Part shown: in pieces, positions 1-64,000 of the stretch
Layout: the number at the start of each line of letters is the position of its first letter
How positions within the stretch are numbered: position 1 is the stretch's first letter
Assembly (NCBI GenBank): GCA_963827685.1
Contig: CAWHBU010000007.1
Location: 96,001 to 160,000 of the forward strand
Length of the DNA: 64,000 nt
Reading direction: 5' to 3'
DNA from: an uncultured delta proteobacterium
GTDB lineage: Bacteria > Desulfobacterota > BSN033 > UBA1163
Notes under the pieces: model-generated
Database searches by the model: none
The model's input: the letters and a program-made list of their open reading frames with translations, nothing else
Told to the model about the DNA's origin: nothing
Program-made: the position numbers and the translations under genes

Positions 1-143
1 TTATCATAGTACACCTCCCTACCAAAAAGTTTCGTGAACGTCCTCTCAAGAAAGATGCAGATGCGGTTGGCCCTCTTTCTCCCGATGAGCCTCCCAAGAC
101 GATACTGAAATGACAGGATTTTGTTGATGATTGTGCTTCTCAT
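1..143 (-). CDS. Possible small basic ORF running off the window; a second ATG with RBS GGGAGGTG lies at 5-7
   Basis: ATG at 143 gives MRSTIINKILSFQYRLGRLIGRKR... open to the window edge, downstream of the riboswitch terminator. Confidence 0.3.
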   Translation of the reverse strand, partial: MRSTIINKILSFQYRLGRLIGRKRANRICIFLERTFTKLFGREVYYD

Positions 144-169
144 CGTATCTAAACCATTGCCCTTGAATT

Positions 170-213
170 AAAAAACCGGATTGCCTTTTTTGTGAAGCCA
201 CGGCAATCCGGTT
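170..213 (-). terminator. Intrinsic terminator, the likely expression platform of the c-di-GMP riboswitch
   Basis: Minus strand AACCGGATTGCC-loop-GGCAATCCGGTT followed by a T run. Confidence 0.8.
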
Positions 214-228
214 CCTGTAAGATTTGTC

Positions 229-355
229 TTCGGCAACCCGGCTATCCCAGTGGGACCCGCAGCTTTCCCCGCCTGCTCCGTCTTTGGAACAGGGGGCCCC
301 CGCCAGTTACGGCGGGCAGGCGTCCCACGATTACTCGTGGTTTGGCTTTATCGGC
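229..355 (-). ncRNA. c-di-GMP-I (GEMM-I) riboswitch aptamer interrupted by a 53-nt palindromic insert (268-320)
   Basis: Minus strand GATAAAGCCAAACCACGAGTAATCGTGGGACG[insert]GAAAGCTGCGGGTCCCACTGGGATAGCCGGGTTGCCGAA matches the GEMM-I consensus. Confidence 0.8.
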
Positions 356-392
356 AAATTTGATTTAAGATTTTTTCTATTGTCCTAATAGG

Positions 393-409
393 AGCAATTT
401 CAATGCCAA
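393..409 (-). promoter_or_regulatory. Sigma-54 (-24/-12) promoter
   Basis: Minus strand TTGGCATTGAAATTGCT (GG-N10-GC), about 40 nt upstream of the riboswitch. Confidence 0.7.
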
Positions 410-596
410 TAACAATTAATCCATATAAGGAGTTGATATTTAACGGTTTTCAAAAAAATATATTTTCACAAGAACAAAATTTATGACGTTTTTTGACTCA
501 AAAACTGCTAATGATCTGAAATAGGTAAGAGGAAATACAGAACCACACGTGACCTGCTTGTTTCGAAGTGCTTTCCTTATATTCTGCCTGCCTAAA

Positions 597-708
597 TCAA
601 CCCTTCGATTTTCCCCGGTCTAAAGCCCGGGGTTTGCTCAGGGTTGATACTGAGTGGCGCTTTTGACCCTGTCCTAAAGAACGGGGTTTGGCGCCGTCGA
701 AGTATCAA
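597..708. repeat. Composite palindromic repeat (CCCTTCGA..GCTCAGGG / CTGAG..GTCGAAG family) with two nested IS200/IS605-end-like hairpins
   Basis: Family half-motifs separated by CCCCGGTCTAAAGCCCGGGG and CCCTGTCCTAAAGAACGGGG; overlaps the protease stop codon. Confidence 0.55.
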
Positions 709-2768
709 TTTTTCAGCTGCGGGTTTTCAGCCCTGGCGCCGTTATCCTCGGCGTTCTCATAAACGACCAGATTACGCATGAACGTTTCCAGTTTCGCCTC
801 CATCTCTTTCTGACCGACGTTCCCCTGCTTGATGAACGCGACTGTGTACAGAACGGAGCCGGAGGCTGCTTCCTTTTTCGCCGCTTGGCTGCCTCGGTTG
901 TATGTCGTCGAGATGATCGTAACCTTATCCTTGTAATAAGAAGAGCGATCGTAGGGGAATTTTCGCTCCACCATATTCTCCCAATTGCTCTGATATTGAT
1001 CGCCAAGCTCTTTCGGAGGCTTCATCGTTCTTGAGACAGCGCAACCAATCTGATTGTATTTTTCTTCGGTTATCATAATCCCGTTGGTGTCCCAAACCAT
1101 CTTGCCCTTTTCTTCAAAGTAGCCGAAATCAAGCTGGAAGCTACTCTTATCAGAAATTTTCATGACATCGGGGCCGTAGGACAGATAGAGTCTCGCCGAT
1201 TTGTACCGGAAAATCTTATTGTTCTCAATATGAATGTCTATAGTTGAAAAGATGGAGGGGAGGAGGTTTTTCATGCTCAGGAATTCCTGCCATTCTTTGA
1301 ACGTGCCGTAATAAGACACATAAATAAAATCCGAGAGCACTTTCAGGTCGGGGATGTCTCCCTGGTCAACGTTACCCGTCTGGTCCGTTCTCATCATAAC
1401 AATGCACCCTCCGGGAACCGGGAGAGAAAAGGTCACCACCTTTCTGTCGTCATATTCGATCAGCCATGTACACGCCATCCAGATCCTTCCGTAGGAATCC
1501 GTGAATCGGTAGTCTTCAAAGGCACGGCCCATCGACGTGATCTTGATATTTTCCGGTCCGATCTCTCTGTAACGACCACCCCCCTTGAGGATCATATCCA
1601 TAAACAGCTTCGAGTCGCCATAAAACGTTTCCAGAGGGACGTCGTCCGGTTTACGGATATAAAGGAAGACCGTGCTGCCCAGAGTGCCGTAGGTGAGATG
1701 GCCATTGTCTCCCAGGTCGGCATCTCTCGTCCCGCTGGGATAATAGGCATCCCAGTTGCCGTCCTTACCCTTCATAATGAGACGAGGGAAGACCGCGCTA
1801 TAACTCTTATAGAACAGCCGGGTTGATCCTGGGCCATGAGGAAATATGGTTTCCCGATTCTCGGCAAGAAGGCCCTTGAGGAGTTTGCTGGAAAACTGAG
1901 CTGTGATCGCATTCAGCTCGCTGTCCAATTCCTGGTAGGTCTTGGGCAGGGTGATCTCTTTTTTCAGCATTTCTCTCTTGGTCATGTCCATATTATCAAG
2001 GGTATAGCGCATTTTCGTTTGAACGACTGCCGCATTCTTGTTGGCATTGACGACTTCAAGGATCGGGACGGCGTAATTGAGGTTCTCGTTCGGGGACTTT
2101 CTCAGGACGATGCCGATGACTTTTCCATTCTGGTCAAGGAGCGGACCACCGCTATTGCCGGGAGAGGCCGCAGCAGAGAAACGTATCCACTTCCACTCCC
2201 CTGCTTCTTCTTCAGGTGTGTCGGACGTATAGAGACCATCTCTGATTACAACTCCCTCCCCGAGGGCATTGCCTACGGCATACACTTTTTGATTGACCCG
2301 GGGGTTCTTATTCGTTGACAAAAATCCTTTTGCTTTGGCATTGAGGAGTGAGAAGACGATGAAATCCCTGTTTTTCGAGTACTTGAGGACCTTTCCGATG
2401 GAGTAAACTTTCCCTTCCTTATCTCTGAGAAAGATCTCCTTGAATTGACTCCCACTCCCCAGGTTCATGACATGCGCTGCCGATACAAACTCCGAAGGGC
2501 TGATGGCGAACGCCGTACCGATCGAATAGTATTTGTCCGTCCGTATGGAATAGGGGAGAAGGTCCATGGGTAAGGGTTTTTCGTATTGCAGGGAGTCGTT
2601 CGTCGGCTTCAGCACCACGACCTCATACACTGCATCACTGATTGCATCCATCACACGGGAGTCCAGTGTTGTGCCTTTCGAAGCTGTCCCGTGGGGTCCC
2701 GCACACCCGATCAAATAAAGAAAAAGAAAGCCCGCCACAATGACCAGCACATTCCTCAACGCCTTCAT
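705..2768 (-). CDS. Trypsin-like serine protease (S1C type), probable lipoprotein
   Basis: SAAH and GNSGGP catalytic motifs; signal peptide with LIGC lipobox after MKALRNV. Confidence 0.8.
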   Translation of the reverse strand: MKALRNVLVIVAGFLFLYLIGCAGPHGTASKGTTLDSRVMDAISDAVYEVVVLKPTNDSLQYEKPLPMDLLPYSIRTDKYYSIGTAFAISPSEFVSAAHVMNLGSGSQFKEIFLRDKEGKVYSIGKVLKYSKNRDFIVFSLLNAKAKGFLSTNKNPRVNQKVYAVGNALGEGVVIRDGLYTSDTPEEEAGEWKWIRFSAAASPGNSGGPLLDQNGKVIGIVLRKSPNENLNYAVPILEVVNANKNAAVVQTKMRYTLDNMDMTKREMLKKEITLPKTYQELDSELNAITAQFSSKLLKGLLAENRETIFPHGPGSTRLFYKSYSAVFPRLIMKGKDGNWDAYYPSGTRDADLGDNGHLTYGTLGSTVFLYIRKPDDVPLETFYGDSKLFMDMILKGGGRYREIGPENIKITSMGRAFEDYRFTDSYGRIWMACTWLIEYDDRKVVTFSLPVPGGCIVMMRTDQTGNVDQGDIPDLKVLSDFIYVSYYGTFKEWQEFLSMKNLLPSIFSTIDIHIENNKIFRYKSARLYLSYGPDVMKISDKSSFQLDFGYFEEKGKMVWDTNGIMITEEKYNQIGCAVSRTMKPPKELGDQYQSNWENMVERKFPYDRSSYYKDKVTIISTTYNRGSQAAKKEAASGSVLYTVAFIKQGNVGQKEMEAKLETFMRNLVVYENAEDNGARAENPQLKN

Positions 2769-2956
2769 ACCCTTTGTCTCCTTTGCGATCGAATCCTGTT
2801 GACTATCATCTCCTGCAGCAATCACGCCCTGCATCTTAACACGATTCTTTCCTCAATGACAATTCCTTGAGGTGGACGGGGCGGGGTAAAGGGGGCACAA
2901 TCTAAAATGATAGCACTTCACCGGGAAGCCCCGCTGGGGAGCTTCAATTGAAAAGC

Positions 2957-2998
2957 TATGCTCACTGGGGATGATACGCAATCCCCCAGTGAGCATAC
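2957..2998 (-). terminator. Strong hairpin, probable terminator
   Basis: TATGCTCACTGGGG..CCCCAGTGAGCATA just downstream of the CDS ending at 3019. Confidence 0.6.
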
Positions 2999-3018
2999 TT
3001 AGACAGTTGAGTTAACGT

Positions 3019-3699
3019 TTATTTAGTAGGAATTATGGTGTTCAAGGTAGTAGCCAACCGGGTGGCAATCACAGTCATGATATTGTTGAGCATTAAGACT
3101 GAATTCCCACCCCAGGTTCCAGAAGCGCCGGTATCCCTCGTATAGATGCGCATGCAGGGGTTGGCTTTGCCGGGTTCATAAATTTCACAGACGGCTGAAC
3201 AGCCGGCTCTGCCTGCTCCCATTCCAACCCAGGCACGGGCTGCTCGGCTCCCGGGATTGCATTCGACCACCGCACCCTCAATAAGCAAGGCATCGGGAGA
3301 ATCTTTCTGAGTTAGTTTAAGAGAGCTTTTAAAAACCGAGTTAAAGAGCGCAACATAGGGATCGTAGGAAAAGGCACTCTGTTGCGGCAACAATCGGTCG
3401 CCAAATTCCGATACCTTCACCGAACTATATTGAGAAAGGTTTACCGCCGGATCCCTCCAGATAAGAATGTTGTGCCCAGCCTTCTGCATGCCACTGATAT
3501 ACTCTTTAACGTTAAAAGCATGATCAGGATAGTTATTAAAGCTTTTAAACGATGCTGGGGTGGGTTGAGTCGATGCTGTACTGGCGGCAGTGTCAGATGT
3601 CGAAGATGGCTTGTCCTGGGCGATTACACCTGTACTCACCAATGCAATGACGAAACCTGCCACTACGAAATAGTCTGCAAATCGCTTCATTTTCGTCAT
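3019..3699 (-). CDS. Exported protein, DUF4410-like
   Basis: Signal peptide; PGSRAARAWVGMGAG motif. Confidence 0.6.
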   Translation of the reverse strand: MTKMKRFADYFVVAGFVIALVSTGVIAQDKPSSTSDTAASTASTQPTPASFKSFNNYPDHAFNVKEYISGMQKAGHNILIWRDPAVNLSQYSSVKVSEFGDRLLPQQSAFSYDPYVALFNSVFKSSLKLTQKDSPDALLIEGAVVECNPGSRAARAWVGMGAGRAGCSAVCEIYEPGKANPCMRIYTRDTGASGTWGGNSVLMLNNIMTVIATRLATTLNTIIPTK

Positions 3700-4002
3700 A
3701 TCTCCTCCCTTTGTTACTGTATTCTGTTATTCTTACATAGTTCAACTCTTATCTTAAAAAATGATAAGGACTCGCTCGTGGTTGAGTTCAATATACGAGA
3801 AACGGAGTTATGTGTCAAGCAAAAACGCAAAAAGATATGTCGGAATTTTGGGATATCCTACTCAATTCCACGTGGTTTCAGAATAGTTTCTTGACAGATA
3901 AAAGAATCCGGCCCGCTTCCCCCGATGATTTGAAATAAGTATGGTGTCAATACAATAGAATATGTGGAAATGTGGAATACCTGACGACACACAAAGGCAT
4001 GA

Positions 4003-5070
4003 TCACTTGGGTTTTGCGCGATGGTATTGACGCGGCCAGGGTACGTCAACATTAAAGGTTTTGGCAGCGTGGAGCGGCCAGTAAGGGTCTCGCAGTAGTT
4101 CTCTGGCAATAATAATAACATCCGCTTGGCCGGTTGTTAGAATTTGTTCAGCCTGCACAGGATCTGTAATTAAACCCACCGCACCGGTAGCTATGCCAAC
4201 TTTTGAGCGAATCTCAGCAGCAAAAGGAGTTTGAAATCCTGGTCCCACAGGGATTTTGGCATAGGGCACCAGCCCACCACTTGAACAGTCGATTAGATCA
4301 ACACCGATCTCCTTGAGCCAACGGGAAAATTCCACTGACTGAGGTAGATCCCAACCGCCGTCCACCCAATCTGTGCATGAGATACGTACAAGAAGAGGGA
4401 AGTCTGAAGGCAAGCTTTCCCGAATCGTTCTGGCTACCCACAAGGGAAATCGTGTTCGGTTTTGAAGACTGCCACCATACTCGTCAGTCCTTTGATTCGA
4501 AATGGGAGAGAGGAATTCGTGAAGGAGATAGCCGTGAGCCATGTGGATTTCTATGACTCTAAAACCGGCCTCTAAACTGCGACGGGCTGCCGCCACAAAT
4601 TGAGAAACCACTTCCTCCAGATCCTCCTTTGCCATTTCAAGCGGGACAGGAGAATTTTCGCTGAAGGCAATGGGGCTGGGGGCCAAAGGCTGCCATCCTC
4701 CCTCGTTGATTGCCAGGGGTTTCTCGCCACGCCACGGGACATCGGTTGAAGCCTTACGTCCGGCATGAGCGAGTTGGATGCCCGCCACGGCCCCTTGTCC
4801 TTCAATAAAAGCAGTAATACGTTTGAAGGCTTGAACATGCCTGTCAGACCAAATGCCGCTATCCCATGGCGAGATACGCCCCTCTGGTGAAACTCCGGTA
4901 GCTTCAACGATGACAAGTGAGACTCCTCCAACGGCATGGCTACCCAGATGAACTAAATGCCAGTCCGTCGGCATACCCTCTTCACTGGAGTATTGACACA
5001 TAGGAGAGAGAAAAATACGATTCTTGAATTCAACACCCCTTAGACTAAAACCAGAGAATAATTTATTCAC
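4003..5070 (-). CDS. NADH:flavin oxidoreductase (Old Yellow Enzyme, YqjM/NamA-like)
   Basis: SPMCQYS, QLAHAGRK and HMAHGYL motifs. Confidence 0.9.
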   Translation of the reverse strand: MNKLFSGFSLRGVEFKNRIFLSPMCQYSSEEGMPTDWHLVHLGSHAVGGVSLVIVEATGVSPEGRISPWDSGIWSDRHVQAFKRITAFIEGQGAVAGIQLAHAGRKASTDVPWRGEKPLAINEGGWQPLAPSPIAFSENSPVPLEMAKEDLEEVVSQFVAAARRSLEAGFRVIEIHMAHGYLLHEFLSPISNQRTDEYGGSLQNRTRFPLWVARTIRESLPSDFPLLVRISCTDWVDGGWDLPQSVEFSRWLKEIGVDLIDCSSGGLVPYAKIPVGPGFQTPFAAEIRSKVGIATGAVGLITDPVQAEQILTTGQADVIIIARELLRDPYWPLHAAKTFNVDVPWPRQYHRAKPK

Positions 5071-5343
5071 GATGAATCACCTCGCCCACAACTAAGGTAT
5101 CACTGTACACCATATAATAAAAAGGGCGGGCAAGGTAAATACGGCGAATTACGTATTTCATAATGAAACATACTGTATTTCGATGTCCTCAGGGTTGGCT
5201 CATTTTGCTTGAAAAAAACAAAGTGGGAAGTGCGGCAGGAAGAAAGAGGGGAACATCGGTGAAGATGCAAATTGACGTAGAATGAGAAAATGGTTAGGAT
5301 GGGACGGGCAGCGAATGGATACCGTTAGAACGGAGGGCTGTGT

Positions 5344-6168
5344 ATGAAAATGCAGTGTTATGTTTATACTGGAACCGGCAATTCACTATGGATTGCACGT
5401 CAGCTCGCACTGGAGTTAAAAGAGGTCAGTCTTCACTTTATGCCGTCCTTATCAAGAGATTCTAAGGTGGAAGCTGATGGAGTGGGTATCTTTTTCCCGG
5501 TCCACATTTGGGGATTGCCCATCCGCGTCATCCAGTTTATCAATCATCTTCAAGTTAACCCCCAGACCTACTTTTTCGCCCTGGCTGTCAACGCCGGGCA
5601 GCCCGCTGCCACACTGCTTCAGCTGCAAAAGTTGATGTCAACCCGGCAACTATCGCTCGCCCTGGGCTATTCCATTGTCATGCCTTCCAATTACACCCCC
5701 TGGGGCGGTCCTGGACCAATGGATACTCAGCAGCGGCTGTACAGGCAAGCCCAGGAAAAGGCGAAGGCGATTGCCGGCCCTATACTTCGGGGTGAGCGAA
5801 AAAAGGTGGACAGAGGACCTCTTTGGCAGAACATCCTGTTCTCCTGGATCTATAAGATGTCTTATCGGCATGTTTACAGAATGGATAAGAATTTCTGGGC
5901 GGACGACAAATGCAATAGCTGTGGAATCTGCTCGAGGGTCTGTCCGGCCAACAATATCGAGATGATCAATGAAAGACCGGCACGGCTTCACCGATGCGAA
6001 CAATGCTTAGCCTGCCTGCAGTGGTGCCCGCAGGAAGCCATTCAGTATGGGAAGAAAACCGTCAAATACCCGCGGTATCATCACCCTGAAGTCACTTTGG
6101 AGGACATGCTCGAACAAGCGAAAGCCAGTAAAGGTGAAACCCGGGCGTCAATACTAATCAGTCCATAA
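5344..6168 (+). CDS. EFR1-type flavodoxin-ferredoxin fusion
   Basis: TGTGNS flavodoxin loop plus two CxxCxxCxxxCP motifs; the stop codon lies inside the downstream MITE end. Confidence 0.85.
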   Translation: MKMQCYVYTGTGNSLWIARQLALELKEVSLHFMPSLSRDSKVEADGVGIFFPVHIWGLPIRVIQFINHLQVNPQTYFFALAVNAGQPAATLLQLQKLMSTRQLSLALGYSIVMPSNYTPWGGPGPMDTQQRLYRQAQEKAKAIAGPILRGERKKVDRGPLWQNILFSWIYKMSYRHVYRMDKNFWADDKCNSCGICSRVCPANNIEMINERPARLHRCEQCLACLQWCPQEAIQYGKKTVKYPRYHHPEVTLEDMLEQAKASKGETRASILISP

Positions 6169-6363
6169 TTGTATGGACGTTGAAGCCCAAATCCCTCCTA
6201 CCCTCCCTTTACAAAAGGGAGGAATTCCCCCTCTTTGATAATCCTTTTCCTGTCATTAGACAGGCAAAGAGGGGCCGTTCGACAGGGCTCACGGCCATGA
6301 GCTTGTCGAATGGTTAGGGGAGATTTTTACAACAATATGTCTTTTCAATTATGGACTCCTTAG
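6154..6363. mobile_element. MITE-like element with nested palindromes
   Basis: Terminal IR CTAATCAGTCCATAATTG / CAATTATGGACTCCTTAG (16/18 match); internal CCCTTT..AAAGGG, CCTGTC..GACAGG and TTCGAC..GCTCA..TGAGC..GTCGAA hairpins. Confidence 0.6.
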
Positions 6364-6480
6364 CAATTTCAGGATTCTCTCACCATTTCAAATGGCACTG
6401 ATTGTCCTCCAAGCGACGGCATTTGTAGGATTTTGAAGCTATTTCAACCCGACCAGGGCTCCCAATTTTTTCACATCTTC

Positions 6481-7350
6481 TCAGTCGCTCACTTCTTGTC
6501 TCTTATGGGCTTCGTACCTTTGCCGCCCCTCCTTAAAAAGTCTTTCTTCCTCTTCCGTCGTGATCAGGAGAGGGGGCACTTCCGTGGGCTTGCCCGTCTT
6601 GTCCAGAGATACATAAATGAAATTGGCGGTCAATGCCTTTTGCTTCTTCTCTTGAGCGATGTTTTCGGTTTCCACTTCGACGCGAATCTCCATGGAGGAA
6701 TGGCCGACGAAGGTCAGCGAGGCATGAACCAGTAATACATCCCCTACCCTCACAGGTTTCAAAAAAAATATATTATCCACCCTGACGGTGACAACGTTCG
6801 TATGGGCATGGCGGGCCGCTACAACGCCGGCGGCATTATCCATGATCTTCATAACTTCTCCACCATGAACGTAGCCCGCCAGGTTGGCCTGGTGGGGCAA
6901 CATCAGTTGGGCCATGACAACGGAAGAATGTCCCACGGTCCTTTCTTTGGGAGTGATCTGTTCATCAAACTGTTTTAACAGATTAAGACAAATTTCTTCG
7001 TGTTTCGCCTCCACCTTACTCATCCCCTCGAAACATCCGGCGATCTCCCCGAAACCTTCTTCTCTCGCCGTCTTGGCGAATTCAGGATACATGACGGTGC
7101 CCTCATATTTCTCTCTTTGGGCGACAGCCTCGAGGTTCTTCCTTGTATCTTTAATGTGGCCGAGGAACTCAAAATGCGTCCTGGCATGCTCTCCCTCATT
7201 TTGGGCGATCTCCCAAAAGACATCGGCGATATGGTCGTGACCTGCTTTTCTGGCCGCATCGGCATAGTACGTATAAGTATTCTGAGCCCGCGATTCATCG
7301 GCGAACGCGTTCTCTAAATTTTTCTCTGTCCCGCTTTCTTTCAAGTTCAT
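6481..7350 (-). CDS. Rubrerythrin (di-iron) domain fused to an acyl-CoA thioesterase (hotdog, YciA-like)
   Basis: N-terminal ES..Y..NE.EHA..MYPEFA..E..H motifs; C-terminal NLAGYVHGG..MD motif. Confidence 0.8.
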   Translation of the reverse strand: MNLKESGTEKNLENAFADESRAQNTYTYYADAARKAGHDHIADVFWEIAQNEGEHARTHFEFLGHIKDTRKNLEAVAQREKYEGTVMYPEFAKTAREEGFGEIAGCFEGMSKVEAKHEEICLNLLKQFDEQITPKERTVGHSSVVMAQLMLPHQANLAGYVHGGEVMKIMDNAAGVVAARHAHTNVVTVRVDNIFFLKPVRVGDVLLVHASLTFVGHSSMEIRVEVETENIAQEKKQKALTANFIYVSLDKTGKPTEVPPLLITTEEEERLFKEGRQRYEAHKRQEVSD

Positions 7351-7489
7351 TCCTTTCCCCCTCTTGAGAACTCCTTCCTGAAATAGGTAAAGTGACTATC
7401 ATTATCAATATAGAACACGGTCTTTCTCTATTCAACTGCTTTTTCTGAAAAGTAAGCATCTTTTTTTTTCGTCACAACCGTGAAACAGT

Positions 7490-7559
7490 CCCCTCACCCT
7501 ATCCCTCTCCCCTTGCCTGCCTGCCGGTAGGCAGGGGGGAGAGGGATAGGGTGAGAGGG
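7490..7559. repeat. REP-like palindrome (CCCTCACCCT..CCCTCTCCC..GGGAGAGGG) with nested CCTGCCTGCCGGTAGGCAGG
   Basis: Near-perfect long hairpin; same family as the DUF559 flanks. Confidence 0.75.
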
Positions 7560-7720
7560 AACATAAGTGATCAGGTCAGTGGGACTCGAAACCGAGAAGG
7601 AACCTTCACACTGTGGAGTAATAAGCTTTTTTTATTGCGGTGGGTGAACAGGTAAAGGATAGGGCAGAAATATAGGATATAATGAGTAGTACTCGGCAGG
7701 ACAAATAAGGAAGTTGCGCC

Positions 7721-8471
7721 TCATTTAATCGGGATTTCGAAAGGCCTCCCGTTGTGCGAAAACCGTACCCGGTCGGGGTAGATCTCCTCAATCTTCACCC
7801 CTTCGACGACAGAGCCCTCGTTGGCGATTACACCGTTGACCATAACGAAGCGTTTCGAGGGGCTCTTCATACCAGACGATCGCCGATAATTTTAACGACG
7901 GCAAAGTCGTGGCAGATCCGTTTGAGGGGGGTGCACCGATCTTAGAAGTTTTGCCCTCTGGAGGGGTCTCGATCTTTGGAGGCACCCGACTTACTCTTTC
8001 TCGAGCGTCACGAGCCGGTTCCTGGGAAAGTGGGGCAGGTGCAACCGGCTGACTCGGCACAGGAGGATTCGTCGGTGCAGGGGGGGATGATTTCGACGGA
8101 AAGCCGGAATCCAGTGGAACAGGCGCCCGTTGTTGAGTCGGTGTAGGAAGATTCGTCGGCCCAGGTGGCGAAGATCTCGACAGCAAGCTGGAATCCGGCG
8201 GAGCAGTTGCAATCAGCTGAGTCGATACAGGGGGACTCTTCTGCTCAGGTGGCGATGATTTGGGCAGAAACCCGAACTTCAACATTACGGCATAGGTAAT
8301 GACGACAGCGGCGATTGCTGTAAGGCAGACAGTGGCAACATACAGCGGAAATTTTTTCCCGGGACGGGGCAGATCGGGCCTGAGAATCTCGATGGCGATA
8401 TTGGCCGCTGCGCTCCGGCGAGACAACTTTTCGCGATCGAGTTTTCTCAGAGCATCCAGTATCACGCTCAT
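7721..8471 (-). pseudogene. exeB: GspB/ExeB-like protein with one extra base (real frameshift or sequencing error)
   Basis: MSVILDALRK start, TM segment and Pro-rich linker; C-terminus ..KRFAMVNG..EGVKIEEIYPDRVRF in another frame; G4 run at 7859-7862; length is 3n+1. Confidence 0.7.
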
Positions 8472-10105
8472 TTTCGTCCCACCGTGAGTCTCGGAAGTTC
8501 AAAACGTTTGATGGATCCATATAAAAACATCAGTGTCTGCCCCCCCACGATACCATCTTCATCAATTCCCCTGGACGACTGAAACTTTTTGACGGCCAGA
8601 ACAGTATCGCCGTCATAAACCCCCGTCAAGGGCCTGCTGTAGACTCCTGCCTCTCTGAGAAGGTCCTGAAGCCTTTTAATGTGGCCTCCCCCTGACCCCG
8701 GCGATATATTGGTCAGGAGATTCAAGGAATCCTTCCAGAGAACGAAGCCCTGGCCGGACCAGTGCTTTTCGAGCTCGCTCGACGAAAGGGATCTCCTCCC
8801 TGCAATCGGTGGATCGATAAGAAGCTGTTCGTTCTCCATGCCCACCAGCGAAATGAAGCGTTTCCCCGGTATATCCGGCAGGGTAAGTTCGAGAGCTGCC
8901 GGACAATCGATGCGAAGCAAGGTGCCCAGGTTTCCAGAAAATCTGTACAGACGGAGCTCCCGGTCAAGAGCTGCCCGTTCCATTCCGTTGAACTGGCTCA
9001 AGTTGACGCCTTCCGGGACGGGTGAAACTTTCCATAAGCTGGCCAAAGTATTAAAAGCCCTTCGGACGCTTTCTGATTCCGGGACCTTCCCGAGTTCAGC
9101 AACCATGGCACGGGAGAATCCTTCACCGGCAATAAGGGGGTCCTTGGGGGGCTGCTCCTCCGTTGCCTTGACGTGTGAAGCAATAAACCGGTTGATGAAA
9201 CCAGGCCGTGTCAAGTAGATTCCCGCCACAACGAGGGCCGCCAGGATGACAAATGTGGGGATCAGGATAAGACGTCGTTTCCGGGTATAGGACGTCGTAT
9301 TCCTTCTCATGTCTTTGATCCCTTCTGCAGCAATCTGGGAACTTATCCTCGCCGTGTCTCTTGTGTAGCCGGTCAGAAGCGCCCGATCGCAGGCCGCATT
9401 GATCAGTCTCGGGAGCCCACGTGAATACCTGTATATCCGCTTCAAGGCCCTCATGGAAAAGATGTCACCGCCCCTTCCTCCTGCTGCGACAAGCCGGTGG
9501 TTGACGTAAAGGACGGTGTCCTGAAAATCCATGGGCTGCAGATGATATCGCACGGTGATCCGCTGGCTGAGCTGCCTCATTTCGCTCCTCTCCAGAATCT
9601 GCAAAAGCTCGGGTTGTCCGGACAGGACGATCTGTATCAGCTTTTCCCTGTCTGTCTCCAAGTTCGAGATCAGCCGGATCTGCTCGAGCACCGGTGCTTC
9701 CAGATCTTGCGCCTCATCGATGACGAGAACGACAGTACGGCCCTCGGCATTTTGCTGGAGAAGAAACACGTTGAGGGCATCCAGGGAACTTGAGTTATTG
9801 GAAGGGTTGGATCGAATACCGAATTCCCGGTTTATGTTTTGAAGAAGCTCTGCCGGCGAAAGACAGGGATTGAAGATCAAGGCCGTAAGGTGATGATCCG
9901 CATCAAGCTGGCTGAGCAGTGCGCGCAAAACCGTTGTTTTCCCCGATCCCACCTCTCCTGTCAGGGCAATGAATCCTGCACGATTGTTAATGCCATACAG
10001 AAGGTGGGCAAAGGCTTCCTTGTGGGTCTTGCTCAGGAAGACAAAGCGGGGGTCGGGGGTCAGGTTAAAAGGCTTTTCCCGGAAACCATGAAAGTCGAGG
10101 TACAT
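8468..10105 (-). CDS. exeA: ExeA/GspA AAA ATPase with peptidoglycan-binding domain
   Basis: GEVGSGKT, IDEAQ and C-terminal FQ..GI..DGIVG motifs. Confidence 0.9.
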   Translation of the reverse strand: MYLDFHGFREKPFNLTPDPRFVFLSKTHKEAFAHLLYGINNRAGFIALTGEVGSGKTTVLRALLSQLDADHHLTALIFNPCLSPAELLQNINREFGIRSNPSNNSSSLDALNVFLLQQNAEGRTVVLVIDEAQDLEAPVLEQIRLISNLETDREKLIQIVLSGQPELLQILERSEMRQLSQRITVRYHLQPMDFQDTVLYVNHRLVAAGGRGGDIFSMRALKRIYRYSRGLPRLINAACDRALLTGYTRDTARISSQIAAEGIKDMRRNTTSYTRKRRLILIPTFVILAALVVAGIYLTRPGFINRFIASHVKATEEQPPKDPLIAGEGFSRAMVAELGKVPESESVRRAFNTLASLWKVSPVPEGVNLSQFNGMERAALDRELRLYRFSGNLGTLLRIDCPAALELTLPDIPGKRFISLVGMENEQLLIDPPIAGRRSLSSSELEKHWSGQGFVLWKDSLNLLTNISPGSGGGHIKRLQDLLREAGVYSRPLTGVYDGDTVLAVKKFQSSRGIDEDGIVGGQTLMFLYGSIKRFELPRLTVGRK

Positions 10106-10341
10106 CAGAGCAAATTCCTTGATACTTTCGTATCGTCAAATGGAAAAGGGGAAAAACAGAGAAACCGCAGAATATTGCTTCGATTCGGGCCATCTTAAAA
10201 TAGCAGATTCCAGGATGGATGTAAAACAAATTCTTGGGAGAGTAATCCCTCAGTTATCGTTGGCGGTGATTTGGTAGGGGTGCTGGGCGGATTTTCGAGA
10301 AGCTCCCACCTTCGAGGAGGCAAGCTTCCAAAAGATTTATA

Positions 10342-10375
10342 CCTGCCCGCGCGTAGCCGCTTCGGCGAAGGCAGG
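10342..10375. repeat. Short CCTGCC..GGCAGG palindrome
   Basis: CCTGCCCGCGCGTAGCCGCTTCGGCGAAGGCAGG; same ends as the inserts at 268-320 and 7516-7535. Confidence 0.55.
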
Positions 10376-10567
10376 GCGGAAACCTCTCAGCGCAACCTAT
10401 CCGAGATGGAAGTTCCCGAACGACCCTATTCTTTGGAATGGCGACGATTGTCCATAACATCTTAACGATCCGCTTGATAAAGCTTTAGAAGCATCCCCGC
10501 CGAATCATTGGGGTCAGAGCCTAACCTCTCGCATCCATAAGGGGTTACTTTGGTAGTAATTTTCTCC

Positions 10568-10595
10568 TTGACATTTGAGAAAAATATGGTAAAAA
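10568..10595 (+). promoter_or_regulatory. Sigma-70 promoter of the leader/MBL transcript
   Basis: TTGACA-N16-TAAAAA with TG just upstream of the -10. Confidence 0.55.
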
Positions 10596-10621
10596 GGATA
10601 TATTGTCGAGGGTAAGGACGT

Positions 10622-10681
10622 ATGATGCAGTTCAGGAATTTCTTTTACTTTTATTTTAATAGGGCTCACCCATATCCCTGA
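10622..10681 (+). CDS. Phe/Tyr-rich leader peptide MMQFRNFFYFYFNRAHPYP
   Basis: 19 codons, TAAGGA RBS, six consecutive Phe/Tyr codons. Confidence 0.8.
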   Translation: MMQFRNFFYFYFNRAHPYP

Positions 10682-10786
10682 GCCGAGCTATATAGTAAGG
10701 GATGCCATGGGTGAGCCAGATGTTCCCCATGGCTTTTTTGTTTCTGCATCACGAAGGCCATGGAAACCATATTCCATGGCCTTTTT
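10663..10786 (+). promoter_or_regulatory. Transcription attenuator: antiterminator plus two terminators
   Basis: 10663-10673 pairs with 10707-10717; terminator 1 is 10704-10739 and terminator 2 is 10754-10786, both with T tails. Confidence 0.8.
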
Positions 10787-10851
10787 GATTTCAGCAAAGG
10801 CGATGATTACCAAAAATAAATCAGAATATCGTTAAGGAGGCTAAAGATCAC

Positions 10852-11775
10852 ATGAATGCAAGAAAGCATGAACCGATTAAGATCACTCCACATTTTTTCC
10901 AATTGGGCACGCCTGCCTTCCCCGCCTATTTGTCCATGGGAAAGGAAGGAATGATTATCGAAGGGGGAACAGGCCCCACGTTCACGATCATGATCGATCA
11001 GATCGAATCATTGGCGATCGATCCAAAGACGATAAAGTATATTGTTTTGACCCATACCCATCCGGATCACATTGGGGCGGTACCGCATTTTCAGCGCGAT
11101 TGGCCTCATATAAAACTCTTGGCAAGCCCCATCGGCGCTAAAATACTTGGCAAGACAGAGCTGTTCAAAGAATTCCAGCTGGTTGATCTTGGCATTGCCC
11201 AGTTGATGAAGGCAAAATCTGAGATCGATACATTGCCAGAGCCCGTTGAAGACTATGCCTTTAGTGTTGATTCTGTCGTCAAGGAAGGGGACAGGATTGA
11301 TTTGGGCGCGGGCATCGCATGGAGGGTTTATGAAACACCCGGCCATTCACCCTGTCATATTGCTTTGTTTGAGGAAAAGGAGGGCACTCTGGCGCTCGGT
11401 GATACCTCAGGATTCTATGTCCCTGGAAAGGATGTATTTTGGCCCAATTATTTTGAATCGCTTGAGAAATACTGCAATACGATCCGGAAGCTGGCTGCGC
11501 TTCCGGCCAAACGAGCTGTCCTTAGTCACAATGCGGTGATTGAAGGAGATGTCCGGCAGCATTTGGAAAAGGCCATGAAGGCAACGGAGAAGTATCATCA
11601 GGAGCTTATGGAAAGATTGGCGAACGGAGAACTCTCTGAAGAGATCGCCATGGATAAGGCTCGGTTCGTCGACAGCCTGACCGATATTCAGCCTTTTAAG
11701 GTCATCTATGATCTCTGTAAGGTGCTCATCAAGAATTCTCTGCAAAATGGAAAAGATGATCATTTTGTTTTTTAG
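10852..11775 (+). CDS. MBL-fold metallo-hydrolase
   Basis: THTHPDH, TPGHS, GD and SH motifs; AAGGAGG RBS. Confidence 0.85.
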   Translation: MNARKHEPIKITPHFFQLGTPAFPAYLSMGKEGMIIEGGTGPTFTIMIDQIESLAIDPKTIKYIVLTHTHPDHIGAVPHFQRDWPHIKLLASPIGAKILGKTELFKEFQLVDLGIAQLMKAKSEIDTLPEPVEDYAFSVDSVVKEGDRIDLGAGIAWRVYETPGHSPCHIALFEEKEGTLALGDTSGFYVPGKDVFWPNYFESLEKYCNTIRKLAALPAKRAVLSHNAVIEGDVRQHLEKAMKATEKYHQELMERLANGELSEEIAMDKARFVDSLTDIQPFKVIYDLCKVLIKNSLQNGKDDHFVF

Positions 11776-11828
11776 AAAGGACCTAGCCGCCGTTGGGGTC
11801 CTTGACATGTACGCACTGCTTCACTTAT

Positions 11829-12698
11829 TTAAGAGATGAATTCCAGGTAGTACTTTGCTGTCTCACCAGGTCTTTCAATCATCGGTAAGTGGCCGCAGTC
11901 CTTCATCACAATGACCTTTGAATTTTCGATCCCCTTCTGGAGGACCGGCGCACCTGACGCAGGGAATACACGGTCGGTATCGCCCCAGAGAATAAGAGTC
12001 TTCGCCCGAATCTCCCCTATTGTCGTTTCCAATTGGTTGCCGGGGTTCGCTTCAATAAATACCTTCTTGTTGAAGTCCTTGCTCCGGACTGCCACTTCGG
12101 CTAAATAGGATTTCACCGGGCCGGGGATAAACGGAGGCTTGACAAATAGGAAATCCAACAGCTTGTCATAGTCTGAGACAGATTCGACAATGAGAGGATT
12201 GTTCCCTTTTGCGAGCTCCAGGGAGATCTGGCTTGGTTCGCGGTCGATCACGCCGCCCGGATCCAATAGCCCGAGGCTCAGAATTTCATCTGGATACGTC
12301 GCCGCATAGACGCCGGCGATCAATCCCCCCATGGAATTTCCCGCTATATGAAATTTCTTCAGACCTATCTTCTCCGCGTACTGATGAAGTCTCTTTACCT
12401 GCACGGCAATATCGTACCGATCGCTCCAGATTTTCGAGCTTTCACCGAATCCCGGCAGATCGGGCGCAATCACATGATACTTTTTCGTGAGATATTTGGA
12501 AAATCGTGTCCAGTTGTCTTTATCCCCTCCGAACCCATGGAGCAGCAGAACCGTTTCACCTTTCCCGCCTTCGACATAGACGATTTTATAATGATCGACT
12601 TGAATGGATTTTTCGCTAAGGCCCGCCGAGCCCCTTTCGACACGTCTGGCAAGCACAAACAGGAAAGAGGAAATAATTTTTTTTATTCCAATATTCAT
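11829..12698 (-). CDS. Alpha/beta hydrolase (lipase/esterase)
   Basis: HGFGG, GNSMGG and GH motifs. Confidence 0.85.
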   Translation of the reverse strand: MNIGIKKIISSFLFVLARRVERGSAGLSEKSIQVDHYKIVYVEGGKGETVLLLHGFGGDKDNWTRFSKYLTKKYHVIAPDLPGFGESSKIWSDRYDIAVQVKRLHQYAEKIGLKKFHIAGNSMGGLIAGVYAATYPDEILSLGLLDPGGVIDREPSQISLELAKGNNPLIVESVSDYDKLLDFLFVKPPFIPGPVKSYLAEVAVRSKDFNKKVFIEANPGNQLETTIGEIRAKTLILWGDTDRVFPASGAPVLQKGIENSKVIVMKDCGHLPMIERPGETAKYYLEFIS

Positions 12699-12805
12699 TT
12701 CAAAGCCCCCTTTAATATTTTACTTTTCAGTAAGGGCAATCAGGGCAACATCTTAAGATGTAGGGAGTTATCCCTAATTTCCCCTTAACTACATCCACTC
12801 TTGCG

Positions 12806-13057
12806 TGGTTTGTATTTTATATCATGCTTAAAAATTTTGGAAGTGAGAATTTCAAGGGAATCTTTCATGACGGGTTCGTCACCCTCGAACGATGAAAATC
12901 GCTAATCACCCCTCGCCCCCCTTTAGAAAAGGGGGGTTGGGGGATTTGAAAGCTATTTTCTAAGAAATCGCATTCTCATCTCAAGATTGAATAGGGGGGA
13001 GAAAGATTCTCGTGCGGGAGAGACTCTGCAAGCTCTTATGGAAGATTGATGATTCGG
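12806..13057 (-). repeat. Direct repeat copy 1 (gene-3'-end relic plus promoter) containing a ~100-bp hairpin insertion (~12860-12965)
   Basis: Aligns with 15458-15574 and 17432-17576. Confidence 0.75.
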
Positions 13058-13104
13058 GGGTCACGACTCCCGTAGTCAATCGATTTGCTGCTTCCGGTAA
13101 TCTT

Positions 13105-14319
13105 CTAATCGACTCTAATGACGACAGCATCTCCCTGCGCCAGACCTCCACAAATAGCGCAGACACCAAAGCCGCCACCTCTTCTCCTTAATTCGTACAT
13201 CATTGTCATCAATATGCGCGCCCCGCTGGCTCCTACGGGATGGCCGATAGCGATAGCCCCTCCGTTGGGGTTGGTCTTGTCCAGAAGCTCACGCCACTTT
13301 GTTTCATCTCGGCCAGCTAATATTTTTGTTGATACCAGAGTCACCGCAGCGAATGCTTCATTAATCTCGATTACCTTCATATCGTCTATGCTCAGACCGG
13401 CTCTCTCCAGCGCCTTCTTTACTACAAACCCGGGAAGTTCGGCCATTCTCCTGGGTTCACTGGCGCTACTCGCCACGGAAACAATCGTTGCGAGTGGAGT
13501 GATCCCCATTTCTTCTGCCTTCGATCTTCTCATAATAATCACGGCCGCTGCCCCCGCATCCAAACCCGGCGCGTTGCCTGCGGTAACCGTAGGGCTTCCG
13601 TAGATGGTCTTCAATTTCACCAGACCCTCCAATGTTGTGTCGGGCTTAGGGAATTCATCTTTGCTAAAAACGAACGGCGCCCCTTTCTTCTGTGGCACTT
13701 CAACGGGCACTAACTCATCATTGAATTTTCCTGCTTTATCAGCCGATGCCCATTTCTTTTGCGACCCCAGTGCCCATTTATCCTGCTCTTCTCGCGATAT
13801 GCCGTACTCCATGGCAATCTCTCCGGCGTCTCGTCCCAGAGGAGTATACTCCCGATAGGTAATAGGATTAAGGTAATCTTGAATCAAAAGCGGCTTCATC
13901 CCCGACCCCCAGCGATGTCCATTCGTCAGCAATGGGGTATTGCTCATATTCTCAGCTCCCACGGCCATACAGGTATCGGCTTCGCGCAGTAGTATTGCCC
14001 TGCGTCCAAGGTGAACGGCACATAGCGATGAGCAGCATGCCCTGTCTATCGTTAAAGAAACCAGCGTGCTGGGTAATCCTGCACGCAACAGGGCCTGTCT
14101 CCCATTCACATTATCGTAGAGAGCGGCCTCCGCCTGATCGCACATTCCATAGTACAATTCGTCCAGGTCTTCACCTTTCAGGCCGGCGCGTTTCAAGCTC
14201 TCCTTGATCACGACAACTCCGAGATCCGTACTATGCATCTCTCGCAACACCCCGCCAAATTTGCTGAAAGGTGTCCTTGCTCCACTTACAATAACAATAT
14301 CGTCTTTTTTATTGCTCAT
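13105..14319 (-). CDS. Thiolase (acetyl-CoA acyltransferase)
   Basis: RACCSS, NEAF, GHPVGASG and ICGG motifs. Confidence 0.9.
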   Translation of the reverse strand: MSNKKDDIVIVSGARTPFSKFGGVLREMHSTDLGVVVIKESLKRAGLKGEDLDELYYGMCDQAEAALYDNVNGRQALLRAGLPSTLVSLTIDRACCSSLCAVHLGRRAILLREADTCMAVGAENMSNTPLLTNGHRWGSGMKPLLIQDYLNPITYREYTPLGRDAGEIAMEYGISREEQDKWALGSQKKWASADKAGKFNDELVPVEVPQKKGAPFVFSKDEFPKPDTTLEGLVKLKTIYGSPTVTAGNAPGLDAGAAAVIIMRRSKAEEMGITPLATIVSVASSASEPRRMAELPGFVVKKALERAGLSIDDMKVIEINEAFAAVTLVSTKILAGRDETKWRELLDKTNPNGGAIAIGHPVGASGARILMTMMYELRRRGGGFGVCAICGGLAQGDAVVIRVD

Positions 14320-14563
14320 GTTCTTTTCCTTTCCAGAGCCGGTATCAGTAAGGTTAATAGTTTGAGCGATTCATTGCACAGATAGATCGATTTGTCAAGT
14401 AATGTAGGGATCAAAGGCCATGAAGGCGACGGTCATGAAGGGGATGTTAAATCTGAAACATTTAAAGGAATTTCTGCAAATCCGCTTTCCATCAGAAACC
14501 GCTAATCGATCGAAAAAATAATAGGGAGTTGTCTTTAATTTCACTACAAAGCCTCCCACCTGC

Positions 14564-15367
14564 TCATTGCTTAACCCCCTCTCTAAGCTCTCCCAGCACT
14601 TTTTCATATTCCTTTTTTACAAATTCTCCTCCGTACTTTCTCTCCAAGCGTCGAACAATGAAATGCCCCCGGGCTGCAGCCTGAAAGTGACTGATAAAAA
14701 GGTAGTTGATTGATGCGCCTCCTAATGCTCCAAGGACTGGCACCATTTCGGCGGCCATCTTGTCCGTGACGATAACGCCAAAGCGGGAAGCTAAATTGGC
14801 CATCACTCGGATCACGATCGGCGTGCCTTCCTCCGCAATCCCCCGTTGCGCTATAAATTCAGCAGCCTCCGACAGGGTCCGGGTCAGTGCTGCTCGAACG
14901 GCATAGTAGGCTGTCTCAGCGGCATTGTCACCCCTTGACCTTCCACCTAAAGCAAAAACTGTGATGCATGCCAGATGAGTGTCCATGGAGGAGAGGTCTT
15001 CGCCCTGACTTCGAGCAATGTCAGCAATGGAACGAAGCATCAGGGTTGTCGAGATCGGGAGTTCAACGATTAGGCCAGGAAGTCCGAAGAATCCTCCAAC
15101 AGCGCCGCTGACAAGGACCATCGCCCGATGGATCAACCGAAAGGGCCTGCCGCGGCTCCTCTTATCCATCGTAGACAGCGCGACATAGAAAGTTGTCCCG
15201 ACGGCCTTGGTTGCCGTCTTTCCAATCGCTTGCCCAATCCATCTCGGTAGAGCCTTTATGATTCCTTCAATGGGATACCCAAGCAGGTTGATCAACCGAA
15301 TACTCAGGCCGGGTCTCTCCAAAAGATTGACGGCTGTCCTGAGATCGTTGAGGTCTCTCTCTTCCAT
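14564..15367 (-). CDS. EcsC family protein
   Basis: ELPIST..LRSIA and RRLERKYG motifs. Confidence 0.8.
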   Translation of the reverse strand: MEERDLNDLRTAVNLLERPGLSIRLINLLGYPIEGIIKALPRWIGQAIGKTATKAVGTTFYVALSTMDKRSRGRPFRLIHRAMVLVSGAVGGFFGLPGLIVELPISTTLMLRSIADIARSQGEDLSSMDTHLACITVFALGGRSRGDNAAETAYYAVRAALTRTLSEAAEFIAQRGIAEEGTPIVIRVMANLASRFGVIVTDKMAAEMVPVLGALGGASINYLFISHFQAAARGHFIVRRLERKYGGEFVKKEYEKVLGELREGVKQ

Positions 15368-15457
15368 TCTATTTGTGTAATGGCCTGGGGCCGGGCTTGA
15401 AATGTTGCAGAGGATAGAAGGGAACGGAGTTAAACAACTTCGTCCCCTCTCCCGCGA

Positions 15458-15574
15458 TTCGTATTCTATACCACACTGAAAATTATTGGAAGTGAGAATT
15501 TCAAGGAAATCGCATGCTCACCTAAAGATTGAATCGGGGGGAGAAAGATTCTTGTGCGGGATTGAATCCGCATG
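15458..15574 (-). repeat. Direct repeat copy 2
   Basis: TTGGAAGTGAGAATTTCAAG..AAGATTGAATCGGGGG..AAAGATTCTTGTGCGGG shared with copies 1 and 3. Confidence 0.75.
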
Positions 15575-15634
15575 TTTAGGTTGCAGTTTAACCAATTTGT
15601 CCTATATCATAAGGGGGTAAGAGAGGGGTAAGAT

Positions 15635-15940
15635 ATGGCCACTAAGAAACTTCATCCGGTTCATCCCGGAGAGATCCTCCAAAAAGAGTTTTTAGAGCCG
15701 ATGGGGCCTAGCCAGAACAGGCTCGCACTGGCATTAGGTGTGCCTGCAAGACGGGTCAATGAGATCGTTTTGAGGAAGCGGGGCATTACTGCTGACACTG
15801 CATTGAGACTTGCCCGATATTTTAAAATGTCCCCACAATTCTGGCTTGGTCTGCAAATGGACTACGAATTGGATATGGCAGAGGATACCCTTGAAGGCAG
15901 GCTTGAGAAAGAAGTTACTTCGAGGTCCGCTGCAGGATAA
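15635..15940 (+). CDS. higA: HigA family antitoxin (HTH), no adjacent toxin
   Basis: PVHPGEIL..ITADTALRLARYF..FWLGLQ. Confidence 0.9.
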   Translation: MATKKLHPVHPGEILQKEFLEPMGPSQNRLALALGVPARRVNEIVLRKRGITADTALRLARYFKMSPQFWLGLQMDYELDMAEDTLEGRLEKEVTSRSAAG

Positions 15941-16007
15941 GCAAGAGAATCGTTCTTCTTTTTTCTACATCTACCTTATTTCTTCAGACGGGGGAGGGAA
16001 TTTGAAT

Positions 16008-16325
16008 ATGGCCTGGCTGTTTTTAATCATTGCGGGAATCATTGAGATCGGATGGGCAATCAGTTTGAAATATACGGAAGGGTTCACCCGGTTCTGGCCG
16101 AGCGTGGGGATGTTGGCAGCGGCAATAGCCAGTTTCTTCTTTCTATCCACTGCCATTAAATCCATTCCGGTGGGGACCGCCTATGTCGTTTTCACAGGAA
16201 TCGGAGCCGCCGGCACCGTTCTCTTCGGGATATTCTTCCTGGGGGAATCAAAAGATATGTTAAGGCTTGGGTTTATCACGCTGATTATCATCGGAACCAT
16301 CGGACTGAAGTTTGCAGAGAAGTGA
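16008..16325 (+). CDS. SMR family transporter (Gdx/SugE-like)
   Basis: MAWLFL..EIGWA..K.TEGF; 105 aa with four TM segments. Confidence 0.85.
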   Translation: MAWLFLIIAGIIEIGWAISLKYTEGFTRFWPSVGMLAAAIASFFFLSTAIKSIPVGTAYVVFTGIGAAGTVLFGIFFLGESKDMLRLGFITLIIIGTIGLKFAEK

Positions 16326-16406
16326 AGCAAGACCACTCTGTTCTCTCTCCCTCAATTGTGAAGTTAACTTAGAACCTACCTCTTCTCCTTCTGCATGTAT
16401 TTAATA

Positions 16407-17417
16407 CTAATCAAGCAACCATTTGCCGTTTTCAATTATCCTTGTCCCATCAATTTCGAGCGTCATCCCGCCGCTCACGGCATCATGATGGATATTGCTG
16501 TAGACATGTCCCCCGACAAATGTCGTATTCTTGCCGCAGGCGATGTGAAGCGTGCCTAAAATCATTTTGTCCGTAATGGTCCCAGAGAAACCCCTATACG
16601 TCAGTACGTGGTTGGTGGCAACGCCAAGCTCAGCGATGTTGGTTCCATTTTCATCCGCAGCGGCGAGGATTTTCCGGCACTTCTCTGCCTCCGGCCCGTC
16701 ACCCACAACTTCCACAATCCTACCGTTCTTTATAATCCAGGCAAAAGGTTTCGCGACCCTTCCCACATGCTCGAAAAATCCATTTACCACATATTTGCCG
16801 TTCGCTGTGCCTTCAACGGGGGCCAGTGCCGCTTCGGCATAAAGAGGTACAGCACCCCATTCGCCGGGCTCCCACATCGACGCTCTCAACCGCTCGCATT
16901 TTCTCCCTTCCACGCTAAAGGTGAGGTCCGTCCCATCGGGCCCGGTAATACGCGCGATCTTACCGGTTTCCATGATCCCTGCCGCTTTTTCCGTACGCTC
17001 TCGAATTTTCATGATATCATCGTGTGCGATATTGGGCGAGAGAATTGGCGCCATGCCGAAACGCGCCTTTTTTTCATTAGTGGCTACATTTCTTGCTTTC
17101 GTGTGAGCGATGATTTGGGTGTTGTCGAGATTCAGCGTGGCCAGTATAACATCACTCGTCATCATTGCATCAACCACTCTCTCCGGGGGCTCCGCTTTCA
17201 TCTCACTATCCTCTACAAAAATGACCGTGGGAATGGCCTGCAGATGCCGAACTTCGGCCTCAAGATATTTACCTACCAGTTTGCGCTTTTCATCATTCTG
17301 AACGATGAGAAGGACTTTTTCGCCGCTTTTAACATTCATGCAGCTTTTGACGATTACTTTCGCCGCATTAACCCTCTGCTCCTCACTTAGATCTTTGACA
17401 CCCAACCGATTCATCAA
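16407..17417 (-). CDS. M29/thermophilic-metalloprotease-like aminopeptidase
   Basis: GTDL, AELG, LHIA.G and IHHD motifs. Confidence 0.7.
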   Translation of the reverse strand: MMNRLGVKDLSEEQRVNAAKVIVKSCMNVKSGEKVLLIVQNDEKRKLVGKYLEAEVRHLQAIPTVIFVEDSEMKAEPPERVVDAMMTSDVILATLNLDNTQIIAHTKARNVATNEKKARFGMAPILSPNIAHDDIMKIRERTEKAAGIMETGKIARITGPDGTDLTFSVEGRKCERLRASMWEPGEWGAVPLYAEAALAPVEGTANGKYVVNGFFEHVGRVAKPFAWIIKNGRIVEVVGDGPEAEKCRKILAAADENGTNIAELGVATNHVLTYRGFSGTITDKMILGTLHIACGKNTTFVGGHVYSNIHHDAVSGGMTLEIDGTRIIENGKWLLD

Positions 17418-17431
17418 GTCTCCCTCCCCCT

Positions 17432-17576
17432 TGGTTTGTATTTTATACCACGCTTAATAATTTTGGAAGTAAGAATTTCAAGAAAATCGCATTCTCATCT
17501 CAAGATTGAATCGGGGGCAGAAAGATTCTTGTGCGGGAAAGACTCTGCATGCTCTTATGGAGGATTGATGATTCGG
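17432..17576 (-). repeat. Direct repeat copy 3
   Basis: Aligns with copies 1 and 2; ends at the RBS of the peptidase gene. Confidence 0.75.
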
Positions 17577-17689
17577 AGATTAATCAAACACGTTCTGCAC
17601 GAACGTCCCTGTCTTCTGCTGAGGATAAAAAAACCTCAACGGCAGAAAAGTAAAGTGTATAATTTAGCTTTGACCCCAGTTCTTTTGCT

Positions 17690-19468
17690 TCACGCATATA
17701 TTGTCTCGATTTTCCCTTTTAATTGTGCAGATATGATGAATGCATTTGAAGCTACATGTTCAAGAGACAGGTGAGGCTTATTCTTCCTTGAAGGGTCTGT
17801 AACCCCAATTTCTTCTTCAATGTCGTTCTCAAGGATCACCCACCTCCCCAGGCTCGCATCGATTTTCGCCTCTATGCGCGATGAGGCCTTGTCAGCGGAA
17901 ACAATTGCGTCCGGGGATTTACCTGCCTGGTGGTCTAGGTCGTAAACCGCCACGTAGGGAATTCTGAACTTGTTCAGTAGGTGCAAGTAGCTAGGGATCG
18001 AATCCTTCGAGCCACAGTCAATTATGGTGTAGTCATGACGGAATACGCCTATCCTATGAGCAAGAAAAGGAATGACTGTTTTATCCGTGGCACCTTCAGT
18101 AAGAATAACCTTGCGGGCGAAGAAAAGTTCACCGCGATCTGGATTGATCCAGTAAGTCAGGTTGAAAAGGTCTCTCTCGCCGGCAGCCGGGAATAGTTCC
18201 TCTTTGCACTGGAATACAGTTGTTCCTTCTCTCAATGAATTCTTCCGGACGATGCAGATAGAGCGGTAGTATTCTAGACTGATGAACGAGCTTGAGTGCG
18301 TACAAAGAACGACTTGACTCTCACCTTTTGAGAGGGCGACCAAGGAATCGAAAAGTTCGCGCTGGGCCTGTGGGTGTAGGTAGAGTTCCGGTTCTTCGAG
18401 AATGAAGTATGTGGATTTCGACTTCTTGCGAGCCACGACCTCCTCGCCGGCCTCTGGAGTTGATTCGTACTGTTGACGCGTGAGTTGGGCCAGTGACCTC
18501 ACAAGTGCGAAGATTAGTGCCCGCTGAAGACCCTGGCCCTTACGGCTGACATCCGTTCGGATCCCGTCATTAAGCCAAACAGTTGCTCCAACCTTGAATA
18601 TGTCATCGAGATTGGGAGGAATTATCTCCACGTCGATTGTCGTGTTCCAGTTGACAAGCTCCGACTGAAGGGATTTCTCAAAGTCAGTTAACTCACGGGG
18701 GCGAGAGGTATTCTCAGTGCCATCCTCCTTCGTTTTGTTAAGAATACGAATCAGTGAGGAGATTCTATTCTTGGCCTCCCTAAACTCCTCGTTGGACTCC
18801 GACATCTTGTTGATTACCCGAGTATAAAGCTCGCTAAAAACCGAACGGCCCCTCGTGCTGAGATCATCCGCGGCCTTCTTTACGGATGGGACGAAGTAAA
18901 CGTCACCGAAAATCCCCCCGGGCACATTTTTAGCGCCCAGGAATGGCCCTGGTTCAATCTCGTAATTGAACCGTAAAGAATCATGGCGTTCCTGGATGTA
19001 CCGCTCTTGTGCTTCCTTGAAGGCCTCCTTTGTAATGCGACCTGACTTCGGAAGGAGATAAGAAAGTGGCAACGTATCGGCCACCTCACGTTTGGCATAG
19101 TCAGAGATCTTCTCTTCTCTCAGCCAGTCTTCTGTGGGCGACTCGACGTACCCGTGGTAGGAGAACCCGACATCCTTTTTGGCCTGTTTTCGAACACGCA
19201 TAGTGCCAGCCGCGGTAATATACTTCTTGAATGTCCTCTGGTCAGACTCGTCGAGGTCTCCGAAGAGCACTTCAATAAACAGTTCGTCACTGCCATCGTT
19301 GAAATCCAGAGGATCTATCCCTATCTCATTGAAGAAGAAAAGAAGTGCGAAGATCACATTCGACTTCCCATGATTATTCTGACCAATGAGGATGATCAGA
19401 TCCTGGAAGGAGATCGTTTCTTTCTTTATGGAACGCCAATTCTCGATTTCGATTTCACGAATTTTCAT
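17690..19468 (-). CDS. OLD-family ATP-dependent nuclease (ABC ATPase + TOPRIM)
   Basis: GQNNHGKS, EEPELYLHP, EGATD and DLD motifs. Confidence 0.85.
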   Translation of the reverse strand: MKIREIEIENWRSIKKETISFQDLIILIGQNNHGKSNVIFALLFFFNEIGIDPLDFNDGSDELFIEVLFGDLDESDQRTFKKYITAAGTMRVRKQAKKDVGFSYHGYVESPTEDWLREEKISDYAKREVADTLPLSYLLPKSGRITKEAFKEAQERYIQERHDSLRFNYEIEPGPFLGAKNVPGGIFGDVYFVPSVKKAADDLSTRGRSVFSELYTRVINKMSESNEEFREAKNRISSLIRILNKTKEDGTENTSRPRELTDFEKSLQSELVNWNTTIDVEIIPPNLDDIFKVGATVWLNDGIRTDVSRKGQGLQRALIFALVRSLAQLTRQQYESTPEAGEEVVARKKSKSTYFILEEPELYLHPQAQRELFDSLVALSKGESQVVLCTHSSSFISLEYYRSICIVRKNSLREGTTVFQCKEELFPAAGERDLFNLTYWINPDRGELFFARKVILTEGATDKTVIPFLAHRIGVFRHDYTIIDCGSKDSIPSYLHLLNKFRIPYVAVYDLDHQAGKSPDAIVSADKASSRIEAKIDASLGRWVILENDIEEEIGVTDPSRKNKPHLSLEHVASNAFIISAQLKGKIETIYA

Positions 19469-19647
19469 TGCTTCCGTCTGTGCTCATCTCATGTTGACGT
19501 ACACCATGTAATGGACCTCTAGGGCCTGGTCTCAACTTTTGACAACAAAGTCTTGGTGATTGTTGAGACCTGGATGTCTCTGATTGTTTTCATCCCCTTT
19601 AGAGATTTGGGGCAGCCCAACGATGGACTCGGCGAAAGACTCACAGC

Positions 19648-20133
19648 CTAAGATTTAGGAAGTCTGTCTTTTGCCCAATTTTCAAACCCGATATACAATT
19701 CTTCTTCATCTGCGCCTCTGCGTAATCCGCTGATATAATCTCTAATCTCATCATTTTTGTAGGCTTCTATTACGTAACTGCCGAAATTGTCGTCTGTCAT
19801 TTTAACATCGAGAATTTTTGATTCCATGAAGCCATATAATGTATCAAAATACCCAATATAATCTTCAACGTCCTGATCTGAGCACTGGCCACCCTTAGAT
19901 TCAAAGATTGGATTTTTTGATTCAATTGCCTTCCGTACTTTATACATCCTTTCATTGAAAAAGAAATCTTTATTCGCTTGGAGTATGATCGCTCCCTGTG
20001 ATGCCCTTGCGGACTGGAACCATAATTTTCTCGTAGCAAGCCAGAGTAAAATAGTAGCCCCTGCTAACACGGCTGTGAAAATGATAACGAATAAGGCTTC
20101 GTGTTCTTCAATTGTACTAATTATATCAGCCAT
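19648..20133 (-). CDS. Hypothetical single-TM protein, AT-rich
   Basis: 161-aa ORF with an N-terminal hydrophobic helix. Confidence 0.65.
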   Translation of the reverse strand: MADIISTIEEHEALFVIIFTAVLAGATILLWLATRKLWFQSARASQGAIILQANKDFFFNERMYKVRKAIESKNPIFESKGGQCSDQDVEDYIGYFDTLYGFMESKILDVKMTDDNFGSYVIEAYKNDEIRDYISGLRRGADEEELYIGFENWAKDRLPKS

Positions 20134-20369
20134 ATTAGTACTCCACATTAGGATAAAGCTGTTGGGAAAAACGGTTGGATGAAGATGTTAGAAAGAAGCT
20201 ACATCTTTCGCATAGCCTTGTCAATTCTTTATTTAGAACAAGAGGATTCGAGGAATCAATTTCCGAAAGTGGAGAGCAGAGGGTGGAAAGTGGGATTGAA
20301 TACAGTTGACACTTTAAAGCTGAGAAACATTGTACACGAAGCCTGAAACCCGAAACAAATAATTTGGAA

Positions 20370-20397
20370 ATCCGCAATCCGAATTCCGAAATTCAGA
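20370..20397. repeat. Degenerate heptamer tandem repeat (AATCCGC/AATCCGA)
   Basis: Similar tracts at ~31192-31223, ~49210-49228 and ~61233-61260. Confidence 0.5.
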
Positions 20398-20452
20398 AGA
20401 TCAGCCGAAGATTTCGGCGGGAATAGGTTTGTTCCTGCATCGAACTGTTTTC

Positions 20453-21469
20453 TTATCCTGGTGCGGGTTGGTCAGGAACTTTGGCAGTATCAAGCAGTCC
20501 CAATTTGATAAAGACCCACGGGGCGCCGTAAGTGACCCAAAAGCCGGTGAGGGTATAGCGCACGTAACGCAACACCTGGGACACGAGGGACACATCGCGC
20601 GGGAACACCATGCGCAGTCCTAACCACAGAATCGCCAGGCCGATGATGCCTACTCCAAAGCGCAGAGCGCGTTTCGACCACTTCCCCGCCGCATCAAATC
20701 CGCCTCGCTGGAAGATCAAGATCGCTCCGGCGACCAGACCAAAAAACGTGCCTGCGACGCCGACCATGCCTGTCGTGCCACGCGGATGGATGGCTGCTTG
20801 GCCCGGCGCAAGTGAAAAGGCGCGTGCCGCAGTGATTTCCCATTGAGGCGGGTCAGCAGGTGGCAGAAAGGCCAGCCCGGATAGAGAAATGATGAGCAGC
20901 AGCATCGAGGCAGCGAAGCCCAGGCCGATTTTCTGCGCCAGTGTGAAGCGATTGAACCAGGCCAAAACGGCCGTTTCCCATTTCAAAAACGCCCACAATA
21001 TCAAACCACCGATCAACCAACCGGCCAGCACATCCGTTGGAAAGTGAACAGCCAGCACGATGCGTGAATAACCAATCAGAAAGATGAGGGCTGCCATCAG
21101 CCAGCGCAGCCAACCCCTGAGCCACGCGGCCATTGTCCCCCAGACAGTCATGGCGTGTTGGGCGTGGCCGGATGGGAGGCCGTATGAACCTTCGGCACTG
21201 AACGCTCGAACTCTATCGCTCACCCAGAAGGGCCGCGGCTGGTGAAAGACGAGTTTAAAAAAGATGTTCAGGCTGTCTGACACAGTCAAGATCACACCGA
21301 AACGCAGGCCAAGGCGGACATCCACACACCAGTAAAGGAAGGGCAGAATGAACAGGTAAAACTCTTCGGTGCCCAGGAAGCTAAAGAACTGAGATGGAGC
21401 GACCAGCCAGGGGGCGCTGGTCTGCAGTCCGGCGATGAAATGGATGCCCCAGTCAAGGATGGGATTCAT
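20453..21469 (-). CDS. PAP2-family membrane phosphatase
   Basis: K......RP, PSGH and SR.....H...D motifs. Confidence 0.85.
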   Translation of the reverse strand: MNPILDWGIHFIAGLQTSAPWLVAPSQFFSFLGTEEFYLFILPFLYWCVDVRLGLRFGVILTVSDSLNIFFKLVFHQPRPFWVSDRVRAFSAEGSYGLPSGHAQHAMTVWGTMAAWLRGWLRWLMAALIFLIGYSRIVLAVHFPTDVLAGWLIGGLILWAFLKWETAVLAWFNRFTLAQKIGLGFAASMLLLIISLSGLAFLPPADPPQWEITAARAFSLAPGQAAIHPRGTTGMVGVAGTFFGLVAGAILIFQRGGFDAAGKWSKRALRFGVGIIGLAILWLGLRMVFPRDVSLVSQVLRYVRYTLTGFWVTYGAPWVFIKLGLLDTAKVPDQPAPG

Positions 21470-21672
21470 AGGAATGACGAGAACTCGTTTTTGGGATAAG
21501 TTAACTATGCAAAAAACGGAGTTGAATGTCAATTAGAAAAGACAACACGCGGAAGGAGTAAATCCGTGAAACCTTGGCGAGAATAATGGCTTACGTATCG
21601 AGATTTTTTATTCTATTCATGTTTCATCGTCTGTGATAAAAGAAAGGGTGGAGAAAGAATAGTGGAGGAATC

Positions 21673-23112
21673 ATGGAAATAGGCGCCAGGCTGTTCGATT
21701 ATATCTTCAATCCCCGCTCGGTGGCGATCATCGGAGCATCCCCTCATGATCTGGCCACTCTCGCCCACATGAAAACAAAAATTAGGGATCGCTTGTTTCT
21801 GGTGAACCCGAGATATACGGAAGTTCTGGGAAAGAAATGCTACCCGAGCATTTTGGAGGTGGACTCCGACATCGACTATGTCATCCTCGGAGTCTCCACC
21901 TCGGCTCTGCCTAAGGTTTTGGAGGAGTGCATTCAAAAAGGCGCAAAGGTTGCACAGATTTTTACTGCCGGGTTCAGTGAGACGGGAACCCCCGAAGGGA
22001 TCGAACAGGAGAAGGAGCTGAAACGGATGGCGGCGGGCAGGATTCGGATCATTGGCCCCAATTGTTTTGGGGTCTATTGTCCCTCCTCAGGATTGTCCAT
22101 TGTTCCAGAGGCCCCGACAGAGGGGGGCCACGTGGGAGTCGTTACCCAGAGCGGGAGCGTGGCCGAATCCTTCTCCTATTTTGCCAATACCAAGAATCTC
22201 AGATTCAGCAAAATGGTGAGTTATGGCAATGCCGTTGACCTGGACGGTTCTGATTTTCTGGAATACCTGGCCGACGATCCGGATACGAACATCATCGCTC
22301 TTTACATTGAAGGCACCAGGAACGGCGCGCGCCTGAAAACGGCTCTGGCCAAAGCAGCAAAGCGAAAGCCCGTGATCGCCATCAAAGGGGGGATGACGGA
22401 GCAGGGCATGAGGGCGGCTGCCTCTCATACAGCTTCCCTGGCCGGGGCCCCTGAAATCTGGAGGGCTCTCTTCAGACAGACCGAAGCTCTTCAAGTGGAG
22501 AGCTTCGACGAAATGGTAAACACGGTCATGGCTTTCGACACCTCTCCTCTCCCTGCGGGCCGAACGGTTGCCCTGATCACCAATTCCGGGGGTTTCAGTG
22601 TCATCCAAACGGACCTCTGCATGAAAGCAGGAATCGAGGTTCCCAGGTTTTCCCAAGAGACCATCGAAGCGCTTCGGGCACTGGTCCCCCTTGCGGGAAC
22701 CAGTATTGGGAATCCCCTTGATGCTTGGCCCATATACTATAGTATATCCCCCTCGGGAAACATGGCTGACATCATCGAGATCGTGTCCTCTGACCGAAAC
22801 ATCCATTGTTTGGTGTTTCAATTTGATCAGTTTCGCTATCTAAGGCGGATCTTGGGTAGGAAGGTTGAGGCCCACATGAAGCGATTAATCGAGCTGATGG
22901 TTGAAGGATGCCAGCGTAGCCGGGAGAAAGAGAAAAAAACGGTATTGGTCACCGTCTCCTTAGATCCCTACCTGGAAGACGAGGAAGACAGACACTACAA
23001 CCTCATGATTAAGACAGCTTTTGCGGCAAAAGGCTTTCCCGTCTATTCAAACCTGCACGCAGCGATAAAGGTTCTTTCCAATCTATGCAAATTCAGTGAA
23101 AGCCGAGGATAA
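21673..23112 (+). CDS. Acyl-CoA synthetase (NDP-forming), alpha/CoA-binding subunit
   Basis: IIGAS, GPNC.G, SHTASLAG and NPLD motifs. Confidence 0.85.
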   Translation: MEIGARLFDYIFNPRSVAIIGASPHDLATLAHMKTKIRDRLFLVNPRYTEVLGKKCYPSILEVDSDIDYVILGVSTSALPKVLEECIQKGAKVAQIFTAGFSETGTPEGIEQEKELKRMAAGRIRIIGPNCFGVYCPSSGLSIVPEAPTEGGHVGVVTQSGSVAESFSYFANTKNLRFSKMVSYGNAVDLDGSDFLEYLADDPDTNIIALYIEGTRNGARLKTALAKAAKRKPVIAIKGGMTEQGMRAAASHTASLAGAPEIWRALFRQTEALQVESFDEMVNTVMAFDTSPLPAGRTVALITNSGGFSVIQTDLCMKAGIEVPRFSQETIEALRALVPLAGTSIGNPLDAWPIYYSISPSGNMADIIEIVSSDRNIHCLVFQFDQFRYLRRILGRKVEAHMKRLIELMVEGCQRSREKEKKTVLVTVSLDPYLEDEEDRHYNLMIKTAFAAKGFPVYSNLHAAIKVLSNLCKFSESRG

Positions 23113-23235
23113 GCCTAATCTTGAAAAAAGGCCCGAGAACCAGGATAATGTGCCAAAATAGGAGTCAAGGGGCCGAGGGGGTAGATATTTTAGCGGATTT
23201 CTGTCTCCAAGTTATGAAGAACGGCGTTTTCCAAA

Positions 23236-23799
23236 ATGCGGTGTGAAAATGCAGGAGGAGATACGGCAGTAAGAAAAGCAAGGGCAGTGAGAAAGAAGTC
23301 TCAGGAGAAGCGTCGCCTCAACCTCACGGTCAATGGGCAGCCCATTGAGCTGGAAGTGGGAATAGAACCTCATCAGGTTGACCCTGCCCACACACTTGCC
23401 TACACGCTCCGGGAAACGCTGGGCCTTACCGGTACAAAGGTATCATGCGACCACGGTGCCTGTGGAAGCTGTACCGTGCTTATGGATGGAAAGGCCGTCC
23501 TTTCCTGCATGACGCTCACTGTTGAGTGCAATGGGAAGCAAATAACAACGATCGAAGGCCTGAGCGATCCGAAGACAGGGAGAATGGATCCCCTTCAGCA
23601 GGCATTCATCGACTATGCAGCCTTTCAGTGCGGATTCTGCACACCCGGCATGATCATGAGTGCAAAGGCGCTTCTTTACGAGAATCCATTCCCAACGGAA
23701 GAGGAGGTGAAGGAAGGCCTGTCTGGCAACTTCTGTCGGTGTATCAGCCACTATCAGGTGGTGAAGGCCGTTATGGCAGCATCCAAAGAGGTAAGGTGA
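23236..23799 (+). CDS. Xanthine dehydrogenase family 2Fe-2S subunit (start uncertain)
   Basis: C..G.CG.C, QCGFCTPG and CRC motifs. Confidence 0.9.
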   Translation: MRCENAGGDTAVRKARAVRKKSQEKRRLNLTVNGQPIELEVGIEPHQVDPAHTLAYTLRETLGLTGTKVSCDHGACGSCTVLMDGKAVLSCMTLTVECNGKQITTIEGLSDPKTGRMDPLQQAFIDYAAFQCGFCTPGMIMSAKALLYENPFPTEEEVKEGLSGNFCRCISHYQVVKAVMAASKEVR

Positions 23800-23804
23800 G
23801 CAAA

Positions 23805-26096
23805 ATGGCCAACACATACCGGTATATCGGTAAGGCGATCCCCAGAAAAGATGCAACAGAGATTGTTACGGGAGGAGCAGAATACCTTAACGATATCAAG
23901 TTTCCTGATTTGCTCTACGGAAAGGTGCTCCGAAGCCCCCACCCCCATGCGCTTATCAAAAAGGTTGATAAGAGTAAGGCATTGAGGCTTAAGGGCGTTA
24001 AAGCAGTACTCACCTGGGAAGATGTCCCCGATTGGAAAGGGGGTACGCCCCGCTATACCCGCATCCTCGACTGGAAGGTCCGCTATGTCGGTGATGCTGT
24101 GGCGCTCGTTGCTGCCACAACTGAAGAGATCGCAAAAGAGGCCCTTCACCTGATAAATGTGGAATATGAGCTTTTACCTGCTGTCTTTGACATGGAAGAG
24201 GCATTGAAGCCCAGCGCCCCGCAGCTTTATGACGAGTTCCCCGGGAACGTAGTAACCCCCGGCGCTCCCTTTTTCGGACCGAAGAGCCTGAAGGAAGTGG
24301 CCATGGGAGATGTGGAAAAAGGATTTCAGGAGGCTGATGTCATAGCCGAAGGGATCTTTGGCTACGAGAACATACCGAACCCATTGCCTCCCGAGCCTCC
24401 AGGGGCAATCGCCCTGTGGGAGGAACCGAACAAGCTGACCCTCCGGGTATCCAATCAGGCTTCCTACATGGATAAGATCACCCTCTTCCATGTGATGGGG
24501 AGGAAAGTCGAAGTGAGAAGTATTGGCGGTCCCTGCGGCGGCAGTTTCGGGTCGAAGTTTATGTCCTGGCAGGTCCAGTGCTATGCTGCGCTCTTGAGCA
24601 GGGCAACGGGCAAGCCGGTGAAACTCATCTTCACCAAGGAAGAGCACCTGGCGGCATTCACGATGCGGCCTGCATCACGTATGAAGGCCCGGGTGGGCAT
24701 GAAGAAGGACGGGACCGTAACGGCGATATCCGGCACGTGGCTTATCGACACGGGGTACTACTCGATGACGACCCAATCACAGGTTGCTGTTGGCTGCGGC
24801 GAGGTCCAGATTGCGGTCCGGTGCCCCAACTGGAACTTAAAGCCTGTGATTGTTTGTACCAACCGGAATGCCTCAGGTATCGTGAGAGGTTTTGGTGGCC
24901 AGGAACTGAAGTGTATCCTCATACCGATTCTGAGCTTAGCCATGGAAAAACTGGGCATCGACCCGTTTGAGTTCCTCAAAAAGAATTTCGTCAAGCCAGG
25001 TGACGGGTACTTCTGGCGGGACGGCATCTGGTATACGTACCGGGGCGTAGACTTTACAAAGGCAATGGATAAAGGCGCCGAGTTGTTTGGCTGGAAAGAC
25101 AAGTGGAAGGGATGGTTGAAACCCACGGCTGTGGACGGAACAAAACGGAGAGGGGTGGGTGTGGGTGTCCATGGAAATGCCGATATCGGCGAGGACGCCT
25201 CTGAAGCGTATGTGCGCCTTCATCCGGACGGAACAGCCGTGCTCTTCTCCTGCATAACAGAACACGGGACAGGTCAGAGAAGCAACACCATCAAGATGGT
25301 TGCCGAGGTGCTGCAACTGCCCATGGAAAACGTCTCCATAACACCCTCCGATTCACTGATCAACCCCTATGAGTTTGGACCAGCCGGCTCCAGAGGGACC
25401 TATGCGATCGGAAGTGCCGTGATTGCAGCGGCAGAGGATGCCAGGGGAAAGCTCTTCGAGCTTATCGCCCCCATGCTTCAGGCAGACCCTAACGACTTGG
25501 AGACCGTGGACGGGGTCATTTTCGTCAAGAATAATCCGGAAAAGAGGATATCTTGGAAGGCAATGAGTATTGACCGCACGGTCACCGGCTACGGACGGTT
25601 TGAACCTGATTATACACTGACGAATTGTATGATGTCGTTCGTTGACGTTGAGATCGATACCGAAACGGGGAGCGTAACCTTGCTCCGTGTCGTCAACACC
25701 ACAGACGCAGGCCAGATCATCGATCCTCCCGGCCTCGAAGGCCAGATGAACGGGTGCCTCGGCTCAGGAGGTATCGATAGTGCCCTTTTTGAAGAGACGA
25801 TCCTTGACCGTTCCACAGGACATATCTTGAACGCAAATATGATCGACTACAAGTGGCGGACCTTTCCTCAGCTCCCGGTGATCAACAATGTGGCCCTGGA
25901 AACACCCTTTCCCAGCCACCGCTTCCATGCAGTAGGGGTTGGAGAGATAGCCACATCACCGGGTCCGGCAGCGGTGCTCATGGCTGTTTCAAATGCCATC
26001 GGCATCTGGCTGCACGAGTATCCGGGTACGCCGGAAAAAGTACTCGAAGCGCTCGGCAAGGTAATGCCGGAGAAGAAGAAAGGAGGTGCGGCATGA
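23805..26096 (+). CDS. Xanthine dehydrogenase family molybdopterin-binding subunit
   Basis: GGSFGSK, RGFG, EHGTG and GVGE motifs. Confidence 0.9.
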   Translation: MANTYRYIGKAIPRKDATEIVTGGAEYLNDIKFPDLLYGKVLRSPHPHALIKKVDKSKALRLKGVKAVLTWEDVPDWKGGTPRYTRILDWKVRYVGDAVALVAATTEEIAKEALHLINVEYELLPAVFDMEEALKPSAPQLYDEFPGNVVTPGAPFFGPKSLKEVAMGDVEKGFQEADVIAEGIFGYENIPNPLPPEPPGAIALWEEPNKLTLRVSNQASYMDKITLFHVMGRKVEVRSIGGPCGGSFGSKFMSWQVQCYAALLSRATGKPVKLIFTKEEHLAAFTMRPASRMKARVGMKKDGTVTAISGTWLIDTGYYSMTTQSQVAVGCGEVQIAVRCPNWNLKPVIVCTNRNASGIVRGFGGQELKCILIPILSLAMEKLGIDPFEFLKKNFVKPGDGYFWRDGIWYTYRGVDFTKAMDKGAELFGWKDKWKGWLKPTAVDGTKRRGVGVGVHGNADIGEDASEAYVRLHPDGTAVLFSCITEHGTGQRSNTIKMVAEVLQLPMENVSITPSDSLINPYEFGPAGSRGTYAIGSAVIAAAEDARGKLFELIAPMLQADPNDLETVDGVIFVKNNPEKRISWKAMSIDRTVTGYGRFEPDYTLTNCMMSFVDVEIDTETGSVTLLRVVNTTDAGQIIDPPGLEGQMNGCLGSGGIDSALFEETILDRSTGHILNANMIDYKWRTFPQLPVINNVALETPFPSHRFHAVGVGEIATSPGPAAVLMAVSNAIGIWLHEYPGTPEKVLEALGKVMPEKKKGGAA

Positions 26097-27073
26097 GGTC
26101 CTTCAAACACATGAATGCCCGGACAGTGGACGAAGCCTGCGCACTCCTCAGTGAATACAAGGGCAAGGCCGTGCTCAATGCAGGCGGGACAGACCTGCTT
26201 TCGACCCTCAAGGGAGAGCACCTTTTTGACTATCCCGAAGCCGTTATCAATATCAAGACAATTCGTGGTCTCGACTATATCAAGGAAGATACCAAGGCAC
26301 TGAAGATAGGCGCTCTTGCCAAGCTTTCCGACATTGCGAAGTCTCCTATTCTTAAGGAACGCTATAGGGTGCTTGCAGAGGCCGCCTATGCCGTCGCAAC
26401 ACCTCAGGTACGAAACGTGGCTACCCTTGGCGGAAACCTGTGCCAGGATGTAAGATGCTGGTATTACCGGTATCCACGTCATATCGGCGGACCCATCACT
26501 TGTCTGCGGAAGGGAAAGGGACGATGCCTCGCTGTTACCGGTGACAACCGGTACCACGCCATCATGGAGGCAAAGAAGTGCTTTGCCGTATGCCCTTCGG
26601 ATATGGCCGTAGTATTGGCTGCGTTAAACGGACAGATCAGGATCGTAGGACCGAGGGGCGAAAGAAACATCGCCGTGACGGATTTTTTCAGTTCCATGGA
26701 GAATACCCTTGAACGTGGTGAGATGGTGAGAGAGGTTGAAATTCCCGGGATCAGCGGCCCGGTGAAGCAGGCGTTTCTTAAATTCACTCTCAGGAGGCCT
26801 GTCGATTTTGCCATCGTGAGCGTTGCATCGGTCATGACCGTAAAGGAAGGGGTATGTGTGGACGCTCGCATTGCACTTGGAGCGGTAGCCCCAGGACCTG
26901 TCAGAGTGAAGAAGGCGGAGCAGTTTCTAAAAGGTCGCTCCATCGACAATGATACCGCTGCCGAGGCAGCGACACAGGCAGTCTTAGGCGCACGGCCTCT
27001 CAGCAAGAATGCATACAAAGTAGAAATCACAAAAGCCCTCGTGAAGAGGGCCCTGATGAGCGAAATTCTCTGA
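26093..27073 (+). CDS. Xanthine dehydrogenase family FAD subunit with 4Fe-4S insertion (PaoB/HcrB type)
   Basis: AGGTDL, RN.ATLGGN and RCWYYR..C..C..C motifs. Confidence 0.9.
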   Translation: MRSFKHMNARTVDEACALLSEYKGKAVLNAGGTDLLSTLKGEHLFDYPEAVINIKTIRGLDYIKEDTKALKIGALAKLSDIAKSPILKERYRVLAEAAYAVATPQVRNVATLGGNLCQDVRCWYYRYPRHIGGPITCLRKGKGRCLAVTGDNRYHAIMEAKKCFAVCPSDMAVVLAALNGQIRIVGPRGERNIAVTDFFSSMENTLERGEMVREVEIPGISGPVKQAFLKFTLRRPVDFAIVSVASVMTVKEGVCVDARIALGAVAPGPVRVKKAEQFLKGRSIDNDTAAEAATQAVLGARPLSKNAYKVEITKALVKRALMSEIL

Positions 27074-27089
27074 CTCTCAATAAGCATCA

Positions 27090-28439
27090 ATGAAAACCCA
27101 ACCGAAGATCACTGTGGGCATCATGGATAAGCAGACCGAGGTCAGCGGTCGGCTGGATGGAGACTTCCGCGGAGATGGGTTCGGCCCATTATCTGGTGGA
27201 TTTTCAGCAAAGGTGAATGCCGGAATGATCGTTCTTTTCGACGACGCCCATCGTGAAATCACACGCTCTCCATCGATCAGGCTCACAGGACAAGAGGAAT
27301 CAACCCTTCGACTGCGCCAAGGGACAGAGGCGCGCTCAGGGCAAGCTCTTACACTTTTTAATGTCACCATCGGAAGTCGCTTCCACTGGGAGAGGACAGA
27401 AGATCAGACCTTCGAGGGCGATTTGATTCTCCTGCCACGTAACGATGGAACAATCGCAGTCATCAACGAAATCCCCCTGGAGGATTATCTGAAAAGTGTA
27501 ATCTCCTCGGAGATGAGTAGTGGTGCTCCGATGGAATTTCTGAAGGCCCATGCCATCCTATCCCGGAGCTGGCTTTTGGCGGCGCTTGACCGCAAGAAGA
27601 AGACAAAGGAAACATCCAAATCGTCAGAGAAAATCACCGATGAAGAGGTGATACGCTGGTATGATCGGGAGGACCACGACCTTTTCGATGTCTGCGCCGA
27701 TGATCACTGCCAGCGTTATCAGGGCATCACGAAGATCGTTTCCAGGCAAGCCGAAGAAGCGGTGCGCGAAACCCGCGGGATGGTGCTCACCTATCAAAAT
27801 GAGATCTGTGATGCCCGATATTCAAAGGCCTGCGGAGGACTTACAGAAAACTTCGATACGGCCTGGGATGACAGACGAGTCACTTACCTCGGAAGTATTT
27901 CGGACGGATCAGTTCAGCATCATGCGATAGGGAGGGAAGAAGAAGCTTCGGCTTGGATCCTTTCTGCTCCCGATGTCTACTGCAATACAAAAGACGAACG
28001 TCTTCTCAAGAAGATTCTTCCTGACTTTGACCGCGAGACAAAAGGCTTTTTCCGCTGGAGGGTCGAATATTCCCGCAGCGAATTGGAAGAGATCCTGCGG
28101 GAAAAATCAGGTTTTGATTTCGGGACTCTGAAGGAGATCGTACCCATTACCCGTGGTCCCTCGGGCCGGATCTCACGGTTGAAGATCGTCGGCTCGAAGA
28201 GAAGCATCGTCGTGGGAAAGGAGCTCGAAATAAGGCGCTGGCTCTCCAGGACTCACCTTTATAGCAGTGCCTTCGTTGTGACGCTTGAAGCCGGGCGATT
28301 TACATTTCATGGTGCCGGCTGGGGACACGGCGTGGGACTCTGCCAGATCGGCGCCGCGGTCATGGCAACCAGGGGGTTTTCAGCAGACGAAATTTTGAAA
28401 CATTATTATCGAGGCGTAAAAATACAAAAAGTCTATTGA
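27090..28439 (+). CDS. SpoIID/LytB-domain lytic transglycosylase
   Basis: YL..VI..EM, CQRY and GWGHGVGLCQ motifs. Confidence 0.85.
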   Translation: MKTQPKITVGIMDKQTEVSGRLDGDFRGDGFGPLSGGFSAKVNAGMIVLFDDAHREITRSPSIRLTGQEESTLRLRQGTEARSGQALTLFNVTIGSRFHWERTEDQTFEGDLILLPRNDGTIAVINEIPLEDYLKSVISSEMSSGAPMEFLKAHAILSRSWLLAALDRKKKTKETSKSSEKITDEEVIRWYDREDHDLFDVCADDHCQRYQGITKIVSRQAEEAVRETRGMVLTYQNEICDARYSKACGGLTENFDTAWDDRRVTYLGSISDGSVQHHAIGREEEASAWILSAPDVYCNTKDERLLKKILPDFDRETKGFFRWRVEYSRSELEEILREKSGFDFGTLKEIVPITRGPSGRISRLKIVGSKRSIVVGKELEIRRWLSRTHLYSSAFVVTLEAGRFTFHGAGWGHGVGLCQIGAAVMATRGFSADEILKHYYRGVKIQKVY

Positions 28440-28469
28440 GTTCTTAAGAAATTTGTGTTGGCTGTAGAT

Positions 28470-28964
28470 CCCCTCTCCCTTGATGGGAGAGGGTTAGGGA
28501 GAGGGTGAACCAACACATGGCAAATAGTCTAATTTCATTTGCCAAGAGTCTCAGAAAACGAACGACCGATACAGAACAGCTATTATGGCGACATTTAAGA
28601 GCCAAACATTTCGGAGGACTCAAATTCAGACGACAACAACCTATAGGAACATACATTGTTGATTTCGTTTGCTTTGAAAAGAAAATAATTGTTGAATTGG
28701 ATGGGGGACAGCACGCCCAGCCAGAAGAGATGCAGAGCGATAGTATAAGGGATCAGTGGTTTGAAGCACAAGGGTACAAAGTATTGAGATTCTGGGACAA
28801 CGAGGTGTTGACAAATACGCAAGGAGTGCTTGAGGTGATATCGAGGCATTGTTTGAATCACCCTCCCATCAAGGGAGGGGAAATAAGAGAGATGCCCTCC
28901 CAATGAGGGAGGAGAAGTAAAAAGATGCCCTCCTCATGCCTATTGGCAGGCATCAAGGGAGGGG
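28470..28964. mobile_element. DUF559 gene bracketed by REP-like hairpins
   Basis: Left hairpin at 28470-28507; right hairpins at ~28861-28880, ~28895-28914 and ~28928-28964. Confidence 0.6.
28517..28906 (+). CDS. DUF559 (Vsr-like) endonuclease
   Basis: FRRQ.PIG.YIVDF, ELDGGQH and G..VLRFW motifs. Confidence 0.9.
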   Translation: MANSLISFAKSLRKRTTDTEQLLWRHLRAKHFGGLKFRRQQPIGTYIVDFVCFEKKIIVELDGGQHAQPEEMQSDSIRDQWFEAQGYKVLRFWDNEVLTNTQGVLEVISRHCLNHPPIKGGEIREMPSQ

Positions 28965-28970
28965 AAGTTT

Positions 28971-30248
28971 ATGGAAAAACCGATATCGCGAAATCCTTGG
29001 GCTTGGGTTCCCTCTTTGTACGTTGCCGAGGGAATCCCCTACGTCATGGCAATGACGGTTTCGGTGGTCTTCTATAAGCGCCTCGGCCTCTCGAACACCG
29101 ACATCGCCTTCTACACAAGCTGGCTCTACCTTCCCTGGGTGATCAAGCCGCTCTGGAGTCCTTTTGTTGAACTATTCAGAACGAAGCGCTACTGGATTCT
29201 TCTGATGCAGCTCCTCATCGGGGCGGCACTGGCCTGCATTGCGTTCAGCATCCCTGCTGCCCGCTTCTTTCAGTATACCCTTGCCTTCTTCTGGCTGATG
29301 GCCTTCAGTTCGGCAACCCACGACACGGCCGCCGACGGCTTTTACATGCTGGCACTCCCGGAGTCTCTTCAAGCCGCCTTTGTCGGGGTGCGAACGATCT
29401 TCTACCGGATTGGCATGATCGCCACCCAGGGCGGGCTCGTCATCTTTGCTGGCTACCTTGAAGAAAGCGGTCATGATATCCCCACAGCCTGGTCCGTCAC
29501 ACTCTTTGTGGCGGCTGCCGTCTTTGCAGCCCTCTTCCTTTATCATCTTTTTGTTCTTCCCTATCCGGCTGCGGACCGTCCGGCCAAGCGCAACCCATCG
29601 ATGTCTATTGCACGGGAGTTCCTCCACATCTTCGGCTTGTTCTTCAGGAAAAAGAACATCATTGCCATTCTTGCTTTCTTTCTCTTCTACCGGCTCGCTG
29701 AAACCCAGCTTCTAAAGATCATCGCGCCCTTTCTTCTCGACCCCCGCTCAACTGGAGGGCTGGGGCTCACCACAAAAGAGGTGGGAATCATCTATGGCAC
29801 GGTGGGACTGATTGCGCTGCTGCTGGGAGGACTTCTCGGTGGGTATGCCATCTACAGAAAGGGGCTCAAGTTCTGGATCTGGATCATGGTCTGCGCAATG
29901 CATCTGCCGGATCTCGTCTTTGTCTATCTGTCGCAGGCCACGCCTGACAATTTTTATTTGATCAACCTCGCTGTTGCCGTGGAGCAATTCGGTTACGGCT
30001 TTGGCTTTTCGGCCTATACGATGTTCATGATCATGGTGTCAGAGGGAGAGTATAAGACCGTCCACTACGCCATCTCCACGGGGATCATGGCCCTGGGAAT
30101 GATGATTCCGGCTATGGCGAGCGGCTGGCTCCAGGAGCAGATGGGTTATCAGAACTTCTTCCTCTGGGTCATGGCCGCAACGATCCCGGGGTTCATCGTG
30201 GCGGCGCTGGTGAAGATTGACCCGGAGTTCGGAAAGAAAAAGACATAA
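28971..30248 (+). CDS. ampG: AmpG-like muropeptide MFS permease
   Basis: PW.IKPLWSP and SATHD.AADG motifs; 12-TM pattern. Confidence 0.8.
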   Translation: MEKPISRNPWAWVPSLYVAEGIPYVMAMTVSVVFYKRLGLSNTDIAFYTSWLYLPWVIKPLWSPFVELFRTKRYWILLMQLLIGAALACIAFSIPAARFFQYTLAFFWLMAFSSATHDTAADGFYMLALPESLQAAFVGVRTIFYRIGMIATQGGLVIFAGYLEESGHDIPTAWSVTLFVAAAVFAALFLYHLFVLPYPAADRPAKRNPSMSIAREFLHIFGLFFRKKNIIAILAFFLFYRLAETQLLKIIAPFLLDPRSTGGLGLTTKEVGIIYGTVGLIALLLGGLLGGYAIYRKGLKFWIWIMVCAMHLPDLVFVYLSQATPDNFYLINLAVAVEQFGYGFGFSAYTMFMIMVSEGEYKTVHYAISTGIMALGMMIPAMASGWLQEQMGYQNFFLWVMAATIPGFIVAALVKIDPEFGKKKT

Positions 30249-30254
30249 ACATCT

Positions 30255-30294
30255 CCCCTCACCCTGGCCCTATCCCACGCCGGGGAGAGGGGGG
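30255..30294. repeat. REP-like hairpin of the DUF559-flank family
   Basis: CCCCTCACCCTGGCCCTATCCC..GGGAGAGGG. Confidence 0.65.
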
Positions 30295-30308
30295 ATCGTG
30301 AGGAACCA

Positions 30309-31040
30309 TTGAAGAGAAAACGATTCAAGACAGCCTTCATCCTGGCAGCCGGACTGGGGACGCGGCTTCAGCCTCTGACGGAGCGACTTCCGAAGCCGCT
30401 CCTGGAAATCGGAGGACGTCCGATCATCGCTTACGTCATGGATCATCTCGTGAAAGTCGGCGTGGATCGCTTCATCGTGAACACGCATCATTGTTCGGAA
30501 GTCTATTCGGAAAAATTTCCTGACAGGCAATGGCGCGGTGTGTCCATTACCTTTCGCCATGAGCCAGTACTTCTGGACACGGCGGGGGGACTGAAAAACA
30601 TCGAAGATCTGCTGGATGACGACGAGGCCATCCTCTGTTACAACGGCGATGTAATCACCGATCTTCCCCTGCAGAGACTCCTCGAGGCCCATGAGCAGAA
30701 GCGACCGGAGGTCACCCTTGCTTTACGAAGCAGCGGCCCTCTTCTGAATGTAAATATCAATGAGGCCGGTGAGATCTGCGATCTTCGGAATATCTTGCGA
30801 AACCCGGGAACTCAAAGCTGCCTCTTTGCCGGCATCTATGCCGTGGAGACATCGTTCCTCCGGTATCTCGACGCCGGCAAAATCGAATCCGTCATTTCGG
30901 CCTTTGTCAGAAGAATCGTGAAAAAACCGGGATCGATCCGGGGGATCGTCATCGACGAAGGCGACTGGCACGACATCGGCTCCATCGAAGCCTATGAAGA
31001 ACTGAAGAGAAATAACTGGAATATTAGAATAATGGAATGA
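30309..31040 (+). CDS. Nucleotidyltransferase, MurU-like
   Basis: [11 protein letters not shown]...PKPL, NGD and WHDIG motifs; adjacent to an AmgK-like kinase. Confidence 0.8.
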
Positions 31041-31230
31041 TGGAACAATAAACAAAAAGTGAGAATAAGAAGCCTGATCATTATGCAGCGGCGGCATTTA
31101 TTGCCGACGGACTCCGTCCCCAATAAATGGGGACGCTACAAATCCTTATTTCCGATGGAATAGATTGAATATCAAGGATCTTAGGCTGATGATTCCGCAA
31201 TCCCCATTCCGAAATCCGAAATATGAAGAC

Positions 31231-32258
31231 ATGATCAATTTTGCAAGAGAGGCCCTGGGGCTTTCAGCGTCCGTCTCAATAGAACTTTCTCCTTTGGAAG
31301 GGCGAGGTTCGGACCGAACTTTCTTCAGGCTGAAATGGAACCGCAACGATTCGGCCATTCTGGTTCATTACGATCCGAAGCGTATGGAGAACGCATACTA
31401 CGCCGACACTTCGGTATTTCTCCGTGAGATAGATGTTCCGGCACCCCGGTTGATCCGCCACGATCCGGCCAGCTATCTCATTGTCATGGAAGACCTTGGG
31501 GATACGGACCTCTGGTCTTTCAGGAAAAACTCCTGGGAAATTCGAAGGACTCTTTACCAAAAGACGCTCACGGTCGTGCACAGACTTCATTCCTTCCCCA
31601 AGGATGACTTCCCTTCGGGCCGTGTGAGGCTCATGGAGGGCTTTGGTCCAGATCTCTACCGCTGGGAACGGGATTACTTCAAAGATCATTTTGTCAGGGA
31701 TGTCTGCGGGATCAAACTTGGGCCTTCCTTCGAGCGGGAACTTGAGGCAGAGCTTTTAGCTCTGGCAGATCGGCTGGCAGGGACGATGCGCTGTCTCGTA
31801 CACCGGGATCTTCAATCCCAGAACGTGATGATCCGTGACGGAGAACCCTTCCTCATCGACTTCCAGGGAATGCGCTTCGGAAGCCCGTTCTACGATCTTG
31901 GCTCGCTTCTCTGCGATCCCTATGCTAATTTTTCCAGTAGTGAGCGTGACGATCTCTTATCTTTCTATTTCGGGCTGTGGAGCCTGCAGGCGGAATCCTG
32001 ACTAAGGTCGAAGGATCAAAAAGGGATCTGGATTGGATCACCTTCCAGAATCATTTCTGGGAAGCCTCGGCACAGCGCCTCATGCAAGCCCTCGGGGCCT
32101 ATGGATTTTTGGGCCTTAACAAAGGGCTTAACGCTTTTCTCGAACATACTCCTGCTGGACTTCAAAACCTTCACCATGCGGCCTCACAGGCGGCATCCCT
32201 CCCCCGACTCCGGGAGCTCTCCACAGAATGCCAGAGGGCGATCGAACAAAAGGGATAG
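31231..32258 (+). pseudogene. AmgK-like phosphotransferase split by a 38-nt insertion
   Basis: GSDR, HRDLQSQN and IDFQ motifs; C-terminal QRLMQALGAYG in another frame. Confidence 0.7.
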
Positions 32259-32486
32259 AACGTCTCTTGCTTATGCTAAGGTCTGATAGGGACAAAAGAT
32301 GGCGAGTATTAGAAATCAAGCACGGTCTGTTAAAATGTCTGCCTGTGAAGCATGAGTAAATATCCGTCTTCCCTAAGGCAATTTGGCGATGGGTTCCAAT
32401 TGGATGCCCTGGGATATTAGGAGTTTTTCAAAGGGGACGACTTGCTTAGGGTTAAGGCTGATTGCCATGATAAGCCCCCCACTGAA

Positions 32487-32828
32487 TCATGCTGAAAGTT
32501 GAGTTGTTTCGCAGCCAATATATTTCAATAAGCCAGCAATATAATTCCCCCATGTCGGCACCAGTTTATCAATTTCATATGCGAGCAAAGCTATTTCCCC
32601 ATTGTGAAATTTATTGTGCACTTCTTCCAGCTTCTGATATTTCAAGGGCCACGTTATTTTCCCTGATTGATTAATCACATAAAAAGTTCTTCGCTTTTCA
32701 TCAATGTCAACGATCTGCAACAAGTTAAGGCCATCCGCCGCCCAAAATTTAGTTTCTTTATCCTTCATCTCCTTTAATTTTTCCCAGCTAAAAGAGCACT
32801 TCGAAAAAATCTCTATTATTTTCCCCAT
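32487..32828 (-). CDS. Hypothetical protein
   Basis: 113-aa ORF with AAGGGGG RBS. Confidence 0.55.
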   Translation of the reverse strand: MGKIIEIFSKCSFSWEKLKEMKDKETKFWAADGLNLLQIVDIDEKRRTFYVINQSGKITWPLKYQKLEEVHNKFHNGEIALLAYEIDKLVPTWGNYIAGLLKYIGCETTQLSA

Positions 32829-32954
32829 AATTCCCCCTTGTTCCTCCCCGGCCCCCCTGTAAACCTTCTACCCCATTCTGTCTCCATAGACCCCTGAATG
32901 TTGGGCATAGTCTTGCCATTTCCTTGTATGGAGTAAAGCCAATTTCTTATCATG

Positions 32955-33063
32955 GATCCCCATGGGCAAGCCCGTGGTACCAGCCTAAACACCCCTTTGG
33001 GGCGAACATCCCGCAGCAGCAGAGGACCAATTCACCCACGGGTAAACTCGTGGTCCTCTTGGT
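32955..33063. mobile_element. Non-autonomous IS200/IS605-like remnant (two end hairpins)
   Basis: CCCCATGGGCAAGCCCGTGG and CCCACGGGTAAACTCGTGG about 57 bp apart, no transposase gene. Confidence 0.5.
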
Positions 33064-33189
33064 GTTGGGATCGATGATGAACAGATCCGGCCTTTTGAGG
33101 AGATCATGCTAAGAGATTCTTCTTGGCCCTCCACTCAGGGAAATCTTGAGATGTCTCCTCACACATTGCTATCCAAACTTCAAACACGA

Positions 33190-33579
33190 TCATTGTGAAA
33201 GGTTGCCTAAAAACTTCTTCAACTTGGTCATCTCTTCTGGAGGGATATCAATAAATTTTACTCCACACCGATAATCCCCCCAGCCTTCACCCAAATGGAT
33301 GTCTTTCCAAACCACCTCCGTCAGCACTTCGATGATATTCAATTTAGAGCCTAAAGGGAGAAAGAGTTTCAACCTTAGATATTGACTGACCTCCATTTGT
33401 TCGGGGAAATAAATCAGCAACCCCCCCTCGCTGATACTGAGACCTCGGCCAGTATGACCGATGGATGAGTCGATTCGATAATATTCTATCGGCAGATCGA
33501 TATTAAATCGAGGATATCTTCTTCTTTCAAGATTGACAATTCCCGTCCGGGGTTTGGTTTCTTTTTCTTCCTTTTCCAT
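33190..33579 (-). CDS. PilZ domain protein
   Basis: ERRRYPR and ISEGG motifs. Confidence 0.85.
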   Translation of the reverse strand: MEKEEKETKPRTGIVNLERRRYPRFNIDLPIEYYRIDSSIGHTGRGLSISEGGLLIYFPEQMEVSQYLRLKLFLPLGSKLNIIEVLTEVVWKDIHLGEGWGDYRCGVKFIDIPPEEMTKLKKFLGNLSQ

Positions 33580-33745
33580 GGACGTGTCTACCTTTTGGTA
33601 GAAGCCTACTAAATTTCTCTGAAGGGGTCAACAAGAATTTAGGTTTCTTTTGGGTCTGCCGGTCTTTTCCCATCCGAAGTTTTTTGATATAATTTGAAGT
33701 AAACCCAGGCTTCAGACTTTCTTCACAAGGCGGAAAATAAAAACG

Positions 33746-33934
33746 ATGGATACGATTGAGTATTTCTCAGACTTTCTCAGGAAAATAGGGGCTCCGAATT
33801 TCTTAGTCATCGGCATCGTCATCATTGTCATTTGGCTCTTGATCTCAGGCTTCAGAAAAGAGTTGAAAAGAAGAGACCGGGATAAAGGACCAGCACAAAA
33901 CGAAGAGAACAAAAACGAAGATTTATCTGAATAA
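33746..33934 (+). CDS. Small single-TM protein
   Basis: 62 aa; hydrophobic helix followed by a charged tail. Confidence 0.55.
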   Translation: MDTIEYFSDFLRKIGAPNFLVIGIVIIVIWLLISGFRKELKRRDRDKGPAQNEENKNEDLSE

Positions 33935-33985
33935 GCCTCCCGTCGCAAATCTCTTGTGAATGGGAAGGAACGCTAAGAGGCTGCC

Positions 33986-35053
33986 TTAAGATTGTTTTTT
34001 GAAGATCCTCCAGGAGAGGAGAAAGGAGACCGTCAGGGCGATTAACATTCCTGACATGGAGAAGAAAAAGAAAAGAAGGATCAGCCTTTCCTTCATTAAA
34101 GCATATTTACTCTCCAACATCCCCACGTAAAGCATCCCGACAATCTTATCTTGAATGTCTCGAATGGGTTCGTAGGCCGTGATATACCAATCATCCACAA
34201 CAAATGCCCTTTGAATCCATGGCAGTCCCCTTCCGAGAACCTGCTCATAAACTTCTCTACTCACTCGTGTTCCGATTGCGCGATTTCCTTCCTTATCCAT
34301 GACATTGGTCGATATTCTCAGATCTCCTAAAAAGATGGTGGCTGTCCCAATTTCTTTCCCTTTGTACTGAGCATCTTTGAAAACGATGTTTTTGATCCGA
34401 TCGACAATCTCATAATTCTGGTTCAGGAGCACTCCTCCTGTCAAGACACCGATCACCTCTCCATTGAAATCAAGAATGGGATAGGCCGATCTCAATACCA
34501 TTCCGGAAGTCTCTTCTATTTCTCTCGCTGGTTTTTCTCTGGGGACGGGAATCGATCGAATGATGGCCTTCTGGGTCAAGCTCCTCCCTTCCTTCGACAA
34601 CTCATCTCCTGAGAAAACCTGGGTCCCTGAGATCTCTTTCTTCTCCAGGGCCATCTTAATAAAGGGATCTTTGAGCAAACTGTCTCCTGATACCGGAGGG
34701 TTATGAAATCTAAATATGACCACCCCATTTCGATTGACCAATGTTAGGAAATCAAGTCCCTCTTCAGCTATCAGTCCTTCGAGTTCATTCCGGATAGGAG
34801 AGATGTTCTTCTCCTTCAGTCCCTTTTTCAGCACATGCCTGATCGCTGTCCAGCGGATCGTCCGGTCAATTTCTCTAATTTTTGAAGTAAAGACATATCG
34901 GGCTGTATTGAGATCTTCTTTGACCCTCTCCTGTGCTTCAAAGATAATCTGATTGGTGATGAGGGAGTTGACGATGATGCTTGTTACAACGCCTATTAAA
35001 CAGGCAACAGCTAAAAAGAAGAGGGCTAATCGAGTTCTTGTAAAGATCTTCAT
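33986..35053 (-). CDS. Cache-domain membrane sensor without an output domain
   Basis: TM-Cache-TM; TIF..D.RISTNV...G.RAIGT and YITAYEPI motifs. Confidence 0.75.
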   Translation of the reverse strand: MKIFTRTRLALFFLAVACLIGVVTSIIVNSLITNQIIFEAQERVKEDLNTARYVFTSKIREIDRTIRWTAIRHVLKKGLKEKNISPIRNELEGLIAEEGLDFLTLVNRNGVVIFRFHNPPVSGDSLLKDPFIKMALEKKEISGTQVFSGDELSKEGRSLTQKAIIRSIPVPREKPAREIEETSGMVLRSAYPILDFNGEVIGVLTGGVLLNQNYEIVDRIKNIVFKDAQYKGKEIGTATIFLGDLRISTNVMDKEGNRAIGTRVSREVYEQVLGRGLPWIQRAFVVDDWYITAYEPIRDIQDKIVGMLYVGMLESKYALMKERLILLFFFFSMSGMLIALTVSFLLSWRIFKKQS

Positions 35054-35174
35054 GCTTTTAACTTATCAGAAATAAAGGGGAAGGTAAATAGAAAAATTTT
35101 GCTTGATAGATTATTTTCTATTTGTTAAATATTTTGTGAAAAAATTCTTTAGTTTTAGAATGGGGGTATAATCC

Positions 35175-36908
35175 ATGAAACCATACTTTGAAAAGATGAC
35201 CGATTTTGGTAAAGCCTTGACTGAGCAACAGATTAAGCAGGCAGATGAAAATGTTCAAAAAATTAAGCAAGTTGAAAAAACAATTGCAGAAGCCGTGGAA
35301 AAAGTGAAAAAAGCGGGTCTCGCCACGGAGGAGATTAATAAGAGAGGAGAGATGACCGTATACCAGAGGCTTGAATATTTGCTGGATCCTGGCACATGGT
35401 GCCCTTTACATACCCTCTTCGACCCGATGGAAGAAGAATCGGGAACAACCGGCGTGGTGGATGGACTGGGTAGAATCAGTGGAAAATGGGCTGTCGTCAT
35501 CGGCTTCGACAATAAGGTTATGGCTGGAGCCTGGATTGCGGGTCAATCAGAAAATATTTTGAGAGTCACGGATATGGCAAAGCGCCTTCACCTCCCTCTG
35601 GTCTGGTTAGTTAATTGTAGCGGCGTGAAACTCCCTGAACAGGAAAAGGTGTACGCCAACCGCAGAGGAAGTGGAACCACTTTCTTTAGACATGCTGAAC
35701 TGGAGAAATTGGGCATTCCTGTCCTGGCAGGGATCTATGGAACCAATCCCGCGGGCGGAGGATACCAAGGGGTCAGTCCCACGATCCTCTTAGCTCATAA
35801 GAACTGCAACATTGCTGTCGGGGGTGGCGGTATTGTCAGCGGGATGAGCCCAAAAGGTTTTTTTGATGAAGAAGGGGCTGAGCAGATTATCGGGGCCACG
35901 AGAAAATTCAAATCTGTTCCTCCTGGTCGTGTGGAGATTCATTACGACTCCACAGGCTTCTTCAAGGCTGTCTTTGAAAAGGAAGAAGGGGTATTGGATG
36001 CCCTGAAAGGATACATGAAGTATCTTCCAGCTTATGATCCTAAATTCTTCAGGGTCGCTGACCCGAAAGAACCCAAATTTTCTCCTCAGGAAATCAACTA
36101 TCTCATCGCCTTCAATCAAAAGCTTGCCTATAATTTTGATCAAGTCCTCGCCAGGCTGACGGATAACAGTGAACATATGGAATTCAGGCCTGGTTACGGT
36201 CCTGAGGTTTATACGGGGTTGGCAAAAATCGACGGTTTCTTGGTTGGAATCATTGGCAATCGGCAGGGATTCCTACCCAAGGGATATCCTGAATATGCCC
36301 CTTATCCGGGCGTTGGTGGAAAGCTTTACCGCCAGGGCCTCATCAAGATGAACGAATTCGTTACCGAATGCGGGAGAGACAGGGTCCCCATCATCTGGTT
36401 TCAGGATACGACTGGCATCGATGTAGGAGACATCGCAGAAAAAGCCGAGCTCCTCGGATTGGGGCAATCCCTCATTTACTCCATCGAGCAATCCAATCTC
36501 CCCATGATGTGCATCATCTTAAGAAAGGGGACAGCCGCTGCCCATTACATCATGGGAGGCCCCCAGGCGAACAATAATAATGTGTTTACGTTGGGCACCC
36601 CCACCACAGAGATTTATGTCATGCACGGTGAAACCGCAGCCGTTGCCTCTTTTGCAAGAAGACTGGTAAAAGAAAAAGATTCCAACCGTCCACTCAAGCC
36701 CATCATTGATAAGATGAATGCCCTGGCACAGGAATACTATGATAAGTCAAGGCCCGTTTATTGTGCGCAAAAAGGGTTGGTCGACGCGCTTGTCTCTTTT
36801 GCGGATATGAGAAAATATATGGTGGCGTTCGCGGGCTCTGCCTATCAAAATCCCGTCTCCATCTGCCCTCACCACCACATGATGATTCCGAGACTGATCA
36901 AAGGATAG
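35175..36908 (+). CDS. gcdA: Glutaconyl-CoA decarboxylase alpha (carboxyltransferase) subunit
   Basis: CSGV, GTNPAGGGY, QDTTGIDVG and RKGTAAAHY motifs. Confidence 0.85.
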   Translation: MKPYFEKMTDFGKALTEQQIKQADENVQKIKQVEKTIAEAVEKVKKAGLATEEINKRGEMTVYQRLEYLLDPGTWCPLHTLFDPMEEESGTTGVVDGLGRISGKWAVVIGFDNKVMAGAWIAGQSENILRVTDMAKRLHLPLVWLVNCSGVKLPEQEKVYANRRGSGTTFFRHAELEKLGIPVLAGIYGTNPAGGGYQGVSPTILLAHKNCNIAVGGGGIVSGMSPKGFFDEEGAEQIIGATRKFKSVPPGRVEIHYDSTGFFKAVFEKEEGVLDALKGYMKYLPAYDPKFFRVADPKEPKFSPQEINYLIAFNQKLAYNFDQVLARLTDNSEHMEFRPGYGPEVYTGLAKIDGFLVGIIGNRQGFLPKGYPEYAPYPGVGGKLYRQGLIKMNEFVTECGRDRVPIIWFQDTTGIDVGDIAEKAELLGLGQSLIYSIEQSNLPMMCIILRKGTAAAHYIMGGPQANNNNVFTLGTPTTEIYVMHGETAAVASFARRLVKEKDSNRPLKPIIDKMNALAQEYYDKSRPVYCAQKGLVDALVSFADMRKYMVAFAGSAYQNPVSICPHHHMMIPRLIKG

Positions 36909-36940
36909 AAATTATACTTTCGGCAGGTCAGGACATAATG

Positions 36941-36973
36941 AAAAGGTCCCGTTTTATGGCGGGAGCTTTTATT
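36941..36973 (+). terminator. Probable intrinsic terminator
   Basis: TCCCGTT/GGCGGGA hairpin followed by T-rich sequence. Confidence 0.5.
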
Positions 36974-37095
36974 TTGCTTCACCGATCTAAGAGATTCGCT
37001 CCTGAATGATCTCCCACACCCATCTCATCTGATCTCACCGAGCTTGCATTGAATTTCATACTGAATTAATTTAGAATTAATAACGGAGGAGTAAG

Positions 37096-37644
37096 ATGGA
37101 AAAACGATTACAGTGTTTCTTACTTTTCTTTCTCTTTCTGCTTTTCACGGGTTGTGCTCATGTCATTTCGAAGGATTTAAGGACGAAGTCAGATCTCTCT
37201 CTTACGCTTGCTCAGGTCCGTCAGAATCCAGACGCCTTTAAAGGAAAATGGGTGGTATGGGGTGGTGAGATCATCGAGGCGGTCAATCAACAAGATGGAA
37301 CCACACAGGTTGAAATATTCCAGAGACCTCTGGGCTGGAGGGGAGAGCCCAAACAAACCACTTACTCAGAAGGAAGATTTTTAATTGTCGCTGATAACTA
37401 TTTAGATCCTTACGTCTTCCGGAGAGGGAGAAAGATCACAGTAGCCGGTGAAATCACAGGAGGGAAGATCAAACCTCTCGGTGAGATGGAGTACCGATAC
37501 CCCGTTGTCTCGGGCAAACAGATCTATCTTTGGCCTGTTTACTATTACCAACCCTATCCCTATTACTATTATTACCCATGGTGGGGTTATCCTTATTGGT
37601 GGGGATTCGGAACTGGGGTCGGTTTCCAGCATCATCACCATTGA
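37096..37644 (+). CDS. Slp family outer-membrane lipoprotein
   Basis: FTGC lipobox; WGG.I, GRF, LDP and ITVAG motifs. Confidence 0.85.
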   Translation: MEKRLQCFLLFFLFLLFTGCAHVISKDLRTKSDLSLTLAQVRQNPDAFKGKWVVWGGEIIEAVNQQDGTTQVEIFQRPLGWRGEPKQTTYSEGRFLIVADNYLDPYVFRRGRKITVAGEITGGKIKPLGEMEYRYPVVSGKQIYLWPVYYYQPYPYYYYYPWWGYPYWWGFGTGVGFQHHHH

Positions 37645-37780
37645 TTCTATCTCCCTGATCTATCCTTTCCAGTTGCTAAAAGAGATCTTGGGAGGAGAGA
37701 AACCCTTTCAGAAATTCCACAAGCCTAGGTTGACAGATTCGTCCTCGTCAGTTATAAACCTTTACCATAAAGGATTACCC

Positions 37781-38248
37781 ATGGCACGAAGTCCCATCAC
37801 GCGCAACGGATATAATCATCTCCATAAAGAATTGGAGAATATGAAGAAGGTCATCCGCCCTCGAGTGATCAAGGCCATTGAGGAGGCACGTGCCCATGGA
37901 GACCTCAACGAGAATGCAGAATATGTGGCAGCCAAGGAACAGCAATCGTTCGTTGAAAAGAAGATCCGAGAGATTGAGCAGAAGTTGGCCAATTCTGAGA
38001 TTATAGATAGCATCAGTCTTCCAAATGGAAAAGTGGGCTTTGGCTCTGTGGTCACTTTAGAAAACCTCAATAACGCAGGCAAAGTTACCTATCAGATCGT
38101 CGGACCTGACGAATCAGATATCTCATCTGGAAAGATTTCAATTGCTTCACCCCTGGGTAAGGCTTTAATTGGAAAGGAAGTGGAGGATGAGGTGACCGTA
38201 CAGACCCCGGGGGGAGCCAAGAACTATACGATATTGAAAATCGCCTGA
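37781..38248 (+). CDS. greA: Transcription elongation factor GreA
   Basis: HGDLNENAEY and SPLGKAL motifs. Confidence 0.95.
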   Translation: MARSPITRNGYNHLHKELENMKKVIRPRVIKAIEEARAHGDLNENAEYVAAKEQQSFVEKKIREIEQKLANSEIIDSISLPNGKVGFGSVVTLENLNNAGKVTYQIVGPDESDISSGKISIASPLGKALIGKEVEDEVTVQTPGGAKNYTILKIA

Positions 38249-38454
38249 AGCAGACTTACCACATTAGGGAATATCGCATGCTACCAATAAAAAATAGTAA
38301 AGAACCGCTTTGTAAAGGTTGGGAAGCATGCCCAACCGCCTTTTCAATGTAACATTAAGATTATCTTTACATCTTAACCCATGTCAGTCACCCCTTTGTG
38401 CAACTTCATTGTCCTGGCAGCTTATCACTCATCCTAAAATATTTTTCTTTCTTT

Positions 38455-39828
38455 TCAGTTATAAAATTGAAGATAGAGGATAAAGGTGGCGATGCCCAAT
38501 GTCAGCATTGAGACGATCACACCAGGTTTGATCCACTGGCCGAAAGTAATATGACCCATTTTTTGCCGTTCAATAATGCCGATGGCCACAATATTGGCTG
38601 TGCTTCCAATCATAGTTAGATTCCCGAATAATGTCCCACCAAAAAGTATTCCCCACCAATAAGGGGTGACATCAATTCCTGTCTTCGCAATATCTTGGAT
38701 AATGGGAATAAACGTCGCCACAGCTAACACATTGTCCATGAATCCTGTTAGAATGCCACTCGTCCAGGTGAGTATGAGGAAAAGAATCTTGGGATTTCCA
38801 CCTGCCCATGAAGTAAGAGATTTCGCAATCACTTCCGTTGTCCCCGCATATTTGAGAGTTCCCACAGAAGCAAAAAGCATCATGAAAAAGCTCAGTGTCC
38901 ACCAATCCACTCTTCTTTCGACCAACTCCCTGGCCCGTTCCCTCTCGAGAACAAGGCTGATTCCGGCAGATAAGAGGGCTGTCCCGATGAGGAGGGTATT
39001 TTTCTCCAAGCCTAATACCTTTTCTAACGATGCATGGAGGACCAATCCCGCTATCGTTCCAATAAAAAGAAAGAAGCAGATAAACCACCGACAACAATTT
39101 TTTCTTGGAGGAACTTCCTCCTTTTCCAAGTCTTTCCCCTTCATTCTCTGTTTCCAACTCCGAATCTCCTTTGAGTAATAAAGAAGGGAAAGCGGGATGG
39201 TCACCAAAAGCGCACACGATGAAATAGGAGATGCCCAGCGCAAAAAATCCTGGAAGGTGAAACCCGCTCTCATCGCAATCATGACGCCGATGGGGTTCCC
39301 AACCACGGTGGCACTCGATCCGATATTGGTGGCGAAGACCTGGATGATCACAAAGGGAATCGGATTGACACCGAAGCGGGATGTCAGATGGATCATCGTG
39401 GCCGTCATAAATAGGATGGAGGTAACCTCATCGACTAACGCAGCCGATATCGCGCCCGCCACCATGAGCGTGGTCACGAGAAATACGGGCCTCGGTCCGA
39501 CGTATCGGATCAGGGTATTGACCAGAGATTCGAAGAAGTGGTTTTCCTCGAGATATCCGACAAAAATCATCATCCCGATCAAAAAGAGAATGATGTCCAG
39601 CCCGGCGAATTTAATGAGATTGGAAATATCAAGAAGGCCAAAGGCCAAAAGCAGGGAAATCCCGATCAATGCGAAAGGAAGCCGAAATGGCCAGAAGAGA
39701 ATCGTTCCAAAGATGACCATGAAGAAGATGGAAAGAGAAAGAACCTGGGTTGACGAGAATCCGACCAGAGAAGAGAGGAGGCTCACCCCTAGAATAATCA
39801 ATACATAGACCATTCCTTTGCAGACCAT
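38455..39828 (-). CDS. ArsB/NhaD (IT superfamily) permease, candidate Na+/H+ antiporter
   Basis: VDEVT, NIGSSAT.VGNP, DNV and GNLT.IGSTAN motifs. Confidence 0.8.
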   Translation of the reverse strand: MVCKGMVYVLIILGVSLLSSLVGFSSTQVLSLSIFFMVIFGTILFWPFRLPFALIGISLLLAFGLLDISNLIKFAGLDIILFLIGMMIFVGYLEENHFFESLVNTLIRYVGPRPVFLVTTLMVAGAISAALVDEVTSILFMTATMIHLTSRFGVNPIPFVIIQVFATNIGSSATVVGNPIGVMIAMRAGFTFQDFLRWASPISSCALLVTIPLSLLYYSKEIRSWKQRMKGKDLEKEEVPPRKNCCRWFICFFLFIGTIAGLVLHASLEKVLGLEKNTLLIGTALLSAGISLVLERERARELVERRVDWWTLSFFMMLFASVGTLKYAGTTEVIAKSLTSWAGGNPKILFLILTWTSGILTGFMDNVLAVATFIPIIQDIAKTGIDVTPYWWGILFGGTLFGNLTMIGSTANIVAIGIIERQKMGHITFGQWIKPGVIVSMLTLGIATFILYLQFYN

Positions 39829-39852
39829 AAGTGTTACCCTTTCGGCAGAAAA

Positions 39853-40059
39853 TTATTGGACCTTCGGTTCAGAAGTAATACAGATTTTGCCTTCTTTCTC
39901 ATCAACCCACATTTCCTGGCCGATTTCGATCAACAGCTTGACCACTTTGTACCATGGAAACCTATTTGGCTTTAACACCTTGATTTCCAACCCGCCATAT
40001 ACCGAGTTAACCTTACCGGTATCTTTTACCATCTCCTTCAATCGCTCTTCCGGATCCAT
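39853..40059 (-). CDS. Small hypothetical protein
   Basis: 68 aa, GAGGTG RBS, directly upstream of the permease. Confidence 0.6.
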   Translation of the reverse strand: MDPEERLKEMVKDTGKVNSVYGGLEIKVLKPNRFPWYKVVKLLIEIGQEMWVDEKEGKICITSEPKVQ

Positions 40060-40321
40060 CCCTGGTCACCTCTTAATAAAACGACTATCGTCCCGTTCAC
40101 CCCGTCGGTTATATAACTAATCTCTTCCACGGTTTACACTTTAATTTCTTGTAGATCTGAGTTTGATTTATCATTCACCTTAGGATTTTGTGTCATACGT
40201 CACGGGCAAGACAAAAGGCTTCAATTTCATTGATCTACTTTAGCATATTTCTTCATCTGAAGCGGCAAATTCAAGTAAAATCAGAACGCCCCGTCCAATA
40301 GGGGGCTTCCTACTTATTCCC

Positions 40322-40693
40322 TTACTTCACAGAGAACATTTCTGAAGTCCCGTGGTATTTTGGCCTCCGCTCGGAAAAAATCCGGACCTTACACTGCGTC
40401 GAATCCACTTTGGGAACCCTCCATAAATGCCTCCCGCTGTTGGGTACATTTTCTTCCATTTTCTCCCACGATTTGCCTCCATCTTTCGAGAACTCCACCG
40501 TCACCATCGCTCCAAATTCGGATTCCATGGGTTCCGCTTTCCATAGGATTTGGTAAAAGTCTCCTGCCTTAAAGATGTCGTTTGCTTTGGGGCTCAAAAT
40601 AGTAATCCCCTTGTCCGGTAGAGGCTCAGATGAACAACCTATAAAAATTGTCAAGGTAACCGCAAAAAATAATGGAATAAGTTTGTTTCTCAT
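40322..40693 (-). CDS. Lipoprotein with Ig-like domain
   Basis: FIGC lipobox; I.SP...GD...I.W and S.DGG.SW patterns. Confidence 0.65.
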   Translation of the reverse strand: MRNKLIPLFFAVTLTIFIGCSSEPLPDKGITILSPKANDIFKAGDFYQILWKAEPMESEFGAMVTVEFSKDGGKSWEKMEENVPNSGRHLWRVPKVDSTQCKVRIFSERRPKYHGTSEMFSVK

Positions 40694-40762
40694 CAGTTTC
40701 TCCCTTCTGTAAATTTTTTCCATCCTTGGAATTTCATATGCCCTCATTTCAAGAAAGATCCC

Positions 40763-40888
40763 TTATTCTGAAAAAAGTATGAATCTCAATATAATGATTA
40801 ATGCTATCCCAAGAGTGATTAACATGACCAACATTGGGACTGATGACTCCCTTTTTTCTTCCCTTTTTTCCTCCTTCTTTTCCCCCAT
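40763..40888 (-). CDS. 41-aa membrane microprotein MGEKKEEKREEKRESSVPMLVMLITLGIALIIILRFILFSE
   Basis: AAGGAG RBS, charged N-terminus plus TM helix; second copy at 47428-47553. Confidence 0.6.
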   Translation of the reverse strand: MGEKKEEKREEKRESSVPMLVMLITLGIALIIILRFILFSE

Positions 40889-41017
40889 CTTATTTATCTC
40901 CTTTCCGGTCCCTGCGGTATGCTGCATCCTTCATTTCCATCTTTCAGTTGTCAGAAATATGGTCATGATCTTGATCGCTTTTCTCTTTTTCGGGATATCC
41001 GCATCCCTTGATTAAAT

Positions 41018-41116
41018 AAAAAAAGCCGCTACCCGAAATTTTACTTTCGGATAGCGGCCCGACCATCCAGTCTTTTAACCTCCAGAAATATTCTGAGATA
41101 TTTCTGGACCCCATTA
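41018..41116 (-). ncRNA. nhaA-I-like (Li+/Na+) riboswitch candidate with overlapping terminator (UGGUCGGGCCGC variant)
   Basis: GGGU-hairpin-AGGUU..GAUGGUCGGGCCGC; the 3' end is the 5' arm of a terminator with U7. Confidence 0.65.
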
Positions 41117-41221
41117 TCTTCTTATTTGATTGTATATCCTTACCGATGCCAGTAAATCAGCCCAGCAAGTCAATGGTGAACCTTTCCAAAAATTAGGTCC
41201 AGGGTCTTTCTTCAGTCCAAT

Positions 41222-41320
41222 AAAAAAGCCGCTGCCCGAAATTTCGCTTTCGGACAGCGGCCCGACTATCCTGTTTTTTAACCTCCAGAAATATATTAGT
41301 ATTTCTGGACCCATCAAACC
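41222..41320 (-). ncRNA. nhaA-I-like riboswitch candidate with overlapping terminator (UAGUCGGGCCGC variant)
   Basis: Same architecture, first unit of the tandem; TTGACA promoter at 41358-41363. Confidence 0.65.
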
Positions 41321-41604
41321 TCTTTTTTGAAAGACATTTAACAAATTATTTTAAGGATGTCAAGGATTTTTCCATTGAACTTATGAGAATCAATTCTTGA
41401 GATTGTCGATGACCGGTTGAACCAGTACTGTTAGAGCAAAATGGCTTGCCAACGATTAGGAAGAAAGGATCAAAAAGGGGGGGGTATTTCCCAACCCTTC
41501 ACCCCAGGATAGCTCTGAAAGCTAAGGGTTCCAGTTAGAAATACGTATATTTGAAAGGCGATATATTGCCCTTGCGTCCGTATTATTTGGTGATAAAATG
41601 AGGA

Positions 41605-42501
41605 ATGAGCCAATTCGATTCATCTATTTTGAACCGAAAGATGTTGAATGAGGCTACGGAAACAACTGGATTCTCCTTGAAGGAGGAGGCCGTGAAACAT
41701 CTTTTCGAAGATTGGGAGAACATTCAAGACAGGATTCAGAAAGCCCAGAATCTCTTTCTTTTTCTGGACTATGACGGAACCCTTACTCCAATTGCACCCT
41801 GGCCTGACATGGCGCTTTGTCCGTCTCAAGTAAAGAGGCATTTGGAAGCACTGCGTGATATCCCCGGGGTCCACCTGGCCATCATTAGTGGACGATCCCT
41901 GGAAGATGTGCGGGAAAAAGTAGGCGTCTCAGGCATCATCTACGTAGGAAGCCATGGTTTGGAAATCGAGAATCCGGCCGGAAGGCATAAGAGAAGTCTG
42001 TCGCCGACCAGAAAAAGGGAGCTCAACAGAATCACGCAAAAGTTGCGGAATTCTTTGAAAGAAATTCCCGGGATTCTTTTTGAGGAGAAGGGACCTATTC
42101 TGTCTGTTCATTATCGCAACGTGCCTAAGGAATTTTCTACCCAAGTTTGTCAGCTAGTGGAAGTGGATCTTCAGCAATGGAGGGATCGCTGGAAGATAGC
42201 ATCAGGCAAAATGGTTTTGGAAATTCGACCCAAAGTCAATTTTCATAAAGGGAAAGCCGTTAGAGAAATTCTAAAAACCTTTCCCTCCTTGGGGCTTTTG
42301 CCATTCTATTTGGGAGATGACCAAACCGATGAAGATGCCTTTCGAGTGATCAAGGGCCAGGGCATCTCAGTTTTTATCGGACCGGGTACGCTTCCCTCGG
42401 AGGCTGATTTTTTTCTGAAAGACCCTCACGAAGTTCAAGAATTTCTTTTCCGGTGTAAGGAGGTCAGGCGTGCTCATAACCCTTATCCCGGAGCCACCTG
42501 A
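41605..42501 (+). CDS. otsB: Trehalose-6-phosphate phosphatase (start may be the GTG at 41692)
   Basis: DYDGTL, SGR, HYR and GDD.TDED motifs. Confidence 0.9.
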   Translation: MSQFDSSILNRKMLNEATETTGFSLKEEAVKHLFEDWENIQDRIQKAQNLFLFLDYDGTLTPIAPWPDMALCPSQVKRHLEALRDIPGVHLAIISGRSLEDVREKVGVSGIIYVGSHGLEIENPAGRHKRSLSPTRKRELNRITQKLRNSLKEIPGILFEEKGPILSVHYRNVPKEFSTQVCQLVEVDLQQWRDRWKIASGKMVLEIRPKVNFHKGKAVREILKTFPSLGLLPFYLGDDQTDEDAFRVIKGQGISVFIGPGTLPSEADFFLKDPHEVQEFLFRCKEVRRAHNPYPGAT

Positions 42502-42556
42502 AATGGAGTGCAAACCTCCGCTTTTTTTTGTCAGCCGATCGTGGTAAGATAATTCT

Positions 42557-43232
42557 ATGGTGCCTAAAATCGCCGAACATCCTTTTTTCTTCACCGGCTG
42601 CTGGGAACTGAGGGAAATGGTGGGGCGCAGTGCCCGGGATGAGCAGCAGTTTCTGGAGGCCATCGAGGAAATCCCTCTTGACTCCCTATTCTTTCATACG
42701 CACAGCTTTTTCCTTCGTCATGCATACATCGCCGGTCCCTACCCGAATGACTTCGCCACCTGGGCAGCGATTCAGGTGCGCGACCGGGTCCTCGGCGAAA
42801 AACTGGGCATCCTGGATCCAGTATGATTTCGAAAATCTGGAAGCCTTGCGCGCCGAGATTGTAGACATCATTGATGAACATCTCTCTCAACTCCAAATCA
42901 TTCCCCGAGTCATCTATGGAGAACCTTTTCACTTTATGCAATCCAGAATCCTCGAAGTTCCGACAGGTTTGGAAGCCCGAACTCTGGCGGAGTTTCGGAA
43001 GATTCTTGTCACGGTGGATGCCAGCGCAGTCTACTATCATAATTTCGAGGCTATCCTCCGGCTTGGGAGAAAGAAGGGCGATTTTGCTCTCTGGATTGAA
43101 GAGCAGCTTGACCTACCTGAACTGGCCCAGAAAATTTCCAGACTCGATTGTTACATGACCAGCCTGGAGTCCGTTCGCCATCAGATCGTCAAGCTCTGTG
43201 ATGAGGTTCTGGAGAAGGAGACCCGAGGATGA
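42557..43232 (+). pseudogene. DUF5752-like protein with one extra base near 42821
   Basis: Two similar halves (..NDFA.W / ..GDFA.W); frames join at ILDP/YDF; length is 3n+1. Confidence 0.6.
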
Positions 43233-44431
43233 GCCGCCTCAACGATTACCGGGAAGTGGTCCCTAAGGGCACGATCGACTTCTTGATGTCCCTGGCTGAG
43301 CAGGTCAAGGGGAGAAAGATCGTGCACATCAATTCTACCAAGCTGGGCGGGGGAGTAGCAGAAATGCTCAGGAGCCAGCTCCCCCTCCTGAAGGATTTAG
43401 GCATCGATGCCCAATGGCAGACCATTTCAGGAACCGAGGCGTTTTTCAATGTGACGAAGTCCTTCCACAACGCTCTCCAGGGACAAGAGCAGCACCTCTC
43501 GCAACAGATGCTCCAGACTTATTTGGAGGTTAACCGGGAGAATGCCCAACGCCTTTCCTTCGATGCGCATTACGTGGTCATTCACGACCCCCAACCAACG
43601 GCCTTGATTGAAAGCCGCCGGGCCCAAGGCAGGTGGATCTGGCGCTGCCATATTGATATCTCTCGGCCGCAGTGGAAAGTTTGGAGTTTTCTGAAGCAGT
43701 TTGTGGTGAATTACGATGCGGCCATTTTCTCCCTGCCCCGATTTGCCCAGCGGCTCCCTATCCCCCAGTTCCTCATCTTCCCTTCTATTGACCCTTTGAG
43801 CGATAAGAATCGCGAACTCTCCCCCCAAGAGCAGTCCCAGATACTTAGCCGGCTTAACGTTCCTACGGACAAACCGATCCTTTTGCAGGTATCCCGCTTT
43901 GACCGCTTCAAAGACCCTTTGGGGGTTATTGAGGCTTATCGGCTGGTTAAGAAACACCACGACCTGCAACTGGTCTTGGCCGGGGGAGGAGCTACAGATG
44001 ACCCAGAGGGGGAGACTGTTCTGTCCGAAGTCCGCGAGGCAGCCGGGGATGATCCAGATATCCATATCCTTCTCCTCCCCCCAGATGCCAACCTGGAGAT
44101 TAACGCTCTGCAAAGGGCAGCCACCATCGTTCTGCAAAAATCCCTTCGGGAAGGGTTCGGGCTAACTGTGGCTGAGGCGATGTGGAAGGGAAAGCCAGTC
44201 ATCGGAGGCTCCGCGGGCGGAATCACCGTTCAACTCGTCTATGGCGTAACCGGGTTCACTGTCAACTCTGTAGAAGGAGCTGCCTTCCGTATCCATCATC
44301 TCCTGGATAATCCTGAGGTGATGACCAAGATAGGGGAGGATGCGAAAGAATACGTGCGGCAGAGTTTCTTGATCACCCGCCACCTGGGCGATTGGTTGGC
44401 ACTCATGAGCTTTCTAGGACGCGGAAACTGA
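43229..44431 (+). CDS. treT: Trehalose glycosyltransferring synthase (GT4)
   Basis: GGGVAE, HDPQP, WRCH, SRFD..K and EGFGL motifs. Confidence 0.85.
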   Translation: MSRLNDYREVVPKGTIDFLMSLAEQVKGRKIVHINSTKLGGGVAEMLRSQLPLLKDLGIDAQWQTISGTEAFFNVTKSFHNALQGQEQHLSQQMLQTYLEVNRENAQRLSFDAHYVVIHDPQPTALIESRRAQGRWIWRCHIDISRPQWKVWSFLKQFVVNYDAAIFSLPRFAQRLPIPQFLIFPSIDPLSDKNRELSPQEQSQILSRLNVPTDKPILLQVSRFDRFKDPLGVIEAYRLVKKHHDLQLVLAGGGATDDPEGETVLSEVREAAGDDPDIHILLLPPDANLEINALQRAATIVLQKSLREGFGLTVAEAMWKGKPVIGGSAGGITVQLVYGVTGFTVNSVEGAAFRIHHLLDNPEVMTKIGEDAKEYVRQSFLITRHLGDWLALMSFLGRGN

Positions 44432-44444
44432 AAGGAGGAAAACA

Positions 44445-44906
44445 ATGCCAAGCTTTAAGACATTTCTCATTTTCATCATTGTCGTCATCGTAACTTTTGG
44501 GATCGGATATGGCTGGGGCTATTTGAAATTACAAAATGCCGAGAAAGAATGGGCCGCTGCCAGGGAGGAGATGCAGGCCAAAATCAGCACACTGGAAAAA
44601 GATCTGGCGCTTGCAAAAGCCCGTGTATCGCTCTGGGAAATGCCCCTTGGGCTTTCTCAGGTCAGTGTCCATTTATCGGAGAAGAATTTCGGCCTGGCAA
44701 CCCAATCCTTGGATCAGATTAAAGAGACTTTCTCCAAGGCCAAGACCACTTTGGAAAGCGAATTGAAAGGGAAGTTTGACTTTTTCCTTCCGGCATTGGA
44801 AGAAATCAGGAATGAGGCCCAGAATATGAACCCGAACACCAAGAAAAAAATAGAAGAATTGCAAAAGCGGTTTGAGCAAGCGCTGCGCTCCGGCAAAACT
44901 GGCTGA
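44445..44906 (+). CDS. Membrane-anchored coiled-coil hypothetical protein
   Basis: AAGGAGG RBS and N-terminal TM helix. Confidence 0.7.
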   Translation: MPSFKTFLIFIIVVIVTFGIGYGWGYLKLQNAEKEWAAAREEMQAKISTLEKDLALAKARVSLWEMPLGLSQVSVHLSEKNFGLATQSLDQIKETFSKAKTTLESELKGKFDFFLPALEEIRNEAQNMNPNTKKKIEELQKRFEQALRSGKTG

Positions 44907-44956
44907 GGCGAGCAAGGGTCTGAGCGGCTTTATGAAGAAGGGGAAAAGCGCCCTTT

Positions 44957-47202
44957 TCAGGTGGGCTTTTCCAGGCGTACCTGAGCCAGGGCGGTGATCA
45001 GATCTGTGGCCCAATAATAAATGTTGCGGTTTTTTAGAATCTCCCGCATCCCTCGCATGCGAGCCTTTTGTTCTGCAGGGTCCATCTCCAGGGCCGTGCG
45101 AACCGCTTCCGCCATTTCTTCAATGTCATAAGGATTGACAATCAGGGCATCTCTGAGTTCCCTCGATGCTCCGGTGAATTGGCTGAGAATCAGGACGCCT
45201 GATTCGTCATCCCGAGCGCCGATATATTCCTTGGCCACCAGATTCATCCCATCGTGTAGAGAGGTAACCAGACAGAGGTCTGCGGTCTCGTAAAATGGCC
45301 TAATTTCTTCATGGCTGTGGTGCTTTTTTAAGAAAACGATCGGTTGCCATTCTTTGCCCTTAAAGCGCCAGTTGATCCGATCTACCTCTACCTCCACCGT
45401 CGCAATTAAATCGTGGTACTCCTTAATGTGGGTACGACTTGGAGCCCCAAGCTCCACAAAAGTGAATTCCCCCTGATAAGCAGGATATTTTTCCAGGAAT
45501 CGTTCGATGGCTTTAAAGCGTTCCAGGATCCCCTTCGTATAATCAATGCGATCCACCCCCACGCCCAAATATTTTCCCTTGATGCCTAGATCCTTCAGAA
45601 GACTCTCTTTGTTGGGCTTCGTGGCATTGCTTCCTGTGGAGGCGTTGGATTGGCCCGGGAAGGCAATACTGATGGGAAATGGCTTCACCAGGGTGGTTTG
45701 CCCTCCTCTTTCGACCGCAAAATGTTCCCAGTCAATCCGGGATTCTAAGGCACGGTCAACCGTATCAAGAAAGTTGTTACAATGAAACTGGATATGAAAC
45801 CCGATGAGGTCCGCCCCTAACATGCCATGCAGAAGTTCCCTCTGCCAAGGGCAGATGCTGAAGGACTCTGGATTCGGCCAAGGAATATGCCAGAAAAGAG
45901 CCACCCGAGCCTCCGGACGCTTTTCTTTGATCAATCGGGGGAGTAAGGCAAAATGATAATCCTGAATCAAAATCAAGGGCTCTTCGACATCCTCCAGTTC
46001 TTCCAAAGTGGCTCGAGCAAATTTCTTGTTGACGTTTTGATAGTACCCCCAATCCTCAGCCCGGAAGGATGGACGTGTATGCGCGATGTGGCAGAGCGGC
46101 CAGAGCCCCTCATTGGAAAATCCGTAATAGTAACCCTTTTCTTCTTCCTTGGTGAGCCAGACCCTTTTGAGGACATATTGAGGCTCCTCGGGGGGAACTC
46201 TGATTTTGCTCTGGGCATCAACCACCTCGCGGTCCGCATCACCGCTTCCATGGGCAATCCAGGTTCCTCCGCAGGCCTTAAGGACAGGCTCTAAGGCCGT
46301 CACTAACCCACTGGCTGGCACCATGCATTCAATCTTTTTTCCCTTTTTTTCATGCATATAAGGTTCACGGTTGGAGATCACGAAGAAAGGCCTTTCCTGG
46401 AGGAGGGTACGGACCTGCTCTTTAAGCCGCGTTGGAGTCCATATGGATTCGGCGGTATGTCTGAGACGTGCTTCTTCCTCGGCAGCCTCGCGAGCCGCTG
46501 AGATACTCCTGGCCATCTGCGTGACCTCCTTGGTCAGGGGCTCAAAAACTCCTCCCGAAGGAAGGCGGAGGGGTTCTTTGCTTTTTTCCGTCCGCAGGTG
46601 TTTCATCCATTCAGCCATTTTTGCAATCGGCCCGGTCATACTCCAACGAATCAAGAGGAGAGTAGTCAGAGAAATGACAAGGGCGTTCACCAAGAAACGG
46701 ATGAAATTATTTTTCCAGATAAGCGAGAGTCGGTCCTGAATATAGGAAGGATTTTGAATGATGACCAGGGCGCCCGCCACACCCTCTTCCCGATGAAGGG
46801 GCAGAGCATAAAGGTACATCTCTTTTCCACCGAGACGGGAAAAATGTCCGCTCTCGAGATCGGAGTTCATGGCGTTGGTCACAAATGTCGGGGTTTTGGA
46901 CAGATGAGCGGACAATGCGGGAGTAGCGGCTATTAATTTGTCCTTCACGTCATATATCGCCACCCCGGCAAGCCTTTCCCGGTTTCCGAATTTTTCCACG
47001 ATTTTCTGAAGACGCTCTGGGGCCCTTTTTCCAATAAGGGTTCAATGGTTTCTTTCAGGCTTTCACCTAAAAGGGAAGTGCGGCGCTGAAGGTCAATGGT
47101 CAACCTCTCTCTCTCCTGTCGCACCTGTTGGAGGGTAAACAGAAAAACAAGGACGCTGATCACGACCACAACCGAAAGAATAATTCGCAAATTGATACGC
47201 AA
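44957..47202 (-). pseudogene. otsA: Trehalose-6-phosphate synthase with N-terminal TM-sensor-TM-HAMP-like region; one base missing near 47019-47030
   Basis: SNREP, QDYH, VDRIDYTKG and DGMNLVAKE motifs; N-terminal part (46945-47202) in another frame across G4C3T5 runs. Confidence 0.75.
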
Positions 47203-47427
47203 AGGACACCCCTCAGGATTAATTGAAACTCATTTAGCAGAGCAATATAGAGAAGAAGGATAAGCCTGATTTCATTTTGCATATTTTCTCAGAGCTTGTC
47301 AAATTCCCTTTGAATACTGCTGGAAATATTCTGTTACTCCCTGTCTCCAATAGCGAAGTGGCCTCTTCTTTCGTTAAACTTTCTCCACCCTTGGAATTTC
47401 ATAAGCTCTCATCTCAAGAAAGATCCC

Positions 47428-47553
47428 TTATTCTGAAAAAAGTATGAATCTCAATATAATGATTAATGCTATCCCAAGAGTGATTAACATGACCAACATT
47501 GGGAGTGATGACTCCTTCTTTTCTTCCTTTTTTTCTTACTTCTTTTCCCTCAT
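47428..47553 (-). pseudogene. Second copy of the 41-aa microprotein with TAA at codon 6
   Basis: ATG AGG GAA AAG AAG TAA; the rest of the frame is conserved. Confidence 0.55.
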
Positions 47554-47682
47554 CCTATTTATCTCCTTTCCGGTCCCTGCGGATAGTGCAATCCTTCATC
47601 TTGATCTTTCAGTTGTAGGAAATAGGGTCATGATCTTGATCACTCGTCTCTTTTTCGGGATATCCGCATTCCTCGACCGAAT

Positions 47683-47783
47683 AAAAAAAGCCGCTACCCG
47701 AAATTTTACTTTCGAATAGCGGCCCGACTATCCAGCCCCGTTAACCTCCAGAAATATTAGAATATCTCTGGACCCATTAAACC
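47683..47783 (-). ncRNA. nhaA-I-like riboswitch candidate with terminator (UAGUCGGGCCGC variant)
   Basis: Same motif; TTGACA-N17-TATAAA promoter with -35 at 47828-47833. Confidence 0.65.
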
Positions 47784-48048
47784 TCTTTTTTCAAAAACAT
47801 GAAATTTATAATAAATTATTTTAAAAATGTCAAGGATTTTTCCATTGAACTTATGAGAATCAATTCTTGAGACTGTCGATGATCGCTTGAAATCCGGACT
47901 ATTTGGATAAAAACTCTGTTAACGGGCAAGGATTCTCTCAAGACTTCTTTTTACACCTTCTTGAGGAGGGAGGCATCCATTTCATTGTTTTGTATCTCCC
48001 AACACTGAATCATCGCCGAGAATTTACCGAGACTTAACCGGCTTTTGC

Positions 48049-49149
48049 TCAACTCTCTCCCTTTCTGATGATTGTGACCGCAGTGGCCTTAAAGGAAGCC
48101 CTCACTTCTTTTCCTTCTGTCAACGATAATTCTTCCACAGAATGATTCGTCACATGGGCAACGAGAGGAAATCCACACTGGAGATGAATTTTTTGATAAA
48201 GCCCTAAAGAGATGATCTTCACAATCTTCCCCTGAAATACGTTTCTGGCACTCGTTCCTTCTTGGGAAGGGCGAATCGAGAGGGTGACGTTTTCTGGCCG
48301 GATGCATAGAACCACCCTCTCTCCTAAATAGGCATCCCCAACCGCCTCGATCTCTTGACCCTCCACAGAGACAATAAACGTCCCGCCGTCCCTCTTGATC
48401 ACTTTCCCGGTCAGGATCGTCTCCACTCCCATGAAGGAAGCCACTAATTCATTCACAGGATGGTTCGCTACCTCTTCGGGAGATCCGATCTGAATGATCT
48501 GTCCTCCGTTCATCACGGCAATCCGATCTGACAGTCTCAAGGCTTCCAGACGATCGTGAGTGGCGAAGATGGCCGTCGTTCGGGTTTGCTGAAGGATATG
48601 CTCCAGGTCTTCAATCAGGGAATCGCGGGTAGGAGGGTCGAGGGAAGAAAAAGGTTCGTCAAGGAGAAGGATTTCGGGCCGAAGGGCAAAGGCCCGTGCG
48701 AGACTCGTCCTTTGTGCCTCTCCTCCTGATAGAGTTCTCGCAGAACGGCCTTTGAGATGAATAATTCCAAATTGTTCCAACTGCTCCATGGCTCGATCGC
48801 GAATTTCATTTCTTTTGAACCCACGAATTTTTAAACCCGATGCCACATTGTTAAAGACCGTTGTGTCAAAGAGGAGAGGCTCCTGGAAGACCATGGCCAG
48901 TTTCCTCCGGTATTCTAAAACGGAATGATTCTTTTCTACCCTATTCCCTCTAAAAAAGATTTCACCCCGAAAGGGCTTCAACAAATAGGATAAAGTTTGA
49001 AGTAAAGTGGTCTTCCCCGCCCCATTCGGCCCAATCAGGGAGAAGATCTCCCCTTCTTGGATTAAGAGAGACGGAACCTGAATGAGGATTGCTCCTCCCC
49101 TATTCACCCCAAGATTTTTGGCTTCCAGAATGGGAGTCGACTCCGTCAT
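48049..49149 (-). CDS. tupC: Tungstate ABC transporter ATPase with TOBE domains
   Basis: GPNGAGKT, LSGGEAQR and C-terminal SARN..FKA TOBE motifs. Confidence 0.85.
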   Translation of the reverse strand: MTESTPILEAKNLGVNRGGAILIQVPSLLIQEGEIFSLIGPNGAGKTTLLQTLSYLLKPFRGEIFFRGNRVEKNHSVLEYRRKLAMVFQEPLLFDTTVFNNVASGLKIRGFKRNEIRDRAMEQLEQFGIIHLKGRSARTLSGGEAQRTSLARAFALRPEILLLDEPFSSLDPPTRDSLIEDLEHILQQTRTTAIFATHDRLEALRLSDRIAVMNGGQIIQIGSPEEVANHPVNELVASFMGVETILTGKVIKRDGGTFIVSVEGQEIEAVGDAYLGERVVLCIRPENVTLSIRPSQEGTSARNVFQGKIVKIISLGLYQKIHLQCGFPLVAHVTNHSVEELSLTEGKEVRASFKATAVTIIRKGES

Positions 49150-49235
49150 AATTGTTTTCCTATAATAGGGGTTTTCTTAAAGTTATGAGCTGTTTGCCGT
49201 CCATCTTTTGCCTACTGCCTACTGCCTTCTTTTTC

Positions 49236-49934
49236 CTATCTCGGCCTTTCCCTCTGTTGGATTTGAGTGAGGATCAGATTGATGAAGTAAGCAAGCAATA
49301 GGAGAATAATACCCAAGGCAATGGCAATGTCGAAATTCCCGCGACTCGTTTCCATAACAGTCGCCGTGGTAAGAACTCGGGAATAGCCTTTGATATTACC
49401 GCCTACCATGATGGAAGCACCCACCTCAGAGATCACACCACCAAATCCTGCCATCACTGCGGCCAAAAGGGGAAGCTTCGCCTCTTTGATCAAGATCCAA
49501 ACCATCTGAAAACGAGTCGCCCCGAGAGCCAGAATTTGAAGCCGAAGCTTTTGGGGAAGTTGCTGAATCGCTGCCAGAGTAATCCCCATCACGATGGGGG
49601 TGGCGATGATGGCTTGGGCAATAATCATGGCGGTGGGCGTGTAGAGGATTTCAAAAAAGCCAAGGGGCCCGTTTCTCCACAGGAAGATGGTCACGAATAG
49701 ACCCACCACCACTGGCGGAAGTCCCATGCCCGTATTGATGAGACTTACGGCAAATCGCTTTCCCGGAAATCTTGAAAGCGCGATGGTCGTCCCAACAGAA
49801 ATCCCAATCAATAAGCTGATCAGTGTAGCTGTCGCCGAAACCTCGAGAGAAAGAAGGGTGATCCCCATAACCTCAGGATCAAAGGTAATCAAGAGAAAGA
49901 AAGCCTTCTTAATCCCTTCAAAAATAAGATCCAT
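49236..49934 (-). CDS. tupB: Tungstate ABC transporter permease
   Basis: MGLPPVVVGL and ISEVGA.IMVGGNI motifs. Confidence 0.9.
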   Translation of the reverse strand: MDLIFEGIKKAFFLLITFDPEVMGITLLSLEVSATATLISLLIGISVGTTIALSRFPGKRFAVSLINTGMGLPPVVVGLFVTIFLWRNGPLGFFEILYTPTAMIIAQAIIATPIVMGITLAAIQQLPQKLRLQILALGATRFQMVWILIKEAKLPLLAAVMAGFGGVISEVGASIMVGGNIKGYSRVLTTATVMETSRGNFDIAIALGIILLLLAYFINLILTQIQQRERPR

Positions 49935-49966
49935 CTCCAAACCCCAAATATCAAACACTAAAAATC

Positions 49967-50056
49967 TCCTCTCCCCTGGAGGGAGAGGATTAAGGTGAGG
50001 GGGAACAAATTCTTTTTACTCACCCCCACCCGCGCCCTCCCCCGTCAAGGGGGAGG
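49967..50056. repeat. Paired REP-like hairpins (empty form of the DUF559 element)
   Basis: Left and right motifs resemble the DUF559 flanks and are separated by only ~15-20 nt. Confidence 0.65.
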
Positions 50057-50135
50057 TAAGTAGGTTATATTTCTATGGTTCGCGGTAACAAATCCGTCAC
50101 GTAAGATTTGTTGGGGGGTTATTGGTGCTCGGCTA

Positions 50136-50996
50136 TTATTTTCCAAGCTCCTCTTCCTTTTTACCAGCATCCGGGAAGAAAAGAGGAAATCCGAATTTAT
50201 CGACTCCAAAGGTTTTGATGATGTCCTGGGTTTCTTTAGTGACCATGAAATCAGCAAAAGCTTTTGCCCCAGCGCTATTGACCTTAGGCCATTTCGTAGG
50301 ATTCACTTCAATGACATGATAGATGTTGAGGAGGATGGCATCCCCTTCGACCAGAATATCAAGTCCGAGGCTTTTCTTCAACGCCAGATAAGTCCCACGA
50401 TCGGCGAGTGTATAGCCTTTTTTCTCAGCGGCGACATTGAGGGTCTGGCCCATTCCAAGGCCGGTCTGCTGATACCATTTTTCTCCTTCGGGGTTGATCC
50501 CTGTAGCTTTCCAAATATCTTTTTCCTTTGCATGGGTTCCTGAATTATCTCCTCTTGACAAAAATAAGACTTTTGCCAAAGCTATTTTTTTAAACGATTC
50601 TGAAGAAGATTTTATTTCTTTGATCTTTGCCGGATCCCCGGAAGGTCCCACGATGATAAAGTCATTATGCATGACGAGCCTTCGATTTATTCCATAACCT
50701 TCAGCCATGAATTTCTTCTCAGCTTCGGGAGAATGGACCAGAAGCACATCGGCTTCTCCCTTTTGGCCCATCGCCATGGCCTGTCCCGACCCTACCGCAA
50801 TGGTCTTAACAAAATAGTCCGTCTTCTTCTCAAAGACGGGAAGAAGGACATCAAGAAGTCCCGAATCCTGCGTGCTGGTGGTGGTAGCGAGGATGATTGC
50901 CTTCGACTGCCCTTGAACAGAGAAAACTCCTGTGATGAATAAAAGTGAAACGACAACTCCTAATAACAGAATCTTTTGGCCTATCCGTCGATTCAT
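50136..50996 (-). CDS. tupA: Tungstate-binding periplasmic protein
   Basis: TTTS signature and SRGD.SGTH motif. Confidence 0.9.
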   Translation of the reverse strand: MNRRIGQKILLLGVVVSLLFITGVFSVQGQSKAIILATTTSTQDSGLLDVLLPVFEKKTDYFVKTIAVGSGQAMAMGQKGEADVLLVHSPEAEKKFMAEGYGINRRLVMHNDFIIVGPSGDPAKIKEIKSSSESFKKIALAKVLFLSRGDNSGTHAKEKDIWKATGINPEGEKWYQQTGLGMGQTLNVAAEKKGYTLADRGTYLALKKSLGLDILVEGDAILLNIYHVIEVNPTKWPKVNSAGAKAFADFMVTKETQDIIKTFGVDKFGFPLFFPDAGKKEEELGK

Positions 50997-51019
50997 AATC
51001 CTTCCTCCTTAATGGGTGA

Positions 51020-51883
51020 CTAATTTTTTTGGCCTTGTAAACTTCTCCATTCAACTGAGTTGGGAAAGAAAAGAGAACTCCCATATCTGTCTTTACCAAA
51101 GTCCCTGATGATCCTTTGGCCTTTCTCCGGAGAAGTCAGCCATTTTACAAAGATCATCACATCTTCATAATTTGCCTTCGGAAACTTCTTGGGGTTTACA
51201 GGAATCAGAGTCATATAATTCACAAGGGCATCATCTTTTTCTACCAACACAACCAATTTGATCTGGCCCTTCAGCGTAAGATAAGTAGCACGGTCAATCA
51301 CCGTATAAGCCTCTTTCTGGTCTGCATAGCACAGGGTGGGCACATTTCCCTCTGACCCTTTCTCATAAATGACATACCAGGAACCTGAAGGTTTGATCCC
51401 GGCTTTCTCCCACAACTGCATTTCCGCCACATGGGTTCCTGATTTGTCGCCCCGACTGATAAAAGTAACACCCCTCTCCGAAATCCTCTTAAGAGCCCTG
51501 GCGGCTTGTTGCATTCCTTTAATTCCGGCTTGATCATTGGAAGGGCCAACAATTACAAAATCGTTATACATCAAATCGATTCTTTCAGTCCCAAAGCCTT
51601 CACTCACAAATTTCTCTTCAAGAGATTTAGCATGGACCAAAACCAAATCCACATTTCCCTTTCGAGCAATATCTAAAGCTGCGCCAGTCCCTGAGCCCAC
51701 ATGGCGTACCCGGATACCTGTTTCTTTTTCAAATTCATTTTCCAGTAGATCAACAATGCCCGAGTCGATAGGGCCGATCGTACTGGCCATCAGGATAAAT
51801 TTACTGCTTTGAGCCAGACCCAACGAGGAATAGAGCAATAGTGAACAGAAGAATCCAACAGAAATCCATTTCTTCACACGCAC
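51020..51883 (-). CDS. Second TupA-like binding protein with variant motif
   Basis: ASTIGP in place of ATTTST; SRGDKSGTH conserved. Confidence 0.8.
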   Translation of the reverse strand: MRVKKWISVGFFCSLLLYSSLGLAQSSKFILMASTIGPIDSGIVDLLENEFEKETGIRVRHVGSGTGAALDIARKGNVDLVLVHAKSLEEKFVSEGFGTERIDLMYNDFVIVGPSNDQAGIKGMQQAARALKRISERGVTFISRGDKSGTHVAEMQLWEKAGIKPSGSWYVIYEKGSEGNVPTLCYADQKEAYTVIDRATYLTLKGQIKLVVLVEKDDALVNYMTLIPVNPKKFPKANYEDVMIFVKWLTSPEKGQRIIRDFGKDRYGSSLFFPNSVEWRSLQGQKN

Positions 51884-51894
51884 TCTCCTTTAGA

Positions 51895-52812
51895 CTATTT
51901 TCTTGAATAGAGAACTTTCCCTGAATTCTTGAAGTCGTAGCTTCCCAATCTTTCAACCCTGCTTCGAAATTCCTGGGAGTTTAGAATTTCGATGAAAGCC
52001 TGAACTCCTTTTTCGAAAAAGGTCGATTGATCAAGGAGCATATCAAAGCTTTCCCGGGTGACCGGGATAAATGGAAGACCGAGGAGTTTAGAAACGGCGA
52101 TGGTCGCAATCCCGACATCCGCTTCCTTTGAGAGGATCGAAAGACCCACTTCAAAATGTGTGTAGACCTCTTTTCCATACCCGTTGATCTTAGAAGGTAA
52201 AATCTGCAATCGCTTCAGGTGATGGTCTAAAAGCATTCTTGTTCCAGAACCCTTCTGCCGATTGACAAACCTGATCCCCTTTTCAGCCAAATCCTCGAAC
52301 CCACCGACATGGAAAGGATTTTTAGGAGCAACGACAAACCCAAGGTCCCGGCGAAAGAGATTGACCACAACGGGTTTCACATTAGGAAGATAGGTTGGAA
52401 GGAAAGGGATATTATATTCACCGCTTTTCGGATCAAATAGGTGAGACCAGGCAATATCCGTGTAACCCATATTTAAGGCCTTGAGTCCGTCGGTGCTTCC
52501 TGTATTGGCAGAAAAGATATAAAATTCAGGATACGATTTTTTCATATAGGTTTGGAGCATATCGAGGATCGGATCGTTGCTGCCCGAAGCCAGAAGGGCC
52601 CCTCCCATTCGTCTGCTTTTCTGCCGAGCCTCTCCAAGACCAATCTTGGCGTTCGATTCAATCCATTCATCAATCAATTTCCTTGGAAAAACCCACTTCC
52701 CGGTTACCCGGGTAGACGGGATCTTTTTGGATTTGATCAAGGCATAGACCTGCTTTTCATGGATTCCCAAATATTTAGCCGCTTCTTTGGTATTCATCAT
52801 CTCGTCTGGCAT
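51895..52812 (-). CDS. Excisionase-type HTH plus periplasmic-binding-fold regulator (TaoR-like, Mo/W sensing)
   Basis: MNTKEAAKYL..IP...GKW.F HTH; GS.D, GS..GL and NRQ.GSGTR motifs. Confidence 0.8.
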   Translation of the reverse strand: MPDEMMNTKEAAKYLGIHEKQVYALIKSKKIPSTRVTGKWVFPRKLIDEWIESNAKIGLGEARQKSRRMGGALLASGSNDPILDMLQTYMKKSYPEFYIFSANTGSTDGLKALNMGYTDIAWSHLFDPKSGEYNIPFLPTYLPNVKPVVVNLFRRDLGFVVAPKNPFHVGGFEDLAEKGIRFVNRQKGSGTRMLLDHHLKRLQILPSKINGYGKEVYTHFEVGLSILSKEADVGIATIAVSKLLGLPFIPVTRESFDMLLDQSTFFEKGVQAFIEILNSQEFRSRVERLGSYDFKNSGKVLYSRK

Positions 52813-52835
52813 GACTTCCTCCAATAAATAACAAA

Positions 52836-52898
52836 ATATTAAATGAGACGGAAATGCTTGTCAATGAATATATTTACAAATAACTACCTTTTATTACT
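52836..52898 (-). promoter_or_regulatory. Regulator/tup operon promoter with upstream GTAATAAAAGGT site
   Basis: Minus strand TTGACA-N17-TAATAT. Confidence 0.6.
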
Positions 52899-53101
52899 CC
52901 AAAATCCCTCTTATTTGGTATCAAATCTTTCTCTTTACTCTTTAAGAGTTACTTTCCCAGTAGGATGGAATTGTTTTCCGATTTCAGACGGAGGTCAGAT
53001 TCCTTGGCTATGAGCACCGATCAGGTCGGGCAGGATGAATAACAGGGGATCATCTGTCAAACTAAAGGCTAAATTATTGGGATGGAAATGTCCATATTAT
53101 G

Positions 53102-53171
53102 AGATAATAAGTAATAAAAAGTAATAATAAGTTATTTTTTTATTGACAACTCGCCTGGCCTCAATTATCAT
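53102..53171 (+). promoter_or_regulatory. Direct-repeat operator plus sigma-70 promoter of the TonB receptor operon
   Basis: TAATAAWAAG 10-bp periodic repeats followed by TTGACA-N17-TATCAT. Confidence 0.65.
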
Positions 53172-53387
53172 GTGTCACCAATTATGAAACGCCTCTTTTG
53201 AGTAGCTGATCAACATCTTGAAAAAATTGATGCTCCAGTAGCTCGATAGTCCTGGATTGGCATGATGCAGGGAAAGGCAAAAGAAAAAGGCAAATCGTTA
53301 GCGATTCAGCCTTCGGCGATCCTGGGGCAAGAGGTTTTTAAACTCTTGCGAGAAAGATAATTCTACACTTCAATCAAGGAGGGATTT

Positions 53388-55514
53388 ATGAAAAAGGGGG
53401 GAGTTTTCTTGATAGGCATGTGTTTGATTGTTCTTGTTTGCTTCAATGCTGCATGGGCAGAGGAAACTGCTAAAAGCGAGAGTAAGAAAGACTACCAAGT
53501 ATTTGACCTTGGGGAAATCTTTGTAACATCTGAGAAGCCGCCGGCAGTTCAAGATGTGGGCATCAGAAATGAAGTAAGCGCTGAAGACATCAAGGCCACG
53601 AATAGTACTACCGCTGCCGAGGCCTTGGCGTATGTCCCGGGGATTCGGGTTTCAACAGGACGCAAGAACCAACCCACGATTCAAATTCATGGGATGGATC
53701 AAACCCATACTTTGGTCCTCATTGACGGCGTCCCTTATTATGAAACCAAATACGGATTTCTCGATTTGAATGAGATTCCCGTCGATAACATCGCAAAAAT
53801 CGAGGTCACCAAGGGAGCGGCCTCTGTCCTCTACGGACCAAATGCTTTCATGGGGGTTGTCAACATCATTACGAAGAAACCTACTGAAAAACCTTCTGCC
53901 GACGTAACCCTGGAGTTCGGACCCTACGATACTAACAGGGAATCGGTTTCTCATGGCATGAAGGTCGGTATCTTCAGCTACTGGTTGAGCTACACCCATC
54001 AAGAGTCAGACGGATGGAGTTTGCCTAATGCTTTCATTCCACAGATCGGAACCATTACGAAAAAACCAGGGTCTACAACCAACGCCATCTTGCAAGATAC
54101 CGGCCCTCGTATTAATTCTTATTTCAAGACTGACGCCTTCTGGGCCAAAGTGGGCATCGATCCAAATCCAGGCTCAGAATACTATGTGAACTTCCATTAT
54201 ATCACCAGAGATAAAGGGGATCCTCCTTCGATATATGGTGGAACAACATTCCTCAGCCCGCCTGCCAATGCCTTTTCATCCATCTTTGACCAGATTCCAA
54301 AGTACGACGATTGGGGCATCGATTTGAGCGGGCAGCAAAAAGTCCTCAACCAATTGACCCTCAAGGGGAAGTTGTTTTATCACAATCACGTCGATGACTA
54401 CGCTTCCTATTCAGATCCGTATTATAGCAACGAAATTGCAATAAGCAGATACGAAGATTACAATTTGGGTGGGTCACTTATGGCAGACGTTCGACCTTTG
54501 GAGTGGGATATCATCAGGCTTGCTTTTAATTACAGAGGCGATTCCCACAAGGAGCGGGCTAACGATTCCCTGCCCTTTGCACCGTCATTTTCCTACACGG
54601 GGTCCGTTGGTCTTGAGAATGAGTTTAACTTAATAAAAAATTTATCCGTAGTTGCAGGAATCGGCTATGATTGGTTTAATGTCACAGAAGACAAGGTGAA
54701 TCAGATCACCAAGGCAGGAATTTACACCGGGCAAGTGAATGCAGGAAAGCGACCCGAAATGGACAACTGGGATCCAATGATTGGCGCTAACTACAACCTT
54801 ACTGACACCACGAGACTTTTTGGCTCGATTGCTCGCAAGGTGCGCTTCCCGACGCTGAACGACCTCTATTCATCCAAAGGTGGAAATCCAAACCTGAAGG
54901 CTGAAAAAACAATCAACTATACCCTTGGGGTCTCCCAATCCTTATCCAAATACGCAAAGGTAGAACTTGCTGGTTTCTATCATGACATTTCGGACTTCAT
55001 CAGTAACAGTGCAAATCCTATTCAAAATCCTTTGGCCCAGTTCCAAAATTACGCCAAAATCCAGTTGTTAGGGTTTGAGGTAAATGGAGAAATTTCCCCG
55101 ATGAAAGACCTGGTCCTCAATGCCGGTTACATGTTTAATAATGCCAGAGATAGAAGTATAGGTGCGGTAACGAGCGATGTCGCCAATATCCCTGAACATA
55201 AAATTGACGTAGGGGTCCACTATACGATCCCTTACGTCACGATTCCTTACATCAACAGCGCTACTCGTCTTGATCTTGAAGGCATCTATATGGCCAGGGT
55301 CTTCAGCCAGGTTCCAACCCCCCAATTTCCAACTCAGGCGACACAAATGGTCCACGGCTACTTTACTGCAAATGCCAGAATTTCAACGAGTTTCCTAAAA
55401 TATTTTGAAGCCTATCTGGCGGTCAACAACATCTTCGACAAGAATTATCAGTCAGAATACGGCTTCCCCGGTCCAGGGCGATGTTATTATGTCGGAATTT
55501 CTGCGAGGTATTAA
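53388..55514 (+). CDS. TonB-dependent receptor
   Basis: Signal peptide, plug motifs LIDG and IEVTKG..S.LYG, C-terminal NIFDK.Y..GR....Y. Confidence 0.9.
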   Translation: MKKGGVFLIGMCLIVLVCFNAAWAEETAKSESKKDYQVFDLGEIFVTSEKPPAVQDVGIRNEVSAEDIKATNSTTAAEALAYVPGIRVSTGRKNQPTIQIHGMDQTHTLVLIDGVPYYETKYGFLDLNEIPVDNIAKIEVTKGAASVLYGPNAFMGVVNIITKKPTEKPSADVTLEFGPYDTNRESVSHGMKVGIFSYWLSYTHQESDGWSLPNAFIPQIGTITKKPGSTTNAILQDTGPRINSYFKTDAFWAKVGIDPNPGSEYYVNFHYITRDKGDPPSIYGGTTFLSPPANAFSSIFDQIPKYDDWGIDLSGQQKVLNQLTLKGKLFYHNHVDDYASYSDPYYSNEIAISRYEDYNLGGSLMADVRPLEWDIIRLAFNYRGDSHKERANDSLPFAPSFSYTGSVGLENEFNLIKNLSVVAGIGYDWFNVTEDKVNQITKAGIYTGQVNAGKRPEMDNWDPMIGANYNLTDTTRLFGSIARKVRFPTLNDLYSSKGGNPNLKAEKTINYTLGVSQSLSKYAKVELAGFYHDISDFISNSANPIQNPLAQFQNYAKIQLLGFEVNGEISPMKDLVLNAGYMFNNARDRSIGAVTSDVANIPEHKIDVGVHYTIPYVTIPYINSATRLDLEGIYMARVFSQVPTPQFPTQATQMVHGYFTANARISTSFLKYFEAYLAVNNIFDKNYQSEYGFPGPGRCYYVGISARY

Positions 55515-55648
55515 TACAAACGCATTAAATAAATTGTCTTTGCGAGGAATGAAATGACGAAGCAATCTCGTATTTATGGAGCGAGATTGCCACGCTCCCG
55601 CTGGTCGCTCGCAATGACAATGTAAAAGCATTTAATGCGTTTGTATTA
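55512..55648. mobile_element. MITE-like element with perfect 19-bp terminal IR
   Basis: TAATACAAACGCATTAAAT / ATTTAATGCGTTTGTATTA; internal TTGCGAG..GCAATCTC..GAGATTGC..CTCGCAA palindrome. Confidence 0.7.
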
Positions 55649-55702
55649 GTTGTTAAGGGTTCTCCCCGAGGACCAATGAGCATCACAAAAAAGGAGGATC
55701 AT

Positions 55703-57460
55703 ATGAAAAAAAAGTTAGCGTTGCCACATTTTTTCCTTTTCATCTTCTTTTTATGTTTTCTTGCAGTAAATGGATGGACAGCATCCTTACCAACGATCAG
55801 CATCACAGGCTCGGTCAGGCAGCCTTTAAATCTGACCCTCGAAGACCTGCAAAGATTAGAAACCGTTACGGTCCGGTTGAATGAGGTGACCAGGGATCAT
55901 CAATATAACGGCGCATTTTATTTCCGGGGGGTTCCCTTAAAAACATTGCTTGAACTTGCCTATGTTCAAAAAGAAGAAACAGGCTTTTCAAAACTTAATG
56001 ACCTTGCCGTTGTGGTGCGTAATAAGGACGGAAAGCAGACCGTCCTTTCATGGGGGGAGGTATTTTTCAGCAACCCCGGAGAAGTGGTACTGACCTTTTC
56101 CGGTACTCCCATTATGCCGCACGCAGACTGCAAGATTTGTCATGGGCCTGAGGTTTATCAGTCCAGGCTGGACATTCTTTCACGCCGGGTAGGCCTCCCC
56201 AAACTTGTCGTTGCCAATGATTTCTACACAGACCGTTCCCTTGAAGACGTAACAAATATCGAAGTGGTTGATCTGCATCTCAAAATGGTTTTTAAAAAAA
56301 CTCAAAACCTCTTCTCACCTGGGTTCATGGTAACAGGCGATGTAAAACAAACCTTAAATATCTCTGAACTTGCTTCTTATCCCCGTGCCGAGGCTCCGGC
56401 GAAAATGATAGGAGACGGAGCAGGTTATCATGGCCTGGAGTCTTACGGAGGGGTCCTTCTTTCAGAACTCCTCAAAAAAGCAGGCGTAACACCGGATTTT
56501 AATCAAGCCATCGTCATCTCAGCGCCTGATGGTTACCGTACCCTTCTTTCCTGTGGAGAAGTGTTCTTATCTTCAAGAGGAAAGAGCATCATGATTGCCG
56601 ATCAGGTGGCAAATCAACCTGTCAAGAAGGATGGGAAGTTTAAGCTTATCCTACCCGATGATCTCTCCGCTGACCGGACGGTGAAAGCCGTCAGCAAGAT
56701 CGAGGTGGTGTCCTTAAACCCCAAATCCAATTTCTACATTATAGGATTGGGCTGTTCCGACACCCGACTGGTTACCCTGGAGGCTATTTCCGCCATGGGC
56801 AAAGCTGATATCTTTGTTTGCGTAGAGGACCTCCAGAAACGGTTCGCCAAATACATCGGGAACAAACCGGTGCTCTTTGATCCTTTCAAGAGCAAACGGC
56901 ACCAGGCTAAACAGAGCTCTTCCCATGTGGATGCTAAGTACGGCCAGGAATCTATTACTGAGGAGACAAAGCGCGACATCCAAACGATCCGGGAAGCGCT
57001 CCAAGCCGGGAAAACGGTTGCCTTTCTCGAATACGGCGACCCAACCCTCTATCCAAGCTGGATGCACTGGCTCGGCGACTTGGCGAAAGAAGCGCATTAC
57101 ATCCCGGGCATCAGCGCTTTTAACGCCTCGAACGCTATGATCGGGAGGCATATTGGCTGTAAGGGATCGATCATTCTCACAGTCCCAAGGGGTCTGCAGG
57201 AGAATGAGCCCCTGCTCAAGGCAGTAGCGGAAAATGGCGACACGGTGGCTATCTTTGTCGGGCTGAAGGAGTTGAAAAATCTCAAACCTCTCTTCCAAAA
57301 GCACTACGCAAACACAACACCCGTCCATCTTGTCTACAGGGCAGGATATTCTGACAGTGAATATTTGGTGAAAACCACGATTGCAGAAGTTGTCGAGGTG
57401 GCGGAGAAAGAACAGGAGAAGTATTTGGGAATGATTTATATCGGCCCGTGCCTGAAGTAG
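55703..57460 (+). CDS. Exported protein: two molybdopterin-oxidoreductase-like domains, CxxCH, C-terminal tetrapyrrole-methylase domain
   Basis: Signal peptide; GV.L..LL repeats and DGY; CKICH; IGLG..D, GDP.LY and PGISAF motifs. Confidence 0.7.
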   Translation: MKKKLALPHFFLFIFFLCFLAVNGWTASLPTISITGSVRQPLNLTLEDLQRLETVTVRLNEVTRDHQYNGAFYFRGVPLKTLLELAYVQKEETGFSKLNDLAVVVRNKDGKQTVLSWGEVFFSNPGEVVLTFSGTPIMPHADCKICHGPEVYQSRLDILSRRVGLPKLVVANDFYTDRSLEDVTNIEVVDLHLKMVFKKTQNLFSPGFMVTGDVKQTLNISELASYPRAEAPAKMIGDGAGYHGLESYGGVLLSELLKKAGVTPDFNQAIVISAPDGYRTLLSCGEVFLSSRGKSIMIADQVANQPVKKDGKFKLILPDDLSADRTVKAVSKIEVVSLNPKSNFYIIGLGCSDTRLVTLEAISAMGKADIFVCVEDLQKRFAKYIGNKPVLFDPFKSKRHQAKQSSSHVDAKYGQESITEETKRDIQTIREALQAGKTVAFLEYGDPTLYPSWMHWLGDLAKEAHYIPGISAFNASNAMIGRHIGCKGSIILTVPRGLQENEPLLKAVAENGDTVAIFVGLKELKNLKPLFQKHYANTTPVHLVYRAGYSDSEYLVKTTIAEVVEVAEKEQEKYLGMIYIGPCLK

Positions 57461-57470
57461 AGCCCGAGTC

Positions 57471-58808
57471 ATGCAACTCAAGCGCAGGCTTAACCTTTTT
57501 GATGCGACTCTGCTCGTTATCGGTAACGTGGTTGGGGCAGGTATCTTCACAACGAGCGGCTTTTTGGCCGGTGAGCTGCCCCAACCCTTGCTTTTTATCG
57601 CCATCTGGGTCATAGGGGGACTTCTTACGTTATGCGGAGCCTTGACCTATGCCGAGATGGCGGGGATGTTTCCCCGTTCGGGCGGAGATTACCAATTCTT
57701 AAAAGAGGCATATGGCCCATGGGCGGGTTTTCTCCTGGGCTGGGTCAGCTTTTGGGTGATCACCCCAGGCTCCATTGCCGTGCTTTCCATTGCGATGGTA
57801 GCGTATATAAAAGGTTTTCTCCCTCTTCATTACGCTCTTTCAGAAAAGTTCTTAGCAGTGGCAATCATCTCTTTCCTCTCTTTTATAAACTACCGAGGGG
57901 TACGCTTGAGTGGAACGATACAGGACATTTTTACCCTGGGAAACCTGCTCATCATTCTTGCATTAATCTTAGGCGGATTAACATCTGGAAACGGCAATTG
58001 GCAGCACTTTACGGCGGCCTCTCCAGCCTCTTTGCCTTTTCCCAAACTTTTTGGACCCGCGATGATTGCGGTGCTTTTTACTTATAGCGGTTGGTTTGCT
58101 TCTGCCTACATTGGGGCCGAAGTCAAAAACCCTGAGAGGAATCTTCCCTTTTCCCTGTTATTGGGGACAATCATCGTTACCCTTTTTTACACGGCTATCA
58201 ATCTTGTTTATCTCTATGCCCTTCCGCTTTCACAACTGAAAGGTACTGTCAATGTGGCACAAGTTACGGCAGGGACCCTTTTCAACCCCAGGGTTGCTCA
58301 GGTCGTTTCCTTATCGATCATTCTGGCTATCAGCGGCAGCATCAATGCGACGATCCTTGGGGGAACGCGCATCTATTACGCGATGGCTGAAGACAAGATC
58401 TTCTGGTCCCCCCTGAAAAGGCTTCACCCCAAGTACGGCACTCCCCATTTTTCCATTTTGAGTCAACTGATTTTAGCCTGCATCCTGGTTTCATTAGGAA
58501 CGTTTGGCCAATTGCTAAGCTATGTGGTGTTTGTGATGCTACTCTCCTCCATTGCCGCAGGCGTGGCCCATTTTATATTGCGTCTGCGAAAACCGGGCCT
58601 GCCAAGACCTTACCGCACCGGAGCATATCCTGTTGTCCCTCTCCTATTTATTTGTTTTTATATTTGGATTGCCATTCAAATAGCCTATGCCAAGCCGCTG
58701 ACCTCCATCGCAGGTCTGATCATCACTCTTTCTGGATTGCCTTTCTTTATCTGGTTTAAAACAATCAGATTTCGAGGAAAAAACAAGATGGATTACGGAA
58801 TGGCTTAG
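57471..58808 (+). CDS. APC family amino acid permease
   Basis: GAGIF, YAE.A..FP.SGG.Y, YSGW and EVKNP motifs. Confidence 0.9.
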   Translation: MQLKRRLNLFDATLLVIGNVVGAGIFTTSGFLAGELPQPLLFIAIWVIGGLLTLCGALTYAEMAGMFPRSGGDYQFLKEAYGPWAGFLLGWVSFWVITPGSIAVLSIAMVAYIKGFLPLHYALSEKFLAVAIISFLSFINYRGVRLSGTIQDIFTLGNLLIILALILGGLTSGNGNWQHFTAASPASLPFPKLFGPAMIAVLFTYSGWFASAYIGAEVKNPERNLPFSLLLGTIIVTLFYTAINLVYLYALPLSQLKGTVNVAQVTAGTLFNPRVAQVVSLSIILAISGSINATILGGTRIYYAMAEDKIFWSPLKRLHPKYGTPHFSILSQLILACILVSLGTFGQLLSYVVFVMLLSSIAAGVAHFILRLRKPGLPRPYRTGAYPVVPLLFICFYIWIAIQIAYAKPLTSIAGLIITLSGLPFFIWFKTIRFRGKNKMDYGMA

Positions 58809-58964
58809 GATGTGGATTTTCGGGTACCACAAGCTCTTAAAATCGTAGTCAACACTTATCGAATTAAAGTTCCCCTTGTAAATGATGATGTGCTTTGAGC
58901 ACAGTAGCAATAAATGACAGACTCTTTTCTTAGAGCGGCGCCTGGTCTTCAAAGGAGGAATGAG

Positions 58965-59588
58965 ATGTTTGCAGGGAAAACAGTGTGGGAAATCATTCAG
59001 ATTGGTGGTTTCACGATGTACATCCTACTCTTCTGCTCTTTTTTATCCATCACCATCCTTTTGGAAAGGATCATTTACTACAGAAGACTATCCCGAACCA
59101 AAAGATCGGAATTTATGACGAGAATAAAAAGGGCATTGAAAAGTGGGAGTATTGAAAAGGCCATGGAAATCTGCAAGCACACTCATGCGCCTATCTCGAA
59201 TGTCATTTATTCCGGACTGGTGCTCCATGATCACCATGAAAAACAAATATCCAGCGCGATGGAGCGAGAGATCACGGTCGAAACCACAAAATTAGAGCGT
59301 TTCACGAGCATCGTGGGAACCATTGGGAACACGGCTGTTTATATCGGGCTCTTTGGAACAGTGCTCGGGATCATCAGGGCATTTCATGATATCGCCGTGG
59401 CCGGAGCCGGTGGAATGAGCATTGTCATCGGGGGGGTGGCCGAAGCACTGGTCTGTACGGCCATGGGGCTTTTCGTAGCTGTCCCTGCAGTCATCGCATT
59501 CAATTACTTTATGAAAAGAGTTGAACGGTTTATCAATGATATGGAAATATGCGCTTCCGAATTAATCGACCTGATGGGCAAGGAATAA
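58965..59588 (+). CDS. exbB: ExbB/TolQ proton channel
   Basis: IGLFGTV.GI and GVAEAL..TA.GL motifs. Confidence 0.85.
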   Translation: MFAGKTVWEIIQIGGFTMYILLFCSFLSITILLERIIYYRRLSRTKRSEFMTRIKRALKSGSIEKAMEICKHTHAPISNVIYSGLVLHDHHEKQISSAMEREITVETTKLERFTSIVGTIGNTAVYIGLFGTVLGIIRAFHDIAVAGAGGMSIVIGGVAEALVCTAMGLFVAVPAVIAFNYFMKRVERFINDMEICASELIDLMGKE

Positions 59589-59594
59589 AGTATT

Positions 59595-59996
59595 ATGAAG
59601 AGAAAAAATAGAAGATCCCGATTAATGGCAGAGATTAACATCACCCCTTTTACCGATGTGGTTCTGGTTCTATTGATCATCTTCATGATCGCTACCCCTT
59701 TCATTTATCAATCCAGTCTGAAAGTTCAATTGCCCAAGGCATCGAAATCTGAGGAGACATCGCGAGACATCATCATCAACATTAATGCTCAGGGAGAGGT
59801 TTTCTTTGAGGATACGAAACTTGATTTAGAGACGCTCAAATATAAGCTGAGGGCTATGATGAGAAGTAAGCCGGACGCGTTTGTGATTGTTAACGGGGAT
59901 AAGAATGTCAAATATGATTCAGTGATACAGGTGATGGATGTCTTAACGCAATCGGGCGTCAAGAACCCTGGCTTAGGGATAGAACTAAAAAAATGA
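59595..59996 (+). CDS. exbD: ExbD/TolR protein
   Basis: INITPFTDVVLVLLIIFM motif. Confidence 0.85.
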   Translation: MKRKNRRSRLMAEINITPFTDVVLVLLIIFMIATPFIYQSSLKVQLPKASKSEETSRDIIININAQGEVFFEDTKLDLETLKYKLRAMMRSKPDAFVIVNGDKNVKYDSVIQVMDVLTQSGVKNPGLGIELKK

Positions 59997-60949
59997 ATAG
60001 ATTAAAAATTGTGGGGAAACAACCCCGTCTTCTTATGGATTTACCTCAATCGGATACAGGGGGACTGTTGAGGACAGGGGTTTTCTCTTTCCTCCTCCAT
60101 ATTGTCTTAATCAGCTTTCTGATTCTTAACCTGAAGACAGGAACCACAAGAGGTAGGTTTCCTGTTTATCGGGTGACCATTCAACCCTTATCCCTTCAGA
60201 ACAACTCGAAACCCCTTCTCCCCCAGGCGTTGCCAGCTCCCCAGCCCATTCCTGTAAAACCTCAAATTCAGAAAGAAGAAATTAGGCCAAAGGAAGACGT
60301 AAAAAAGAATGAACCTGTTAAAGAACCAAAACAAGTCACTCAACTCAAGGAGGATGAGCAAACCATACAAAAGCCAATCCCCTTACCAATGGCTGAAACA
60401 TCGACTTTGAATACGGACTTAACACTGAAAAAGGAAGAAATTCTCTCTATTCCTACGGTCCTCCCCCCTCAAGAAAAAAATACCTTAACAAAATCAGGAA
60501 CTGGAGGTTCTTCCCTCAGCGGTTCTGGTGAAGGAGAAGGAATTGGAGGAGGGTCTCGATGGGGAGGTATAGGAAAAGGGACTGGGACGGAACGAGGGGG
60601 TTCCGGTTTTGGAGGTTCCGGAAAAGGGTCAGGGACTGGAAAGGGGGGCGGTCGGGGTGGTTCTGGTGCAGCCTCACCCATATATGGTGAGAATCCAAAA
60701 CCTCCCTATCCTCTGGAAGCCAGGGAAAGAGGATACCAGGGGAAAGTCTTATTGAAGGTGGAGGTTCTTCCCGATGGCCGGGTGGGTGAGATTGAGTTGA
60801 AAGAGTCTTCTGGCTACGAAGTGCTTGATCAATCTGCTCTCGCCACGGTGAAAAAATGGAGATTTATTCCTGCCAGGAAGGGAAAAGTTGCAATCTCCTG
60901 CTGGGTAAACGTACCGATTACTTTTCAGCTCAAAGATATTTCCTTCTGA
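59993..60949 (+). CDS. tonB: TonB energy transducer
   Basis: S..LH TM motif, Pro/Gly-rich linker, P.YP..AR, SSG...LD and W.F.PA motifs. Confidence 0.9.
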   Translation: MNRLKIVGKQPRLLMDLPQSDTGGLLRTGVFSFLLHIVLISFLILNLKTGTTRGRFPVYRVTIQPLSLQNNSKPLLPQALPAPQPIPVKPQIQKEEIRPKEDVKKNEPVKEPKQVTQLKEDEQTIQKPIPLPMAETSTLNTDLTLKKEEILSIPTVLPPQEKNTLTKSGTGGSSLSGSGEGEGIGGGSRWGGIGKGTGTERGGSGFGGSGKGSGTGKGGGRGGSGAASPIYGENPKPPYPLEARERGYQGKVLLKVEVLPDGRVGEIELKESSGYEVLDQSALATVKKWRFIPARKGKVAISCWVNVPITFQLKDISF

Positions 60950-61063
60950 GCTGGTATAAGATATTTGGTGTAAAAAGAGAGAGGGGTGTTATCCTCTTAG
61001 GAAGATTTTCGGCAAAATACAATCCCAATGAGAAAGGAGGCCAGGTTTTTGGGTTGAAAATGT

Positions 61064-61134
61064 GAATAATATAAGATAATAAGTAATAAAAAGTTATTTT
61101 TTTTCTTGACAAATAAAATCCTCCTTATTATTAT
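61064..61134 (+). promoter_or_regulatory. Direct-repeat operator plus sigma-70 promoter of the porin gene
   Basis: AGATAATAAGTAATAAAAAGT shared with the 53102 site; TTGACA-N17-TATTAT. Confidence 0.65.
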
Positions 61135-61276
61135 GTTGACTCGATTTTTGGAAATTCGTTGCAATCCTTGGAAAGGAAGGGAAGATTTGACTCAAGTGAA
61201 GTTGGTTGTGAATTTTATTAATACGCTCAGAAATCACGAAACACGATTCACGAATCACAGAAGGAGGAGGGGGGAG

Positions 61277-62890
61277 ATGAAAAAATTCATTGTTCTATGC
61301 TTAGCCGGGCTTCTAATTCTGGCGTTTAGCGCACCAGGATATGCCCAGGCACCAAAATTGGAATTCAAAGCATCAGGCTACATCGATACCCAAACGTTTA
61401 TTGGCGAAGGTGTTCCGCAATATAATAGCAACCCAGGCAATACAGACATTTGGGGCGTTGTTAATAAAAACTACGCTCTAACGAGCCCATCGGGAACCTA
61501 TGGCATAGGCTCTGCAGGTTGGAACAGGACCCAATCCAACTGGGAAGGCCGCGCCCACCTCAAATTCGATGCGGTGATGGGCCCGAATTTGAGCGGAACC
61601 ATCTACTTCGAGATAGATACTTACCGATGGGGCGCCCCAATGAATTCATATGGCGCATGGACGAGAGAGGCGAATAACTTTGGCTCGTGGACGACTGACC
61701 GGACTGCAATCGAGGTCAAGAACATCTATATCGATGTTGGCCTCCCCTATTTCGGAATCCCGGTACCCATAACGGTGAGGGTGGGCGCCCAGCCATTAGG
61801 CGTCCGGCCGAACATGTTAATGTATACGGATGGTACAGGGGTCACGGGTGGCATCAAGATTGACCCTGTGCTCATCGCTCCGATTTATGCCAAGGCCCTT
61901 GAAAACCTTGATTTTGCCGACGACGATGTGGATGTCTGGGGTCTCCATGCGAATGCCAAGATCAGAACTTTCACGGTAGGCGCCTACGGTCTCTGTTACA
62001 GGATGAACACCTATCCATTCTATGTGCAAGGCGCGACTGTCATCCCTGCTGGCGTAAGTGGCAACACTGGCTTAATTAACCAAGTCCCAGGGACCTTTAA
62101 ATCCCATATGTGGTGGTTGGGAGCTTATGTGGATGGGAAGGCAGGTCCGGTTAATTTCAATTACGACTTTGTGTATGACTATGGCTCGGTTGACGAGCGA
62201 CTATCCCCAAATGTCCACAATGTCAAATACGAGGGGTGGGCAACACGACTCAAAGCTGACTATCCATGGGAGAAGTTCAACTTCGGAGTGGTTGGCATGT
62301 ATGCTACGGGCGCTGATACCAGAAGGACCTCTTCCAGTGGCCTCCCAGGAAGTTTGACAGCCGGTCTTCCTGGTGCGGCTAGTGGGAGGCAGTCTACCAG
62401 AGTCACAAGCTATGTCATTCCGCCTGGTGCAGAACAGTCATCAGCTGACCAAGAGTCGATCGTTGTCTATGGCATGGAGAACGGAGCCAGCGGAGGCTAC
62501 GGTATTGCCCACATGATCAATTACGGACAAGTGAGTAGAGGCGGATTCGGTGGAACCTGGTTTGCCAAGCTCTATGGCAGTGCCAAGCTATTACCGTGGT
62601 ATAAGGTCACCCTCCAGGGACTTTATATTGGTGATACCACCGGAAACGGAAATACCCTCGGTAACGCTGTAAAGTATAAAGGTGCTTCATTGTTGAGGGA
62701 TGACAATTCTATTGGTTTTGAATTGGATTTGATGAATGATATACAGATTTACAACAACCTGAGGTTCTGGGTCGGTGCTGGGTACCTCTTTGCCGGGAAC
62801 GCACTGGATATAAATAATGCGGGGAGTGGTGTAAACCATTCAGCGGCGAACCCCTGGGCCATCAGGACAAGATTGGTCTACACCTTCTAA
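61277..62890 (+). CDS. Outer-membrane beta-barrel (porin-like) protein
   Basis: Signal peptide, alternating beta-strand pattern, C-terminal YTF. Confidence 0.75.
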   Translation: MKKFIVLCLAGLLILAFSAPGYAQAPKLEFKASGYIDTQTFIGEGVPQYNSNPGNTDIWGVVNKNYALTSPSGTYGIGSAGWNRTQSNWEGRAHLKFDAVMGPNLSGTIYFEIDTYRWGAPMNSYGAWTREANNFGSWTTDRTAIEVKNIYIDVGLPYFGIPVPITVRVGAQPLGVRPNMLMYTDGTGVTGGIKIDPVLIAPIYAKALENLDFADDDVDVWGLHANAKIRTFTVGAYGLCYRMNTYPFYVQGATVIPAGVSGNTGLINQVPGTFKSHMWWLGAYVDGKAGPVNFNYDFVYDYGSVDERLSPNVHNVKYEGWATRLKADYPWEKFNFGVVGMYATGADTRRTSSSGLPGSLTAGLPGAASGRQSTRVTSYVIPPGAEQSSADQESIVVYGMENGASGGYGIAHMINYGQVSRGGFGGTWFAKLYGSAKLLPWYKVTLQGLYIGDTTGNGNTLGNAVKYKGASLLRDDNSIGFELDLMNDIQIYNNLRFWVGAGYLFAGNALDINNAGSGVNHSAANPWAIRTRLVYTF

Positions 62891-63140
62891 CCCAATCGTA
62901 ACGAAAAAGGCGGCTTTTTCCGGCCCCTTTTTTTTGGCCTTGTAACCATTGTCATCCACACTCATGTGAATAATAAGGTCGTTGCCAAACTCAATAAGCT
63001 GGATCATAGTGGGCTTGGCATGACGAATGTATTATTATTTCATAATATGACGGTGTCGTGAAGTCCTGACTGGTTTCTATTCCAAGAACGTTGTGTGAAC
63101 CTATATCCGGATAAAGAAGAGGAGAAGGCATGAAGAGTCT

Positions 63141-63335
63141 TTCTTCCGAATGGCCGGGTGGGTGAGATTGAGTTGAAAGAGTCTTCCGGCTACGAAGTGC
63201 TTGATCAATCTGCTCTCGCCACGGTGAAAAAATGGAGATTTATTCCTGCCAGGAAGGGAAAGGTTGCAATCTCCTGCTGGGTAAACGTACCGATTACTTT
63301 TCAGCTCAAAGATATTTCCTTCTGAGATATTTGGT
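63141..63335 (+). repeat. Near-identical duplicate of the tonB 3' end (~60765-60969)
   Basis: About 185 bp with few substitutions, includes the stop codon, no in-frame start. Confidence 0.9.
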
Positions 63336-63448
63336 TCTTTCCAAGTGGTGGATCTGTGATTCCACGCCCAAAGACAGAAGCACTGCCTTACCGAATTGCT
63401 CTGTGGATTTCAATGTTTTCTATTTCGAAATCTATTTTTAGAAAATAG

Positions 63449-63484
63449 AACTCGGGGGGACGGAAGGTCCATCCCCCCGAGTTC
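63449..63484 (-). terminator. Terminator hairpin of the thiolase gene
   Basis: GAACTCGGGGGGA..TCCCCCCGAGTTC. Confidence 0.7.
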
Positions 63485-63489
63485 AGACG

Positions 63490-64000
63490 TTAACCAACCT
63501 TGAAGATCATGGCAGCAGCGGTATCACCGGCAGCACAACCGGTAAAGAGGCAATACCCCCCACCCAAGAGCACCATCTCCTCCAGCATCTCCATAATGAT
63601 CCGGCCCGCTGTCGGGGCCTGGGGATGCCCGTAGATCAGGGAGCAGCCATAGTTGTTCATCTTCATGACATCGATACCCATTTTCTTTGCAAAGTTGATG
63701 TCATTGGTGGCAAAGGGGTTGTGGGTCTTGATGGCCTTCATGTCCGTGATCTTAAGCCCGGCGTTGGCAAGGACCATTTCGGCGGCTGGCACGGGCGCAG
63801 CAGCCATGTAACCTGGCTTAACCCGAGCAAAGCCATAGGATAAAATTTTTATTTCTATCTTTGGATCGGCACTCAGTTCCTTGGCCCTGTCCCGGGTGGT
63901 TACGATGAAGCCGCAGTTACCGTCGGCGGGGAACGTCTGGGCCCCGAAGCTGTGGACACCACCCGGCTCAGCCGGTTTGAGCTTGGCCAGACCTTCAGCA
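63490..64000 (-). CDS. Thiolase family protein, 5' part outside the window
   Basis: HNPFA, YGHPQAPT and GCAAGD motifs; frame open to the window end. Confidence 0.85.
   Translation of the reverse strand, partial: AEGLAKLKPAEPGGVHSFGAQTFPADGNCGFIVTTRDRAKELSADPKIEIKILSYGFARVKPGYMAAAPVPAAEMVLANAGLKITDMKAIKTHNPFATNDINFAKKMGIDVMKMNNYGCSLIYGHPQAPTAGRIIMEMLEEMVLLGGGYCLFTGCAAGDTAAAMIFKVG

Follow-up and report, generated by a model that had tools for sequence, protein, structure and literature searches.

Ribosome-mediated attenuation of the pheL, trpL and hisL type normally precedes biosynthetic or synthetase genes. In the window, which here denotes the whole stretch of 64,000 nucleotides from an uncultured deltaproteobacterium that was analysed, a short leader rich in phenylalanine (Phe) and tyrosine (Tyr) codons lies instead ahead of a gene for a metallo-hydrolase (Table 1). 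The arrangement resembles the known systems in its cognate-codon leader, whose 3' end serves as an antiterminator arm, in its downstream intrinsic terminator and in its predicted induction by starvation, but the regulated gene encodes neither a synthase nor a synthetase. The locus therefore raises the question of whether the attenuator is real and, if so, what such a hydrolase would do for a cell that is short of Phe or Tyr.

Table 1 Elements of the attenuated hydrolase locus, with positions in the window
Feature	Position	Strand	Detail or basis
Probable sigma-70-type promoter	10568..10595	+	-35 TTGACA, 10568-10573; -10 weak, near 10590-10595
Shine-Dalgarno-like TAAGGA of the leader ORF	10613..10618	+	Sequence reading
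Leader peptide ORF, MMQFRNFFYFYFNRAHPYP followed by stop	10622..10681	+	ORF reading; homologous leaders in orthologue loci
Sensor codons FFYFYF	10640..10657	+	F/Y content of the best 8-codon windows of 50 leaders
Antiterminator 5' arm in the last leader codons, pairing with 10698-10717	10663..10679	+	Folding, covariation
Terminator 1, hairpin 10704-10733 and U-run	10704..10742	+	Folding
Relay helix, 10727-10736 with 10754-10763	10727..10763	+	Would act co-transcriptionally only
Terminator 2, hairpin 10753-10784 and U-rich tail	10753..10790	+	Scanner, folding
Shine-Dalgarno site of the hydrolase gene	10834..10840	+	Sequence reading
307-aa PqsE-fold metallo-hydrolase, putative (R)-aryllactyl-CoA thioesterase	10852..11775	+	PF00753, PqsE match, context

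The elements on which the original prediction was built are all present in the sequence. The leader ORF carries its FFYFYF run, and the antiterminator duplex between its last codons and the 5' side of terminator 1 (17 bp with a 3-nt bulge, -29.1 kcal/mol, z -4.0) is more stable than 200 of 200 shuffles. Both hairpins and the relay complementarity between them also lie where they had been placed, and each segment beats nearly all of its 200 shuffles: terminator 1 folds at -19.9 (z -4.0, one shuffle as good), the segment with the relay at -17.1 (z -4.0, none) and the terminator 2 hairpin at -22.4 (z -7.0, none). A consensus terminator scanner detected terminator 2 and missed terminator 1. The TTGACA site at 10568 was not listed by the consensus scanner, which gave an adjacent promoter pair at 10575-10604 instead; TTGAC followed by A, T or G occurs 80-170 nt 5' of the leader stop in 46 of the 49 leader loci versus 6% of random windows. 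The spacing from TAAGGA is better for the second ATG (10625), so the leader peptide may comprise 18 codons, and its translation is suggested by codon choice and the Shine-Dalgarno sites. No Rfam covariance model reached its gathering threshold in positions 10000-12000 of the window or in six orthologue loci. The window's genome (G000) is 94.5% complete and 8% contaminated.

Hydrolase loci were collected from genomes and from metagenomes, the latter represented by the best 80 of 253 relatives. Removal of matches below 40% identity, three self-duplicates and six exact duplicates left 104 rows including the window, in which near-duplicates persist and kin are not independent in any count. The 90 rows with at least 250 nt of upstream sequence are informative. 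An automatic test, which required at least four F/Y in seven codons of a short ORF, a start codon and a U-tailed hairpin 70-330 nt 5' of the gene, was passed by 42 of these 90 loci. Among the 3,502 ORFs of 200 aa or longer in the window's genome only three pass, namely the hydrolase, an aminotransferase and a DUF362 gene. The curated count is 49 of 90, with five Phe-rich leaders whose layout is unclear (L043, L076, L078, L080 and L082) left out; the remaining 41 loci lack a counted leader, including L002-L004 at 82-83% identity, while L001 is a relative at 97% identity. A 98-row tree (quick search only, no bootstrap) places leaders in six or more well-supported clades, and they occur with hydrolase identity down to 41%. 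In a probable Chloroflexota group the hairpin sequence is unrelated and the switch logic is the same. Four further aromatic leaders of the window's genome are also followed by tandem hairpins.

The best 8-codon windows of 50 leaders, which were selected for maximal F/Y, contain 191 Phe and 88 Tyr codons, one Leu codon and no Trp codon, although a single Trp occurs further along in several leaders. It might be argued that such an ORF arises by chance in T-rich DNA, as the codons for Phe and Tyr are rich in T and the choice of windows maximised their number. T-rich DNA alone would yield Leu codons too, however, which means that the F/Y bias is not mere T-richness: TTA, TTG and CTT are missing from the 400 window codons, while both synonymous codons of Phe and of Tyr are used and TTC and TAC are common. 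Moreover, length changes within the F/Y run preserve the frame, in most loci a distance of 8-9 nt separates the end of the antiterminator arm from the last nucleotide of the stop codon, and the automatic test separates the orthologue loci sharply from the background. The probability of a chance ORF is thus practically negligible.

The antiterminator itself recurs in most of these leaders. The leader-to-arm duplex is better than shuffles (p <= 0.05) in 43 of 50 loci, and three of the other seven form duplexes of 10-14 bp in a longer window that carries no shuffle control. In an unfitted alignment of the 19 two-hairpin leaders, two-sided changes occur at four of 11 pairs (8 cells versus 3.1 in shuffled alignments), and in the best-complement, hence fitted, register of 31 distinct leaders four adjacent pairs swap between AT, GC, CG and TA. 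The orthologue upstream regions therefore hold what had been anticipated for them, conserved F/Y-rich leaders with a covarying antiterminator. When ribosome footprints are masked at stalls on F7 and F10, the antiterminator forms with P 0.75-1.0, and with the ribosome masked at the stop codon P is 0.0 and terminator 1 forms, which is the alternation foreseen for the two structures. At equilibrium with the U-tail complete, P of the antiterminator is down to 0.04-0.27, and so the order of folding matters.

The geometry of the masked footprints is, as modelled from sequence, that of a starvation-on switch. With ample Phe and Tyr the ribosome would reach the stop codon and cover the antiterminator arm, terminator 1 would form and transcription would end. 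With either amino acid scarce it would stall in the FFYFYF run, and the free end of the leader would take the 5' arm of terminator 1. Codon bias, the duplexes measured against shuffles, the geometry and the automatic test together lend strong support to a ribosome-sensed Phe/Tyr attenuator; by comparison of sequences it is real, conserved and a member of no Rfam family, and is predicted to respond to Phe and Tyr.

A single stall had been claimed to disable both terminators. In this mechanism the released 3' arm of terminator 1 would hold the 5' arm of terminator 2 while the polymerase passes, and the gene would be read. Relay helices form upon a simulated stall in 18 of 19 loci (P >= 0.87), and with the ribosome at the stop codon hairpin 1 dominates in 16 of 19. 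In the relay alignment 96% of cells are paired, with four invariant pairs, three one-sided changes and no two-sided change. This last observation is compatible with the second hairpin being a duplicated terminator, the complementarity of which is a by-product without a control role. The palindromic core CCATGG is common to the two hairpins, so that their arms pair automatically, and hairpin duplication would give the same complementarity. In addition, the relay helix (-13.5) is weaker than terminator 2 (-21.2 kcal/mol), which once complete prevails at equilibrium with P 0.92, and one terminator suffices in many orthologues. Even with the ribosome at the stop codon the model still prefers the relay in three of the 19 loci and is evenly balanced at the window's own locus (0.52/0.48).

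A second terminator without control would silence the gene, however, and three observations in the orthologues argue for a working relay. Firstly, hairpin 1 has lost its U-tail in six loci of two lineages (L007; L033, L052, L061, L063 and L064), where its 9-nt tail contains only 1-3 T. In these loci the leader pairs with hairpin 2 at -10 to -13, compared to -18 to -23 with hairpin 1, so that the leader would reach the sole terminator chiefly via the relay. Secondly, the 5' arm of terminator 2, which is doubly paired, deviates at 3 of 133 positions, whereas the singly paired 3' arm deviates at 12 of 133. Thirdly, in three two-hairpin loci with an altered 5' arm a wobble in hairpin 1 is kept and the relay is preserved; single-terminator loci with an altered 5' arm restore a Watson-Crick pair. 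The relay claim thus stands on the six loci with a second terminator only, the conserved arm and the stall simulations, and is weakened by the missing two-sided changes, the equilibrium and the ready origin of the complementarity by duplication. Overall the relay is probably functional and likely to work only kinetically, during transcription, while a mere duplicate is unlikely though far from negligible. The closest known layout is the chain of hairpins in hisL. The lack of an Rfam match and, in one locus group, two U-tailed hairpins connected by a probable relay set this leader apart from the pheL, trpL and hisL systems.

The regulated protein has 307 aa and an MBL fold that matches PF00753. 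Its best sequence match in the PDB is PqsE of Pseudomonas aeruginosa (E 7e-18), and the model (pLDDT 91.5) superimposes onto PqsE over the full chain with a TM of 0.84 at approximately 22% identity. The HxHxDH motif, the additional His, Asp and His ligands with a spacing identical to that of PqsE, and the C-terminal helices of PqsE are all present, which places the protein among the PqsE-like MBL hydrolases. The ligands H68, H70, D72, H73, H165, D184 and H226 are invariant in 20 of 20 aligned orthologues, and a strict four-motif test is passed by 83 of 95 sequences, most failures being changes that adjoin a ligand. It is not classed as a PqsE orthologue, given the low identity and neighbours other than pqsABCD; no pqs genes are seen nearby, and radical dehydratases, a GNAT protein and Phe/Tyr attenuation are found instead. 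PqsE is described as a CoA thioesterase acting on 2-aminobenzoylacetyl-CoA (PMC6204780, in part). Because of the PqsE-like fold and the gene context, we infer that the hydrolase is an acyl-CoA thioesterase. Assignments to the subclass B3 beta-lactamases (NCBIfam score 65 against a cut-off of 240) and to glyoxalase II, GloB (47 against 201), were rejected, and D-aminoacyl-tRNA deacylation and methylglyoxal detoxification were dropped as they leave the dehydratase linkage described below unexplained. The gene is patchily distributed, being present in 4 of the 68 class genomes and in 16 of the 401 genomes that sample the phylum.

The neighbours of the hydrolase narrow down its possible substrates. 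A 2-hydroxyacyl-CoA dehydratase-type gene (PF06050) adjoins it in 30 of the 104 loci, most of which also show an activator ATPase, and GlcD, GlcF or CCG genes are located nearby in 15; locus L072 encodes an NAD-type D-2-hydroxyacid dehydrogenase of a fold unrelated to GlcD/GlcF. Two partner modules can be distinguished. The first comprises a single HadB-like subunit (E 2e-53 to HadB) and one ATPase, and is represented by the alpha subunit only, the beta gene being absent in the loci seen. The second comprises two subunits and two ATPases with BzdO as the best PDB match (E 2e-22; HadB 2e-17), and is ambiguous in that it may be a dehydratase or a benzoyl-CoA reductase. It resembles the class I benzoyl-CoA reductases BzdNOPQ and MbdONQP in having two HGD-D subunits and two ATPases, but lies far under their cut-off and has a hydroxyacid dehydrogenase and a thioesterase-like gene alongside. 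The partner genes all score below the NCBIfam cut-offs of HadB/HadC and Bcr/Bzd (BzdO 102 against 449). The Glu and three Cys that align with those of HadB, whose roles are partly known from PMC5897657, are kept in both module types. None of the 24 genomes with a strong match to the second module matches the first. In the phylum sample 14 of the 16 hydrolase genomes carry one of the two dehydratase types, compared to 105 of 401 overall (hand count).

In five loci the dehydratase gene lies downstream of both leader and hydrolase, and a search of the 43-163 nt between the two genes revealed no terminator. A Tyr-rich leader heads the hydrolase and the two-subunit module in L058, L059, L062 and L089, three of which include GlcD, and a Phe-rich leader heads the hydrolase, a HadB-like gene and an ATPase in L066. 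These five, from two small clades, are the only ones of the 30 dehydratase-linked loci with a counted leader. An AMP-type CoA ligase is encoded in 8 of 11 dehydratase loci without an adjoining hydrolase (L163, with miscalled ORFs, is excluded), and 6 of these 11 loci encode a GlcD-CCG fusion. No CoA ligase was seen in the 30 loci that combine hydrolase and dehydratase, several of which are short; in five genomes with this combination the closest ligase is at most 43% identical to the query, versus 60% in the window's genome. None of 18 hydrolase-free dehydratase operons tested carries an F/Y leader. Family III CoA-transferases adjoin five hydrolase loci and a PRK06836 aminotransferase two, and the orthologue of the latter in the window's genome has an F/Y leader of its own. 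DAHP synthase, aroA or aroC is located upstream of the hydrolase in 9 of 104 loci. In the window's genome the hydrolase stands alone, with no dehydratase in its attenuated unit; a two-ATPase module lies on another contig without a leader, and two ligase homologues (81% and 60%) and a GlcD-CCG fusion (59%) are also encoded.

In combination, a dehydratase, a thioesterase and a D-hydroxyacid dehydrogenase form a path between an enoyl-CoA and a 2-oxoacid; the F/Y leader points to phenylpyruvate and its 4-hydroxy form as the 2-oxoacids. The set resembles the FldABC/FldI/FldH system of Clostridium sporogenes, and HadABC/HadI, in its dehydratase-type subunits, activator ATPase, family III CoA-transferase and D-hydroxyacid dehydrogenase. 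The 3-aryllactate route has been described in C. sporogenes, and dehydration of aryllactyl-CoA is reported to be reversible but favoured (PMC5897657, in part). The favoured reading, slightly more likely than not, is that the hydrolase is an (R)-aryllactyl-CoA thioesterase which, on Phe/Tyr starvation, pulls a Fld-type route back towards arylpyruvate. Its substrate would be (R)-3-phenyllactyl-CoA or (R)-3-(4-hydroxyphenyl)lactyl-CoA, in a route that would connect arylpyruvate, aryllactate (by a GlcD/GlcF-type dehydrogenase), aryllactyl-CoA and arylacrylyl-CoA (by the radical dehydratase and its activator ATPase). Hydrolysis of the CoA ester would be a one-way step towards arylpyruvate, from which Phe and Tyr would arise by transamination. 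As dehydration is favoured in the forward direction, net synthesis is uphill and needs the pull of thioester hydrolysis, whereas sparing alone would need no uphill step.

The layouts would differ in outcome accordingly. A hydrolase on its own, as in the window, would protect arylpyruvate from being broken down and may drive the route backwards. With a dehydratase in the same attenuated operon the route would be expected to achieve net synthesis, starting from cinnamoyl- or coumaroyl-CoA. Operons of the ligase type would serve catabolism and those of the thioesterase type anabolism. As the module, the ligases, the fusion and the attenuated aminotransferase are encoded elsewhere in the window's genome, its lone hydrolase would act as a direction switch. 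The Fld route is known as catabolic and reductive, whereas induction by starvation is proposed here, with a thioesterase substituting for the reversible transferase and a flavin/Fe-S dehydrogenase for the NADH enzyme. Phenyllactyl-CoA dehydratase-like genes of a sulfate reducer have been mentioned in connection with catabolism (PMC13416013, in part).

The substrate could also be another aromatic ester, such as arylacetyl-CoA, a benzoylacetyl-type ester or a product of a benzoyl-CoA-reductase-like enzyme, with both the attenuator and the CoA thioesterase activity being real. The substrate of PqsE would favour this, as would the iorAB-like genes directly upstream in one locus (L211/L127), an enoyl-CoA hydratase 5' of the hydrolase gene in one clade and the BzdNOPQ-like layout and best PDB match of the two-ATPase module. 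Ior is a neighbour in only one of 104 loci, however, compared to 30 for the dehydratases; the single-ATPase module is clearly HadB-like, and D-2-hydroxyacid dehydrogenases of two unrelated folds, GlcD/GlcF and the NAD type of L072, point to a 2-hydroxyacid product. Hydrolysis of arylacetyl-CoA would presumably oppose Ior-based salvage as well. Another ester is therefore unlikely. The original prediction of a role in aromatic amino acid supply, through arylacetate or aryl-CoA salvage, is accordingly supported by gene context as regards the role but not as regards the substrates, since the partners indicate aryllactyl-CoA; arylacetate salvage fits worse, as a thioesterase would destroy the arylacetyl-CoA that it needs.

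A 525-aa GNAT protein is fused to the hydrolase or encoded directly after it in 16 of the 104 loci, 11 of which are in-frame fusions of at least 800 aa. In 19 of 29 loci an F/Y leader precedes the GNAT gene itself, and in the window's genome this gene is the fourth and last of an attenuated aro operon. The model of the protein (pLDDT 82.9) matches generic GNAT domains only, with nothing clear for the C-terminal part, and an Atlas search returned its own cluster and GNAT-plus-kinase-like leads. By hand count 27 of 34 GNAT genomes hold a dehydratase module. GNAT proteins are known to acetylate CoA ligases, and the opposing CoA ligase may be inactivated in this way by a co-regulated GNAT, which is the weakest step of the proposal. 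The fusions, the adjacency and the shared attenuation might also suggest that hydrolase and GNAT form an acylation/deacylation pair on a small aromatic intermediate, or that the hydrolase salvages N-acyl-Phe/Tyr. The two are found together in only four genomes of the phylum sample, though, which has 16 hydrolase and 34 GNAT carriers, and are thus not an obligate pair. Such a pair would also leave the linkage to dehydratase and dehydrogenase unexplained, and the deacetylases (sirtuin, HDAC) that recur as GNAT neighbours fit protein acetylation better. This reading is improbable.

As to the need for such a route, PheA could be detected in 38 of 42 hydrolase genomes and TyrA in 24 of 32, and a route that coexists with both enzymes would not be generally required but mostly supplementary. 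TyrA (PF02153) was not found in the window's genome, nor in 10 of 11 tested members of its family, which might suggest that the hydrolase itself replaces a missing TyrA or PheA. This very improbable reading was rejected as both enzymes are present in most hydrolase genomes; the hydrolase, moreover, is confined to the 4 of 68 class genomes, yet most family members tested lack a TyrA match. The distribution differs between the modules: of 23 genomes with the two-ATPase module, 11 of which belong to one family, 7 have a TyrA match (weak in six), versus 21 of 22 with the other module. The leaders ahead of the two-ATPase module, from four related loci, are Tyr-rich. The two-ATPase module, rather than the hydrolase, may hence supply tyrosine where TyrA is missing.

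A fermentation pathway that runs in reverse would not be without parallel. Syntrophus aciditrophicus reverses a 2-hydroxyglutarate route to make glutamate, and methanogens salvage arylacetates through Ior. Both resemble the proposed route in leading from a reversed fermentation or an aromatic acid to an amino acid, but their substrates and enzymes differ, and to our knowledge no attenuator has been reported for either. The literature consulted, mainly the main texts of open-access papers, gave no account of the leader, the regulon or a reversed aryllactate route. Phe leaders of deltaproteobacteria may be among those in the comparative attenuation surveys of Vitreschak 2004 and Lopatovskaya 2010 or their supplements. 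What appears to be new, as judged from sequence, is a Phe/Tyr attenuator family outside Rfam and the metabolic link that it exposes, together with a probable relay.

At its widest, the proposal is that anaerobes of the Desulfobacterota and Chloroflexota make Phe and Tyr via a reversed radical aryllactate route under ribosome-sensed control. Arylacrylyl-CoA would be hydrated, released by the thioesterase, oxidised and transaminated, with the GNAT protein shutting off the opposing ligase. Taken as a whole this is a tentative possibility, and clearly less probable than the thioesterase assignment on which it builds. The leader nevertheless links an uncharacterised set of proteins, namely a PqsE-like hydrolase, a radical dehydratase-type enzyme, a hydroxyacid dehydrogenase and a GNAT protein, to two amino acids, and since these are named the substrate can be tested with a few CoA esters. 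The leader family also provides natural variants for the study of how one stalled ribosome may control two terminators. If the proposal is true, sediment and digester anaerobes would spare or make Phe and Tyr in a previously undescribed way, a catabolic radical enzyme would serve biosynthesis, and lineages without a detectable TyrA would have a candidate source of tyrosine.

Besides the leader of the hydrolase, the source genome (G000) carries tandem-hairpin aromatic leader attenuators at four further sites, which are listed in the table together with the other features discussed here. Upstream of the hydrolase itself a different leader layout is seen at loci L076, L078, L080 and L082, where the stop codon directly ends the Phe run and a conserved hairpin follows, with a terminator located far downstream. 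These Phe-run layouts were left out of the leader counts.

Features of the window, the source genome (contigs C1, C3 and C6) and compared loci (L-numbers)
Feature	Position	Strand	Remarks
Rubrerythrin domain and hotdog (4HBT) thioesterase domain in one fusion protein	window 6481-7350	(-)	
AAA ATPase with peptidoglycan-binding domain, then proline-rich membrane protein	window 7788-10105	(-)	
Aromatic leader attenuator, tandem hairpins (F/Y)	G000:C3:424799-426177		ahead of PRK06836 aminotransferase
Aromatic leader attenuator, tandem hairpins (F/W/Y)	G000:C6:364588	(-)	ahead of ADH synthase-DHQ synthase II-pheA-GNAT operon
Aromatic leader attenuator, tandem hairpins (Y)	G000:C6 about 368130	(-)	ahead of DUF362 Fe-S gene
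Aromatic leader attenuator, tandem hairpins (W)	G000:C6 about 349600	(-)	ahead of trp genes
525-aa GNAT family protein, uncharacterised	L034:773-2350	(-)	further members L179-L208
Two-ATPase dehydratase/reductase-like module	L035:6013-10635		= G000:C1:128-132.6 kb
pheA divergent from iorAB-like genes, then attenuated hydrolase	L211:6261-11366		

The 525-aa GNAT family is present in 34 of the 401 genomes of the phylum sample and its C-terminal part is without a clear match. Its members have an F/Y leader of their own at 19 of 29 loci, are fused to the hydrolase at 11 and are neighboured by sirtuin genes at three.

The original suggestion that the hydrolase may serve arylacetate salvage is fitted by L211 only. 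The hydrolase occurs in two copies within locus L076 and in genomes G262 and G291. At L056 only the last codons of the HadB-like gene remain between hydrolase and activator, reflecting either a deletion or an assembly fault.

A short palindromic repeat at window 10332-10387 has about 50 matches across the source genome. Of the longer stretch 10331-10536, two additional partial copies are present. The AAA ATPase and proline-rich membrane protein at window 7788-10105 are similar to ExeA/ExeB.

The two-ATPase module is found in all 11 sampled genomes of the family; TyrA, looked for in its carriers, was mostly not found. The HadB-like gene occurs in 78/401 phylum genomes, and an operon combining it with an activator, a CoA ligase and GlcD-CCG is widespread (L159-L168, L209), adjoined in L160 and L162 by a hotdog thioesterase and an HDAC. 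In sulfate reducers this operon may represent a catabolic aryllactate route.

Follow-up and report, generated by a model that had tools for sequence, protein, structure and literature searches.

The locus raises the question of why a TonB-dependent outer-membrane transporter, with an energising system of its own, is encoded divergently beside an ABC transporter of the tungstate (Tup) type. Within the window (the whole 64-kb stretch of DNA analysed, whose numbering is used throughout) the region contains the following genes and one gene remnant.

48049-49149, minus strand, TupC-like ABC ATPase with a C-terminal TOBE domain (Pfam ABC_tran 5e-32, TOBE 1.9e-12)
49236-49958, minus strand, TupB-like ABC permease (Pfam BPD_transp_1)
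50136-50996, minus strand, canonical TupA-type tungstate-binding protein, TupA2 (NCBIfam TupA, PDB matches)
51020-51883, minus strand, variant TupA-like binding protein, TupA1 (NCBIfam TupA, altered loop)
51895-52824, minus strand, regulator with an excisionase/MerR-type HTH (HTH_17) and a PBP_like oxyanion-binding-type domain (Pfam)
53388-55514, plus strand, TonB-dependent outer-membrane transporter (Pfam Plug, TonB_dep_Rec_b-barrel)
55676-57460, plus strand, exported fusion protein (likely start M10, at 55703)
57471-58808, plus strand, APC-superfamily permease (Pfam AA_permease_2 6.2e-58)
58914-59588, plus strand, exbB (Pfam MotA_ExbB 1.1e-32)
59595-59996, plus strand, exbD (Pfam ExbD 7.5e-32)
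59993-60949, plus strand, tonB (Pfam TonB_C 7.3e-24)
61277-62890, plus strand, porin (likely ATG start at 61277)
63141-63325, plus strand, duplicate of the tonB 3' end (remnant) behind the porin cassette

This gene order had been claimed by the first-pass annotation, and all twelve genes that it named were recovered at the positions and in the families it had given. In the remnant, 63141-63200 matches 60765-60824 with 95% identity and the likeness extends to the same stop context as in tonB; the TonB C-terminus is thereby repeated in a 55-aa open reading frame at 63158-63325.

Can the ABC transporter be called a tungstate transporter? TupA2 keeps both anion-binding loops, TTTS and SRGDxSGTH (LATTTSTQDSG and SRGDNSGTH), and matched PDB entries 3muq (4.8e-72), 3lr1 (3.8e-67) and 5my5 (7.9e-66). 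Entry 3lr1 was deposited as a tungstate-binding protein. When TupA1 was aligned to 3lr1, STIGP was found instead of the TTTS loop; this variant class (STIGP or TGSP) also occurs in the related loci L024, L051, L027, L039, L008 and L017. Against an NCBIfam TupA cut-off of 400 bits, TupA2 scored 256 and TupA1 182. The permease reached 163 bits for TupB (cut-off 320) and 275 bits for ABC_perm1 (cut-off 100), and the top match of the ATPase was WtpC, at 298 bits below a cut-off of 440. Since both TupA proteins, TupB and TupC lie under the equivalog cut-offs, the system is described here as Tup-like, and W, Mo or another oxyanion is possible as its substrate. The host genome (5.2 Mb) contains two TupA-like genes in all, both of them at this locus, so that we estimate the probability of a chance adjacency at well under 1% per 20-kb stretch.

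Of the sigma-70-like promoters in the region, the best three match the consensus at 11, 11 and 10 of 12 positions, and just upstream of each lie 10-bp phased repeats (ATAAnAAGT; AATAAGT-type), with a TTGACA box 10-21 nt downstream of the end of each repeat block.

52836-52898, minus strand, promoter of the regulator/tup operon: repeat 52886-52898, −35 TTGACA from 52864, −10 ending at 52836
53104-53171, plus strand, promoter of the receptor operon: three repeats 53104-53132, −35 at 53143, −10 ending at 53171
61076-61134, plus strand, promoter of the porin: two repeats 61076-61094, −35 at 61106, −10 ending at 61134

A direct-repeat motif shared by three promoters had been noticed in the first reading of the sequence, and it was borne out by counting: with up to 2 mismatches, AGTAATAAAAAGT occurs 5 times in the 64-kb window where 1.45 occurrences are expected, and no shuffle out of 100 contained as many; 4 of these occurrences lie at the three promoters. 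The shorter ATAANAAGT has 6 exact matches in the same window, a number reached by 1 of 100 shuffles; five of the six fall into two groups with 10-bp steps, one at 53104, 53114 and 53124, the other at 61076 and 61086. Genome-wide, 4 of the 9 matches to the repeat motif with at most 1 mismatch fall in this locus. A reversed control pattern gave 18 matches genome-wide against the 9 of the motif, so it is the clustering that stands out and not the count. In the orthologous loci L003 and L015 the regulator promoters carry the same motif at equal spacing to the −35 box, and at the receptor promoters the repeats and hexamers are kept while the leader has diverged; AATAAGTTATT is likewise found upstream of the −35 box in L024.

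At the porin promoter, 60 nt match 53066-53125 with 82% identity. The ATG at 61277, with a signal peptide after it, is the most likely start of the porin; an alternative TTG, at 61106, falls on the −35 box. A paralogue with 75% identity is encoded elsewhere in the genome (G000:C3:868667-870292), and its upstream region is free of the repeats, whereas the copy in the island has them. The protein scored 99.5 bits for NCBIfam DESULF_POR1 (cut-off 250), and in L017, L050 and L058 a Porin_O_P-type porin stands behind the tupA genes.

The candidate for reading these repeats is the regulator encoded beside them. It combines HTH_17 (1.7e-15) with PBP_like (1.7e-62), its C-terminal part matched PRK14498 at 215 bits, below the NCBIfam cut-off, and it is the sole full-length copy in the host genome. 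The repeats are most likely the sites of this regulator with its HTH and oxyanion-binding-type domain, a pairing that is predicted from the sequence.

We then ask what the receptor may carry. It has the N-terminal plug and 22-strand barrel domains that define a TonB-dependent transporter, both above the Pfam gathering scores (Plug 4.8e-26, 91.8 bits; TonB_dep_Rec_b-barrel 9.9e-35, 121.7 bits), and its PDB matches were mainly over the plug. The first-pass annotation had named, as the finding that would speak against its reading, a B12 or haem receptor under B12 or Fur control with no conserved link to tup genes. The receptor remained under the cut-off of every NCBIfam receptor family, including BtuB, haem and siderophore receptors (129 bits against 600 for TonB-B12, 104 against 836 for BtuB PRK10641, 147 against 317 for TonB-hemin and 143 against 224 for TonB-siderophore). 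No cobalamin/B12 or Moco riboswitch was detected by Rfam, either with E up to 1 over 44000-64000 or at gathering score over the whole window; the leader folds no better than shuffled sequences (z = −1.2), and scoring by the E. coli consensus found no Fur box. The link to tup genes recurs, as described below, and the contrary finding named beforehand did not arise.

Conservation of the neighbourhood was examined in 57 loci encoding a homologue of the fusion protein's N-terminal half, 24 of which have at least 8 kb on both sides. TupA was present in 18 of the 57, the regulator in 11 and either of them in 23; for the 24 long loci the corresponding numbers were 12, 6 and 14. These loci are spread over Thermodesulfobacteriota, Nitrospirota, Spirochaetota and Ca. 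Abyssobacteria, and the tup linkage, which the first reading had proposed to follow across Desulfobacterota, recurs in three phyla with differing gene orders. In the Nitrospirota a short form consisting of the two N-terminal domains alone, with neither methyltransferase domain nor APC permease, directly precedes tupA-tupA-tupB-tupC (L018, L020, L021, L052). The tup linkage thus follows the N-terminal half of the protein and not its methyltransferase-like half, and a functional link between the TonB-receptor module and the tup genes is supported.

Part of the same survey also speaks for a different cargo, for instance a Ni/Co complex, a tetrapyrrole or a chelator derived from an amino acid; the receptor module would then have no more than location or regulation in common with the tup genes of certain lineages. 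TupA is missing within 10 kb from half of the long loci (12 of 24), and L006, which is one of these, keeps the order receptor-fusion-APC-exbBD-tonB with a gene of the Fur family some 7 kb upstream of the receptor. In Desulfobacterales a periplasmic methyltransferase-like protein, an APC permease and a receptor occur without tup genes, beside DUF4198 (Ni/Co-type) and FmdE proteins; the combination with DUF4198 was seen in L061 and L067, and APC homologues in 14 of the 18 loci L060-L077. These clusters indicate that the methyltransferase-like/APC/receptor part is not W/Mo-specific. The best sub-threshold matches of the receptor are moreover to haem and siderophore subfamilies, and the methyltransferase-like fold normally handles tetrapyrroles. 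Nevertheless, a different cargo seems unlikely to us, because the linkage tracks the N-terminal half, down to the Nitrospirota short form adjoining the tup genes, because one motif is common to three promoters including that of the tup operon, and because no cobalamin riboswitch was found in the searches above.

The exported fusion protein is the least familiar component of the locus. Behind a Sec-type signal peptide (MKKKLALPHFF...) it has two degenerate sulfite-oxidase (SUOX)/PruR-like domains, A (residues 39-203) and B (215-348), and a class III methyltransferase-like domain (350-594). Domain A contains a CxxCH motif (C152, C155, H156) that is kept without change in 11 of 11 and 17 of 17 sequences, while one paralogue, the first copy in L027, lacks it. 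CxxCH in an exported protein is the mark of a c-type cytochrome, and haem attachment is predicted; a CcsA-like gene and a membrane partner stand directly upstream of the fusion gene in 28 of 59 related loci. A structure model of the N-terminal half (pLDDT 89, pTM 0.88) had SUOX Moco domains or PruR as all of its ten best fold matches (Z 11.1-16.5; the next at Z 7.0). With Z values of 16.5 to 2blf and 2xts and 16.6 to 3hbg, the fold is that of SUOX Moco domains. Two traits of periplasmic SUOX molybdoenzymes are absent: the invariant cysteines of the N-terminal half are those of CxxCH alone, so the Mo-ligand cysteine is not kept, and the signal peptide has no twin arginine for Tat export. Domain B superposed on PruR with Z 15.2 (7kom; rmsd 2.1 Å, 121 residues) and 15.1 (7rkb, with neopterin; rmsd 1.9 Å, 120 residues), and on SUOX Moco domains with Z up to 16.6; a better model agreed.

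This kinship allows the reading that the receptor imports environmental Mo/W cofactor or a fragment of it, that the two degenerate Moco-type domains bind the pterin and that the metal, stripped off in the periplasm, passes to TupA. Free Moco is labile, which makes such a cargo less plausible. The fold evidence favours it, and, read by motif, domain B has a D-G-Y triplet at the place of PruR N102-x-Y104; the same reading, however, puts an alanine where the stacking tryptophan W160 (VKW) of PruR is expected, and domain A also lacks the tyrosine. According to passages of PMC11194511 and PMC13259868, PruR is exported by Sec, has a SUOX fold devoid of cysteine and binds pterins. In passages of PMC11194511 the pterin is held between a conserved Tyr and a conserved Trp, with a hydrogen bond from Asn/Asp, and the pocket is said to be too short to accommodate Moco. 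The pterin-cofactor idea of the first reading gains support at the level of fold, since domains A and B share with PruR a degenerate Moco-binding fold, while as an account of the cargo we regard it as improbable.

PruR is itself a signalling protein, which the passages of PMC11194511 describe as small, periplasmic, made of one domain and encoded together with a DcpA-type partner, and the fusion protein might likewise sense a pterin or redox signal instead of acting as carrier or enzyme. Neither a DcpA-type nor a sensor-kinase partner was seen in the window or in eight annotated related loci, and the fusion gene lies inside a transport operon, often behind the haem-handling pair. It seems very improbable, therefore, that the protein is a sensor.

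The C-terminal domain is a clear TP_methylase by Pfam (1.6e-35; 123.5 bits, gathering score 27.8). Its family profile matched CbiF 4e16 at 2.3e-19, its fold matched class III methyltransferases at Z 8-9.5, and the G-x-G-x-x-D, GDP and PGIS loops are kept. SAM is not known to occur in the periplasm, and a catalytic role for this domain is thus hard to picture. The APC permease belongs to no curated subfamily; its top NCBIfam score, 229 bits, falls short of a cut-off of 557. Its identity to the permeases of L002, L003 and L015 is 93-95%, compared with about 80% for the fusion proteins of these loci.

Taken together, we favour the reading, at a probability of roughly 0.55, that the locus is a co-regulated island for W/Mo acquisition, with a TonB-energised step at the outer membrane supplying the Tup ABC transporter. 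From gene content, motif, folds and conserved linkage we infer the W/Mo response, the cargo and each chemical step of the following route. The first promoter would drive the regulator, two TupA-type proteins and TupBC, the second the receptor, fusion protein, APC permease and a private ExbB-ExbD-TonB, and the third the duplicated porin. The receptor would import a W/Mo species for which porins may be an inefficient route, whether through complexation, thiolation, binding in a cofactor or great scarcity alone. In the periplasm the fusion protein would hold this species in two degenerate Moco-type pockets, its c-type haem, and perhaps its methyltransferase-like domain, would free the oxyanion, and the latter would pass to TupA for import by TupBC, while the APC permease might move an amino-acid-like partner of this chemistry. 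The scavenging interpretation of the first reading is thus supported in part, by the receptor-tup linkage in three phyla and by the motif kept at the L003 and L015 promoters.

A bolder version is that anaerobes of sulfidic sediments import complexed or cofactor-bound W/Mo through the receptor and dismantle it in the periplasm by a mono-haem degenerate-Moco protein with its methyltransferase-like domain and the APC permease. Here the two degenerate Moco-binding domains would hold the pterin-dithiolene-metal unit, haem-driven redox chemistry would free the oxyanion for TupA, and the APC permease would supply or remove an amino-acid-like co-substrate. Human Moco catabolism to urothione includes an S-methylation step, and the class III methyltransferase-like domain may similarly cap thiolate ligands. 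We hold this version to be improbable; if true, it would be without precedent both as a TonB-dependent route for tungsten and in putting a tetrapyrrole-methylase fold to use in the periplasm. Literature searches found no description of this kind of island. In this sediment bacterium of sulfate-reducer type, the sole genes of the tungstate-transporter type are tied to an energised outer-membrane transporter and an exported putative haem protein, which hints at an undescribed mode of W or Mo scavenging in anaerobes.

Several known systems resemble parts of the locus. As in TupABC (3lr1, 5my5), a TupA2 close to solved TupA proteins is followed by a permease and a TOBE-domain ATPase; unlike TupABC, the locus has a second, loop-altered TupA paralogue, four Tup proteins all under the equivalog cut-offs, and an operon linked to genes for a TonB-dependent receptor, a porin and an exported protein predicted to carry haem. 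The TunR family of tungstate-responsive regulators of sulfate reducers reportedly joins an HTH at the N-terminus to an oxyanion-binding-type domain at the C-terminus and is encoded next to tup/mod genes. The regulator beside our tup genes agrees with it in architecture, and the TunR regulon is said to contain no TonB receptor operon, unlike the present locus. With the FepA/FhuA, BtuB-BtuFCD and CntO pseudopaline systems the locus shares a plug-and-barrel receptor, its own ExbB-ExbD-TonB, a binding protein and an ABC importer. It differs from such TonB metal-chelate systems in that its receptor is under all curated family cut-offs, no chelator biosynthesis genes were found in the window and eight annotated loci, the ABC importer is of the oxyanion (Tup) type, and an exported SUOX-like/methyltransferase-like protein with a predicted haem and an APC permease are added. 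PruR (7kom, 7kos, 7kou, 7kp2, 7rkb) likewise is exported by Sec and has a degenerate SUOX fold that lacks the Mo-ligand cysteine (Z about 15, rmsd about 2 Å over about 120 residues); in contrast to it, the fusion protein has tandem domains, one of them with CxxCH, a methyltransferase-like domain and, by motif reading, no stacking tryptophan, and its operon contains no GGDEF/EAL or DcpA-type gene. Finally, the TP_methylase domain, fold and conserved loops are those of CbiF, CbiL and CobA of corrin and sirohaem synthesis, whereas the fusion protein is far under all NCBIfam equivalog cut-offs, is exported and stands outside a tetrapyrrole pathway context.

The conserved island combines Tup-type oxyanion import with a TonB-dependent receptor and an exported haem-motif protein whose fold is a degenerate Moco-binding one, and it has one shared promoter motif. 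Five minus-strand and seven plus-strand genes, as mapped in the first-pass annotation, were recovered.

Genes of the island (from the ORF listing and family scan; porin start from the signal peptide after its ATG)
48049-49149, minus strand, TupC-like ATPase with a TOBE domain
49236-49958, minus strand, TupB-like permease
50136-50996, minus strand, canonical TupA
51020-51883, minus strand, variant TupA
51895-52824, minus strand, regulator with an excisionase/MerR-type HTH (HTH_17, 1.7e-15) and a PBP_like domain (1.7e-62)
53388-55514, plus strand, TonB-dependent receptor
55676-57460, plus strand, fusion protein, 594 aa
57471-58808, plus strand, APC permease
58914-60949, plus strand, exbB, exbD and tonB
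61277-62890, plus strand, porin with probable ATG start at 61277 (an alternative TTG start, 61106, falls on the -35 box of the promoter)

A direct-repeat motif shared by three promoters had been proposed, and the repeats were indeed found at all three. The receptor and porin promoters have 60 nt in common at 82% identity; at the core of the motif, ATAAnAAGT is repeated directly in 10-bp phase.

Copies of the repeat
53104, 53114 and 53124, three copies, receptor promoter
61076 and 61086, two copies, porin promoter
52886-52898, minus strand, related copy AGTAATAAAAGGT, ahead of the regulator gene

Five of the six exact matches in the window lie at the receptor and porin promoters, and a count of six was reached by 1 of 100 shuffles. 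A TTGACA box follows 10-21 nt downstream of the end of each repeat block, and the three motif-bearing promoters are the best sigma-70-like sites of the region. Genome-wide, nine matches with at most one mismatch were obtained, four of them in the island locus; because the reversed control pattern gave 18, only the clustering of the motif is remarkable. Of the five matches outside the locus, the one inspected (L080) was not promoter-like: it lies in an apparent coding sequence and has no TTGACA downstream. In the orthologous loci L003 and L015, where the regulators are 87% identical, repeats and hexamers are kept at both promoters but the leader is not. The exact 13-mer was absent from all 77 related loci, where the repeats are variants; in the distant locus L024, AATAAGTTATT stands upstream of a -35 box. 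From this arrangement we infer that the adjacent regulator, whose HTH and oxyanion-binding-type architecture we take to be TunR-like, probably binds the repeats and regulates itself. The position of the repeats does not tell activation from repression.

The porin appears to have joined the island late. About 185 bases from the end of tonB (60765-60949) are copied behind the porin at 63141-63325 with 95% identity, and these flanking copies therefore indicate that the porin and its promoter were inserted after tonB, with acquisition of a receptor-type promoter. No porin is found at that place in L003 and L015. The same genome has a second porin, 75% identical to that of the island, the promoter of which is without the repeats. 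In three other related loci (L017, L050, L058) a Porin_O_P-type porin stands behind the tupA genes.

The first-pass annotation had set, as the case against W/Mo uptake, a receptor clustering with B12 or haem receptors under B12 or Fur control and a linkage to tup that is not conserved. As to control, an Rfam scan of the window found neither a cobalamin nor a Moco riboswitch, and no Fur box was found at the promoters with the E. coli consensus; the best match in the promoter regions was 12 of 19 positions, equalled at 58 other positions in the window. A structured receptor leader was likewise discarded, since the 213 nt folded no better than shuffles (z = -1.2) and were not conserved in L003 or L015. 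A search of read sets with 52800-57500 gave no RNA set among its entries; its 16 rows were metagenomic DNA, and none of them contained half of the sequence words. Judged by curated NCBIfam cut-offs, the receptor fell below that of every family (BtuB, 129 against 600; haem, 147 against 317; siderophore, 143 against 224), and its PDB sequence matches lay mostly on the plug. Separately, a perfect 19-nt inverted repeat (55512-55530 and 55630-55648, arms 99 nt apart) occupies the gap that separates the receptor and fusion genes; it could act as an attenuator or a processing site, or be a small mobile element.

As to linkage, scanning one genome per species yielded 77 related loci, against which twelve window proteins were compared by tblastn. 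Counts were made over the 57 loci with a homologue of the N-terminal half of the fusion protein, and over a subset of 24 long loci that extend 8 kb or more to each side.

Conservation of island proteins (loci of 57; long loci of 24)
Receptor, at least 40% identical: 26; 15
APC permease: 22; 11
ExbD: 22; 12
TupA: 18; 12
TupB: 10; 7
Regulator: 11; 6
TupA or regulator: 23; 14

Linkage to tup is seen in Thermodesulfobacteriota-type bacteria, Nitrospirota and Spirochaetota, and a locus of Abyssobacteria has the regulator. Gene orders differ: the operons are divergent here and in L003 and L015, L024 is a single co-directional array, in L033 tupABC lies upstream of the fusion gene, and in four Nitrospirota loci (L018, L020, L021, L052) a short protein consisting of the two N-terminal domains alone is immediately followed by tupA-tupA-tupB-tupC. 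L027 has a form of the island that also carries FmdE. Since the linkage recurs across phyla in differing orders, it is to be regarded as conserved.

Within the Tup group, the canonical TupA has the TTTS and SRGDxSGTH loops and matches solved TupA-type proteins at E values of 1e-66 to 1e-72. The variant TupA has STIGP where the canonical protein has TTTS, and loop-altered paralogues (STIGP or TGSP) lie beside canonical ones in six related loci (L024, L051, L027, L039, L008, L017). Both TupA-like genes of the 5.2 Mb genome are in the island. A predicted complex of the variant TupA with the N-terminal half of the fusion protein scored 0.00 and 0.00, which counts neither way. Because every Tup protein of the island scores below the NCBIfam equivalog cut-offs, the system is called Tup-like, with tungstate as its putative substrate. 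A rival reading is that the receptor module carries a cargo other than W/Mo. Half of the long loci (12/24) are without tup genes; L006 keeps the receptor-to-tonB order seen here with neither tup genes nor regulator. On the other side stand the recurrent tup linkage, the promoter motif shared with the tup operon and the absence of a cobalamin riboswitch. We consider such a cargo unlikely.

At its N-terminus the fusion protein has a Sec-type signal peptide that lacks a twin arginine, and family alignments start at M10. In its N-terminal half, residues 39-203 (domain A) and 215-348 (domain B) are homologous (30% identity, E 4e-14). A confident model of this half (pLDDT 89, pTM 0.88) was compared with 48,161 chains, and the ten top hits were without exception PruR or Moco domains of the sulfite-oxidase family (Z 11.1-16.5; next Z 7.0). 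The first whole-protein model was mediocre (pLDDT 70, pTM 0.41) and its domain arrangement was not used; domain B from the whole-protein model matched chicken sulfite oxidase 3hbg (Z 16.6, rmsd 2.6 Å, 138 residues) and PruR 7kom (Z 15.2, 2.1 Å, 121 residues) and 7rkb (Z 15.1, 1.9 Å, 120 residues). PruR, according to PMC11194511 and PMC13259868, has a SUOX fold without cysteine, is Sec-exported and holds its pterin between a tyrosine and a tryptophan. The fusion protein also lacks the Mo-ligand cysteine, and by motif reading domain B has the D-G-Y triplet but an alanine at the tryptophan position. The likeness to PruR would suit uptake of W/Mo as a pterin cofactor; we regard that version as distinctly improbable, more so than a cargo other than W/Mo.

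Domain A carries a C-x-x-C-H motif that is invariant in 11 of 11 and in 17 of 17 sequences, although one L027 paralogue is without it. In 28 of 59 related loci, a CcsA-like gene (Pfam Cytochrom_C_asm; TIGR03144 at 59 bits, below cut-off) and a membrane partner of about 257 aa, which matches no family, immediately precede the fusion gene.

Examples of the diverged CcsA-like gene and its partner, directly upstream of the fusion gene
L009, 8475-10019
L017, 8475-9990
L020, 8481-10019
L027, 12054-13563

The two genes have the look of a haem-handling pair dedicated to a single cytochrome, and we take their position as good, though indirect, evidence of haem c binding at the motif.

Residues 350-594 form a class III methyltransferase-like domain (Pfam 1.6e-35). 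Its family profile matches CbiF at 2.3e-19, its fold matches reach Z 8-9.5, and the glycine-rich, GDP and PGIS loops are present; an ESM Atlas search with this part returned only unnamed TP_methylase clusters from Thermodesulfobacteriota. The fusion family comprises 571 matches, uniform and mostly of about 585 aa, named at source only 'precorrin methylase' or 'SAM-dependent methyltransferase'. Of 30 loci that have the full-length fusion and at least 5 kb downstream, 17 also have the APC permease; with a short or cut form it occurs in only 1 of 9, namely L050, where the methyltransferase part is nearby. Distant exported methyltransferase-like proteins of Desulfobacterales occur singly or in tandem, all of them with a signal peptide, and neighbour a receptor, an APC permease, ExbBD-TonB, an exported FmdE-domain protein and a DUF4198 protein, and APC homologues occur in 14 of the 18 loci L060-L077.

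Desulfobacterales clusters with ExbB-ExbD-TonB, FmdE-domain, receptor, APC permease, TP_methylase-like and DUF4198 genes
L061, 1823-12535
L067, 3742-15633

These two clusters are a sister system; that in L061 also encodes a 1057-aa MFS/spermine-synthase/TPR protein. From the co-occurrence counts and these clusters, the methyltransferase-like/APC pair would seem to be a sub-module that can move between TonB-dependent uptake systems, and the SUOX/PruR-like haem half looks like the part tied to Tup. The permease (57471-58808) is 93-95% identical in the related loci L002, L003 and L015, against only 75-83% for the receptor and fusion proteins there; it therefore seems to be under unusually strong constraint.

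Beside the island lie three matches to the nhaA-I (Na+-type) riboswitch (47-48 bits; gathering threshold 37).

nhaA-I riboswitch matches and adjoining genes
41049-41111, minus strand, riboswitch, in tandem with the next
41252-41312, minus strand, riboswitch
47714-47775, minus strand, riboswitch upstream of the GT20 gene
44957-46999, GT20 trehalose-phosphate-synthase-like gene, 680 aa
43229-44431, TreT-like trehalose synthase gene, adjoining the GT20 gene

Their position beside trehalose genes suggests ion-sensing control of compatible-solute synthesis. The Fur-consensus scan also picked up identical 19-mers near the riboswitch copies (40790-40829 and 47455-47494, 6.7 kb apart), which suggest that a leader segment is repeated.

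Passage of tungstate and molybdate through the outer membrane is assumed to be passive. W/Mo enzymes (formate dehydrogenases, aldehyde oxidoreductases, benzoyl-CoA reductases) are central in anaerobic carbon and energy metabolism, and in sulfidic sediments both metals are scarce or sequestered. We favour, at somewhat better than even odds (about 0.55), a co-regulated W/Mo uptake system. The regulator would sense W/Mo through its PBP_like domain and act at the repeats; the receptor would import a W/Mo species unserved by porins, which the periplasmic fusion protein would bind and redox-process; TupA would carry the oxyanion to TupBC and the variant TupA would handle another species. The porin may raise passive oxyanion flux, and the APC permease may move an amino-acid-like partner. 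Such a system would explain how the sulfate reducers, syntrophs, Nitrospirota and spirochaetes that have the island obtain W/Mo, and several of its parts lend themselves to testing, namely the receptor, the regulator site, the variant class of TupA and a new family of exported haem proteins.

In the papers searched, no description was found of this combination or of a TonB-dependent tungsten route. Among known systems, PMC11734730 describes a secreted ModA of Pseudomonas that delivers molybdate to an outer-membrane protein, and PMC12327845 describes TaoR, another tungstate-responsive regulator. Taken singly, the parts of the island are of familiar types: TupABC, a TonB-dependent receptor, a TunR-like regulator architecture, the PruR/SUOX fold and the class III methyltransferase fold.
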